From Takakia lepidozioides (Eukaryota > Plantae > Bryophyta), in NCBI GenBank assembly GCA_030704615.1, contig CM060731.1:71424001-71488000 (forward strand): a stretch of DNA of 64,000 nucleotides. Reading direction: 5' to 3'. How positions within the stretch are numbered: the stretch's first letter is position 1; every line of letters begins with the position of its first letter. Of the stretch, positions 1 through 64,000 are shown piece after piece. The notes under the pieces were generated by a model. It saw only the letters and a program-made list of their open reading frames with translations, had not been told where the DNA came from and did not search any database. Made by a program: the position numbers and the translations under genes.

Positions 1-3000
1 AACTGGGAGCCTGATGTTGGACCTATAGTCACCGAAGGAGAGAGACGACGTATACGGCGGTTCTTCAGGGCTTACAGAAACTGCTTTGCCTTCAGTTTGA
101 AGGACTTAGGAGCACTGAAGGGTCAAGAGATTCGCATTGAATTGGCTACTGACACGCCAATCTTTCGGAGACCCTACAGATACAGTGACATGGAGAGGTC
201 CTTGATTCAGATGAGAACTCAGGACCTTTGGGAGGCTGGTTTGGTGGAGTTATCTGGGGGAGAGTATGCTTCAGCCACAGTGATGCCAGCCAAGAAGGAT
301 GTCTTTGGCAATTGGACGGAGAGACGTATGTGCGGTGATTACCGGCCTGTAAATCGTCAGACCAAGTTCGATAGGTATGCCATGCCAACACCAGAGGAGA
401 TCTTTGATGCCATTGGGCATGCCAAGGTCTTTAGCACGTTGGATTTAAGATCCGGATATCACCAGTTGCCGATCAAGGAGGCGGATAAGCAAAAGACGAC
501 ATTATGGGGGATCAATGAGCACGGGAAGGATTGCCTATACCAGTGGCGGTTCTTACCATTTGGGCTTAAGAATGCTCCGGCAGAGTTTCAGAGAGTCATG
601 GACAGGATTCTAGCAGGGGTGGAGTTTACTCGGTGCTACATAGATGACATCATCATCTTTAGTGCTATGGTGGAAGAGCATGAGAGACACCTTCAGGGGG
701 TATTTGAGCGCTTGAGGGCGCACGGATTGAAGTTACATCCGGGAAAGTGCAAGTTTTTCCACAACCAGATTGAGTATTTGGGTCACATGATATATCCTGG
801 AGGATTGGGGGTACAGCAGACTAAGGTAGAGTCCATTGCACAGGTTCCACGCCCCACGGATGTGAGCCAAGTTTGAGCTTTCATGGGGTTAGCAAACTAT
901 TATAGACTGTTTGTTAAGGGATTAAGTGCCATTGCAAAGGCTCTAACCAAGCTGACCAAGGTGGACCAGGAGTGGCAGTGGGAAGATGAGCAAGAACAAG
1001 CTTTTCAAGAGCTCAAGGCGAGGTTGACCTCGGCACCCATCTTGAGACGACCTATCAGGGGGCGTCCTTTTCAGCTGCTTACAGATTGGAGCATGCTGGG
1101 GCTTGGAGCGGTGCTCACACAGGTGGATGATGAGGGAAGAGAGTTCGTAGTGGCTTATGCTAGCCGCTCGAACAACGTTGCAGAGTCTAAGTATAGCTCA
1201 TATGAGGGAGAATGCTTAGCTGCAGTGTGGGCCGTGGCACACTTCAGGTGCTATCTATACGGCAATCTCTTCACCCTTGTCACGGATCACCAACCACTCA
1301 AGTGGTTGATGGAGTCAGACAAGCTTACGGGGAAGCTTGCACGGTGGGCACTCATCCTTCAAGAGTATGACTTTCAGGTGGTGCATCGACCGGGTTTGGT
1401 CAATCACAATGCAGATGGGTTGAGTCGCAATCCATGCACGAGCCAACATGATGACACTGGAGCTCGGTGGCATGGTGAGACAGACGAGGAGATGGTGCCC
1501 GGATGGCATGCATCTGCATTTCTGTGTATCTTGGCAGCGGAAGGCCAGGTTGGACCTGCAACAGGGATGATTGTAGATCAAGTGTCTGAGGACCCTGAGG
1601 CCAGCAATGAGCAAGGTGACGCCAAAGATATACATGAGGATTCAGTTGTGTTGGACTACCTCCGCACTGGAGACACTGCAGCCACTGTGACTGCCAAGGA
1701 GAGGGATCGGATCCTACAACGAGCCAAGAGGTTCAAGTGGGAGGGGACACACCTGCTCCAAGTGTAGTAGGATGGTCGAGTGAGGATTGTGCCTCACCCA
1801 ACACAGCGGGCACGGTTAGTGCGGCATGCCCATGAGGAGTTGGGGCATTTTGGGGTGCGACGCACTCATAGTCTACTGCAGGGGCAGTATTGGTGGCGTG
1901 GTATGCACACAGAGGTGCAACAATTTGTGGCTAGGTGCATGGTGTGTGATAGGGTGCGTGCTTCATTCAACACCCCTACTCCACAATTGCACCCTCTTCC
2001 GATCATGGGATTGGGCTATAGGTGGAGTCTTGACTTCGCAGGGCCGTTGCCACTGACCATGCGCCACAACAAGTACGTGTTGGTGATGGTGGAGCACTTC
2101 TCCAAGTGGATTGAGTTGGTTCCATTGCCTGATAAGGCTAGTGATGGAGCTGCGTATGCATTCTTGGATTGTATGCTTAGCCGATTCGGTGCTCTAGCTG
2201 AGGTACTCACGGACCAAGGGAGAGAGTTCTTGGGGGAGTTTCAGGCTTTGTGACAAGGCCTTGATAGACCACCGCACCACTTCTCGGGATCATCCTGAGG
2301 CCGATGGCTTGGCAGAGAGAGTTGTTTAGACAGTAAAGAGGGGTTTGCGCAAGTATGGCTTGCAGAAGGGACACCTAGGAGATTGGGACCTTCAGTTACC
2401 CTGGTTAGCCATGGGCTACAGGTTCAGCAAGCAAGCATCACTTGCCTCCTTCTCACCATACTTTCTTCTCTTCGGCCGAGAGCCGGATTTGCCTACATCC
2501 ATTCGCAGAGAAGCTGCTACAATTCTTAACCTTGACGATCCGGACGTGTGGACACGTGCATGTGAGCAGCGTGCAGAGTTGTTCAAGAAAGTCATGCCCA
2601 TGGCTTTCGAGAACCTTGCCATTGCACAACACTGTGATACATTGAGGTATGCTACCATACGTGGTGGGGGCTATCGTCCTGGGGTTCGGAGATTCAACCC
2701 TGGTGACTATGTCTATCTGCAGCAGACTGCTCCTACGACCTTGGATGTGACTGCAAGACGTGTTATTTTGAGGGTTCGAGAGGTCTTGCCCTTAGGCGTC
2801 TTGGTCTTGGAGGGTCGGGATGGCATAACTTGGAAGGACCATGTGCGTAATTGTGCGCTATGTCACCTTCCGAATGTCGATGGCAGGATTGACCCAAACC
2901 TGGCAGTGGTATCTGCAAGTTTGAGGTGCATGTTGTGTGGGTCTGCTAGAGGGGCAGCCACCATGCTGGTGTGTGATCGATGCTCTAGAGGTTGGCATAT

Positions 3001-3070
3001 GAGATGCTTGACTCCACCTCTTGAGATGGTTCCGGATGGGGATTGGTTATGTCCACATTGCATTGGATAG
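1..3070 (+). pseudogene. pol (RT-RNaseH-integrase-PHD finger), broken by stops/frameshifts
   Basis: ORFs 97-876, 883-1767, 1780-2253, 2345-3070 are consecutive pieces; C-terminal CMLC..CDRC..H..C..WLCPHC is a PHD finger. Confidence 0.92.
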
Positions 3071-3857
3071 TGGGAGTGGATACAACCATGGAAGACTAAC
3101 AAGAAATGCAAGGCCAAGCTACTAGGAGACCTTGATCACACGAGATCTTGGCTCAAGTTCACAGATTGCAAGACGGCATCTACCGATGGGGCTACTCTTG
3201 TACCCGGCCTCTTGGTCTATAGAGTTTGAGTACAATAGGGACAATGATAGAGGACTTAGTACGGCTGTGGCTATTACATCTTGTAGCTATCTAGAGGTAG
3301 AGGGACCTATCCACCAGCTAGGGGGGCGATTGTGGCAGACTACTTTATTGTGCATATATGTGTGGTGTGGTTTGGACAGCGATGTAGTTGTGTAGCGATA
3401 CGTATGCGCACGACAGCTGTCAAGTTAAATAAGCACAGTGTGAAACTAACTAGAATAAAGCTAGTTATTTGTATTTAACACTTGGATTTAGGTCAAGTGT
3501 TAAATCAGGTGTCAAGTTTAGTTTGTCACCTGAACCGTCTTATCTTCACGAGGGCGTCAGTCGCGCAGCTCATCTCTCTCGAGTTGAGCCTGCGCGACTG
3601 AGCTCCTTCATCGTTTAGAACTGAGTGTACTTATGATGGGAGGATAGGTTGTTGTGGGGTGGAGTCCCCATAGCTTGGGGTGCCCCTGGCTTGACTATTA
3701 TCTGAAAGAGTGATGATGAGATGGATTTCATGTTTCTTGTGTTAAGAGTGTGTTCTTAGCTTTTCTTATCATTGTGGCAGACTACTTTATTGTGCATATA
3801 TGTGTGGTGTGGTTTGGACAACGATGTAGTTGTGTAGCGATACGTATGCGCACGACA
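1..3857 (+). mobile_element. Ty3/Gypsy-type retrotransposon copy 1 (5' part outside window): RT-RNaseH-IN-PHD, PPT, terminal blocks B'-gc-A'-t-B'
   Basis: RT motifs (LDLRSGYHQ, LPFGLKNAP, YIDD), RNase H (TDWS, DHQPL), integrase (HEELGH..CMVC, LDFAGP, TDQG), PHD; purine tract aggggggcga at 3320-3329 followed by TG. Confidence 0.93.
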
Positions 3858-4135
3858 TGGTGGATAGTGACTGCCATAGTGGGCAGCATAGTGACAGCCT
3901 AGTGGTTGGACTAGTGGTATATTAGTGTGTGGTGTGCACATGTGTTGTGTGGTTTTGCACATCGATGTAGTTGTGTAGCGATATGAATGCGCACGGCAGC
4001 TGTCAAGTTATTTCACCACTAGTGTGAAACTAGCTAGGAAATAGCTAGTTTTTACATATTGACATTTGGGATTGGCCCAAGTGTCAATCCAGGGGTCAAA
4101 AAAGATTTAGGCCCTGAAGTGATTATCTTCACGGT
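3331..4135 (+). repeat. LTR-derived blocks: B' 3331-3415, gc, A' 3418-3771, t, B' 3773-3857, B 3858-3998, gc, 5' part of A 4001-4135
   Basis: 3331-3415 is nearly identical to 3773-3857; 4001-4135 matches 42919-43053; blocks run TG..CA. Confidence 0.88.
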
Positions 4136-4555
4136 TAGCGTAGCTATGGCGTGAGCCCAGCCCCGTGAGCCTGGGAGCTGAGCTCACGTTCAAGCTTTGA
4201 AGCGTGAGCTGAGCTCACGCTTCAGGGAAGCGTGAGCGGCACGAATCTGCTGGAGAAGCAGGTCCTATAGGCGAGGATTGCAGGAAGAGGGCCTATTACC
4301 GTGGACAAAACAAAGGAGGCCACCATGCACCATGTCTGCAATGCGTGCCAAAAAAGAGGAATATGTAAATATGGCAGATTTGAGCTCAGAATGATTGACA
4401 CAGTTTATTTCAATTCACAGAGAGACGCTTACAATGAATCGCAAGTGCATTTGCCCTGGTTCCGTGAACGAAATGTATATGTTTGTCATAAAATGAAAAG
4501 TCTTCACACGGCAACCTGGAAACCAGCATGGGAAGCGGGCATGGCTCGTATGTGT

Positions 4556-7500
4556 TCAAAGAGAAGTTGGCGGAGCTCTACGCGAGGTGTCCCGCTGCAG
4601 AAGGGTGATGACTTCTCCGTAGCCTAGTGTGGCTTGGTGAATGAATTGGTCTCTCTTACCGTCGCAACACATAATTACAAGGTATATGTAATATTGATGC
4701 TTGCAGGGGACCCACTTCCCTCTCATGCCGAGAGCGCCCTCACGCATCGTTACAAAATCCGGACAAGTGCACGAAGGGAAATTCCCGATGGTAACCTGAT
4801 ATTCTTTGGCATGAAGAACTGAGCCAATTGACAGCACTGTGTAAATCCGTCCATACCCCGGGGAAGGGACTTCGGTGATACGAGTCACCCTAGCCTGCAA
4901 AATTCTAGCCGATTCCATCTTGCATTCGTGATCTGCACCCGAAGCAACACGGCGCACTGTTTTTCCATCTCTTTTTGTTGGGTGGGAGTCGGCACCGGGT
5001 GGAGGCATTGTCGGAGCATGTGGCACATCTGTGCCGACAGTGCATAAGGGCACCACCCGGGACCGTGCAAGACAAAACCCTCCCTCCTCCAGCATGCTTA
5101 TCTCGGTTGAGGACAGCAATGTCCCAATTTTCACAGGCCAAATTGCGGGGGGAGGGGGCTTCATTATCACGGAAGGACGAACTGTTCCCTTCACGCATCG
5201 TGCCATATCGTCTGGGCAGAACCAAAACTTGTGCTCTTTTGACTCCCCACTATGATAAGGTCGGAACAACCCTGTGAAATGTTGGAGCTGGAGTCCCCCT
5301 GGAGCCTTTGCATATTTTTGATTTGCATTTCTTGAATGAGGGGGTCCGAATTGCCATGCAAGCCACTCTAGATCCTGGTGGGGTGCGTTCTATATGCCAG
5401 TCACTATCAATGCAATCAGATTCCTGCACCATGGCCACCACCTCCTCCAATGGGATTTCCGCTGCTATGCTTGCATGTTCTGCACCTGCTCCACAGAGGA
5501 GGACCCACCTGGGAAGGGGCCGGCACAGGACTTAGTCTGCACTGGAGACACCTTTGGCACAGAGAAATTGACCCTGTCTGGCCTATGGGAATCTCCATCT
5601 GACCCTGGAAGAGTGTTTAATTTCCTTTTGCATGATCCAAATCTTTCCTCGCCTTCCAAATGGGGGAGCCTGGATTGCAGAGGGGAGCCTTCAGTGCACC
5701 TGTTTAGAGCTCTGGCCATCTTTGACGGGTCTCCGGACCTACTCGCAGCCCTTAGCATCAACAAAGTCGTATCGGGGCCCTTCCCTCCACCCCGTCCCAT
5801 CAGAAAATTGCGGTACCTGGTTTGTTGTGTAAGTGCCCGCACCATGTCATCAGCAGTGGCCACATACAAGTCACGACCTGCTTTGGTAGACTGTTGCATC
5901 CAGGCGTTGTGAACAGTCTCTGCCAAATTACACGATGGCATGTCGGCCAAGTCCTCCAAGGACATGTCCTGCAGGAGGCATTGCATGGAAATGTGAGGAA
6001 GGAAAAGAAATGGTAGAGGTTCTTCAAGTGACAATCGAACAACCCCAAATGAACAGGCACGATGCAAAGTGCAATTTGTGTTTAAGGAAAACTTGTGAGG
6101 CTTACCGTCGTCATGAAAGCTCCCCACTGTCTGTACCTGAAGTGCCAGAAAACCAACCAGTCCTCCAACTCCTTCAGGTGGATACCTGTAGCAGCACCAG
6201 AGGAGAACCACCAAGCCCGGATTGCCTGGTAAGTGCTCTCAGCTTCTCCCATTGAGGTGGCATTCTTGTACTTCAGACAGAGCCTTCTATGCTCCAACTG
6301 AAGGTCAGGGCGAATGCAGCGCTTTGTATGACGTGCCAGAGATTGACTCCAATGGAAGAGGCATGTGCGCTCCCTATTTTCCATTGGGACCTTAGGATCC
6401 CCCGAACCAAACACGCGCCGCACTGCATTGAAATTTGCCTGTGCACTATCAGCCATGAAGCCCGCAAAATTTGTGTTCTGTATTCCATTGCGCTGCATGA
6501 CGGCCAGGAGGGAATTCCACATGAGCATCTGGGATTCAGTGTCCTCCGACTGCATATCACAAATTGCTATGGAGAGCACACGCTGGTACGCTGGATCATA
6601 CACATGGCACGCCATGGTTGTCCAACCCTTCACCCGTTTGCAGTGATCAAACATTAACCAACATTTAGCCAAATCTCCTCCAGGTTGCATTCGGCGGACA
6701 ATGCTCACACCACTGCCTTGGCCCACAGCGGACATCTTGAACAAATACACTTTGGACGAGCCCTGGCCAGGGAACATACTGTTTTGAATGAATTCATAGC
6801 GACTCCTCCGTTTGAGGTCCATAATGTTGTCCATGAATCCAGCAGTGCCTGTGCCCATTTGAGTGCATTCACCTGGTTTCGAATATTGGGAGAGCTCAAC
6901 ACGGAGAAATGGTCCATGACTGCCTCAAGGGAATTGCATCCAGCATTGGTTGTGTCGCATCCCCTTCACCCAGTATGTGTTTTTCCAGGAATGCCTTGCT
7001 AGCTGCAAGCGCTATAGCAGAAGGTGTTGCACAAGGGGCATTGTGGAACTCTTGCTTCAGTAGATTTCTAGCGATGTCCACGCTATCCCTGCAACTCCCT
7101 TTGGACACAGGATGCTCGTGTGCACCCATATGAATGCAGGCACGAGTCATTGTCTTGCATCGATGTGCCACCTGATACATACGAGCGTGGCAAACAGAAA
7201 CACAGGACGGGGAAAGTTTGCAGAACTGCACACAAAAGTATTGGTCTTGGGAGGTGCAAGCCCTGGGGTGAAAGGATTGAGGGGCACACCTTCCCACTCA
7301 CTTTCGTTTGGCTGAGCGCTGTTTCTCAGCCGAGGGCAAGAAATATTCAGGCACTTGCAATGCCCAACGCAAACCGACCTCCGAAATTTCAAGCCAATGT
7401 CGTTATGGATGTTCGACGTTTTTGTCCTGCACCAAGGATGTCCGTCATGTTTCTTGTCCATGCCCTGCAGAAGCCCAGCCAGTCCACTGGAAGATGTGGG

Positions 7501-8133
7501 AGGGTTGAGCTCAAACAAGATGTCCCCATCAAACTGAGCTGGCACGTATTGAACCCGTTGCACTGGAAGGGACTCCCAATCAACAAAACGTAGCTCGCTC
7601 TTACACCCAGGCACACCTGTGAGGGCTTTCAATTTTGGAATGACACTCGTTATCTCTTGCAATTCGTCATCATCCAATAAGGGAGTTTGCACTGGCGGAG
7701 GAATCTCAGAAACATCCTCCGAGGACGAGTCTGAAAGAGTCACGAAGGTAGTGGATGTGCTCACCTCTTGTTTCACAGGAACTGTGCTCTTCTGTTGCAC
7801 GACCGATGCTGCAGTGCCAGGGGTAACGACTGATCCTGCTGATTGTCTTCTCTCTTTTCCAAGGACACGGTATGTTCCTGGAAGGACTCTCCACTTCCTT
7901 CCACACTCACCAACCAAGGGTTTCTCCAAGTGCCCAGAATCCAAATTCCCATCCTCGTCATACACCTCTTTCTGAACAAGCAGAGAACCCAACTCCAGCG
8001 GGAACACTGTAACCAGCTCATCCTCATGAACAACTGCATACCCATCGTCGTCTGCAGTGGCAGTCAGTGGAAGAGTACCTGCATTGGAATGGAATCGAGC
8101 AAGTGCATCTCGCTCCCTCGACATGTTTTCCAT
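4556..8133 (-). pseudogene. MULE transposase (GCM/WRKY-like zinc domain, DDE core, C-terminal SWIM), several frameshifts, one predicted intron ~5970-6104
   Basis: C..C..HMGAHEHP; WLMFD, FMADS, CLFH (CxxH), NLAE; SWIM CTCPDF..CKH; spread over ORFs 7147-8547, 6896-7297, 6082-6858, 5465-6214, 4556-5269. Confidence 0.85.
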
Positions 8134-9066
8134 CAATGAACGAAACTGGCGATTCAGAACGGAATCCCCGAACTGAGAGCCCGTAATTATCGAAAGTGGA
8201 AATACCACAAGCAAACTGAGGTCAACAAGGGTAGCACCAAACCAAAGGCTGCCGGCGATGCATGCAAAGGATGTAGGGATGACGTGCACCTTCACCTCCC
8301 ACCAACCAGAAAAACCGTTTTGAAAGACCAGAGCCACAAGAAGCCGTGCTGTTTTTGGATGGAAAACAAACCCTGAAAATGACATGAAACCATCCATTAT
8401 GAAATGACGGCAACAACCCTGGAGAGCAGTAAACAGGAAGATCCGATTGTAATGAGATTGTGTTGCGTCAGAATAGCACAGAACAAACACTGACACTCCA
8501 AGAGATACCTCGCACGAATGTGTGCAACACATGGTCATATCCGACACAATCCTTTACACCGAATGACCCCATGGGGACGGTCACGGCAAAACGAAAACCA
8601 CAGGGCAGGCAGTACAACACACGTGGATGCATATGTGAAGCATAACAATTATTGCGAATCTGGAAGAACTGCTCGGAATTGAAAAAGCACTACATTTCTA
8701 CGGCACATTCGAATTTGAAAGAAGGCAAGGAGGCCGCCATGTATTGGCAGGCGGCGAAGTACATCTGACATATATCGCAAATGCATGCAACGGATGTTCT
8801 TTTTCTTCGGCGCTTTATTAGCTGGGTAATACAAAGACGCCAAAATGGATGAATTCCGTTCGCACACAATATCAACACCCGCATCCAAATACGGTTGACA
8901 ACGTCCATTTTTATTTTTGTTACATGCGATACCAGCACTTGTTGCAAACGTCAAACTGGAGAGCTCCAGGGGCATCGTGGGGAGCCCTTGTTTCCAGCGG
9001 AGGAGAAAGAGAAGGAAGTCATTATACTTCACGAGTTCTAGAAACAGGAATAGAGCTAGATATAGA

Positions 9067-12000
9067 ATGAGGATGGAAAGAGTGGAGGAAGAGGAAAAGG
9101 AGGAAGAAGAGGGAATACAGGAAAGTGTGGCGATGGAGGAGCAGGAATCTGGAGAAGAACAACAACCCACCATAGTTCCAGGAACAGGCGAGGAGGACAC
9201 TGCGTCTGAGGGAGAGACGGACGACATGGAGGAAGATGTTGACACTGGCCTCACGAAGAATCTGACTACGGGAAAGAGGAAGGGGGAGAGGCTCACCTAC
9301 ATAGTCGGCGAAGAGAGCAGCCCGAAGCGGAAAGGGTCCCCGGCAATTGGGGAGTCTTCTCGAGTAGCTACGAAAAAGGTAAAATCTACAGGACCCACAT
9401 TTGTGAAGAATTCGGCTTTCAATGGCAGGTATTTGAGAAAGAAAGAACCATTCAGTGGCAGCTCAAACAGTGTGCGTTGCCGGACACTGTTTGAGCTGCA
9501 CATGTCACTGTTTTAAGGGTGCAAAATTCTTCCTTCAACGACACCTTTCTGAGGATGAAATGAACCCTGCACTGCCAGCTCAAACAGTGTGCGGCAACGC
9601 ACACTGTTTGAGCAGATCTTTTCAATGTTTTAGGGTGCAAAATTTGGCCTTGCAGTCAGTTATCTGCGGGTGAAATGAACCCTTCACTGCCAGCTCAAAC
9701 AGTGTGCGGCAACGCACACTGTTTGAGCTGAACATTTCAATGTTTTAGGGTGCAAAATTTGGACTTCAGGGGCACCTTTTTGAGGATGGAATGAACCCTG
9801 CACTGCCAGCTCAAACAGTGTGCGGCAACGCACACTGTTTGAGTAGATCTTTTCAATGTTTTAGGGTGCAAAATTTGGTCTTGCAGTCAGTTATCTGAGG
9901 GTGAAATGAACCCTTCACTGCCAGCTCAAACAGTGTGCGGCAACGCACACTGTTTGAGCTGAACATTTCAATGTTTAAGGGTGCAAAATTTGGACTTCAG
10001 GGGCACCTTTCTGAGGATGGAATGAACCCTGCACTGCCAGCTCAAACAGTGTGCGGCAACGCACACTGTTTGAGCTGAACATTTCAATGTTTCAGGGTGC
10101 AAAATTTGGACTTCACGGGCACCTTTCTGAGGATGAAATGAACCCTGCACTGCCAGCTCAAACAGTGTGCGGCAACGCACACTGTTTGAGCAGATCTTTT
10201 CAATGTTTTAGGGTGCAAAATTTGGTCTTGCAGTCAGTTATCTGAGGGTGAAATGAACCCTTCACTGCCAGCTCAAACAGTGTGCGGCAACGCACACTGT
10301 TTGAGCTGAACATTTCAATGTTTAAGGGTGCAAAATTTGGACTTCAGGGGCACCTTTCTGAGGATGGAATGAATCTTGCACTGCCAGCTCAAACAGTGTG
10401 CGGCAACGCACACTGTTTGAGCAGATCTTTTCAATATTTTAGGGTGCAAAATTTGGTCTTGCAGTCAGTTATCTGAGGGTGAAATGAACCCTTCACTACC
10501 AGCTCAAACAGTGTGCGGCAACGCACACTGTTTGAGTTGAACATTTCAATGTTTTAGGGTGCAGAATTTGGACTTCATGGGCACCTTTCTGAGGATGGAA
10601 TGAACCCTGCACTGCCAGCTCAAACAGTGTGCGGCAACGCACACTGTTTGAGCTGAACATTTCAATGTTTCAGGGTGCAAAATTTGGACTTCAGGGGCAC
10701 CTTTCTGAGGATGAAATGAACCCTGCACTGCCAGCTCAAACAGTGTGCGGCAACGCACACTGTTCGAGTAGATCTTTTCAATGTTTTAGGGTGCAAAATT
10801 TGGTCTTGCTGTCAGTTATTTGAGGGTGAAATGAACCCTTCACTGCTAGCTCAAACAGTGTGCGGCAACGCACACTGTTTGAGCTGAACATTTCAATGTT
10901 TCTGAGTGCAAAATTTGGACTTCAGGGGCACCTATCTGAGGATGAAATGAACCCTTCACTGTCAGCCCAAACAGTGTGCGGCAACGCACACTGTTTGAGC
11001 TGAACATTTCAATGTTTTAGGGTGCAAAATTTGGACTTCAGGGGCACCTTTCTGAGGATGAAATGAACCCTGCACTGCCAGCTCAAACAGTGTGCGGCAA
11101 CGCACACTGTTTGAGCAGAACTTTTCATTGTTTTAGGGTGCAAAATTTGGCCTTGCAGTAAGTTATCTGAGGGTGAAATGAACACTTCACTGCCAGCTCA
11201 AACAGTGTGCGGCAACGCACACTGTTTGAGCTGAACATTTCCATGTTTTAGGGTGCAAAATTTGGACTTCATGGGCACCTTTCTGAGGATGAAATGAACC
11301 CTGCACTGCCAGCTCAAACAGTGTGCGGCAACGCACACTGTTTGAGCAGATCTTTTCAATGTTTTAGGGTGCAAAATTTGGTCTTGCTGTCAGTTATCTG
11401 AGGGTGAAATGAACCCTTCACTGCCAGCTCAAACAGTGTGCGGCAACGCACACTGTTTGAGCTGAACATTTCAATGTTTCTGGGTGCAAAATTTGGACTT
11501 CAGGGGCACCTATCTGAGGATGAAATGAACCCTTCACTGTCAGCCCAAACAGTGTGCGGCAACGCACACTGTTTGAGCTGAACATTTCAATGTTTTAGGG
11601 TGCAAAATTTGGACTTCAGGGGCACCTTTCTGAGGATGAAATGAACCCTGCACTGCCAGCTCAAACAGTGTGTGGCAACGCACACTGTTTGAGTAGAACT
11701 TTTCATTGTTTTATGGTGCAAAATTTGGCCTCCAGGCACATATCTGAGGGTGAAATGAACCCTTCACTGCCAGCTCAAACAGTGTGTTGTAACGCACACT
11801 GTTTGAGCAGAACATATCAATATTTAAGGGCGCAACATTCGGCCTTCATGGGCAGATATCTGTGGATGAAATGAACCCTTCACTGCTAGCTCAAACAGTG
11901 TGCGGCAACGCACACTGTTTAAGCTGAACATTTCAATGTTTTAGGGTGCAAATTTTGGACTTCAGGGGCACATTTCTGAGGATAAAATGAACCCTTCACT

Positions 12001-15000
12001 GTCAGCTCAAACAGTTTGCGGAACCGCACACTGTTTAAGCAGAACATATCAATATTGAAGGGCGCAACATTCGGCCCTCATGGGCAGATATCTGAGGATG
12101 AAATGTATCATTTACTGCCAGCTCAAACAGTGTGCGGCAACGCACACTGTTTGAGCAGAACTTTTCAATGTTCTTTCCCTGTGAAAATCGGCAACATAGG
12201 GCAGGTCCGTGAGGATCAATGAACACTTACCTGGCAGCTCAAAGAACACTTACCTGTTTGATCCCACTTTTTCATGCATCAGTCGACGTTTCATGCCTCT
12301 CTTATAAGAATTTGAGTGAACAACCTTGCAGGAGAAAATGCAAAGTGTGGCGGATGAGGTCCCTCAGGGTCAGGGGAAGGAGACCATAGTTGATGTTGAC
12401 GATGAGTTTTATGAAAGCAAAGCCGCTGAGATGCTGGGGGGTCAAAAGGTGAACTCTCAGCTTGTGGTGCAAAGTATGCTTGCTCCTGGTGGGAGGTTGA
12501 AGATTCCCCTGTGTAGGTTGGTTTCCATGCCCGTCGTTCGTCCACCCCTTGTCAAAGACATTCTCAAGCTGGAGGCCGAGTTTGTTCATGGGTATTTGGA
12601 TGGATCCGCAGTCTTTTACGTTTCTACTAGGGATTCTAGAGGTAACGAGCTCCTTGTGGATGAGTCAATCGTCGACTCCTGGGACCCCATTTGGAGACAG
12701 GTGAACGAATCCTTCGAACTTCTTCTCTCCAGGAAACCTTCCACCCAGGTATTCTCAGGGAAGATGTTTCACGTTTGGGATGGCAACCACCGGTTGCTTG
12801 CATGGATGGCTGTCATTGGGAGGCTGCACTCACAGGAGGAAGAGTGGCATTACTCTGTTCGATCGATGGTGCTTGATTGTGACGACAACATGATGGGTCT
12901 TCTGACGGCAATGAATGATGTGAACAGGTTGGTTTCTCATTGTACATGTTGCACTTCTGGTTCAGTTCTTCCTTGATTCAAGTCCTTGAATTACATTCTG
13001 AAATTCAGATATCATTCTGCAGAGGGACGGAGACATCGCATGTCAAAACGAGTCTGGTTCACACACTGTACAGGATACAAAGGATCGGGCAGATGCCCTT
13101 GACCAACTTCAAGACCATCCTTTCGGCAGAGATGTATAAGAAATGCGAAAGCTCCAAGACTTCGGAAACGTGGTACTCGTTGACCCATGAGGCTTTCATG
13201 GAGTACATGTACACGGTGAGATACATCTTCCTTCATCTGGCCTTTCCATATTCCTGCTTCCACATGTTTGTTTCTGTCTGTCTCCCTTGACCTTGGATTG
13301 ATGCAACTCTCTTGCATTCCCTTGCAGCAAGACATTGCAGATGCAGGGGAGCGTGGCAAACTGGAATACTACAGCTCTACCCCTGAGGAGAGAAGGACAG
13401 CAAAGGGGGTTGAAAGTCACATCCAGAAGGAGATGAACGCTACAAGAAGGACAATAATGAGTGCTTTTGTGAAGCAGTTGAGAATTGCCGACCCATCATT
13501 CGGGCCGCAGTTTCTCCTGGAGATAAAAAACCATTATAATAAGCCAGGCAAGCCGGAGATGGCCCAGGAGAAGTTGCACAGGTTGTCTACCGCCGTCGTG
13601 TCTTCTGAACAGAAGGTGAAGTGGCTACAGATATGGAACTCCGATCCCACAGTTAGGGATACCCACATGTTCCCAAGGCCAGAGAAAGAGAAGAAGACCC
13701 AGCGTGTCGTTCCTGTCAGTGACAATGTGCTGGACACCTGGCTTCACAAGGCCACTTACTGGAGCCAGGTGTGATGTCCTCTCGTATCTCACTTTCTTTT
13801 CTCTTTTCCTGTCCTTCTCTTCCCATTGCCTCTTACATTCGCTGTGACTGTTTTTGGGTTCATTCTTCCATTTCAATTGTTTTGCAGTTGGAAGAAAGGG
13901 CCCGATCGGTTCTGCATACTCAGTTGGCTGATTATGGCATCACTATGACAGCTCCGAAGGTCTCCTTCGAAGCTTACATGAGGAAATGGAGAGCCACAGT
14001 GTGGCACTCTGGTTTCTTTAGAGAGTTCAGCAAGGAGGGTGGCATCAGTCGAACAAATGAGCTTGACCAGCAGGAAAAAGGAGAGGAAGCCTGGAAACGA
14101 TGCCTTTACAGGTGCACACCCTTGCACTCTTTACTTCTGTTGTGGTTGCAATGTGTTGTGTGGCATACTGTTTAAGGGGGTCTTCGTGGTGTGTTGAAAA
14201 AGCTGGGACACAATATGTGCATTGGAAAATGAGGCTGTGTCTGTTCCTGCAGGTACATTAAGTTTGTTCTCTTGGAAGAGAATTGCTTGGACAAACATCC
14301 AGATTTCGTGGACCTTTGGCTTGTCCCTGCTGGCAACCAGACCATGTTCACTGCTGGGATCTTGCATGACTGGGGCCCAGACTATCTTTCTTCTTGTGGT
14401 TGGTATTTGGATTGCCCTCCTTCAGAGACCCCAGCTGTAGAGTTGTCTTTGAGGAGAGAGAATGACCGTATTGCAGCCACTGCCGCAGCAGCGGACCTCG
14501 ACATTCATGAGCGTAATCTGAGGACTCTTGCAGAGAAGGAGCCTCCCGCTCAGGATACCCCGGGTAGAGGAAGAAAGGCAAAGGGAAAAGATGTTGCTGG
14601 TGTTGTGGGGAAGGGAAGGGGTAGAGGGAAGGTGGCACAAGGGCAGGGAAGTGTTGCAGCTATTGGCCCTGTGGAGCATGTCCAGCAGACTCCACCGCAT
14701 GGTAGGGGATCCGGGAGAAAAAACAAGGGGGTGGTTGATCCCAAGGACCCGTACCATGCAGTGGAACATCCCACGAGGGTCATTCGTCCAACCAGGTTGG
14801 AGATTGCCAACATCGGGTTCCTTGCCATGATGGAGTCGAAGAAATCTGATTACAAGGGCGAGCCATCACCAGTGTGGGAGAGGATTGTCGAGTTCCTCAG
14901 CACGGTGCGTGTTCTCTTTGGGTTCTGTGGCTTCTGCTCTCTTTGTCTGCTGTGGGCATGGATCGTTTATAAACTTGTCAGAATTCCATTGTATTTTTGT

Positions 15001-16067
15001 TTGCAGGCTAAAATGACCAAATCGTGGGTGAACGGGAAGGAGAAGCCATATGCAGCCGAACTCATCATCTTGGACATCCCTGATGGGTTGGCAGTCCCAG
15101 ATATCCCTCCGTCGGGTGCTTGTCCGGGTTGGAATGCATTTGATGAGCGCTACTGGCGGTGGGTTTTTTCCTTTTGCAACTTCTTCCTTTCCGATGCAGG
15201 TGTTTTGGTGCTCATCCAGTCCATCGATGTTCGGTGTCGCCGTGCCCTTGCCAGCTATTTGAAAGCCTCGGGCATGAGAGTCGTGAAGACATGGAATTGT
15301 GTGAACAACATGTACCTTACGAAGGGGGATCGTCCGGGAGAGATGGTGAGTTTCCCTTCTTCTTCCTCTTCTTTTTTGTTCTGGGATTGTGTTGTATAGG
15401 TCGCTCGAACTCATATGTAGGGGCCCGATTTTATTTTGGTTCTTAGTTCCTTGTGGATGTCATGTTCGCAGACTCGTCTGTTTGAAGCTGTTTGTCTCGT
15501 CCGGGTGCATCCACCAACGACTCCGGCCGGCATTACGGAGTTTGCCATCACTCACGGGGGCAAGTTCATAGATGACAGGACAGATCCTCCCACGGATGAC
15601 ATGCATCACAACTACGTCGACAGCAACGTGTGCTTGCGAAGGGGGAATGGGGTTCCTTGGAGAGGGGCGAGGGTGAGGAGCCCGGCTTTCATTCAAACGA
15701 TTGTGGAGTGCTGCACCTACACAGACGCCAGAGTTCTGGATTTGTCGATGGGCACAGGTTCGTCTCTTCAACATTCACATTTCATGAGGTTTGATTGAGC
15801 TTGCACTTTCAGCACTTTCCACCGTTCCGAATGTGTCTTCAATGTCTGCTTACTTCATTCTATTCCACTGCAGGTGCTTCGTACCACGCTTGCAAGGCCA
15901 GTGCGCGACATGTCTTTGGGATTGAAGGGGATGCTGAGATTTACAAGAACCTCCTGATGGGTTTGGGTGGACACACTTCTCAAGTCCTTCCGAAGCCCCG
16001 TCCCGCTGATACTGGTACAGAGGAGACTTCTGACAAGGAGCTGGACTCCGACTTTGCCTGTGAGTAA
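9067..16067 (+). CDS. Transposon-borne spliced gene: acidic N-terminus, ParB-N-like domain, beta-class N4C/N6A DNA methyltransferase-like domain
   Basis: Predicted phase-compatible GT-AG exons ~9067-9378, 12332-12927, 13023-13215, 13328-13768, 13888-14111, 14253-14904, 15007-15345, 15472-15757, 15874-16067 (exon 1 least certain); motifs FHVWDGNHRLLAW, LIILDIPDG, RVLDLSMGTGASYHACKASARHVFGIEGD. Confidence 0.75.
9450..12170 (+). repeat. Tandem array, 24 units of ~115-116 bp, each with a 36-bp palindrome gctcaaacagtgtgcg-gcaa-cgcacactgtttgagc
   Basis: Palindrome starts counted at 9461, 9578, 9693, 9809 ... 12005, 12121; two linker variants form a higher-order pattern. Confidence 0.97.
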
Positions 16068-16963
16068 GTTCAACCTGTGCATGCTTGCATTGTTGTTTCA
16101 ATATCGAGAATCGCTGTTCTTGAGGCAAAGTGCACATGGGAGACATCCTCTTCGTTGGACTTGTGCATTGCATCATTGTGTTAAAAATGGGATTTTGTGG
16201 ACATGTGTAGGAGTCCGCGTGCTTCCACTTGCCCTCCTGGGCTATCACACCTATTTGGACTTGTTTTCAGTCCTCCTCGGTCTTGTGTGCTACCTGTCTA
16301 TGCGGAGGCACTCGCAGCAAGCATGTCCGTTCATGGCACTCAGAGTCCACCTTGCGATGGCCTTCGTAGAACACGTGGTGTTGGGGCCAGAATCTTTGTA
16401 GATGACATAGCACAGGAGGTGGACACTGATTGTGATGACTGAGACACTTGATATGAAGTCTTCTTTTGGTTTAATTCTGGGACAAATTTGAAATGGGATG
16501 GTTCTGTGTCCTTATTGTCCTGTTTGCAATGTGTGCGTGGAATTCACATTCATGGTTCCAAACTATTGTTGGAGATGGGGGTTGCATGGACTGCCCGGAT
16601 TGTTCCTTCAATATATTTGTTGTTTTGTGGACCTCACAGACTTGAGTACATTGCAAAAACAAACAAACCACTTTGGTTCGTTTACATCATTCTCGCATCA
16701 TTTGCTAGTACGTCCCCAAACCATTCCTGCTAGAAGAATGGTTGGTCAATCCATCACGGTGAAGTCCACCTCATCAAAGACTGTTCAGGCATTCTCAATT
16801 CTCCCCACATCAACCCGCGGAAATAGGTGACACCACTCGGAAATAGGTGACATCCGCGGAAATAGGCACTGTTTGCATGCTGACGTGGCGTGAGCCTGTG
16901 CTGGGCTCACGCTTTCCTGGGCTCACAGGCTCACGCCTCCAGGCTCACGGAATAGCACCCCCC

Positions 16964-17328
16964 TCTTCACGGTAAGTGCGGGAGGCTCATCTTTCTCGAG
17001 TTGAGCCTCACCGCGCCTAGCTATGGCGCCATAGTGTGGATTCCCCATGGCGTGGGGTGCACTTGGCTTGACTTGTATTTGAGTGATGAGTTTATATATG
17101 CATGAGTTTATGCTTCAGCTTTGTGAACTCGCATGAGCTTGTGTTTGTATTCTTCTTCTTTATCATTGTGGTGGACTAGTGACTGCCATAGTGGGCAGCA
17201 TAGTGGCAGCCTAGTGACTAACTAGTGGCAGCCTAGTGGTTGGACTAGTGGCTGGACTAGTGTGTGCACATGTGTTGTGTGGTTTTGGACAACGATGTAG
17301 TTGTGTAGCGATATGTATGCGCACTACA
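16964..17328 (+). repeat. 3' part of LTR block A (to 17165), t, block B (17167-17328)
   Basis: Matches 43044-43244 and the B blocks at 3858-3998, 42064-42248 (minus) and 53527-53684. Confidence 0.88.
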
Positions 17329-17342
17329 TATAGCATATATGA

Positions 17343-18046
17343 TTAGGTCATATTTTTTGTATTTGTACATAATGGATTGATCTGGATTTTGATCATGGCA
17401 GAATGCGAATTCCAAAAATGTACTTGAGAGATGGAAACAGTTCCGTCGGCGACAATGCCAGTACAGGACGTTCCTGGACTAGCAAAATATATGGGCATAG
17501 CCGTGCCAAGCAAATTGACAACCACGCTTGTAAGACTCTCCATACTCCGACTTCTTTCTCTTTGGGCCTTTATGAGGGTGAGATGTTCCAGCATCAACGA
17601 GAGGTCCTCCACGCTTCAGTTTTTGGATCCTCCACTATTGCATTGTTGGTGCACTTGTCATTAGGACCGTAGCAGCATTGATATCTGGACATAAAATTCA
17701 AAATCGATATCCATTGACTTGTGGAAGCATGAAATCACAGTAGGTGGGAAACAAAAATGACAACAGACATGCAATGAGACTACAAAAGTGAATACATGAT
17801 ATTATTCAGAAATGTGTTGGCTCTGGGCGCTTTTCGCATGTTGGGTTCTACGTTATAATGGATATCCACCCAAAATTGAGTGGGGTAGTCCTCCAAACTC
17901 TCATCTCCAAGGACAAAGTCCGCAACTCTATCCCAAGGTATGCAGACCTTTTGAACATTCACTCGCACACCCATAAACCCATTTTGCGTCTTACTCTTCC
18001 AATGGAGATCTTTATTGTTGAAGGGTCCTAGTTTTGGTGTTTGCAA
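17343..18046 (-). pseudogene. Degenerate N-terminal fragment of a different MULE/SWIM-type transposase-like protein
   Basis: IPWDRVADFVLGDE..PTQF and downstream CCYGPND resemble plant MULE-derived SWIM zinc-finger proteins; recognised from memory only. Confidence 0.5.
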
Positions 18047-19436
18047 ACATTGTTAAAGAGGCCGTATAGCGGGCTTTCCGTTTTCAGTGTATCATCGCCT
18101 TCTGCTACGTCCGTGCTCTGTATAGTACATAAGACACGCTTCAGAACCTACAAGAAACGCGCCGTAGTACCCAGGACACAATCGACAACGTGCAAGGAGC
18201 AACATGACGCACGTTCGCGGCTGCTGGCAAGGGGTAGGCGACAGGGATAAGGTTTGGATTCTTGCCCTAAAAATGGAGAGCTCAGATGGGTTTTAAGAAC
18301 AGATGGTCCAGATCCGGCGTCGTCAGTGGACTAGAGGTTGGGGGACTGGCACAGCGGACTGGCCAACAGCGGACTGGAGGGCAGTAGACCGACGCAGCGG
18401 ACTGGTGGGTAGAATGGCAGAGTGGACGTGAGGGGACTGGCAGCGGCGAACGGCTGGTGGGGCTGCCGCGGCAGCAGCGAGCGCGGCTGGGCGAGCGCGC
18501 ACAGGGGGGGCGGGATGGGAGGAGCCGCCCCCGGGCGTCCATGCGCGGGGCCACCAGCTGGGTCGCGCGTCCGTGTTGAAGACACTATTATCTTAAAATG
18601 AGAGGCTATAGGCACACGAGTGAGTTGTAAAACTTAGGAGAAGAGTGAAGGAACAACGTTCCCTATGGAGAGCATAGAACAGTTCTTGAATCTGCATACG
18701 GATGGATGAGCGCATCTATAAGAGAGAACTTTTGACTGTCGAATATCCGGACATTCTAGTTAAATGTGCTGCAAGGAACATTCTCCTTCTGTTAATTATC
18801 GTTGACGGGTTAGTAACCTGCTTCAAGATTGTCTCGAGAATCTAGAGACGATGCCTGAAAACTCTCAGCCGCTGGTGGTGAAATCATACAAACTCAAACC
18901 AATTGTATCAGGGACAAGGAGAATATATCTCATCAGTGTAGAAGCAAACTGTGCAGAACTCATCGTATAAAACCCAAGCCTGAACTCACAGGGTCCTAAA
19001 TCTTCTCTTGTATTTTGCTTGCTCCCTCCTCGCCATCTTCGCAAGCTCTGAAGCTCTTGCAGCATCAACATAAGTTCTCAAGTCGCTCTTTTCAATTGAC
19101 GACGAGTGATGTGTCTGCACTCTGAATCGTCGCTCGCAGAGTTAGATCATATCGCAGATTTCCCTTACACCCATCTGCTGGATCCCTGCAACAAGTGGAG
19201 GATTTGCCTGAGGGCATTTGTGTGTGTGGATTTAGGGGACCCACTTGCTCCACCTTCTTGAAGAGTATGTTCATTTTCGACATGCATCTGCCGGCATTGT
19301 GAAGAGAATTGTTGCAAGCCAAGAATTGTACAGCTTGTGACTTCAATCGGAGACAGCAAGTCATAGTTTGGAACTTTTCTGGACATGTTCTTAGCTACAG
19401 CCCCTGAGAAGGACATAGTAGGGTGAGCAGAGAAGA

Positions 19437-22400
19437 ATGTCGATGGGTGGGGGAGCAGGCGGAGCGCTGGGACTTGTGCATAGAGGAGGGCAAGTATTGG
19501 CTACTATGGCACGGCACCAGTTATCAATCAAATGTAGCACTGGAACTTTAAAGGGCCAAAGAACAAGACCTCAAGTAGCCAACCATCACGAGGAGGTTAT
19601 GTTCCCTACAACCTCTGCTCAGACGGTTTTTTCACTGGCCAAATATACCCCAAGAGGCCTCAGAAATAGACATTCAGGTGAGCAGAGTGGAGTAACGCAC
19701 AGAAACCATCATGTTTTGTTAGGTGTACCTGAAAGTAATTCTGATTCCTCTGTCTCTTTTGACTCCATTGGAACTGAAGCTTTGCCAGCCTCGCCATCAT
19801 CAACCACTGGTTCATCAGAGCTGAGGCTCGTAAATCAGGTGGGCATTGATGTGGTGAATTCTCTTGAAGAAGTTGAAAACAAGATACCGACAGCAGCAAC
19901 TGCAAGACACCATGGAGATTTTCCAACAATGAATCCTAGAATGGATGATATCTGCCTACCTGGTGAAAGAAATCTCTCCTGGCCAAGACCAGAACCTGTT
20001 AGGTTGGACCAAGAAATCAACGAATTCCTGGAACAAGGCCAAGTCATCTCACCACATGCTACTTTGGAAGTGGAATTTGCACAGGAGCATGATGTAGCTA
20101 CCCAATTGCCATTGTTGAAGCCTGTAAAGGAGTCTGCAGCAGCTGTTGCATCAACAGAAGTTGCAGATGCGTCAAGAGGTCCGGCAGGAGATACATTAAC
20201 TGTGCCAACTATGGCTAGTGTAGAGGGCAAGAAGATCATAGAGCAGCTGCGAGAAATCATCCTATTTGCAGGCCCAGCTATGGGAATTTGGATGTTTAGT
20301 CCAGTGATGAGTTTAATTGACACCTCTGTCATTGGCAACAGTAGCTCTCTGGAGCTTGCTGCACTTGGTAAGTGCAATAATCATCTCTTAGCCTGCTCTG
20401 AACAGTAAAAGTAGTATGTTTCACAATAGAGACATGTTCTCTTCAATGTACCATGTCTTTCAAAGTCAGGATTTTGGGGACATTAACATTCTGAGATAAT
20501 ATCTATTTCATACAATCCTCATGGCTAGATGGACTGTCGTATCGGATCACATAAGGGGTTAGAAAAATTAGGGAGGAGGTTTTGAATGTCAAAGTATATC
20601 ATGTAGTGTGTGATATGGCATGACAAACTAAATCTGTTGGTGGACCTTGCTTATGATTGATGGTGATGAGCTTGTAGAATATCCAATGTATGTGACAGGC
20701 ATGAATCAAGTTTCCCTACTGCATGTTCTATGATGACACTTCCAGGGCTTAATAAAGATGCAGACTCTGCACGGCTTGTTCAGGTCAGCATTTATGTGGA
20801 TAGGAACGAGTTACCGGAAATGATGGATTCATAACTAAGAGAGTCCAATGTCCTCATCCTGTGTGGGGCTGTTGTCTCAGGGCCAGGAACTGTCTTATGT
20901 GATCATTTGTCCTATGTGTTTATGTTTCTGTCGGTGGCAACCTCCAACTTAATCGCCACATCTCTTGCTCAGCAGGTTAGTACTAGTGTTTTGTGTGGCT
21001 CCCTCTTTCATTAGAAACATGATCTTGAAGGATTCGACAAAAGCAGATTGGGCAGCAGTTTTTGATGTGAGTGCTGCTCAGGACTCCTGAGTGGATAGGT
21101 TGTGTTCCCTATATCTGTCCATTATAAGACTTGCATTGTATGGCTGACTTTCTGGGATATTTTGTAGGATGAAGCAGGGGCAGCGCACCATCTATCCAGG
21201 CTGTTGTTTGTGTCTCTAGTTTGTGGTGTGGCTATGCTTCTAATCATGGAGTTTGGGGTAACATCCTTGCTCCAAGGTAGGGAGGAACCTAATTCAGTGA
21301 AGGTGGAGGTTTTTAATGTTAATGAATTACACAGGTTATCAGTTCACATGTGGTTCTATTTCTTTAACTGTGCCTGAAATTTTGTGTTGTCACCAAATTT
21401 GCTAAAATGTCTTCTGGAATCTAGAGGAAGACGTATGTAATTTGGTTCCTTGTTGTTTTCAGCTTTTGTTGGGGTCAAGAATGCTAGTTTGATTCCGGCA
21501 GCGAGAACATATGTTAAGGTAACATGATCAAATTCATCAGTCCAAAGTCATTCTGGCTACACAGTATGAGTGCTGGACTGTCTCTTAGCGCATATTTTGT
21601 TGGTTCAGACGTTCATACTGCACTTGACTGCAATTTGAAAAAGCGGTAGTGTAGTAAGGTAGTGTTTCTTTTCTCCTTCTGTCCGTGCTTGATTGAGGAG
21701 GAGAGGGGCCCATGTTAGTAGGTAGAATATGGAGAGTGATAGTGTCATCAGACTTGAATCTTACTTTTTTCTGGAGGCTACTGTGAATATGTGCTAAAGT
21801 GTTGTTACATTGCTTTACAGATCAGGGCCTTGGCATGGCCAGCAGTGCTTGTGTGTATGGTTGCCCAGAGTGCAAGGTACATAATGACCACAATCTAAGC
21901 AGGAAAAGTCAATCGTGCCATATTCTTTATTGCAAAATGGGCTGGACTGCACCCATGCCACACATTCTTCCATAGATTTGGAATCGTCCCTAATTGTTCA
22001 TTTCCCTGGCAACTCTACTACTCGTCTTTTTGCAAAAATAGAATGTACTCAGAAGACGTTGTTTGCCGTAGCCATCGCAAAAATAGAATCAATGGAATCA
22101 GACACCACTGCTGATTGCTTTGTATGGCCAGCCTTGGAATGCAGGATTCATGGGGTCCCCTGAAGGTGTTAGCTATTTCAAGCCTTGTAAACTTCTCTGG
22201 AGACATTTTTCTATGCACCTTTCTTGGATATGGTATTGCTGGTGCTGCATGGGCAACAATGGCCTCCCAGGTGTGCCACTCTCTCTTGTTGACACCCATA
22301 TTAAGCTTCCTGCAGCCAGCATGAAGCCCATACTGATTTCCTTGACGTATGATGTATAGCGTCAGATTCTAAGCATCCTCATAGTCCATGGTCCAGGCAC

Positions 22401-25384
22401 GGCTGGTGGGCCATCAGGGTCAGTGCCAATGTTCCACACCATGGGGTCCTGTGACCTTACTGACAATTGTCCATATTTTAGGAGGAAATGCTGCCCTCCA
22501 AGAACCTCCCTTTTCAAAGTCGATAAGGGCCCAGTATTTTGTCTAAAACCTGGGGCTTATGGCCCATGCCATCCAGATGCCTTTGTTAATATGGTGATGT
22601 GGATGCTTTGTTGGTGAGTGTCTGACCAAGAGCAAGAGCTGGCTTAAACAGTCTTCCTGTTGATTGCTGCTGCTTCTGATTGTGGTAAGACTATCTCACA
22701 GTATGTGGCAGGATTCTTGATGCTGGTGTCATTGAATTGGAAAGGCTACAATGCATTGGCTATTGCTGCACCTTCCTGGACGGAGCTCATGCATATAGCG
22801 CAGCTGGCTGTTCCTGTTCTTCTAACCAATGTGTCAAAGGTACACATTCCTCCTCAAATGCCTGATATTAATCATGTTGGCCACAAATTTCTAATATCTA
22901 TCTTGCCTAGCAACGGAGGGGGTAACATGTCATGTGTTTTGTCCTTGTCTTTAGGATGATGTGTCTATGTTGACTTTTCGGTGGACGTTATTACTTCCTT
23001 TCTTTGCTATCCTGTAGAGATATGTAGATCTTTGTCCAAATCTCGACCAGGTGCTAAGCATGGCACTTGATTCAATTTATGGGAATTTGGGTTACCTTGG
23101 ATGCAGGTAATGTTTTACATGCTGATGACATATTTGGTAACATCTTTGGGAGCTACCACTCTAGCGGCTCACCAGGTATATGATGGATGCTGCATCTGTT
23201 GGAAAGATACAGCAGGGTTGCATGTTTTAGATTGCTGTGTCTGTGATTTACTGGTATCACAAGAATAGCCAGGTGTGCTTGTGAAAGACAGGTAGGAAAT
23301 TTCCTCTTGTCCAGTGTTACTAGAGTGTCAGGGGATGGGGGCCCTCTGCTGCTTTCCAAGTCCTTGGTCAGGGGTGGTGTCAAAGGATGTGTGTGATGGT
23401 TGGGATGCAGGTGATGATAGGGATCTACAGTCTTTGTGGTGTGTGGGGAGAGCCCCTAGGGCAGACTGCTCAGGCTTTCATGCCTGCTCTCATTCACGGT
23501 CCCAAACACAACCTGAAACAGGTAACTCACCCCACCCAAAAGCTGAGCTGTTCTAGTCATTGTCGTCTCTTTTATTTGTCCCATAGCTCTCTGATCTTTC
23601 TTTCCCTTTTCCTTTGTCCCTTGGGCACTCAGCCCTCCCCATGGATGTAAGCTTGTTCCTTCCTTCCTATCTATCTCTCCCATTCTCACAGAAATAGTTT
23701 GCAACAATTTAGGGCTGTAGTTGTTTGCATTTTTTTCCCCTTGAGCATGTTTGTCACCATCAACATGTCATTGTGTTTTGTGGTGTTGTGGTGGTCACAG
23801 GCACGGATCCTACTGCGGTCACTAATGGTGATAGGCGTAGTGATTGGATTATTGTCAGCGTGCCTGGCAGCATCAATACCGTGGTTTTTCCCCCAAGTCT
23901 TCACTGGTGACATTGCTATTATTAATCATGTACGGTCTCCTCCGGTTTCCTGTCATATTTTCTGATGCAGAGGCTATATGTAAATTCTCCTGTATAGGGA
24001 GATATCTTTCATATTAAGCTTACTAGCTGGAGCCTGAAACCATGTGGTACATAGTAGAGTTTATCCAGAAAGTGATACCTTTCTGATTTGGAATGCCTGG
24101 ATTTATTTGGTGTCCCCTGACCATTGTTCTAGCAAAATTGGCGAATTTTTTTTTTTCTAAAACATTTCTCGGTTTATTCTTTGCAGATGAGGATGGTGAC
24201 ATTGCCATTTCTTTGCGGATTGATGATGACCCCACCTACTTCTACTTTGGAAGGAACCCTGCTGGTCTTTCTTGCTCTTTCTTCCTCCCACTCATAAGGT
24301 CGATCTAAGGCAATGTTGTGTTGAATGGTTTTTTTTAACTGAAAGAGCTGTATTCTCTTTGGACTCCTGAACATTACATTGTTACTGACTTTGTTACTAA
24401 CTTCAAATTTGAAACATGCAGGCTGGTAGGGACTTGAAATTCCTAGTAGTAAGCATGGCATCTTCCTTTTGTGGTGCCAGCCTCCTGCTACTGGTATGCT
24501 TACTAGCCCAATCTTATCTCCAAATCTATTTTGTATGCCATTTGCAGGCATCCAGTGAGGGTGCTGGACCGAGTGAAGCTAGGCCAGCAAGTATGCCGTA
24601 GGATATTGACATCTTATCTGGTGACTTTTCATCTCTTTCAATTGCTAGGGAGCCAGTGTCCTATAAAGACTCGCCGATCTATTCTATCCTGATACAAAAA
24701 TGCAGATTGCTTACAAGGGACATGGATTCAATGAATTGACCTTCTAAGATTGCAAGAAGTTTCCTGACTATCATTTTCATTGTTTAACATGCACAGACAC
24801 TGAGAATGAACTACAGGAGTCACCTATCAAGAATCAGCTAGCCAGTGAAAACTGATCTACTGTATGGTTTACGAAGTTGTCGGCAACTGCTTGATGCAGT
24901 AGCCCGTCTGACTACTTTCAAGTGTCACTTGTCACTTAAATTTTTGTATTTTCTGGGTTATCCTTTATGCACAGATAGTCGACAGGCTTGGCTTTGGCCT
25001 ACAAGGCATTTGGTGGATACTGGCGGCATTTAGATGGGTAACTTCCTGAACTCATCCTTAGTAGCACTTAAAATGAGGGCTTTTCATTTCCTTGTTGAAC
25101 TTTGTCACAGGCGTGGGCAGTCCTTTGGAATTTTAGTTTTCTTTTTAAAGCACATGGAGTGGGCTGTGTAGCAAAAGTTTGTTCATCATAGTGGGAGGGA
25201 CAATGGTTGAGCCAGTGAAGCACCGAGGGGAGGACGGAAACCGGTGGCTTGATGTGTGGCTTCTGTTGCATGGCAGATACGTCTCATGCAGTCATATTTG
25301 CGTCTGGTCTCTCCTTGGAGCGTCCTGGCTGATCGCTGCTCATCTTCGGCTGTGGATTCCACTTTGCATCTGAAAACTGCATGA
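19437..25384 (+). CDS. MATE/DETOXIFICATION efflux transporter, chloroplast EDS5/DTX46-like, ~14 exons
   Basis: [30 protein letters not shown]|[31 protein letters not shown]|[27 protein letters not shown]; last exon 25277-25384 ends LKTA*; long Ser-rich N-terminus; GT-AG introns. Confidence 0.9.
22045..22076 (-). mobile_element. 32-bp extreme 5'-truncated LINE 3' end in a MATE intron
   Basis: Near-identical to the LINE terminus at 33294-33322; flanked by 13-bp direct repeat gcaaaaatagaat (22032-22044, 22077-22089). Confidence 0.8.
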
Positions 25385-26299
25385 TTAGATAGTGGTGTAT
25401 TTGGATTCATGGAAGTTGTACAGTTGTCTGTGGGGTTTCCTGTTGGTTTGGGTGGCTGTCTTGTCTTGAAGGGATTGTGGGACGTATGCGCCTGTAAAGG
25501 GCGTAAAATGTTTGTATCCACACCTTTCACACAGACTCCATTTCTATTTATTTTGACGCTCAAGTAAGCCAGAGACACCACCTTGAATGCATGAATTCCA
25601 GTCGCGGAGGATTTCAAGTAGGAATGGCAATGGTCGAAGTACACATGTGCAACAATTGGAAGCAGTGAGAAAAGCATGTCCACGTCTTTCTTGTAATTTA
25701 GCCTGGACAAAGTACCCCCTCAAGGAAGCCAATACAAGTGTATCTTAAGTAAGGCTTGAACTATCTAACGCAAAGATGCCTTCTGAGTTTTTGACAGCTG
25801 GCACAGGAAAAGTGGTAGCTCTGCGGTCAAACTCCTGGCAACCCTCTCAGATCATGGCTAAGTGTCCATTAACAGGGAAGTGTTCATTTTCTAAAGTTGA
25901 ATTCCAAGTGGTTCACTTACAATAGTGATGTGTGCAGTAAAATTCTGCACTGGAGACAATTGACATACCTTGCAGAATCACTTTGATCAGCATAGCTCAT
26001 GCCAAATGAGGTTTGTCAGGAATTGTCCATGGCTTCAGAAGTCACTTTCTGATAGGTATAGAACACCTTGCAGGAGAGAGGTGAAAAGGTTACAGAATGC
26101 AGGCTCATCGGTTTTTGAAACCAGGATTCATAATGAATCCCCAACACATTTTCATCCCCTCTTCCTCATGTGGAAATCCTTTCAAGGTATAATTGGAATT
26201 GTGCAGTGTTCCGAGCTTGCGTTCGACTGGGAGGATAAAAGTTGGACATGCGGTTATGGGACAAGCCAAATTGCTTTTGTGGAACTCTAATATCTCTGA

Positions 26300-27250
26300 T
26301 ACGCCACCTGAAACAACAGCACGATCAGTAGGTTACCCCATGACATCCAAAGCAACGAAGACAATGTACTCGAGTATTATTGACAACGAAATGTGTGGCC
26401 GGATCATGAATGGCACTGGCGGACATTTAGAAGCACAAATGACGTTTCTCATGAAGACAATCGAGACAGTGGGTGATCGCATGAGCTCCATAGGCCAGCA
26501 GATCACCAGCTATGTAGGATATCGGGACCCAATTGGCGAATCCGGCCCCAACCCAACAAAAATTTGGTGCTTCAACTGTAATAGCAGGTCACGGTTCGCA
26601 ACATTGTCCTTATCCCATACGGAAGAAACAGGTAAGCCGGAACTCGAACTATTAGGATAGGCAGAAGCGTAATCTCAACCAGCCACAGAGAGGTTGTCAG
26701 AAATGTGGAAGTCCGCGTCACACAACTGAAGAATGTTGGAGTGACATTGTATGTGTGGCCGCACAACACTGCCCTGCTGTAATATTTTAAGAGCCGAGTG
26801 TTCAAAAAATGAGTGCCATCAATAGTAACAGTCACTGTGATATCACCCACCTGCGAATCAGATTGTCCACTCGAATCCGCCTGCAAGCTGGTAGGAACTA
26901 TAGTTGTATATTGAAGCGGTGCCGTGACTGATGCTGGAGCCGTTGCTGGGACATATGGCCTCGCTCCTCCAACATAGGAGGGCGTGCAGTAATGCAAAGC
27001 AGGCTGGATTACCGCTAATGGTACCGGCTCATGAGTGGGCTCGATCGTGATATATGACGGAAGTGCTAACTCGGCATCTTGGCCCGTTGCACCTTCTCTC
27101 CCAGCCTGTATGGCATCTGCCAAAGTTGCAGGTCTCTGCTGCAAACATGGAAGTGAGTGGCCTCTTGTAAACCGGGGATCCATCTCATACAATAACGATA
27201 AGATGGCATTAATCGCAGCAGCTTCAACAAGGTGTTATCATTCTGGAACT
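26300..27250. mobile_element. Decayed retrotransposon gag-like relics
   Basis: Zinc-knuckle-like CFNC and CQKCGSPRHTTEEC on +, PATLADAI on -; fragmentary. Confidence 0.4.
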
Positions 27251-28039
27251 TAGCATACCAATGAAAAAATTACCTTTATCACGGTAGTTCCAGTTTGGAG
27301 AGACTGAGTTAGAAACCAAAAAATAAAAAAATAAAAAACTAAGATCGTCATATTGTAGATATGAGCTGGGCATGAGTTCAGGAACAGGGAACCTAGGAAC
27401 GGTGTCTATTTGTTGTTGGGAACATTATCAGAGAACAAAAATTAAATAAATAGATCACCTATGTGTCAGTTAATTGGTCAAATGGATTGGTTGGTCATAT
27501 TTGAATCCTAGTTGGTCTTATCTTTGTCAAATAGACTCCGTTTGACGCAGTTTTCAGGGGGATAGTTGCAGAAAATTTGAGGTCTATTGAAGAAGCTGCT
27601 TCAACTCTTGAATGAGCACTGAGCTTTGTGTTTGATACCTGCCACTCTTTTTACATTAGTATATGGCTGGAGGAGATGATGATGCCATTGAATGGCTCAT
27701 TTCCTCGTTGACTCTTCAAGTGGTTGGGGAAACTATTTATGTTACCCAAGGCACACAAACTGATCAGCTGAGTGGAGATCAATTGGATGAGTGTTTACAT
27801 ACAGTGAGTCGGGCATTGAGCTCTATAATCTGTTGCAGTTGGGTCTAAGGGCCATGGCATTAGTTTGAGGCGCAGTCAGAGTTTGGCTGGGGAAAGCAGC
27901 TCTCGAACTGTTGGTGAACATATACATGGTTGAGAGCTAGGCTGGGACCACAGCCAATGACAGCTCCAGGGACCAAGTTATTCAGTTAAAATGCAGGAGG
28001 AAAGTTGCGGAGTGTTTGCAGGTACCCCCGTGCTCATAT

Positions 28040-28370
28040 AAGTGATGGTAGAGGAAATGGAGAGTGTTGGGAGGAGGGTGTGCTGGGGTTAGGAATTGCT
28101 TTAGTCTCTCCTCCCCATAGTTTTCCACCCTCTCAGTAGGCCAAAACCTTTCCATAGGTGGAGGCAAGAGTCAGTCCGGGTTTGGGCAGGGGTGTCATTG
28201 CAAGAGCAACACTGTGGAGTAGATTTTGGTGTGGGGGGTTGTTGTTTGAGTTTCTTGTGTTTGGATCCCCTCTACACCTACATGCTTGACTGTGCGCTAT
28301 GTTAGTTTTGTGTAGGTGCTTGTTTTTCTAGGTGGTTGGCTCGGATTTGATCACCGATCCAATCCTAGAG
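28040..28370 (+). repeat. Isolated fragment of the Gypsy family 5' leader
   Basis: Colinear with ~45440-45766 (ggaggcaagagtcagtccgggtttgggc, tttggatcccctc, cggatttgatcacc). Confidence 0.8.
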
Positions 28371-29480
28371 TGTATTGCCGATTATTTCTTCTATGGAAAC
28401 AATATGGGGGCCAACGTCTTCACTTTTGTCTTCTAAATACATGATGATCCTCCAAGCACTATTCGGTTGTAGAAGCTGCACAGGTCATACACGTTGCACG
28501 GATGCACGAACGGTGACAAAACATTTTTGGGGACGATAATGAAGGGAGGAGGACGATAGAGAGAGGTCGACCATTACTTGGGCGACAGAAATTATCCGCT
28601 ATAGGAGGTGCAATGATTCATTTTGAACGGCAACGTCCATCCAAAAAAAAAAATCAAATCTAGATTTTGAATGTCATGTGTGACCATCCATGTATGACCA
28701 TGTGTCCATAGCATGGTCATGATGTAATGGTGGTGTTACATGAAACATGTACTACAGGCATGATGGATGATTGTGCTATACTTATCACTTCATCCACGGA
28801 TTTCAATCAGCATAAAACAGAATCTACTCCAATATAATTTGGACTAACCACTAGAGTCATCAAACTGTCAGATTCTGGATCGACGGTTGAGTCAGTTCTT
28901 CCCATACGACGGTCTTCAGATGACCCCGTCCGTAGCCGCGGATCAGAGAACTTTGGATGGTGGCCGTTGCTGCCTAATCCTTTGAAATCCAAAATTCCAC
29001 TCAATGCTTTCCTCCTTCAGATATTTGAAGTGTTTCTGGATGTGGGTTTTTCCTGGGTGCAGTGTAAGATGTCAAAAGTGATTGCATAGAGACAGGATGT
29101 GTCTCTACGCTTTGCATACCAGTGTGCTATTATCACTGAAGTGAGAAGCAGCTCGTTGATTGCCAGTGTTGGGCTCAGATTTCTTCGAATTGATGGTGGG
29201 TTTATGGTAAGCTCGACTCCCACAAACAATCAAACCTTGCGTTGAGGTTTGCAAGGGAGTGGCACAGACCGCAGCAGCTGGGGAGCCAGGAATTGTTACA
29301 ATGCAGAGAGAGGAATTTGAACCTCGAAGGTATTGAGAGCTCATGCTTTTGTTTAAATGAACAAATGTTGGTGTGGATAGCACCAGCTAGCAGACAATTA
29401 ACCTGGGAGCTCAAGATTGGAGAACCCAGTGAAGAAACGAAGGGGTACTGGAGGGGCAGGGCGTTGCCCCCCTACCCAGT

Positions 29481-32400
29481 ATGCATATGCAAGCACTATC
29501 TGTGACAGCATGCTCAGCGCAGCTCCCAATCTGCATTACTGATGTGGACTCCCAGCATTTGAGGAGGTCCGCAGAGCTGGCGGGATCCTCAGCTGGTTTA
29601 ACTGCCCCTCATCCGAATTCTGGTTGTGTGATAGCACATGGATCACGGGTGGTTGGGGAAGGCTTTCTCTATGCCCAAGGTACACAGAGCGCCGAAGTGC
29701 AAGCAGTGGAGAGAGCTGGGGAATATGCCAGGGGGGCGACAGCATACTTAAATCTGGAGCCTGGAGACTGTGATGGTGATGATAGTGCAGTGCTTGCACT
29801 CGCACAGGTAATATTCCTGCATGATATTGCTTTTGCTTAGTATGTTCTCCAGCAGCCAGGTCTGGCGAACCTTAGCATGCAGGATTGGCTTTTTTATGAA
29901 AGCGGGTAACTGCAGTTCTGGAGAACATCACATTGAGAAGGAAGAAGGAATCTTCCAATAATTTGCCCATGGAGGAGATGAGAGCTGATTGTGGGCAAGG
30001 CAGGCAGGGGTGTCAAGAGTGGTGGTAGGAATGCGCCACCCACTCCAGCATTTGCGTGGCAAAGCCATTACTGCCCTCAGACATGGGAGGGCCATTGTGG
30101 ACGTTTGTGGAGAGGAGCAAGTTGAGGACAGCCTCAAGGTACCAAGTTTAGCAGTTCCTAAGCCCCTGACCCTGGAGACACCAATGGTCTGTATTGCTGT
30201 TGATTCCTTCAACTTCAAACTTGTTACCAGGCCTTCACTATTGTATTACCATACACGATTGAGTCCAACTGGTGAAATTTCCTACATGAAAAACAGGCTT
30301 ACTGAACACTGGAATTCCCTTGTGCACTGGATACGGGAGGTTTAGTACAAAATCAACCTAGAGTGAAGTGAACTCTCATCAGTGGTGAGCTACCTATGTG
30401 AGGAAATTTACGGTGGTCACTTTTTAATAGACAACAGAAGTGTGCTGGTCACGGCTTTAATATGTACTAGATTGTTAGAAAGTCTTCTCAACTTTGCAGT
30501 TACCAGCTTTTTTGGGGAGAGAAAATTTAGGCACTCATGCTATGATCATCGCAAGCAGGAAGGTCTGGTCCTCAGGTTGTCAGTCTCAAATTGAATTTTG
30601 GCGTTGCTTTGGTGAGGTCATTAGGCTTTATTGTACTGATGGTACCTTACTCGCTGGGTATTGGTCTCATGCAGGAAGCTCTGAAGGCATGTCAGGCTGT
30701 GAATGCCCCTATTCTTTACAGGGCTGCATATGGTATCCCTTACTCTGTTTTGAAGTATGCCATGACTCTTGATGGTAAGCTCCATCCTCTCTTTGAATTG
30801 TCAAAATAAGGAGTCTAAGACATTGATTGTTAACAACCTTCATTGATTAATCAGGAAAAACACCAAAGTAGCTCCGCCAATGGAGTCTGTACTGTAAAGA
30901 TGATGCACCCTACAAATTGGATGGGGGTTTGGAGCAGGAAAGATTGCTGCAAGCACTGGGCATGCATCATGGGTGTCTGGCAAGCTTTCTCGGCAGTGTG
31001 TGTTTGCAACTCGAGCACAGAGTGATGCTATCATTGTGGGAGGCAATACTGTTCGGCGTGATGGTGAGTATGACATTCACTGGATTGTAGTTCTTCTAGA
31101 TGCTGGTCAGTATTATTGGGTCAGTACTATGTTTTGGGAGGTTGGTATCCAGCAGGGATTTTTCCCTGTTATGGCCATACTCTCAGGGTTTGGTCAAGGA
31201 GTACGTCTTCTCTGTGTGGACATTATAAAGTTCCTTTCTTTCTGTCTATGAAACAAGGGGTTGCTACTGCTGCATTTGTCGCGACATCTGTTCCTTGAGA
31301 GAAGTTTTCCATCACGAAGATCAGAGAAGTCTTGCACCATATTTACACAAGGCTCTTTAAATCAGCAAATCACTGTAGGAGGAATTCTAGTTTTACTGGC
31401 CTGGTGGCTGGTTGTTGGGGTCCCCTGTTTTCTGTTCCCAAGCTTTTCTTTCCTTTGCCCCGTATTCTCTTTGAGCTTTGCGTGGATGTTATTTCTGTCT
31501 ATTTTTTCCTGGTCATCTTCTTACATGAGTTGATAGCTTTCGAACTTATGGTCATATCCAGATCCACGCCTGACGACAAGGCAAGAAGGGGGCCATCTGC
31601 CAGTCCGCATTGTCATGTCACGATGCCTGAACTTACCAGAGGATGCCAACCTTTGGGATGTCTCCACCATGCAGACCATAGTGATGACGCAGTGTGGGGC
31701 CCGCCAAGATTTCCTAGCAAAGCTGGCCTCCAGAGGGGTAGAGATAGTTGAGTTTGACTTTCTTACCCCCAGGGCAGTAATGGACTATTGCTATGCCCGA
31801 GGGTTCCTCTCAGTGCTCTGGGAGTGTGGGGGCATGCTGTCAGCACCTGCCATTTCTTCAGGTGTCATCCACAAGGCAAGGTCTCTTCTTCACACATGAG
31901 CTTTCACACTTGGATATGTCAACAGAGTCCTTCCACGTGCAAGAATCTGCATCTTAATCAAAAGCATTTGTTGTGATACTCCACTGTTTTCCACTTTACA
32001 CGTATTATGGTTGCAGATGTTGATGAGTAGTGCATTGGGTTGTAAGGTATTCAACTGGTTTAGTCTAAAGACAGAGCTTTCTGGTTTGCTTCCAGAGGTT
32101 GACTCCACTGTGCTGTCTATTGTGTGTGAAACATTGTGATGTTTCTTGAGGACACCGATAATTTTTTACATTTTGCTTACATTCTGAAAATGCTGGTTTG
32201 TGCTGTGCCGTTTTGTCTGTTGGAACAGGTGATGGCCTTTGTTGCTCCCAAGATCATTGGAGGTGTAATGGCCCCATCGCCGGTTGGAGAGCTAGGGATG
32301 GTGGAGATGACACAAGCCCTCAATTTGTCAGATGTCACGTTTGAGCAGGTAAGCAGATTGTTTCCTGACAACATCACTCTGTGGTCTTGCAGTAGTGAGT

Positions 32401-35400
32401 GCAACCACCATAGATGCTATGGATAAGCACCGATATATCATATATCTAGGATGGCGCTTTGTGTTTGGTACGTGTGGCCTGCTTTTGATGTTTTCCATTT
32501 GCCAACAATTTTTTCACAAAGCTTAAAGAATAGACATCGACATAGCAGTAACATTCTCAAGTAAATGGGTAGGAGGGTGTACTCATGACTATGTGACAGG
32601 AAATTTTAAGAAACAAAGTACAATCATTAGAGAAGCAGGCCTGAATAACTGCTGCTAAAAATGGAGTGTCTCTTGAAGGTAAGCTGCCACCTTCAACAGA
32701 CATATGAGAAATAAATACAGAAGCGTTTATAATGTATACAAGCAGCTCAAAGACCTCAAAGCAGGAAGTACCAAAATATCCACACCATTACCAGTACGAA
32801 AGGGCAATCAGACCAGTACATCTACTGAAGTATTTGACTGGGGATATAGGTCTCTGTAATAACATATAATGCAGACCTCCAATTATGAGAAAGCTTTGTC
32901 CCTGATGCATTGTGCTTGTATTACTTCAATTGGTATATGCAGATAGGACAAGATATGCTCATAGAAGGATATCTGCAACCTATTCCCGATGTGCGGCCGA
33001 CTACGCCTAATGCTGTTGAGGCCGCAGCTGTAACGGATGCTAGCATCATCCCCACTTACGACACTCCAGATGTCATTTCCTTTTATAAAGCTTGGGACCC
33101 CTATGGTGCACTATCCAACTTCTCCCCGCATCCTATCTCTTTGCCAGATATGGATGGAAAAATTGTGGTTTGGAAAAGTGTGGAGCACTATTATCAGGTT
33201 GGAATCTGCTTCCATCCCCCTGTGGCTGTCTGTATTTTCTCTTCTTTGTCCCTCCCCCTTTCCTTTGTACTAATTTGACATTCTCTAGAGAATGTACTCA
33301 TAAGACGTTGTTTGCCGTAGCCTTGTGGCCATTTACCCCGTGCCCAGTTTGAGCGGAACACAAAGGGACAGAACCTACCTTTGTCAGGGGCTGATGCCGG
33401 TAGTAAGACTTACCTTGGACTAAACAATTGATCCGGGTTTTCCGGATATCCTCTAGAAATCCTTTTACACAAGCATCTATCTGCTGTGTCTGGTTTGCCC
33501 GATAACTAGGCCCCAAAAGGGCCTGGGCTTTTGGCGAGACCTTCAAAGTTGGTAAACAGAGGTACAGGCACAATTCCCTTGATAGATTTGAAGAGAGCGT
33601 CTCTCTGCTGAGAGAACCCCGGATAATGAATCAGAAAATGAATATTGTCTTCAGGTTGCCCACACAACGGGCAATTGCACTCTTCATTTCCTCTCTGCTT
33701 TTGTTTGCTGTTCAAAGGTAGGCTTCCCACCCTGAGTTTAAATTTCAGTCTAGTGCCAAGAGTGGCTAGACCCTTGAGGTCATCCATGATGTCCTCCCCC
33801 ATGTCACAGACTGGAGACAAGTTCAGGGAAGTTCGCTGCCTAACTTCATTTTCATCAGACAATTTCCTGGCAACAGACATGGCTTTGGACACTACAGCCT
33901 CTAAGTCAGATTTATCCAGGAGGGTCAAGACTTGCGGGCTAAGATTCAGATCCTTGAGAATCTCTTGTACTCTCTTCCGCCAGGACTTAGCCTGTTTGAC
34001 GGGGCGATCCTGCTTCCAAGATATAGAGTCGATTAACTTAGGATATCTGATGTTAGACATATGTTGCAGCTGACCCCACCATCAAGGAAGGGATGCCAAA
34101 CTCACCCCGAACAGCCACATTGGCTGTTTTGGAGCATGCTGACATGCACTCCTTAAGCACCCCCACTTGAATGGATTCTAGAGACTTAGCCTGGTTGGAG
34201 TTATCAACCCATATTGCAGATGCGTACTCCAAGGCAGGTCTAATAATGCGACAAAGCATGGTTTACTTGACCTCAGAGTTGATCCCTCTGCAGTGGAAAA
34301 ATTTAGTGAGACCCAGCGCTTTGCGCATTGAACAACTTTCTGAATATGTGCATCTCAATTACAGTTGGAGGAAAACTCAACGCCGAGGTATGTGTAGGAA
34401 GGGAAGACCGGAATCTCTTGGCTTCCCCACTGCCACTCAATATCACCTCCTCCCTCTCCCCGGTCATTGAATGCCACCACTGCACATTTACTGACGTTAG
34501 CCTCTAGCCCCCAAAGGTCAAAGTATCTGGAGATTGGAAGGAGTCTCCCCTATGGCGAAATCATCTACAAACATAAGGGCTGGTATGGTGGCATCACCCA
34601 CCCTTAAGCCAAATCCCTCACTTTCCACATCCTCGATGAGTTGATTGATGAAAACATTGAAGAGCAGGGGGGAGAGGGTACATCCTTGAGCTACACCTTG
34701 GTCTATGTCAAAGAAGTTAGACTTCTGTCCATTAACAGTGACACGACTTTTGGTGTGAGCATCCAAGTTATGGACAACTCTTCACATCTTTCCCTTGATC
34801 CCACATGACCAGAGTCGGAGCCATAGGCAATCTCTCCAGTGTCATAAGCCGTTTTGACATCCAAGAAAAATACAAAAGTGGGTTTCCCTTCTTTTTTCCT
34901 TCCCTGGATAATCTGGCTTAGAGTGAGGATATGATCCACACAGCCCCTGTTTCGCCAAAAGCCAGCTTGGCCTTCGCGGAAACAACCTCTAGATTCCAGA
35001 TCAACCTCGAGACGAGTACTTATAACTCTGCAAAATATCTTGCCAACTGCATTGAGGAGTGTGATGTCTCGGTAGTTCCCCGTTTCTTCTCTGTCACCTT
35101 CTTGTATAGATTGACAATGACCCCTGTCGCCAGCGAAAGGGGATCATTTCAGGCCTCCAGATAAGGTTAAAAGAGAAGTACAAGGGCCTCTATCATTGGA
35201 TCGCCACTGTGCTTGATAAGCTCGTTGACCATGCCATCAGGTCCACCAGCTTTATGTCCGTTTAAATGCTCTATTGCTTCCACAATCTCAGAAGAACTAA
35301 TGGGAGCGTTGTAAGCCTTTGAAATATACTCCAATTCATCAGGGCTATCTTGAATCATAGGAACAGTTTTTCCAACTGTGTCCTTCCTTCAGAGGACCCC

Positions 35401-37314
35401 TCACTGTTAGACCTAGAAGTTCTGCCAAGGATACTGTAGTGGGTTTCAAAGGTTTTGACAATGTCAACCATTGAAGTCATCACTGCACCCTAAGTAGTCT
35501 TCAGCGCTTGTTCTTGCTGACAGTTTTCAGCTTGTACAAACCTTGAAGGGCCAACCAGAATCTCTTGTCATTACCCCCATGGTCGTTTGAGTTTATTTCA
35601 CTGTATAGCTTGTCCCAGTATAAGTTCTTCTGAGACCTTACAAGCTGATTGATATCTTTGCGGATCTGGTAGTACTTGGCCCACAATTCTTGGTTGGTAT
35701 TCAAATTGCAGCACTTTTTATAGAGGGCTCGTCTCTCAGCAATCTTGAGTTTAATCTCATGGGTCCACCAATTAACAGCTCTGCCACAGACAATTAGTTT
35801 CCTCCCAATGATCTTGTCAGCCACAGAGGAGACAACTCTCCCAGGAATCCACTGCTCTTTTGACTTACATTTCTTGCATTGCCAGAGCGAGACTGAAGGT
35901 CTTGGAGCGAGTGGACAAAATGAGGGAGAGCCTCGTGCAAGGCCTGGACATACTCAGCCTTGACCTCTTCATTACGGAATTTTTATATGTGCCACTTCTG
36001 AATCGAACGTTTCACAGATCTCTTGGTGTTCGGAAGACACCTTTTGATCTCAGTCCAAACCAGGAAGTGGTCAAGGTACCAATATCAGTTCTGTCGAACA
36101 ACACACTGGCACTCTGGGGAAACAAATTTTTGTCCATTATGATATAATCCACAATGGAACGTTCCCCAGTTTGGGCTTTCTCACGAGTCCACTGCACTTG
36201 GTCTCCTTTTGACCTATTATTCAAGGTCAAAAGCTGAAGTTCTTCCAGACAGTTTATTAACCATCTACCATGAGAATTCAGCTTGTCCTCACCAAAAGGC
36301 CCAATGGTATCATCCTCATGAAGACCTTTGCCCACCCGGGCATTGAAGTCACCCAATAAGACCACCTGATCTTTGGCGAGGAACTTAGCACAGTCCAGCT
36401 TTACTTTTCTCTAGAGAGAGAGATGTGATGCCAACCGAAGCTAGCGCTAATAACACGTTCTGAGGACTTATACTTATATGTGACATTCATAGTAACATAT
36501 ATCATTGACCACCGTGTGCAACTTATTTGATTTCCAGTAAGGGAGAGGACTTGTTGACTCATATTTCCTATGGGACCTTGGGACCCCTTGTGGACGTTAT
36601 AAATTTTCTTGTCTTACTGTCGATCGATGCTGACTTGCCAATCAACTGTCATGTTCGCAGGCCCAAAAGTTTGCTGGAGTTGTAGATTCTTTGGCAGAGG
36701 AATATGTCCAGAGGATTCAAGCAGCTGACAGCCCGGAAGAAGCAGCCAGGCTCGGCCGGACCCTTGCCAGGCAACAGCCTCACCTGGTACACCTCATGCA
36801 TACCATACCTTGTTGCCCAAAATTTCCTGGATTAATAGTGCCCCAAGTCATGTCGTATGGATTTCAGGTACCCTAAGAAAGCGTTGAGGCATTTTTGCTA
36901 CAGCGTTGACTTGACATAAGTCTATAGAATATCAAGTTTTGCACATGTTTCCCTTGCAACTCTTTGCTGATCCACCATCTGACTAAACTTGCTGCGATCT
37001 CATGACACTTTGATGCCCCCCCCAAGTTACGACCAGACTGGGACTCTGCCAAGGTGACTGCAATGCAAATGGCTCTACGTGCCAAGTTTTCAACCTATCC
37101 TGCCCTCCGCTCACTGCTTCTGTCAACAGCTGGTGCAGTCCTACTAGAAGCATCACAACACGATCTATACTGGGGGGCTGGAAGAAGTGGGGCAGGCCAG
37201 AATAACCTTGGCCGGATGCTCATGCAGTTAAGGGGAGAATTTTTGTCAGAATCGCAAGGGGGAGCCATGGATGGTCACAGCAGGCTTGTTGCATCTGCCA
37301 CAGCAGTTGCTTAG
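29481..37314 (+). CDS. PYRR: Riboflavin biosynthesis protein PYRR (RibD-like deaminase-like + reductase + C-terminal NADAR domain), ~9 exons, start uncertain
   Basis: SAGLTAPHPNSGCVI, AYLNLEPGDC, KYAMTLDG|KIA, SDAIIVGGNTVRRD, LWECGG, AFVAPKIIGG, FYKAWDPYGALSNFSPH, SVEHYYQ|AQKF, RPDWD..ALRAKF, YWGAGRSGAGQNNLGRMLM. Confidence 0.92.
33292..36406 (-). mobile_element. 5'-truncated degenerate LINE (APE-RT-CCHC) in a PYRR intron
   Basis: VLLGDFNARVG, FLDVKTAYD, GVAQGCTLSPLLF, MFVDD, CPLCG..H; 11-bp TSD ttctctagaga at 33281-33291 and 36407-36417. Confidence 0.9.
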
Positions 37315-37639
37315 TTGGTGTTCTTCTTGACCAGTGTTTCTCTTTACAGCGGGTGTAACTGAGGCATATCTACAGTAGCACATTGCTTCCCCAGCCACAA
37401 AAAGGAAGGAGGACATGGGGTGTAGGTAACTCTTCCTTCTTTGTTGGCTCTTCGTTGCAGTGCCACCTTCCCAAGTAACACCTCCTTGGTTGTATAATAA
37501 CTGATGGAGAAGAAATGGATACCGTGGAACAGGATGAAAATTTATCAAGCTACATAGTGCATAATGATGAGTTTTTAAATGTTTTACTTGACGAAAGTAG
37601 GTGTTACTATTCAGGAGGAGACATTACACTTGTTTTTAA

Positions 37640-38423
37640 CCCTTAAAGGACTAGCTATTTTTTGGTGGGCCCACTAAAAAAGAGTATATACACTTATGGA
37701 TGGGGGTGTAACTTCTTACCCCCAATCATCCGCGGGGATGAACCTTACACTTATGTGCATATCTACTATGTACATGTCCTGTAAAAAATGTAGGCAAATT
37801 GATCATTGCATTTGGGAGATTATAACAAAATAACATGCCCCAATTTGTAAATATATTCAAAAATTGCATGCAAAAAATTGTTTGACCATAAAATTACAGT
37901 ATCGAGTTGAATCTTCCTAGACAAAGGCCCTCCATAATCTGATTATATGGCACCTAAACAACTGCCTCCCACAAAAATCAGACCAAGATTCCAGAAATTC
38001 AGATAGGCTGCCTCGTATGTGAAATCTGGGGGGGGGGTAAATTGTCATGTTTTGGCTTTCTTTCACAATTACACCCATGAGATGATATTTTTTTTCCAAT
38101 TCCTCTGGTAAGTAAGTGCCCAGTAACATTTCATAGTGCCCTGTCCAAAAAATTTGGGATTATGATAAATTTTCAGCACTAGATGTTACATTGAAGATTG
38201 CCCATTTGGCTGCCATGTAGGCAGGTCAATGGTGCTCTAACACTGGATTTTCTGACCCCTTGGCACTTTGAAAAATTCTATGGAGCAGAGCCTTTATGAT
38301 TTTTTGGAAATTCCCACACATGCTCCTCTCTGCCATCCACAATTCACATCCATCCACTATCATCCACTATCAAGTTGGAGGGTGGCAAAAAACTGACGCG
38401 ACCCGAAGACGGGTCCTTTAGGG
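37640..38423. mobile_element. piggyBac-like non-autonomous element (MITE)
   Basis: TTAA-cccttaaaggac ... gtcctttaggg-TTAA; no coding capacity seen. Confidence 0.7.
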
Positions 38424-38879
38424 TTAAAAGTGTGAGTTATGAACTCCTTCTAACATTGGCATTCAAAATTTGACTAGAAAAAATTGTGAATGGATGCATG
38501 GAGGTCTTTGAGTAATGATAGGATAGGATAAATATAAATTGGATGGACCTGACAGCCTGGGTGGCCACGTGGCCACCCCATCTCCAACGTGTGTCTGAAT
38601 GGAAAAAAATGATTTGGATGAGACCAAAAAGCAAGAAACGCTGCAGGAGCTATGGATGAGTAGGTCCGCAACTAGGGTGAGTTAAGAACTAGAGGCTAGC
38701 GCCTAGAGGAGTCAAAGGAAAGATGGGCTTTTGATTTGCCCTTCCTAAGGCACTTGTGGCGCCAGTTGACATCTGATTCTTCAGGCTCAGTAGATTTACG
38801 CTCGCTGATGGAACTGCCGACATGCCAGGAAGCCAGATAATCTTTGATTCAGAGGCTCTTATGCACAGTCTCTCGCTTT

Positions 38880-41765
38880 GCCCCTAGGAGTTATCAACCA
38901 GCGAATAGCTGCACTTGCCTTCTCGTTGAACATCTAGAAGCAGCGGCACATAAAACACGTCAGGCCTTTCTTGCTTCAGACATTAAGTCCGAGTGAACTT
39001 TATGCAACACTAGATTGGCACATGGTTGCACCGCCAAAAAAACAAAAGAACACCTGCACTTCCAAATGTTCCAAGGGTATGCGCTCTAAGAGCAGCCCAT
39101 ACCGGACAAGTGCTCCAAATTACCCGTCTATCCATGTTAAGAAGCAGCTGCACAGAATTAAGAAAAGAGAAGTCCGCATGTCGGGTCTCATAAAACTTGA
39201 TGACAACCCGCCACACGAAGGAACTCAAGGGGCACTCAAGCAGGCAATGCTCTATAGACTCAACACAATTCGAGCTACACAATGTGCAGGGAGAAGGAGG
39301 GTCCGGGATGAATGAGAACACAAGAAGAATACGGTTGACAATTTTCCAAACGAACCCACTGACTTTTGCTGCTCTATCTTTCCTCCACACTGTTGAATAT
39401 TTTATAGGTAGAGTTTAGAAGAGTAATGGGCCTATAGTTAGTGTCCGATCCCTCTCCCTTTTTTCAAAAATCAGAGCTATGATTCCTTGGGACAATTGAG
39501 AAGGCATGATGCCTTTACATAGAATGTCATTGGCCGTTAGCAAAAAGTCCTCCCCCACTTCTTGCCAGAGGACCTTAACCATTAAGCGACGAGAGCAGTT
39601 TTAGACCATTTCAACAAAAACTGGGCCCACCCTCACACGGGCCCTGTATCAGGGATGAACCGTTGCAAATTGTTCCGACCTGCCAGATGCACAACCACCC
39701 CAAAAATGGGCAAATTCCACCCTTGGATTTGAGATAATATAACATATGAAGATGGTACATTTGCTGCTCAAATTTACCTTTGACCAAGCCCGTGGGCTAT
39801 GTTACATGTTTGGTGGGTGAATGAAAGCCATATTCCATTGCTTGGATACATCCCAAAGCACACGTCAAAATTTCAGGTGAAATTGACAAGAATAAGGTGG
39901 GGTTGCTTTGTATGTGGATGGGGAGGGGCTCAAAATGGGTAATTTGCAAATCAGATGCTGGAGGTTCTAAAATTGTTGGCCAAATTGGAATGCCAACGGT
40001 CAGTGTGAGCATGCCTACATTGAGAGTACAGTGGCAAAAAATCAAACAAATTGGAGTAAAAATGGTGATAAGATGGAGGATTTCCTGCTTTTCCCGGCCA
40101 ACTTCAACTCCGGCATATGTTGCCGGATATGCCACCGTGAACGCATTCTGGGCCACTCCCTCATGTTTGCAGGGCCAAGTCATTCAAACCGCCATCATGA
40201 AAGGGTGAACATGCACCCGTGCCTCATCACCCCCACATGGCCCCCTGCTGCAAACCCCTGCCGGATTTTCCATAGGCGCCTGCCACGTCGCCAGTCAACC
40301 TACGTGGGCCCCCAATCCACCCAAAAGTGCAGACCCCCATGCTGGCAAAAATCGCTGACGGCACAAAAATAACTTTTTCCCCGGCGCAATCAAGGCGTGC
40401 GTGTAGAAGACATTGTGGCCTACATTATTCATTCAGGTTGGCCCTTCATCGGAGTTCATCCGGCGAAGCTACGCCTGGATGAAAGCGTGACGCAGCGAGG
40501 AAGCGACCCGATTCGGGTCGCTTCGTCGTTTAGGGGTTAAATTTGAAAGAGGCCAGAGCCTCAGTATCCTCCAGGAGCTCAACAGCAGAGAAGGGAGCAT
40601 CTAGGACTAGCAGATCGTCATTAGAAAAGATCCTAGGTACAGCTTCTAGCACAAACAGTTCTATGAGCGGATATAGCTTCTAAAGAGGACGGGCGAGAAA
40701 AGAGATCCGTGAAATAAGAGGCCGCAACAGAGGCCATGGCTTTTGGGCTTTCTTGGGGAATATTCATCCGGTCACGAAGTGAGCAGATGGAAGTAGGTGC
40801 CTGTCTCTGCTTGGACTTTTGAAAAAAATAAACGGTCATCTTTTTGCCTTGGTGGGACCAATTAACCCCCGCCTTTCTTTTCATATTGACCTCTTTGGCA
40901 GATCGGAGCTCTGCCAGATTTCTCTTGGCAGTATGAAAAAAATGCAAGGTGACTGGACCTATAGCACGAGTCTCCATGAGACAGTGAGAGATGCATTTAA
41001 GCAAGACTTTTTCCATCCTAGACTTGTCAAGGGCCATCGATCTAGAAAGACTTTGAGCCAAATTTCTAGCAGCAGCGAGCTTATGCAAAAATCCGGTGGT
41101 GGGAGAAATAAATGAGTTACCCGACTCCTTTCAAGCCCTAGCTAAATTTTGCACCATGAGGGGAGACTGGAGAAGTTGCGGATTTAACTTGAAAAAGCTT
41201 CTGCCTCTCCAGTTAAGCTCCGGAGGCTTGAGCTCAAGAGAAACCAACGCATGATCAAAATCAGAATGGGAGGGAGCAGAACCGGGGAGGCCCAAGTTGC
41301 AGCATTAGGGGAGCAATAAAATCTGTCCAACCTAGCCATGCAAAGATCTGGGGGGTTTCTATTATTGGACCAAGTGAATCTGAGGGACGAACGATCGAAT
41401 TGAAAAGAATCCGAGAGCCCTACAGAGAAATAGAGTCTGTCCCAAGCAGAATGTTCCTCCACAGAAAGAGGTTGTGAAGACGAACCCATCCTATCAGCTA
41501 AACAATCCACCATATTAAAATCTCCACCCAAGATCCAGTTGTTGACCTGCGGATTGTTTAGGATGTTAGTATGAATTGAGGTCCAAAACTCAATACGATC
41601 AGTAACCAAATTAGGAGCATAGATATTAATGAAAGCAGTGGAGCCGAATGTAGAGGAGGGCTTAGTGAAGACACATTGAGCTCTCCCTGGAATCTATGAG
41701 TACACTCTAAGGAAAGACAAAGCTAAGGAAGGAGCAATAAGGATGGCAGTGCCACCTCTAGCATC
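38880..41765 (-). mobile_element. Degenerate L1-clade LINE (APE, linker, zf-RVT; RT core largely missing)
   Basis: WILGGDFN, FTWSN..ARLDRFY, YFFQKSK, CTLC..ESIEHCLLEC; boundaries approximate. Confidence 0.82.
39579..40536. mobile_element. Second piggyBac-like MITE, inserted in the L1
   Basis: TTAA-ccattaagcgacga ... tcgtcgtttagggg-TTAA; excision restores an L1-like frame FKFKVLWQEVGED. Confidence 0.72.
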
Positions 41766-42063
41766 TATGATTGTCAATTTTAAGCTTCTTCTCTTCACTT
41801 TTGTGTTGGTTACCTTTAACACTTTTGGTTGAAAATATTTTGTTGTTATTTTGGGGAGTACATTCGAAGACCGGTTTCTTTGCTCACCAAAAGCACTAAT
41901 ATGGGTTGATGCATTAGTATTCTTCATTTATATATTGATATTACAAATATTCTTTAACTATTAAAGTTTTTAATGGTATGTATCGTTGCACTAGAGGGTT
42001 TTAATTTTTTTGTAATGTTGTTTATGAAAAAGGGGGATGGTGGCCCTCAAACTTTATTAAAAG

Positions 42064-42660
42064 TGTCGTGCGTATACATATTGCTACACACCTACATCGT
42101 TGTCCACAACCACACAACACATGTGCACATCAAACACTAGTCTATCACTAGTCCACCACTAGTGCACCACTAGGCTGCTACTAGACAACCACTAGTCCAC
42201 CACTAGGCTGCCACTAGCCACCACTAGTGCAGTCACTAGTCCATCACAATCGCCCCCCTAGCTGACGCTTAGGTCTCTCTAAGTCCAAATAGCCACAAGA
42301 TGTGATAGTGGTCATAGCCTCACTAAGTCCTCCACCATTGTCCCTACTACACTCAAACTTGATAGATCAAGAGGTCGGGTACAAGAGTTGCCCCATCGTT
42401 AGTCGCCGTCTTGCAACATGTGAACTTGAGCCTAAGATCTCGGGTATTGACTTCTATGAGCTTGGCCTCTCATGTCTTGTTAGCTGCCACTAGTCATATC
42501 CACTGTCACTATCCCAAACAGTGTGGACATAACCAATCTCCATCAGGAACCCTCACAAGAGGTGGTGTCAAGCATCCCATGTGCCAACCTCTTGAGCATC
42601 GATCACACACCAGCATAGTGGCAGCACCACGAGCGTGCCCACATAGCATGCAACACAACC
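42064..42660 (-). mobile_element. 3' end of Gypsy copy 3: PHD tail, 3' UTR, PPT, block B (42064-42248)
   Basis: CMLCG..CDRC..WLCPHC on minus; reverse complement of 53120-53650-type sequence; ends gcacgaca. Confidence 0.9.
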
Positions 42661-43244
42661 GAGTGCAGCTACGACGTGAGCCTAGCCACGTGAGCCCAAG
42701 AGCTCGGCTCACGCTTTGCCCTCTAAGCGTGAGCCCAGGGGTTTAGTGGAGGAAGAAGCAGGCCCCATACCCGAGTCATCTGTTTAGAGAGGGTCCTATT
42801 GTCGTGGAAGCAGTTATAGCGCTTAAAAAAAGAGGTATAGAAAGAATGGAATGGTCATTGTGAAACTTACTGAGGTTTTCTTATTGAAGAAGAGGTGAAA
42901 AAAAAAGGCTGGGTGAGTTGTTAAGTTATTTTACCACTAGTGTGAAACTAGCTAGGAAATAGCTAGCTTTTACATATTGACATTTGGGATTGGCCCAAGT
43001 GTCAATCCAGGGGTCAAGGCAGATTTAGGCCCTGGAGTGGTTATCTTCACGGCAAGCGCGGAGGCTCATCTTTCTCGAGTTGAGCCTCACCGCGCCTAGC
43101 TATGGCGCCGTAGTGTGGATTCCCCATGGCGTGGGGTGCACTTGGCTTGACTTGTATTTGAGTGATGAGGTTATATATGCATGAGTTTATGCTTCAGCTT
43201 TGTGAGCTCGCATGAGCTTGTGCTTGTATTCTTCTTCTTTATCA

Positions 43245-43260
43245 CTCGAGAAAGATGAGC
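43245..43260 (+). promoter_or_regulatory. Putative self-priming primer-binding site
   Basis: ctcgagaaagatgagc directly after the block A terminal CA is the exact reverse complement of 43064-43079; lacks the TGG of a tRNA PBS. Confidence 0.75.
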
Positions 43261-44769
43261 TCGTATCTGTGAGTGCCAGATACGAGTTAGTTGTAGCACT
43301 TGTGGTTTTTGCTTGAGAATGAGAGAAACCAAGTTGTTATGCAAGGAGCACCGTGGAGCTCTTGGTTGTTAGAAGCGGAGGCGATGTGGGTTACGAGGTG
43401 GTAGACCTTGGCATTCGATCTTCAGCTTCAGAGATGAAAGCACCATGCTGCAGGTAATTCCAGAGCACCTTGATGGTTTCAGATTGTGTACATGCATGAG
43501 CAAGCACGATTGGGAAGGACCAGTCAAGAGCAGGTTATAGTGGCTTTGGTGGCAAAGCTGAGAACTGGACTTGGGAATGCGAGCTTTCATTGTGTGAAGG
43601 ATTGCAAGACCAAGCGAAAGGGCTGATTTGGCTTGGGGCAAATCAGTGCACTTGTGGAGTATGGTGAGATTGGGTTTCAATCTCGAGCTTCAGCATTGAG
43701 AGGGCTCTTGTCATGGCAAGAGCAGGGCTGGAACAGGAGCTAAGAGGTGCGGCAAGGCCATGGAATGTGCACCTAGGGTTTCAGAGCTTGGAAGAAGAGC
43801 TCTTGCACCACAAGAGAAGTGTCTTGTGGCTGGAAATGTAAGCCTTAGGGTTTCAGGAGCTTGGCAAAGGCTGTGGAGTGCTTAGTCTTGTCTTAGAGAG
43901 CATCAAGGAGCCAAGGAGCCAAGATAGGGGGCTGATATCTCTTGTGTGAAGAGGTTGCATGTGTGGAGCATGTATTCAGCTCATTGAAGCTTCCATCTTC
44001 AAGCTTGGAGGGCAAGCAAGGAAGAGGGAAGGGCTGACTTCCCTTATGTGAGGGCAATGCATGTGTGGAGCATGCTATCAGCCTGGTGAAGGCTTGCACT
44101 TTCAGGTGTGGGAGTGCAAGAAAGGAAGGAAGGGGCTGGTTTCCCTGTAGGGCATGTGGAGCATGCTTTCAGCCTGCTGAAGCTTGTATTTTCAGGTTTG
44201 TGGGTGCAAGAAATGAAGCAAAGGAGCTGATTCTCTTATGGTGAGAGTGGGGCATGTGTGGAGCATGCCTTCAGCCCATTGAGGCTCTTGTTTTCAAGCT
44301 TTAGAGAGCTAGAACGGAAGGTCTAGGGCTGGTTTCCACTTGGAGTGAAAGAAAAGCACTTGTAGGGCCTATGTGAGTTGGGGTTTCAACTTCAAGCTTG
44401 AAGGGAGCGCAACTCTTGAAGCAGCAGGTGTAGGGGCTGGAATAGGCTCTAAGACAGATGCTATGGCCAAGGAGAGTGCTTGAATGAGTGCTCACAAGGG
44501 CTGGGAACCAGCAGGGCTTGGTTGTTTTTGCCATTGAGTTTAGTGGCGTGTTTGGGGAGGCTAAGTGAGAAAGAAGGCTTGGTTTGTGGCAACCACCTCA
44601 TGGCTTAGGGCTACTATGGTGGTGTGTGGGAGCCGAAAGAGCAAGAATACCTTGCTGATTTCCTCACAGCCGCCATAGCTCGGTGGAAAGAAGCCTAGAG
44701 TCCAAGAGACACAAACCCTAGCTTGGCGTGGCTAAACCCCTTGGAAATGGCTAAACTGCCAGAGCGGCC

Positions 44770-45320
44770 ATGGATGGGGCCAGGGGCTGGATGGCCTGGG
44801 GCTGTGACGGGCGTGAGGGCTGACGGGCTGTGATGGGCTGTGACAGGCTGTTGGCCTGGGCTGTGGGAGGCCTTTGGGCTGTGACGGGCTGTGAGGGGCT
44901 GTGACAGGTGCCTGTGGCCTTTGGGGCTGTGAGGCTGTGAGGGGCTGTGATGTGGCACGGGCTGTGGGCTGTGACAGGCTGGTGGCCTGTGGGGCTGTGA
45001 GACTGTGAAGGGGCTGTTGTGTGGGGCTGGATGTGACCGGGGCTGTGACAGGCTATGGCCTTTGGGCTGCTGTGAGGGGCTGTGACAGGCCGTGTGAGGC
45101 CTTTGGGCTGTGACGGGCCTGTGAGGGCTGTGGGGAACCTGTTGGCTGTGTGACGGGCTGTTGTGACAGGCTGTGCCTGATGGGCCTGTTGGTCTGTGCT
45201 GTGGAGACTGTGTGTGACAGCTGTGCCCAGTGGCCTGTGGGACTGTGACGGCTGTGACCAGTGAGCTGTGTGGGCCTGTGCTGGTCTGTGGTGGCCCGTG
45301 TTGACCTGTGGACGGCCTGT
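44770..45320 (+). repeat. GGCTGTG(A)-rich simple repeat in the Gypsy leader
   Basis: Dozens of ggctgtga/ggcctgtg motifs. Confidence 0.9.
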
Positions 45321-45989
45321 GCTGACTCGTGGAGGCACTGGTGGACTGCCTAAGGACTGGCATGTGGTCTGGAAGCCGAATTTTGAAGCTCGTGGAGGGG
45401 TTGAGGAGTATCTTCATGATATCCATGGTCATGCAAGTGAGGAAAGAGAGGAGAGGAAGAGTGTTGGGATGAGGGCATGCTGGGGTTAGGCATTGCTTTA
45501 GCTTCTCTTCCTCGTAGTTTCCACCCTCTCATTAGGCCAAGACCTTTCCGTAGGTGGAGGCAAGAGTCAGTCCGGGTTTGGGCTGGGGTGTCCTTGCAGG
45601 AGCAACACCGTGGAGTTGTTTTTGGTGTGGGGGAGTTGTCGTTCTGATTTCTTGTGTTTGGATCCCCTCCATACCTGCATGCTTGACTGTGCGCCATGCT
45701 AGTTTTGTGTGGGCGCTTGTTTTTATAGGTGATTGGTCCGGATTTGATCACCGGCCAGTCCTAGAGCATGCTGTCGATGGTGAGGCTGGGGTGATGACCA
45801 GCCAGACCATCATTGTTTCTCCTGTGGTGAGGTTGGAGGTGATGACCAGCCAACCATAGGAGTGCTTGCGGTGGATGCAGGTACAGGTGTAGGCTATGTT
45901 AGGAACTTAGTATTCCAAACCATAAGCCGCAACAGGTTCTCTACCCGGTTACCTTGTGGAGAGGGGGTTAGGGACATGTTCATGACCGG

Positions 45990-48500
45990 TTGAGTGTCAA
46001 CACGGAGGTGCCACTAGTTGCTGGGGACAGTGCCGGTTCGAGCACTAGCGATACTAGTGGGTACACGAGACGAGGTGTGCGGTTTAGGCCACCTTCACCT
46101 CCTGTGTCTTCGGAAGGTTCTGATTCGGATTGTGAATCAGGAGGACTCATACCGGCGGTGCAAGTTGTTTCTTTGCCATTGTTGTGGGACACAATGGAGG
46201 AGATGTATGGAGCTACCAAGGGGCCACGAAGGTACTCTGGGGCGGTGGGCACCATCGAGTTGGATGATTTTATCCAAGAGTTTGATAGTTGGTGTGATTT
46301 GCAGCAAATGCGCAATCCACAACTATTTACGCCTTTCATGGCATGGAAAGGGCTGTTTCAGCACCTTGAGGGGCCGCCTATGGATGATTACCATGAGTTC
46401 AGGCGGGGGCATGAGGTTGAGATCGAGGAGTGGAGGATGTACTGGTCACCCGACTATGTCTCCATCACTAGGGGCACTAGAGCCACGAGGGCAGTGGCTA
46501 CACCTGCCGCTGCACCGGCAGCTTCAGCAAGTAGCAGTAGTGGACTGGTGGTACAGTAGCTACGACGTCCACCCAAGCCACTACCGCACCAGCACTAGCA
46601 CCCGTGCCTGCCTTCAACCCTGTTGGAGTTCTTCGAAGAGTTGAGAGGGAACTACCAAGGGGTGAGGACAGAGAAGTTGCGGAGCTTGCAAGAGTTCCAA
46701 CGGAAGCCGACCGAGAGCTTGAGGGAGGCTTTCACTCGCATGAGGCGCTTGATAAATGTAACCCAAGGGGTTACGGAAGCTCAGGCAGTCCAATTCTGGT
46801 ATGGGATATTGGACAAGGAGCTGAGGAGAAGGGTGCGGGATGCAACTCTCCTACAAGCGGCCCAACCCACCTTAGCAAATGTGTTTTTGCTGGCAGAGCG
46901 GATAGAGCTCAACATGGTGGAGGAACGAGTGGTCATGGTGGATTTGCTAAGGAGACACCACGGGGTAGTGGTGCTCCTAGCCAACCACTACCTCAACGTG
47001 CTCAAGGCAACAAGGGGGCTCAGGTGAAGCTCAGGGAAGGGCAGAGAGGACCTCAGATGCAGGGGTCTCTCCCTTCATTTGCTGGCCAACAACGGGCGGA
47101 TGTGGTGTGCTGGACATGTGGGACCCCATGTCAAGAAGGATTGCCCAGAGGGAGGCAAAGGGCGGCACATGCACAGCCTGCACAGTTGCAGTGTGGGCAT
47201 TGTGGCAAGCACGGGCATGGAGAGGCCCAGTGTTATGGTTTGCATCCTGAGTTGCGCCCAGGCCAGTTCCAAGGGAACAATGGTGGCCGGGGGCGAGGTG
47301 GAGCAGCCCAGAGAGGACGAGGTGGCCAGCCACGAGGCCCAAGGGCAAGCTCAATGGCCAAGGACGCGGAGGTCAGGGTGTTGACCAAGGCATGGCCAAC
47401 CGGCTTCAGCAGCTAGAGCAGAGGCTCGCTGCCATGGCTACAGCTCAGGTGGTACCGGCTCTAAGGCCGGATGGTCCACCTCCTGCTCCTGAGGGAGGAG
47501 AATATGGGAGGCATGGGATTCATGTGTGGAGCAGCACTACCACTAGTGCAGGTGGAGTCTGCTGCAGCCGTGACTCGAGGAGCAGCACGAGTTCCTGAGC
47601 CACGAGGTGCAGAGGTGGAGTTGGATCCACAGCGTGGGGAGGCAAGCCGTCAGGCTAGGCTTCCTCAGTCATTCACATTGGCGGAGACAGTGTCGACGCC
47701 ATCCATGGCACCTAGTTCTCGCCCGACTGTTACCGAGGCGGAGGTTACTATGCCATTGGGGAGAGCTACACGGGTAGCACCACTACCTAGTGTTGCCAAG
47801 GCTACGGCAGCTAGTGTGCTGCTAGGAGCGGCCACATCTGTGTGCCAGGCTCCATTGTTCTCGGCTACCATGATTGCGACGCCGGGGTAAGACCAGCTGA
47901 GGTGTTCAGGCTGGCAGCTACACTCTGTGAGAGTGGGGAGGTTACTTCATCTTCTGCGGAGATAGTGGGAGGTGTAGTGCCGGAGGGATCCTCGGATTTG
48001 AGGGTCAAGACTGCCACGGCGGCGCCATGGCAAGCTGCAGCTGCCAGGTTGATGGAGCTGCCAGCTAGGCCAGCCATTGAGCGCGCCATGGTGACACCTG
48101 GAGTTGTCATGTTAGACAACCAGGATGGCATTTTCTGTTTGAGTGGACCGGCAGGCAAGAGGTACCGGCCACTGCGGGTCTTGTTGGACTCGGGAGCTCA
48201 GCCATGATGCTGGGCAGAGCTGCTATTGCAGGCTTGGGCCTCACGGAGGCGGATATGGAGCCTTGTCCTTTCCAGATACAGACGTCTCTGGGAGGATCGG
48301 AGCAGGCTCGGGGCATGACACGGCGTGAGTTGGCTATCAGACTACGGCCGGATCACCCTACAGATGGCTCAGTGATGCGAGCCAAGGCCATTGTGACAGA
48401 CGCGTCTCATACGATGTCCTGGTTGGTGGGGGCAGTGTTGTACCCCATGGGCTTCACCCTGGATTTTTGGGAGGAGTCAGCTTCCTATAGGCCTGCATGG
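45990..48500 (+). pseudogene. gag (zinc knuckles) and aspartic protease, frameshifted
   Basis: FQRKPTESLREAFTRM..FWYGIL, CGHCGKHGHGEAQC, VLLDSGAQP. Confidence 0.85.
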
Positions 48501-48894
48501 CAGTCAGGGGAGGGCCGGCGTGTGCAGCTCCCTGTGACGTTCATAGGAGGAGTTGCGGTTGCCCAGCGAGGCAAGATGCCGACACTAGCAGCATTCACAG
48601 CGGCAGTGAGTTGGCCTAGAGAGTTGCTTGAGGGCAATGCTCATTCAGAGGATGTACCACCTCCGGGAGAGCAGGATGACATGTATGGTATGGCGGAGTT
48701 GCCTACCATGGTTGCTCAGACTCCATTGTGGGGCACGAGCAAGGATTTGCAGCGGGATGCTGATCGACGGGTGCAACAAGCCTGGGTGGAGGCTTTTGTA
48801 CCGTCAGGAGAGGAGGAGAGTGTGGGGATTGCACCAGGACCACCTCAATTGTCTCCATTGGACACCACACCTATTGTGTGGCAGTATCCGGATG

Positions 48895-49850
48895 AAGGCA
48901 TTTGTCTTCTGGACTTGTTTGGCGGGATCAGCACCGGATTGGCTGCTGTGTTACAGCAGGTGTACGAGTTCGGCGTTACCTGTATGTGGAGAGGGATGAG
49001 ACTGCACGACGCGTTTCACTTCGCCATGTTGCTCAGTTGGCAGCGGTACCCTGAGTTGTTGTCGGTGTCTGCAATTCGTGGATATCAGCAGGCCTTGCCA
49101 GCAGACATTTCGTTGCTGGGGGCGCAGGATTTGGAGCGGGTTGGCTCCATTGATCTGGTAGTGGCAGGTTGGCCCTGCCAAGGGCATTCATCAGCCGGGC
49201 ATGGCAATGGATTGCGAGACTCGAGGTCGGGTCTGTTTTGGGAGATGGTGCGGGTTTTGCGCCACTTGCAGCTTCATCAAGCTGTATCTCCAGCATACAT
49301 CTTGGAGAATGTGCCACTGATGGGCGATTCTCGGGCCAGGGTGATGGCCAGTGTGCATCAAGTCCGGTCGTGGCTTGGGTCAGCAGTGTTGCTAGATGCA
49401 GCTACAGTGGGGTCACGGCTCATCGTCCACGGCTATGGTGGACTAACTTGATGCCACCCGCACTGCTCAAGCGTGCATTTGATGGGGTGCAGCGGCCAGC
49501 ACATCTCACAGTGGATAACATTCTGGACACAGGGAGGCAGTCTCAGCGTGTGAGACACGATGACCGTTCGCCTTTGGCAGTGGTCAACAAGGTGGGTCAA
49601 CCACGAGCAGCATTACCTACACTGCTCAGCTTCCCAGGATCGCATGCTTTCCGGGATAGTGGACCTGGCCTCCTGTGGGATGCTCAGTTGCAGCAGTTAG
49701 TGGAGCCTAATGCTGACGAGCGTGAGCGGGCAATGGGTTTTACCACTGGTACCACGGCGGTGTCGTCTCTTTCTGAGGCATCACGTCGTCAAGTGTTGGG
49801 GCAAGCAATGGATCTCAATTGCTTGACCTGGATTATCAGCTTGGCTCTGG
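48895..49850 (+). pseudogene. DNMT3-like C5-cytosine DNA methyltransferase domain inside the retrotransposon polyprotein (frameshifted)
   Basis: Motif I LDLFGGI, II YVERD, IV VVAGWPCQG, SGLFWE, VI ILENV, VIII AHRPRLWWTNL, IX ERERAMGF, X LGQAM, in canonical order. Confidence 0.92.
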
Positions 49851-50143
49851 CTGAGCAACGCAGAGTGCGGAGTACACTTCCCTCAATGGTCTCTCTGCCT
49901 ACCGAGACGGTACAGGCAGTGAGTGGGGGCGAGCATGTGAGGACCACGGGGTGCATGCATCCATGGCACACGTGGGAGGTGCTCGAGGTTCAGAGGGAGT
50001 TGGCAGCCAAGGCGGCTGTGATGGATGAGGTTGGGGATTCTTCTCGGGTTGAGGAGGTCCTCAAGGATGAGATGATGGGGCAGGATGAGGCCTTGTCATT
50101 GACTGAGCAGGCAGGGAGTACTGCTCAAGAGGTTGCAACATAG

Positions 50144-53100
50144 CAACCACTGGACGCGTCCTCTACCTCTAAGCCCACTGGACTTAAGGTTGCAGTTACG
50201 GAGGACAATTGGGAGCCTGACATTGGACCCATTGTCACCGGAGGAGAGAGACGACGTATACGGCGGTTCCTGAGGGCTTACAGGAATTGCTTTGCCTTCA
50301 GTTTGAAGGACTTGGGAGCACTGAAGGGTCAAGAGATCCGTATTGAGTTGGCCACTGACACGCCAATCTTTCGGAGACCCTATAGATACAGTGACATGGA
50401 GAGGTCTTTGATTCAGATGAGGACTCAAGATCTCTGGGAGGCAGGTTTGGTGGAGCTCTCTGGTGGAGAGTATGCTTCAGCCACAGTGATGCCAGCCAAG
50501 AAGGATGTCTATGGCAATTGGACGGAGAGACGTATGTGCGGTGATTACCGGCCCTGTAAATCGTCAGACCAAGTCCGATAAGAGTATGCCATGCCAACAC
50601 CAGAGGAGATCTTTGATGCCATCGGGCATGCTAAGGCCTTTAGCACTTTGGATTTACGATCCGGATATCACCAGTTGCCAATCAAGGAGGCGGACAAGCA
50701 GAAGACGGCATTCTGGGGGATCAATGAGCACGGCAAGGATTGCCTATATCAGTGGCGGTTCTTACCATTTGGGCTTAAGAATGCTCCTGCAGAGTTTCAG
50801 AGAGTCATGGATAGGATTCTAGCAGGGGTGGACTTTGCTCGGTGCTACATAGATGACATCATCATCTTTAGTGTTACGATGGAGGAGCATGAGAGACACC
50901 TTCAGGTGGTATTGAGCGCTTGAGAGCGCACGGATTGAAGTTGCATCCGGGGAAGTGCAAGTTTTTCCACAACCAGATTGAGTATCTGGGTCACATGATA
51001 TATCCTGGAGGATTGGGGTACAGCAACTAAGGTAGAGGCCATTGCACAAATTCCACGCCCCACGGATGTGAGCCGAGTTTGAGCTTTCATGGGGTTGGCA
51101 AACTATTATAGACGGTTTGTCAAGGGATTTAGTACCATTGCAAAGGCTCTAACCAAGCTGACCAAGGTGGACCAGGAGTGGCAGTGGGAAGATGAGCAGA
51201 ACGAGCTTTTCAAGAGCTCAAGGCGAGGTTGACCTCGGCGCCTATCTTGAGACGACCTATCAGGGGGCGTCCCTTTCAGCTGCATACGGATTGGAGCATG
51301 CTGGGGCTTGGAGCGGTGCTCACACAGGTGGATGATGAGGGAAGAGAGTTTGTAGTGGCTTACGCTAGCCGCTCGAACAACGTGCAGAGGCTAAGTACAG
51401 CTCATATGAGGAAGAGTGCTTAGCTGCAGTGTGGGCCGTGGCACACTTCAGGTGCTATCTATACGGCAATCTTTTCACCCTTGTCACGGATCACCAGCCA
51501 CTCAAGTGGTTGATGGAGTCAGACAAGCTTACGGGGAAGCTTGCACGGTGGGCACTTATACTCCAGGAGTATGACTTTCAGGTTGTGCATCGACCGGGTT
51601 TGGTCAATCGGGATGCGGATGGATTGAGTCGCAATCCATGCATGAGCCAGCAGGATGACACTGGAGCTCGGTGGCATGGTGAGACGGACGAGGAATGGTG
51701 TCGGGATGGCATGCATCTGCATTTTTGTGTATCTTGGCATCGGGAGGTCAGATTGGACCTACAACAGGGATGACTGTAGACGGAGTGTCTGAGGACCCTG
51801 AGGCTAGTGATGAGCTAGGTGGTGCCAGAGATATACATGAGGATTCGGCTGTGTTGGACTACCTCCGCACGGGAGACACGGCAGCCATTGTGACTGCCAG
51901 GGAGAGGGATCGGATCCTGCAACGAGCCAAGAGGTTCAAGTGGGAGGGGATACACCTACTTCGAGTGTGGGAGGATGGTTGGGTGAGGATTGTGCCTCAC
52001 CCCACACAGCGTGCACGGTTAGTGCGGCATGCCCATGAGGAGTTGGGGCATTTTGGAGTGCGACGCACTCACAGTTTACTGCAGGGGCAGTATTGGTGGC
52101 GTGGTATGCATACAGAGGTGCAACAGTTCGTGGCTAGGTGCATGGTGTGTGACAGGGTGCGTGCTTCATTCAACGCCCCTACACCACAGTTGCATCCTTT
52201 ACCAATCATGGGATTGGGCTATAGTGGAGTCTTGACTTCGCAGGACCGTTGCCACTGACTATGCGCCACCACAAATATGTGTTGGTGATGGTGGAGCACT
52301 TCTCCAAGTGGATTGAGTTGGTTCCATTGCCTGACAAGGCTAGTGAGGGGGCTGCGTATGCATTCTTGGATCGTGTGCTTAGCCGATTTGGTGCTCCAGC
52401 TGAGGTACTCACGGCAAGGGAGAGAGTTCTTGGGGAGTTTCAGGCTTTGTGTGATAAAGCCTTGATAGACCACCGCACCACTTCTCGGGATCATCCTGAG
52501 GCCAATGGCTTAGCAGAGAGAGTTGTTCAGACGGTGAAGAGGGGTTTGCGCAAGTATGGCTTGCAGAAGGGACACCTAGGAGATTGGGATCTTCAGGTTC
52601 CTTGGTTAGCCATGGGCTACAGGTTCAGCAAACAAGCATCACTTGCCTCCTTCTCACCATATTTCCTTCTCTTTGGCCGAGAGCCGATTTGCCTGCAGCC
52701 ATTCGTAGGAACACTGCTCAAGCCCTTAACCTTGACGACCCGGACGTGTGGGTACGTGCTTGTGATCAGCGTGCAGGGTTGTTTAAAAAAGTCATGCCCA
52801 TGGCTTTTGAGAACCTTGCCATTGCACAGCACCGTGATACGTTGAGGTATGCACTATACGTGGTGGAGGATATCGTCCTGGGGTTCGGAGGTTTAGCCCT
52901 GGTGACTATGTTTATTTGCAGCAGACTGCTCCTACGACTCTGGATGTTACTGCAGGGCGTGTTATTCTGAGGGTTCGAGAGGTGTTGCCCTCAGGGGTCC
53001 TGATCTTGAAGGGTCGGGATGGCATGACTTGGAAGGACCATGTGCGTAATTGTGCGCCATGTCACCTTCCCAATGTCGATGGCAGAGTTGACCCAAACTT

Positions 53101-53267
53101 GGCAGTGGTACCTGCAGGTTTGAGGTGCATGCTCTGTGGGTCTGCCAAAGGGGCAGCCACCATGCTGGTGTGTGATCGATGCTCAAGGGGTTGGCATATG
53201 GGATGCTTGACACCACCTTGAGAAGGTTCCTGACGGAGATTGGTTGTGTCCACACTGCTTGGGATAG
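50144..53267 (+). pseudogene. pol (RT-RNaseH-integrase-PHD) of copy 2, many frameshifts
   Basis: Colinear with 1-3070; YIDD, TDWS, HEELGH, AER, PHD. Confidence 0.93.
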
Positions 53268-53879
53268 TGGCAGTGGACATGACTGGAGGCAGCTAACAAG
53301 ACATGGGAGGCCAAGCTCATAGGAGTCAATACATGAGATCCCAAGCTCAAGTTCACAGGTTGCAAGACGGCGACTAACGATGGGGCAACTCTTGCACCCG
53401 GCCTCTTGATCTATCGAGTTTGAGTGTAGTAGGATAGCGGTGGAGGACTTAGTGAGGCTATGGTCACTATCACATCTTGTGGCTACCTGGACTTAGAGGG
53501 ACCTAAGCACCAGCTAGGGGGGCGATTGTGTGGACTAGTGACTGCCATAGTGGGCAGCATAGTGGCAACCTAGTGACTGACTAGTTGTAGCCTAGTGGTT
53601 GGACTAGTGGTGGACTAGTGGTATACTCGTGTGTGCTGTGCACATGTGTTGTGTGTTTTGCACATGTGTTGTGTTGTGTGCACAGAGTCATCATGAATCT
53701 TATTTAGGGATTATTGCATGAACAAGAGGCAAGAAAAGTTTGGATGCTCATTGTCAAGCTATCTGACGTTCCCAGTATTTCATCCATGGTGGATGGATGA
53801 TGGATGGATGAAATATTGAAGGAGAGGTTAAAAATAATGAGGATGGGCAAGAACAGGCCCCAAAATATGACCCCTCATT

Positions 53880-54980
53880 GTGAAACATGCAATGGTTTTT
53901 GTTAATGTAGATGAGGTGAAAATTAAACAGATAATCATCTTCAAGCTTATTTAGGCTTTGTTTGTGAAGAAGATGTGTAACAAAATGAGCGGTTTATTGT
54001 GGAACTTGTTCAGGTTTGTGTTATTGAAGATAAGGTGAAAAAAAAACACGTGGTCATTGTGATTGCTTATTTAGGGTGTGTTTGTGAAGAAGAGGTAAAA
54101 AAAAACATTGAGCTATCCTTGTGAAACTTGTTTAGGATTCTGTTATTGAAGAAGAGGTGAAAAAAAAAGTTAAGCTCTATCATTGTCAAACTTGTTCAGG
54201 TTTCTGTTATTGAAGAAGAGGTGAAAAAAGAAATCACATGGTCATTATGAATGTTTATTTAGGGTTTGTTTGTGAAGAATAAATTGAGCTCTCATTCTCA
54301 AACTTGTTAAGGTTTCTGTTATTGAAGAAGAGGTGAAAAAAATATTAGATGGTCATCATGAATGCTTATTTAGGGTTTGTTTGTGAAGTAGAGGTGGAAA
54401 AAAAAGTTGAGCTCTATCATTGTCAACTTCTTCAGGTTTTTGTTATTGAAGAAGAGGTGGAAAAAAAAACCAGATGGTCATCATGAATGCTTATTTAGGG
54501 AATAAATTAGGGATTGTTTGTGAAGAAGAGATGAAAAAAAAACATGAGCTCTACCATTGTCAAACTTCTTCAGGTTTCTGTTTTTGAAGAAGAGGTGAAA
54601 AAAAAACAAATGGTCACCATGAATGCTTATTTAGGGTTTGTTTGTGAAGAAGAGGTGAAAAAAATTGAGCTCTATCATTGTCAATCTTGTTCAGGTTTCT
54701 GTTGATGAAAAAGAGGTGAATAAAAAATCAGATGTCATCATGAATAAATTAGGGTTTGTTTGTGAAGAAGAGGTGAAGAAAAAACTTGAGCTCTATCATT
54801 GTCAAACTTCTTCAGGTTTTCTGTTATTGAAGAAGAGGTGAAAAAAAAACATATGGTCATTATGAATGCTTATTTAGGGTTTGTTTGTATAGAGGACGGG
54901 GAAAACAAATGAGCTGTCATTGTGAAACTTGTGCCTGTTATTCAAAGAAGAAGTGGAAAAAAAACAAATGGTCATCATGA
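53880..54980 (+). repeat. AT-rich tandem array, ~60-65-bp subunits alternating as ~123-bp dimers (gaagaagaggtgaaaaaa core)
   Basis: Alternating ggtcatcatgaatgcttatttagggtttg and gagctctatcattgtcaaacttgttcagg linkers; one unit also at ~42853-42907. Confidence 0.92.
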
Positions 54981-55307
54981 AGCTCATTTACGCAATGCTT
55001 CTGTAGAGGCCGTGAAAAAATAAAATGAGCTTTCATACTGACACTTGTCCATATTTGGCAAGCCCTCCAATTTTTTTTTTTAATTTTTTTAATTTTTGGG
55101 GCCCGGGGCAATATTGCGGGTGGGGGTAGAAGTGGTGTGCGTTGACGCACTCAATTTTAGAGGCTCGTTAACCAAACCCGATGAAAAAATAAACTACATT
55201 TCATAACGAGACATCGTCTGCTTGTCCAGATTTAAGAACTGTGTATACATGTTCTACAAACAAGGCAGCCGTTTCTGGCATTGCGAAAAATCGCAACATA
55301 TGCAACA

Positions 55308-55880
55308 CTACTCGATATTGCCAATGTCTTGCTGCAAAAATGTCCGTACTTCACCAGGACCTAGTGTCGCCTGGTGAATGATTTGGTCTCTTTTGGGATC
55401 ACAATACATCATGCGCAAAAAGATGTAGTAAAGATGTTTGCAGGGAACCCATTTCCCTCTCTTTCCTAGAGCTTCCTCACGCATGCACACGAAGTCGGGA
55501 CAGGTACACCCCGGAAAATTTCCCACCGACACCTGATAGGCCCTGTCGTGCAAAACAGACCCAGATGTGAAGTATAAACCCGTCCATACCCAGGTGAAGG
55601 TACTTCCATAGTTCCTGTTACCCGAGCCTGAAGTAGTCTGGCCGTTCCACCTTCGCATCGTGATCAGGCCCCAAAGCCACCTGATGCACTGTTTTGTCAT
55701 TCCTTCTTGTGGGATGCGAAGTATCGTCAAGAGGAGGCACCATAGCAGCAAGGCCACCAAGAGTCGAGGCCACAGATCGGTGCAGACGAAAGCCGGCGTC
55801 CTCCAACTTGCCCATCTCCAGTTCGTCAAGGATCATCCTGAAATCATGATCATGAAAAAATTGAGTGTGTTGACGCACTC
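55308..55880 (-). pseudogene. MULE-2 transposase C-terminus (SWIM)
   Basis: YQVSVGNFPGCTCPDFVCMREEALGKRGKWVPCKHLYY, paralogous to 4556-5269. Confidence 0.88.
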
Positions 55881-55989
55881 AGTTCTCGAGGCGGGGGGGG
55901 AGGTGGGGGGGGGGGGGGGGGGGTTTGGGTTTCCCCCAAAACCCGCCGGGTACCCGGAATGAAAATCCGGACCCGCACCTGTCGTCGAT

Positions 55990-56378
55990 GATCGTCCTGA
56001 AGACACAAGCATGTGCCCAGCAGGCAGAGTTGTTCAAGAGGGTCATGCCTATGGCTTTTGAGAACCTTGCTATTGCCCAACACCGAGACACATTGAGGTA
56101 TGTCACCATACGTGGAGGGGGATATCGGCCAGGTATTCGGCATTTCCACCCTGGGGATTATGTGTATCTGTAGCAGACAGCGCCTACGACCTTGGATATC
56201 TCAGCAGGATGTGTGATTCTAAGGGTCAGGGAGGTGTTGCCTTCAAGAGTGTTGATTCTGGAGGGTCGAGATGGCATGGTATGGAAGGACCATGTGCGCA
56301 ATTATGCGCCATGTCACCTTCCACATGTGGATGGGAGGATAGATCCCAACCTTGCAGTGGTACCTGCAGGGTTCCGTT
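55990..56378 (+). pseudogene. Integrase C-terminal fragment of Gypsy copy 3 (inverted relative to the rest)
   Basis: QAELFKRVMPMAFENLAIAQHRDT ... DPNLAVVPAGFR. Confidence 0.85.
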
Positions 56379-57409
56379 GGGGGGATGCTAGAGTGTGAGC
56401 CTAGCCACGTGAGCCCAGGAGCCTGTGAGCCCAGGAGCCTGGCGTGAGTCCAGGACACGTGGCATGATTTTGGAAAAGATGCGGCGTCTATTTCCGTGGA
56501 AGAGGATCCATTACCACAGAAACACGTCTTCATCCATATTAACCCTGCAACCCCAAACAGAAACCCTAACCCTTGTTAGCCTTAGGGACCCACCTCAACC
56601 CCGACAGTGAACCTCGCCATCCCGCCCCTGTGCATGATACTGCACACTGACATCATCCATGGGACCATCCATGCATGCAACATTCATCCATAGTATACAT
56701 CCAATCGGGGTTCATCCATCCAAAAACATTCATCCTCCATCCATCCAACCAAATATTGGTGTGATGACATATGTCGAATGACTGTCTACTGGACTATGCA
56801 CATATTTATCTCTGTTGAAAAACTTTTATTGAATGCACACGGTTCAATTTGAGAGCAATGATTAGAATGAAAATATTTTCAAATTCGCAGGACGCGGGGG
56901 AGAGAATGTTTCAATTCAGGGATGTGAATTTCATTGTAGTCCGTGCTCATTACAACGGATGGTGGGAAGAGAAATGGTGGTGCAACGGAAAACGGAGAGT
57001 GTGTCCCCTCATGTTCCATAAATGAATGCCCTCAAGTACATCCGTAGGTGGTATCAACATTGCTACTGCTACCACCTGAATCTGCTGAACTGCTAGAAGT
57101 AATGCTACCACCTGAAACTGCTACACTATCATCTATGAAGAGGTGCCTGAGCGTCTTCCTGGAACTCCAACGCAAAGGTAGGGGAGAAAGCACAACTGCT
57201 TGCACACGAGCAATGTCTTCCGCATAATCGGGAAGGACATAATTAGGAGGTGGGCTCCAGCACAAGTCCCTCAAGTATATGGAAGACAGGGGCCACGGGA
57301 GTGCGTTCACATTCCTGCAATCAGAAATGCACCATTTGGGTAACAATCAGACAACAGAAGGGGACGTGACAGAGCATATACACAGGGATCAAATAGACAA
57401 AAAATGAAC

Positions 57410-58330
57410 TTACTCACATGAAAAGTCATTGTCCAGGTCTTTGTCGTCACCGTCGAGGATATCAATTTGCGTAGTGACATCCTTGACATTGGAGGTAGAC
57501 GCGCCCCCTTGCAACTCGGCAAGGAGGCCAGTGAAAATATCTGCATCTCCTTCCATACCAAACAAGTGCCTGCCATCTACCTTGCAAGCATGGTAAGAAG
57601 CGCCTGCAAGAGACAAATTGAAGGAATTAGAGTTTTAGAATATTGAGTAAAGAAGGTGTAAAAGAAAAGAAATCGATGACAAAGGCAAGAAGAGAAACAT
57701 GTGCCGAGAGTGAGATCTATGATGCGGGCCCCTGGCCGAGAACAACTCTAAATGTTTTTCTGGATAAAAGCCGGGTTTTTTTCACGGGCCCCTCTCCAAG
57801 GCGTTCCATTTGGCTTTCGCAAACATACGTTGGAGTCGACATAGTTGTAGTGCATGTCATCGACGACAGGATCGAACCTCTCGTTTATGAAACATCATCC
57901 CCCATGAAGCTCAAACTCCACCACTATGGTGGGAGTCGACAGCGGATGTACCCTCACGAGACAGACGGCCTCAAATAGACGGGTCTGCGATGAAGAGGAC
58001 AATAATTAGTGAGGAATGTTTCATAGCACATCTGGGTGGGAGTGCAGACCCATTCTGGATGGAACTGGTTCAGAGTCATTGCTCATGCACCGCCATAATT
58101 GAGTGCGCTGAAGCACTCAATTCAGGCAGTGCGAACAACATGACTTCATAACAGTCAGTACAGTGGAACTTCAATAGAGAAGGCATAAAAACGAAGTATT
58201 TGAAACCCACCTTCTGCCCTGGGCAAGCCCCCTTCGTCAGATATAGGCTGTTGACACAGTTCCAGGTCTTGATAATCCGCATCCCCGAGGTTTTCAAGTA
58301 GCTTGCCAGCTCCCGGCGACATCTCATCGT
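57410..58330 (-). pseudogene. C-terminal exons of the MULE-2 N4C/N6A MTase-like gene
   Basis: RCRRELASYLKTSGMRIIKTWNCVN; WRGAREKNPAFIQKNI*SCSRPGARIIDLTLGT; GASYHACKVDGRHLFGMEGD..DFSCE*. Confidence 0.85.
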
Positions 58331-58344
58331 GACAGATTGTATGA

Positions 58345-61058
58345 TTTGAGGACTACTTCAGCCTCCCTGCAAATAGACGCAGACAAATCTGGCTCTCGGC
58401 CAAAGAGAAAGAAATATGGTGAGAAGGAGGCAAGTGATGCTTGCTTGCTAAATCTGTAGCCCATGGCTAATCAAGGTACGTGAAGATCCCAATCTCTTAG
58501 GTGTCCCTTTTGCAAGCCATACTTGCGCAACCCCCTTTTCACCGTCTGCACCACTCTTTCTGCCAAGCCATCGGCCTCAAGATGATCCCGAGAAGTGGTA
58601 CGGTGGTCTATCAAGGCTTTATTACACAAAGCCTGAAATTCCCCCAAGAACTTTCTCCCTTGGTCCGTGAGTACCTCAGCTGGAGCACCGAATCGGCTAA
58701 GCACACGATCCAGGAATGCATACGCAGACCCCTCACTAGCCTTGTCAGGCAATGGAACCAACTCAATCCACTTGGAGAAGTGCTCCACCATCACCAACAC
58801 ATATCGGTGGTGGCGCATCGTCAGTGGCAACGGCCCTGCGAAGTCAAGACTCCACCTGTAGCCCAATCCCATGATGGGTAAAGGATGCAACTGTTGTGTA
58901 GGAACGTTGAATGAAACACGCACCCTGTCACACACCATGTACCTAGCCACAAACTGTTGCACCTTTGTGTGCATACCGCGCCACCAATACTGCCCCGGCA
59001 GTAGACTATAAGTGCATTGCACTCCAAAACGCCCCAACTCCTCATGAGCATGCCGCACTAACCGTACACGCTGTGTTGGGTGAGGCACAATCCTCACCCC
59101 ACCATCCTCCCACACTCGAAGCAGGTCTATCCCCTCCCACTTGAACCTCTTGGCTCGTTGTAGGATCCGATCCCTCTCCTTGGCAGTCACACTAGCTGCC
59201 GTGTCTCCAGTGCGGAGGTAGTCCAACACAACCAAATCCTCATGTATATCTCTCGCACCACCTAACTCATCACTAGCCTCAGGGTCCTCAGACACTCCGT
59301 GTACAGTCATCCCTGTTGTAGGTCCAACCTGACCTCCCGATGCCAAGATACACAAAAAGGTAGATGCATGCTATCACGACACCATCTCCTCGTCCGTCTC
59401 ACCATGCCCACCCCGCTCCAGTGTCATCCTGCTGGCTCGAGCATGGATTGCGACTCAATCCATCCGCATCCCTATTGACCAAACCGGTCGATGCACAACC
59501 TGAAAATCATATTCTTGGAGTATAAGTGCCTACCGTGCAAGCTTCCCAGTAAGCTTGTCTGAGTCCATCAACCACGTGAGTGGCTAATGATCCATGACAA
59601 GGGTGAAGAGATTGCCGTATAAATAGCACCTGAGTGTGCCACGACCCACACTGCACTTAAGCACTCCCCCTCATATGAGCTATACTTAGACTCTGCAGCG
59701 TTGTTCGAGCGGCTAGCATAAGCCACTACGAACTCTCTTCCCTCATGATCCACATGTGTGAGCACCGCTCCAAGCCCCAGCATGGTCCAATCTGTATGCA
59801 GCTGAAAATGGACGCCCCGTGATAGGTCGTCTCAAGATGGGTGCCGAGGTCAACCTCGCCTTGAGCTCCTGAAAAGCTTGCTCTTGCTCATCTTGCTCGT
59901 CTTTCCACTGCCACTCCTGGTCTACCTTGGTCAGCTTGATTAGAGCCTTTGCAATAACACTACTTAATCCCTTGACAAACCGTCTATAATAGTTTGCCAA
60001 CCCCATGAAAGCTCAAACTCGGCTCACATCCGTGGGGCGTGGAATCTGTGCGATGGCCTCTACCTTAGTCTGCTGCACCCCCAATCCTCCAGGATATATC
60101 ATGTGGCCCAAATACTCAATCTGGTTGTGGAAGAACTTGCATTTCCCCGGATGTAATTTCAATCCATGCGCTCTCAAGCGCTCAAACACCAGCTGAAGGT
60201 GTCTTTCATGCTCCTCCACCGTAGCACTAAAGATGATTATGTCATCTATGTAGCACCGAGCAAAGTCCACCCCTGCTAGAATCTTGTCCATGACTCTCTG
60301 GAACTCTACAGGAGCGTTCTTAAGCCCGAATGGTAAGAACCGCCACTGATATATGCAATCCTTCCCGTGCTTATTGATCCCCCAGAATGTCGTCTTCTGC
60401 TTGTCTGCCCTCCTTGATCGGCAACTGGTGATATCCGGACTGCAAGTCCAGAGTGCAAAAGACCTTGGCATGCCCAATGGCATCAAAGATCTCCTCCGGT
60501 GTGGGCATGGCATACTTATCGGACTTGGTCTGACGATTTACAGGCCGGTAATCACCGCACATACGTCTCTCCGTCCAATTGCCATAGACATCCTTCTTGG
60601 CTAGCATCACCGTGGCTGAAGCATACTCTCCACCAGAGAGCTCCACCAAACCAGCCTCCCAGAGATCTTGAGTCCTCGACTGAATCAAAGACCTCTCCAT
60701 GTCACTACAGTATCTATAGGGTCTCCGAAATATTGGTGTATCAGTGACCAACTCAATACGAATCTCTTGACCCTTCAGTGCTCCCAAGTCTTTCAAACTG
60801 AAGGCAAAGCAATTCATGTAAGCCCTCAGGAACCGCTGTATACGTCGTCTCTCTCCTCCGGTGACAATGGGTCCAATGTCAGGCTCCCAATTGTTCTCTG
60901 TAACTGCAACCTTAAGTCCAGTGGGCTTAAAGGCAGATGACGCGTCCAATGGTTGCTATGTTGCAACCTCTTGTGCAGTACTGCCTGCTTGCTCAGTCAA
61001 TGACAAGGCCTCATCCTGCCCCATTATCTCATCCTCGAGAACTTCCTCAACCCGAGAA
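58345..61058 (-). pseudogene. pol (RT-RNaseH-integrase) of Gypsy copy 3
   Basis: ORFs 60371-60949, 60013-60513, 59743-60006, 59568-59783, 58471-59355 match copies 1 and 2. Confidence 0.93.
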
Positions 61059-62959
61059 AGCATCAAGTGTTGCGTCCGCCACCTATGTTGTTGGATCATG
61101 AAAATGAACCTGAGTACCCTAAACCCTAAACTCCTTGATGTGGGACGCCACAACTTGGATGTTCGTTTCTACAAAATGGACAAGTCGATGAGGACATCGA
61201 CTCCCTATTGGTAAGGGTGTGTGTCGCGGCCCTTTGCCTTGAGGGCAGGGGGTCGGGACACATGAGGGGCTGCCCCTGTGGTGGGGGCAGCGGCAGCGAT
61301 AGGTATGGGGGGCTGAAGCACCCTTGAGTGCCCAAGGCACTCAGGGAAGCGGAGGCGCTCACTAGGTGGAACCCCGCACACCGGGTTGCGGTGGGGGTGG
61401 CTCCACAAGGGGTGGTGGTAGCTTAGCGGGACTTAGTGGGGGTGGCATAGGACTCACCATGGGGGCGGAGACCTCGTGGTGGGAGTCGTGGGGAGTCTTG
61501 GGACTCATCACGGTCCATAGGGGCCGTGGTGAGCGGGCCAAGACTCACCGCGACTCATCACCGGGAGTCAAGGGTTTTCGTGGTGGTTCGCCATAAAATG
61601 GCATGGCTGGTTGTGAAACCCCCGCGGACAGCTACAGATGTATATATAGGGAGTAGTAACCCCGAGAACGGTGCAAGCCCGTTGGTGACCAAAAACTAGT
61701 GAGTAAGCGAGCGAGCCGGAAAGCGACCAAAGAGTGGGGAGCTGTTCCAGACTGCCATCTACCAAAGGAAATTCCTCTAGGCCCAAATAGGTGGAGGGTT
61801 TAGTGGGAAGCGAAGGGGGGGACCGTTATGTCCCGGTGAGCAGCCGAAGCTCCAAGTTGGCCCGGCGGCCAGGTTGGGAGTCAGGCGCGCGCATCAAAGC
61901 GAGTAACTATGACTTGAAGGGGAGCTTACCGAAGTGAGGTGCGCGACACTGACTCTCCCAAGAACCTTGAAACATCAAGAAGAATGCCAAATCATGGTAC
62001 TAACAGGAGCCAACAGCCCACATTTGCAGGATGGACAAACTTCTTCACGTCGTACATTAAGGAAAAGCCACACCTTGCGATTGCGGTCGTCACACCATCG
62101 TGAAGGATCTTTAAAAATCTCATGTCAGCTCTGCTCCGTGCTACAAATGAAGGGCCGAGTCTGATGAGAAGGCAAAACAGGCTGAAATAGGTCGAAGAAG
62201 AAGATGCCCTCACCACATTGTCCTCGACCTTGTGTCATGACCCATGGAGGATTTGACTGACCATGAACTCAAGAGGACCTCTTCAGTGTGCTGCTTGTTT
62301 CTGTAGTCAGGTAATGTCGGATTGGTCTGTGAGAACCACCACGGTGCAACTGAGCGGGTAGAGATTGAAACACGGTCTGCTAAGACCAAGCTGACTCTCC
62401 CAAGAACGGCGAGCTCCCAGCCAAAATCTCCTCGCACACATACCCTAGTGTTTCTAGGGTTGCTTGCTTCAGATGCGAAGGTTGCTCCAACTGCGGCCTC
62501 CCATGCATGTTTGCCTTCCCTCCCGCTCGCTCGCTCTAAGTCCTAGCCCTCTCTCTCTATCTCCCTTCCTCCCGCTCACTCTAATTCTATTCACGGCTAC
62601 CGTGATGGGCAACTTTTTAAGTTTTTTAACCTTTTTGCAAACCCTATAAGCAACTTTTTGATTTTTGATTTTTTTTAAAGGAAGCCTTAGGCCTTTGAGG
62701 AAGGGGAAAAATTAACCCCTTTCATTTGGGCCATGAGACCTACAGGACGATCAACGCCCACACATATCGTCATGAACAATCCCACACATGGGGTAGGGCA
62801 GCGGGTTTGAACCTTGAACCACTGGGGCGACACACTGTGCACCTACCAGCCGATGTGTTTTTTTTTTAATCTTTTGCACTTTGATTTTTTTTAAAAAATT
62901 CATTCTAGTGGTTAGAGTCTCCGACATTTTTTCAAAATATAAACACTGATATATTATAT

Positions 62960-63320
62960 ATATAACCAGAAAAGCATCTGTCGACACGTGCAGTCATGTA
63001 GTGATTCATCCATGTGATGATCTGGCAGAATGCATTAGAGTGAGAGTCATGAAGTCATATGTCCGTCTAGCAATTTGCACACATCATTTCAGTGTAGGCA
63101 TGACCGTGACTAGTAGTCATATCTGCCATGCCAATATTTGTGGTCAAACATGTTTGACATGTGTTGCGCAAAGTCCGAAGTCATGCAATCGCATATACGC
63201 CCTCCCCAGACCTGCGTTATGACTTCAAAAGGCATTTACGACTGCAAATGGCATTTCTGCCACAAATTTGTCATGACTGCGCAGCCATGGGAGTCATAAA
63301 AGCCGCAATCTGTTGTAGTG
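62960..63320 (-). mobile_element. Probable CACTA terminus with subterminal gtcatg/catgac repeats
   Basis: tgttgtagtg (reverse complement CACTACAACA) at 63311-63320 abuts Gypsy-derived sequence; partner end not found. Confidence 0.5.
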
Positions 63321-63378
63321 GCAACCAAGGCGACGGTGATGGATGAGGTTGGACGCGCTTCATCTTTGAAGTAAGGCT

Positions 63379-64000
63379 TCAAAAGGGAGACGGCAGCTCC
63401 AATTCATACACATCCTCATTCATAACCTTCCGAATGCGAAAGGGTCCCGCATACGGAGGTACGAACTTCGGACTCACTTCCGGAGGTAGTCGGAAATTCT
63501 TGATGTTCAACCAGACCTCTGTGCCTGCCTCAAATTTCACTTCCCTCCGCTTCCGATTCGCCTGCCTTTCATACCGTTTCCTAGCATACTTTACGAGCTT
63601 CAACAAACGCTCGCGTTCTTCCAGTACCGCCGCTACTGCCGGTTCCTCAACGTCCTGGGCGGCCCAACTTGTCGGCACCAGAGGTGCTTTTCCATAGACC
63701 AATACGAAAGGGGAAACTCCCGTTGCAGAGTGTTCTGTGTTATTATAACATAACTCTGTCGCGTCTAAGTGTTCCACCCACCCAGTCTGTTTGGTCTGCC
63801 GACACGTAATTTCCGCAAGATCTGCTTCACTACGGAATTCACTCTTTCTGTTTGGCCGTCGGTCGTAGGTCGGAAGGCGGTGCTCATCTTTAGCCTCGTC
63901 CCCATCTTCTTCCAAAGTGCCCTCCAAAATTTACTCGTAAACTTTGGATCGCGGTCCGAGACAATATCCTTCGGGACTCCATGATGCTTTAAGACGTGGG
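63379..64000 (-). pseudogene. Integrase core/C-terminus of an unrelated Ty3/Gypsy element
   Basis: HGVPKDIVSDRDPKFTSKFW, YNNTEHSATGVSPF, PPYAGPFRI..YELELP. Confidence 0.85.

What the first reader, a model, noticed from the sequence alone, without database searches (positions are those of the whole stretch)
48895..49850. DNMT3-like cytosine methyltransferase embedded between protease and RT of a Gypsy retrotransposon
Seen: C5-MTase motifs I, II, IV, VI, VIII, IX and X in order, including catalytic PCQ and ENV, with DNMT3-style AHRPRLWWTNL and ERERAMGF. Established: retrotransposon-encoded C5-DNMTs have been reported in dinoflagellates and the charophyte Klebsormidium, so the concept is not new. 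Its occurrence beside land-plant-type genes, in a multi-copy family, would extend it. Inference: the enzyme is packaged and methylates cDNA or new insertions. The TG/CA-rich look of the copies is consistent with heavy methylation but was not quantified.
Basis: partly seen in the sequence, partly recalled or inferred. Interest (0 to 1): 0.85.

Follow-up and report, generated by a model that had tools for sequence, protein, structure and literature searches.

The report
Plant retrotransposon carrying its own methyltransferase
This is a broken copy of a high-copy Ty3/Gypsy retrotransposon whose relatives in liverworts and mosses carry a DNMT3-like DNA methyltransferase fused to the particle protein ahead of a conserved, likely leaky stop codon, so the element would package its own methylating enzyme in bulk; such elements were previously described from an alga.

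Summary
Confirmed and extended. A DNMT3-type C5 methyltransferase (48895-49873) lies between protease and RT of a 10.8-kb Ty3/Gypsy element (42919-53684, 4-bp target duplication). This copy is dead: three frameshifts in the domain. The family is real. Homologs at up to 77% identity occur in Marchantia, Calypogeia, Riccia and Sphagnum, several with intact 1278-1281 aa Gag-PR-DNMT ORFs. Synonymous sites are saturated while pN is 0.16-0.21 against the nearest families. The fold matches DNMT3A. Closest known: KnitGypsy-Dnmt3 of Klebsormidium, which has the same repeats but its DNMT in the Pol ORF. Ten literature searches found no land-plant description. Methylation of the element's own cDNA is inferred, not shown, and the TG/CA argument is not diagnostic.

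The parts
42915..42918 (+). Left target-site duplication GAGT
   Evidence: Same 4 bases at 53685-53688; a contig in run X5 joins the left flank to 53685 without the element
42919..43244 (+). Repeat A (TG...CA), 5' terminal repeat; inferred to hold promoter, R and U5
   Evidence: Matches 16964-17165, 3415-3591 and 3998-4140; A-to-B joints in reads
43064..43079 (+). Sequence in A complementary to the primer-binding site (likely RNA 5' end, self-priming)
   Evidence: 15-16 nt perfect complement; chance maximum 9 in 500 random draws; paired in the fold, z -7.7
43245..43260 (+). Self-priming primer-binding site directly after A; no tRNA-type TGG
   Evidence: a different but still complementary pair in the L003 family
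43261..46190 (+). About 3-kb leader with degenerate short tandem repeats
   Evidence: Covered by contigs of all four laid runs; self-matches
46191..47250 (+). Gag with two CCHC-like knuckles, frameshifted
   Evidence: PF03732 weak, below cutoff; 64% identical to Marchantia P0006 Gag
48100..48530 (+). Aspartic protease (LLDSG), frameshifted
   Evidence: tblastn to the P0006 protease region; homologs carry PF13650
48895..49873 (+). DNMT3-type C5 cytosine methyltransferase, three frameshifts in this copy
50141..50149 (+). In-frame stop TAG followed by CAA CCA (TMV-type CAR YYA readthrough context)
   Evidence: Same stop in copy 3 at 60958-60956 (minus strand); conserved position in relatives
50207..51700 (+). 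Reverse transcriptase and RNase H
   Evidence: PF00078, PF17917, PF17919
51970..52800 (+). DDE integrase with H2C2 zinc finger
   Evidence: PF17921, PF00665
53120..53260 (+). C-terminal PHD finger
   Evidence: PF00628; nearest solved PHDs CHD4, PHF12, KDM5B, ATXR5, KDM5A (copy 1 used as query)
53516..53525 (+). Polypurine tract directly before B
   Evidence: Conserved AGGGGGGCGA in window copies and loci
53526..53684 (+). Repeat B, rearranged after 53659, ending in CA; this copy is the A-coding-B form
53685..53688 (+). Right target-site duplication GAGT
1..3857 (+). Second copy (RT to PHD) ending in B-A-B, with junction GACA-GC-TGTC at about 3412-3421
58366..61058 (-). Third, truncated copy that keeps the TAG CAA CCA stop
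16964..17328 (+). A-B fragment with A truncated on the left (likely the solo-LTR equivalent)

Best explanation
This is a decayed copy of an old, PHD-bearing Ty3/Gypsy lineage of green plants that keeps a DNMT3-type methyltransferase under purifying selection; in this bryophyte-type branch the enzyme ends the Gag-protease ORF before a conserved stop, so it would be made and packaged at Gag level and likely methylates the element's own newly made cDNA. Shown: the anatomy (A, self-complementary primer site, Gag-PR-DNMT, stop, RT-RH-INT-PHD, PPT, B-A-B, 4-bp target duplication), the conserved catalytic residues, the DNMT3 fold of a natural homolog, and selection. Inferred steps: (1) a minority of ribosomes read through UAG-CAR-YY to make RT-RH-INT-PHD, so DNMT would exceed RT several-fold; (2) the protease frees the DNMT inside the particle; (3) self-primed reverse transcription yields B-A-coding-B-A DNA; (4) its two ends join (the A|B junction), and integrase cuts at the internal palindrome GACA-GC-TGTC, giving A-coding-B-A-B; (5) the PHD, which resembles readers of unmethylated H3K4, steers insertion away from active promoters; (6) the cDNA arrives pre-methylated, which would protect it or let new copies enter as quiet heterochromatin.
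For: Family: 71 homologs, 22 named from Marchantia (15), Calypogeia (3), Sphagnum (3) and Riccia (1); 80 of 159 metagenome loci kept, with conserved order. Intact ORFs: 5 of 7 Marchantia proteins checked carry all six motif strings. Catalytic Cys in 66 of 69 and motif VI Glu in 71 of 74 covered loci. Selection: window versus nearest families pN 0.16-0.21 and pS 0.71-0.79 for DNMT, against RT pN 0.13-0.17; no non-coding similarity is left. Fold: model of P0008 pLDDT 88.6, best PDB match DNMT3A, E 5e-19, TMt 0.84. Stop: 52 of 59 cases have a stop 14-29 codons before RT, 49 followed by CAR, against 28 of 745 premature stops. The DNMT-RT spacer is in frame in six divergent lineages with different linkers (333, 309, 270, 396, 393, 327 nt). 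Full-length ORF1 proteins end there too. CAR YYA is the TMV readthrough signal. Repeats: B-A-B in L011, L018, L028/L047 and L036, and B followed by A to the locus end in L003; the B|A palindrome is shared by window and loci despite unrelated repeat sequences; 4-bp duplications in window, L016, L028/L047 and L052, and with one mismatch in L041. L036 and L052 are one insertion with and without B-A, so the short form can arise by B-B recombination.
Against: No activity data. The Klebsormidium domain did not methylate yeast DNA. Most copies are decayed: only 4 of 43 single-frame full-length DNMT loci lack stops, and motif VIII arginines are kept in only 41 and 47 of 77. Within-family dN/dS is about 0.55 for DNMT against 0.45 for RT. 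The 59 stop cases are not independent: 40 of 52 are one family with CAA CCC (one mismatch to CAR YYA), 14 have TAA, and 7 of 59 show no such stop. An ATG follows the stop within a few codons in the L003 family, L057 and L060. A simple circle model predicts an A-B-A-coding-B form as well, yet B precedes the 5' A in none of 12 independent loci nor in the window. The mutation spectrum gives no element-specific signature.
Confidence: 0.55

Rival explanations
1. The DNMT is active but works mainly in trans on host chromatin or on existing copies. Its abundance at Gag level would let it silence or reshape the host genome and act as a copy-number brake, rather than methylating cDNA in the particle.
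For: Gag-level output exceeds what one cDNA per particle needs (inference). The stop breaks the obligate RT-DNMT fusion on which the cis argument for the algal element rested. The L003 family shows strong CG and CHG decay (13.6% and 18.8%).
Against: Fusion to Gag predicts co-assembly into particles (general retroelement knowledge). Host MET1 and CMT account for CG/CHG decay in a moss.
Confidence: 0.2
2. The domain is kept as a nucleic-acid-binding or chaperone module, or modifies RNA, and DNA methylation is incidental.
For: No yeast activity for KnitGypsy-Dnmt3. Many distant relatives have EC rather than PC at motif IV (55 versus 32 of 150 by regex).
Against: Cys, Glu, Arg and SAM-binding motifs are all conserved across lineages with saturated synonymous sites. 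The closest folds are DNA-bound DNMT3A/B. Human DNMT3B also failed in the same yeast assay.
Confidence: 0.12
3. Pol is expressed by splicing or by re-initiation at a nearby start codon, not by readthrough. The DNMT would still be in the Gag ORF.
For: The TAG could be a 3' splice acceptor. An ATG lies a few codons after the stop in three lineages. Some Marchantia gene models join DNMT to RT (P0010, P0025). A Coleochaete transcript yields a separate complete Pol ORF.
Against: No nearby ATG in the window, L020 or L062. The spacer is in frame in six lineages, which neither alternative requires, and CAR follows the stop in 49 of 52.
Confidence: 0.15
4. The A-coding-B-A-B form is made directly by DIRS/PAT-like template switches during reverse transcription, with the internal B|A junction templating both ends, and no end-joined circle is involved.
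For: The one-sided arrangement (no A-B-A-coding form in 12 loci), precise A|B junctions, and the same repeat order as DIRS-type elements.
Against: B starts exactly at the PPT and A ends exactly at the primer site, so A|B is the join of the two ordinary cDNA ends.
Confidence: 0.35

Closest known systems
KnitGypsy-Dnmt3 of Klebsormidium nitens (de Mendoza et al. 2018, PMC5890265)
   Same: Gypsy element with an intronless, unpermuted DNMT3-like domain under purifying selection; DIRS-like repeat order A-coding-B-A-B.
   Different: There the DNMT is stated to share an ORF with RT and RNase H. Here a conserved stop puts it in the Gag-PR ORF. The host is a land plant. The main text has no occurrence of Marchantia, PHD, Gag or protease. 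Figure 4c and the largest supplement could not be seen.
SymbioDIRS-Dnmt3 (dinoflagellates) and EpiLTRs (bioRxiv 10.64898/2026.05.21.726589)
   Same: Retrotransposon-encoded C5 methyltransferase; SymbioDIRS-Dnmt3 methylates CG de novo in yeast.
   Different: SymbioDIRS uses a tyrosine recombinase. EpiLTR DNMTs are sister to DNMT4 and come with DAM and a chromodomain.
Host plant DNMT3 (PpDNMT3a/b, PMC6453930)
   Same: DNMT3-type catalytic domain with canonical motif order.
   Different: Host enzymes are stand-alone proteins with a C-terminal DUF3444. This domain has none and sits in a Gag polyprotein.
Tf1/Tcn1 chromoviruses
   Same: Self-priming primer site instead of a tRNA site; chromatin reader at the integrase C-terminus.
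   Different: PHD instead of chromodomain; split repeats; DNMT present.
TMV replicase and SIRE1 pol-env readthrough
   Same: UAG followed by CAR YYA; SIRE1 is a plant retroelement using stop codon suppression.
   Different: Here the stop separates Gag-PR-DNMT from RT.

Membership tests
DNMT3-type C5 methyltransferase | Motifs I-X in canonical order (not permuted as in DRM), with catalytic Cys, Glu and Arg | tested here: met
DNMT3-type C5 methyltransferase | Closest sequence and fold are DNMT3A/B rather than DRM2, DNMT2 or bacterial enzymes | tested here: met
   For homolog P0008, phmmer best E 6e-12 DNMT3A, best DRM-type 1e-8, HhaI 4e-3; the listed Foldseek top hits are all DNMT3 entries
DNMT3-type C5 methyltransferase | Clusters with host DNMT3 in a tree | not tested
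   No host DNMT3 or DRM sequence was available as a stored protein; the tree holds only element DNMTs
DNMT3-type C5 methyltransferase | De novo DNA methylation activity | not testable with these tools
   Needs an assay
Ty3/Gypsy LTR retrotransposon | Order Gag-PR-RT-RH-INT with a DDE integrase | tested here: met
Ty3/Gypsy LTR retrotransposon | TG...CA ends, 4-5 bp target duplication, PPT and primer site | tested here: met
Ty3/Gypsy LTR retrotransposon | Two full identical LTRs at the ends | tested here: not met
   Split repeats A-coding-B-A-B
KnitGypsy-Dnmt3 | DIRS-like repeat order A-coding-B-A-B | tested here: met
   L028/L047 complete; window copy at 1-3857 ends in B-A-B
KnitGypsy-Dnmt3 | DNMT under purifying selection | tested here: met
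KnitGypsy-Dnmt3 | DNMT in the same ORF as RT and RNase H | tested here: not met
   Conserved stop between DNMT and RT
KnitGypsy-Dnmt3 | Groups with K. nitens element sequences | tested here: inconclusive
   No K. nitens DNMT was retrieved. Two K. nitens RTs of unknown DNMT status fall in the same 52-row RT group as Closterium DNMT elements and the window (FastTree support 94, unstarred)
DIRS/PAT/Ngaro tyrosine-recombinase elements | Tyrosine recombinase and no target duplication | tested here: not met
   rve integrase and 4-bp duplications
Tcn1/Tf1 chromovirus | Chromodomain after integrase | tested here: not met
   PHD instead

The most novel reading that the evidence does not exclude
An overlooked, green-plant-wide Gypsy lineage, invisible to standard LTR finders, packages a DNMT3 at capsid-protein level through stop-codon readthrough, methylates its own cDNA, integrates by cutting a palindrome inside its LTR rather than at the cDNA ends, and uses a PHD as a stand-in for DNMT3's ADD domain. 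Intact copies in Marchantia would make self-methylation by a retrotransposon genetically testable in a land plant.
Probability: 0.3. Interest if true: 0.88.

Novelty: new variant of a known kind. Interest (0 to 1): 0.68.

Why it matters
What retrotransposon-encoded DNMTs do has been open since 2018, when they were known only from hard-to-manipulate algae. This lineage is abundant in liverworts and mosses, with intact ORFs annotated as hypothetical genes in the model Marchantia polymorpha, where methylation mutants exist. The conserved stop changes the proposed mechanism from one DNMT per RT to many per particle. The elements may add a hidden source of de novo methylation and inflate DNMT gene counts in bryophytes. 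The internal palindromic junction suggests an unusual integration route for a retroviral-type integrase.

Tried and rejected
No whole genome is held, so copy number could not be counted. Read-laying shows flat cover from gag to PHD with no dip at the DNMT and a roughly 50-fold drop beyond 53646 in the three DNA runs; the tool states that depth is no copy number, so it is used only qualitatively. No RNA holder is listed. Run X12 is only guessed to be RNA, so its contig across 49769-51938 is not used. Dinucleotide and mutation-context tests gave no element-specific signal; the triplet counts there are not independent. In one search the rows for the window use single HSPs that cross frameshifts and inflate pN; one search repeats them on clean segments. 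dS between families is saturated, so no exact ratio is given. B1-versus-B2 comparison within and between copies was uninformative. A self-priming match of 9 nt at the expected place appeared in L003, L006 and L031 (8 nt in L043); L010 and L028 matched a second site, L052 only 6 nt elsewhere, and L016, L041 and L047 gave no exact match. The DNMT tree is the quick version and the RT tree is FastTree only, with long branches. The Atlas top hit was a mostly streptophyte cluster, possibly the query's own. Earlier-findings look-ups were empty. Artefact readings rejected: nested insertion of a host gene or misassembly (same order in dozens of loci) and a DIRS element. No complex prediction was run.

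Full report
Observation. The six-frame translation shows C5-methyltransferase motifs I, II, IV (WPCQG), VI (ENV), VIII (AHRPRLWWTNL), IX (ERERAMGF) and X (GQAMD) in canonical order at 48897-49873. Pfam PF00145 scores E 1.9e-12. A protease motif lies upstream; RT, RNase H, integrase and a PHD finger lie downstream. The copy is dead, with three frameshifts in the DNMT and more elsewhere. Two further copies in the window, about 91% identical, cover only the region from the DNMT-RT linker or RT onward. No genome is held. Flanking exons look like land-plant genes (names recalled), and the nearest relatives are from liverworts and mosses, so the host is likely a bryophyte. It was not identified.

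Family. The C-terminal half of the DNMT found 71 longer proteins. Of these, 22 are named from Marchantia (15), Calypogeia (3), Sphagnum (3) and Riccia (1), at up to 77% identity. Marchantia holds several full Gag-PR-DNMT ORFs of 1278-1281 aa on different chromosomes; 5 of 7 checked carry all six motif strings. A metagenome scan confirmed 159 relatives, of which the best 80 were kept. The order Gag-PR-DNMT-RT-RH-INT-PHD recurs wherever contigs are long enough. At 50% clustering, 269 clusters score below 1e-30. By sequence, the best solved relatives of homolog P0008 are DNMT3A, then DNMT3B, DRM and bacterial enzymes. Its model (pLDDT 88.6) matches DNA-bound DNMT3A best (E 5e-19). Against the nearest families the window's clean DNMT segments show pN 0.16-0.21 at saturated pS 0.71-0.79, close to RT (pN 0.13-0.17), with no non-coding similarity left. 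Within the main metagenome family, dN/dS is about 0.55 for DNMT and 0.45 for RT, and most copies carry stops (4 of 43 single-frame DNMTs are stop-free), as expected for decay after insertion. The window groups with Calypogeia, Marchantia and the L003 family in both the DNMT tree (98, quick method) and the RT tree (96, FastTree). Closterium DNMT elements and two Klebsormidium RTs lie further out.

A conserved stop. After the DNMT linker the frame ends at TAG CAA CCA (50141-50149), in frame with RT; the third copy has the same stop. Of 59 cases with both ends (58 loci plus the window), 52 have a stop 14-29 codons before RT and 49 are followed by CAR, against 28 of 745 premature stops. The cases are not independent: 40 belong to one family with CAA CCC, 14 have TAA, and 7 lack the stop. 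Still, six divergent lineages with different linkers keep the spacer in frame, and five cases match CAR YYA exactly. CAR YYA is the TMV readthrough signal, with about 6-20% efficiency in plants (PMC2754532, passages; PMC3441728, passages). SIRE1 is a plant retroelement precedent (PMC2829016, passages). Readthrough is inferred. Splicing or re-initiation remain rivals, since an ATG follows soon after the stop in three lineages. Either way the DNMT belongs to the Gag ORF. This differs from the Klebsormidium element, where the authors place it in the RT/RNase H ORF.

Ends. The element runs from 42919 (TG) to 53684 (CA) between GAGT duplications, and a contig joins the two flanks without it. The ends are two unrelated repeats, A and B. 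The copy at 1-3857 ends in B-A-B, and 16964-17328 is an A-B fragment. In the loci, L028/L047 are complete A-coding-B-A-B; L011, L018 and L036 end in B-A-B, and L003 has B then A up to the locus end. Four-base duplications flank L016, L028/L047 and L052, and L041 with one mismatch. L036 and L052 are the same insertion with and without B-A, so the short form can arise by recombination. B begins at the polypurine tract and A ends at a primer site that is complementary to a sequence in A: 15-16 nt in the window (chance maximum 9 in 500) and a different 9-nt match in three of ten loci tested (fold z -7.7). This is the Tf1/Tcn1 type of self-priming (PMC6317226, passages). Ordinary reverse transcription would therefore give B-A-coding-B-A. 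The A|B junction is the join of its two ends, and the integrated ends correspond to the internal palindrome GACA-GC-TGTC, shared by families whose repeats are otherwise unalignable. I infer integration from an end-joined intermediate cut at that palindrome. The absence of the mirror form in 12 loci is unexplained and favours a directed process. De Mendoza et al. noted the same repeat order in KnitGypsy-Dnmt3, which supports common descent.

PHD. The nearest solved PHDs are CHD4, PHF12, KDM5B, ATXR5, KDM5A, DPF3, PHF21A, BAZ2 and UHRF1. From recall, these mostly read unmodified H3 tails, as DNMT3's ADD domain does. Binding was not tested.

Methylation signature. CpG o/e in the element (0.46) lies within the range of its neighbours (0.41-0.59). 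C>T rates among the three window copies are 17/313 at CG, 20/370 at CHG and 60/1863 at CHH, against T>C 59/2302. In nine metagenome copies CG and CHG are much higher. Host silencing explains this, and it says nothing about the element's enzyme.

Literature. Ten full-text searches found Gypsy-DNMT3 only in PMC5890265 and as a passing mention, 'streptophytes (Gypsy-DNMT3)', in bioRxiv 10.64898/2026.05.21.726589 (passages). For PMC5890265 I saw sections 9 and 11, passages, and passages of two supplements; the figures and the largest supplement were not seen and may bear on domain order. PMC12344493 (passages) cites only the 2018 report. The plant LTR survey PMC6317226 has no occurrence of PHD, methyltransferase or Marchantia. 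Passages of PMC6453930, 10.1101/2021.11.30.470311, 10.1101/2022.06.16.496473, PMC11982613 and 10.1101/363937 did not describe it; PMC9477723 was seen only as a listing. The library lacks most subscription papers, Repbase and bioRxiv supplements, and the word 'streptophytes' may mean the authors know of a wider range.

Verdict. The feature is real. It is a new variant of a known kind: a land-plant branch of the Gypsy-DNMT3 elements, with the enzyme moved to the Gag side of a conserved, likely leaky stop, split repeats with an internal palindromic junction, self-priming and a PHD. The anatomy is secure. Methylation of the element's own cDNA inside the particle is the most likely role (0.55) and is testable in Marchantia. 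Interest 0.68.

Noticed in passing
proteins P0070, P0092-P0113, P0115; representatives: A second architecture, RT-RH-DNMT-INT-PHD, is the commonest among distant relatives (34 complete of 150, 76 counting partial forms). It includes a Monoraphidium (chlorophyte) protein and forms its own RT clade (99), so DNMT3-Gypsy elements reach beyond streptophytes and the domain has moved position.
   Followed up: partly
proteins P0238, P0225, P0231, P0243: Closterium gene models carry DNMT directly before RT in one ORF, with EC in place of PC at motif IV. The models may be spliced predictions.
   Followed up: partly
protein P0173: A Coleochaete scutata transcriptome holds a complete RT-RH-INT-PHD ORF close to the bryophyte clade; its DNMT status is unknown.
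   Followed up: partly
window 9432-12274: Tandem array with spacing of about 116 bp and a higher-order repeat of about 347 bp.
   Followed up: no
window 53860-55050 and 42827-42907: Tandem repeat of about 121 bp into which the element inserted.
   Followed up: partly
window 4559-8553 (-) and 55311-55832 (-): Transposase-like ORFs ending in a SWIM-type CxCxxxxxxxxxxCxH motif (label recalled; no Pfam hit), two related copies; likely a Mutator-like element.
   Followed up: no
window 12320-15396 (+): ORF pieces of unknown type with no Pfam hit; the end matches 57761-58321 inverted.
   Followed up: no
window 19422-20405 and 29433-29837 (+): Exons of host genes: a chloroplast MATE transporter-like gene and a riboflavin PyrR/RibD-like gene (names recalled; PF00383 weak, below cutoff). 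They point to a land-plant host.
   Followed up: partly
window 33500-41700 (-): Decayed LINE elements (endonuclease, RT, zf-RVT).
   Followed up: no
window 28050-28370: Isolated 320-bp piece of the element's leader (88% identical to 45447-45766).
   Followed up: no
window 63382-63930 (-): End of another Gypsy element with a Tf2-type SH3 domain, below cutoff.
   Followed up: no
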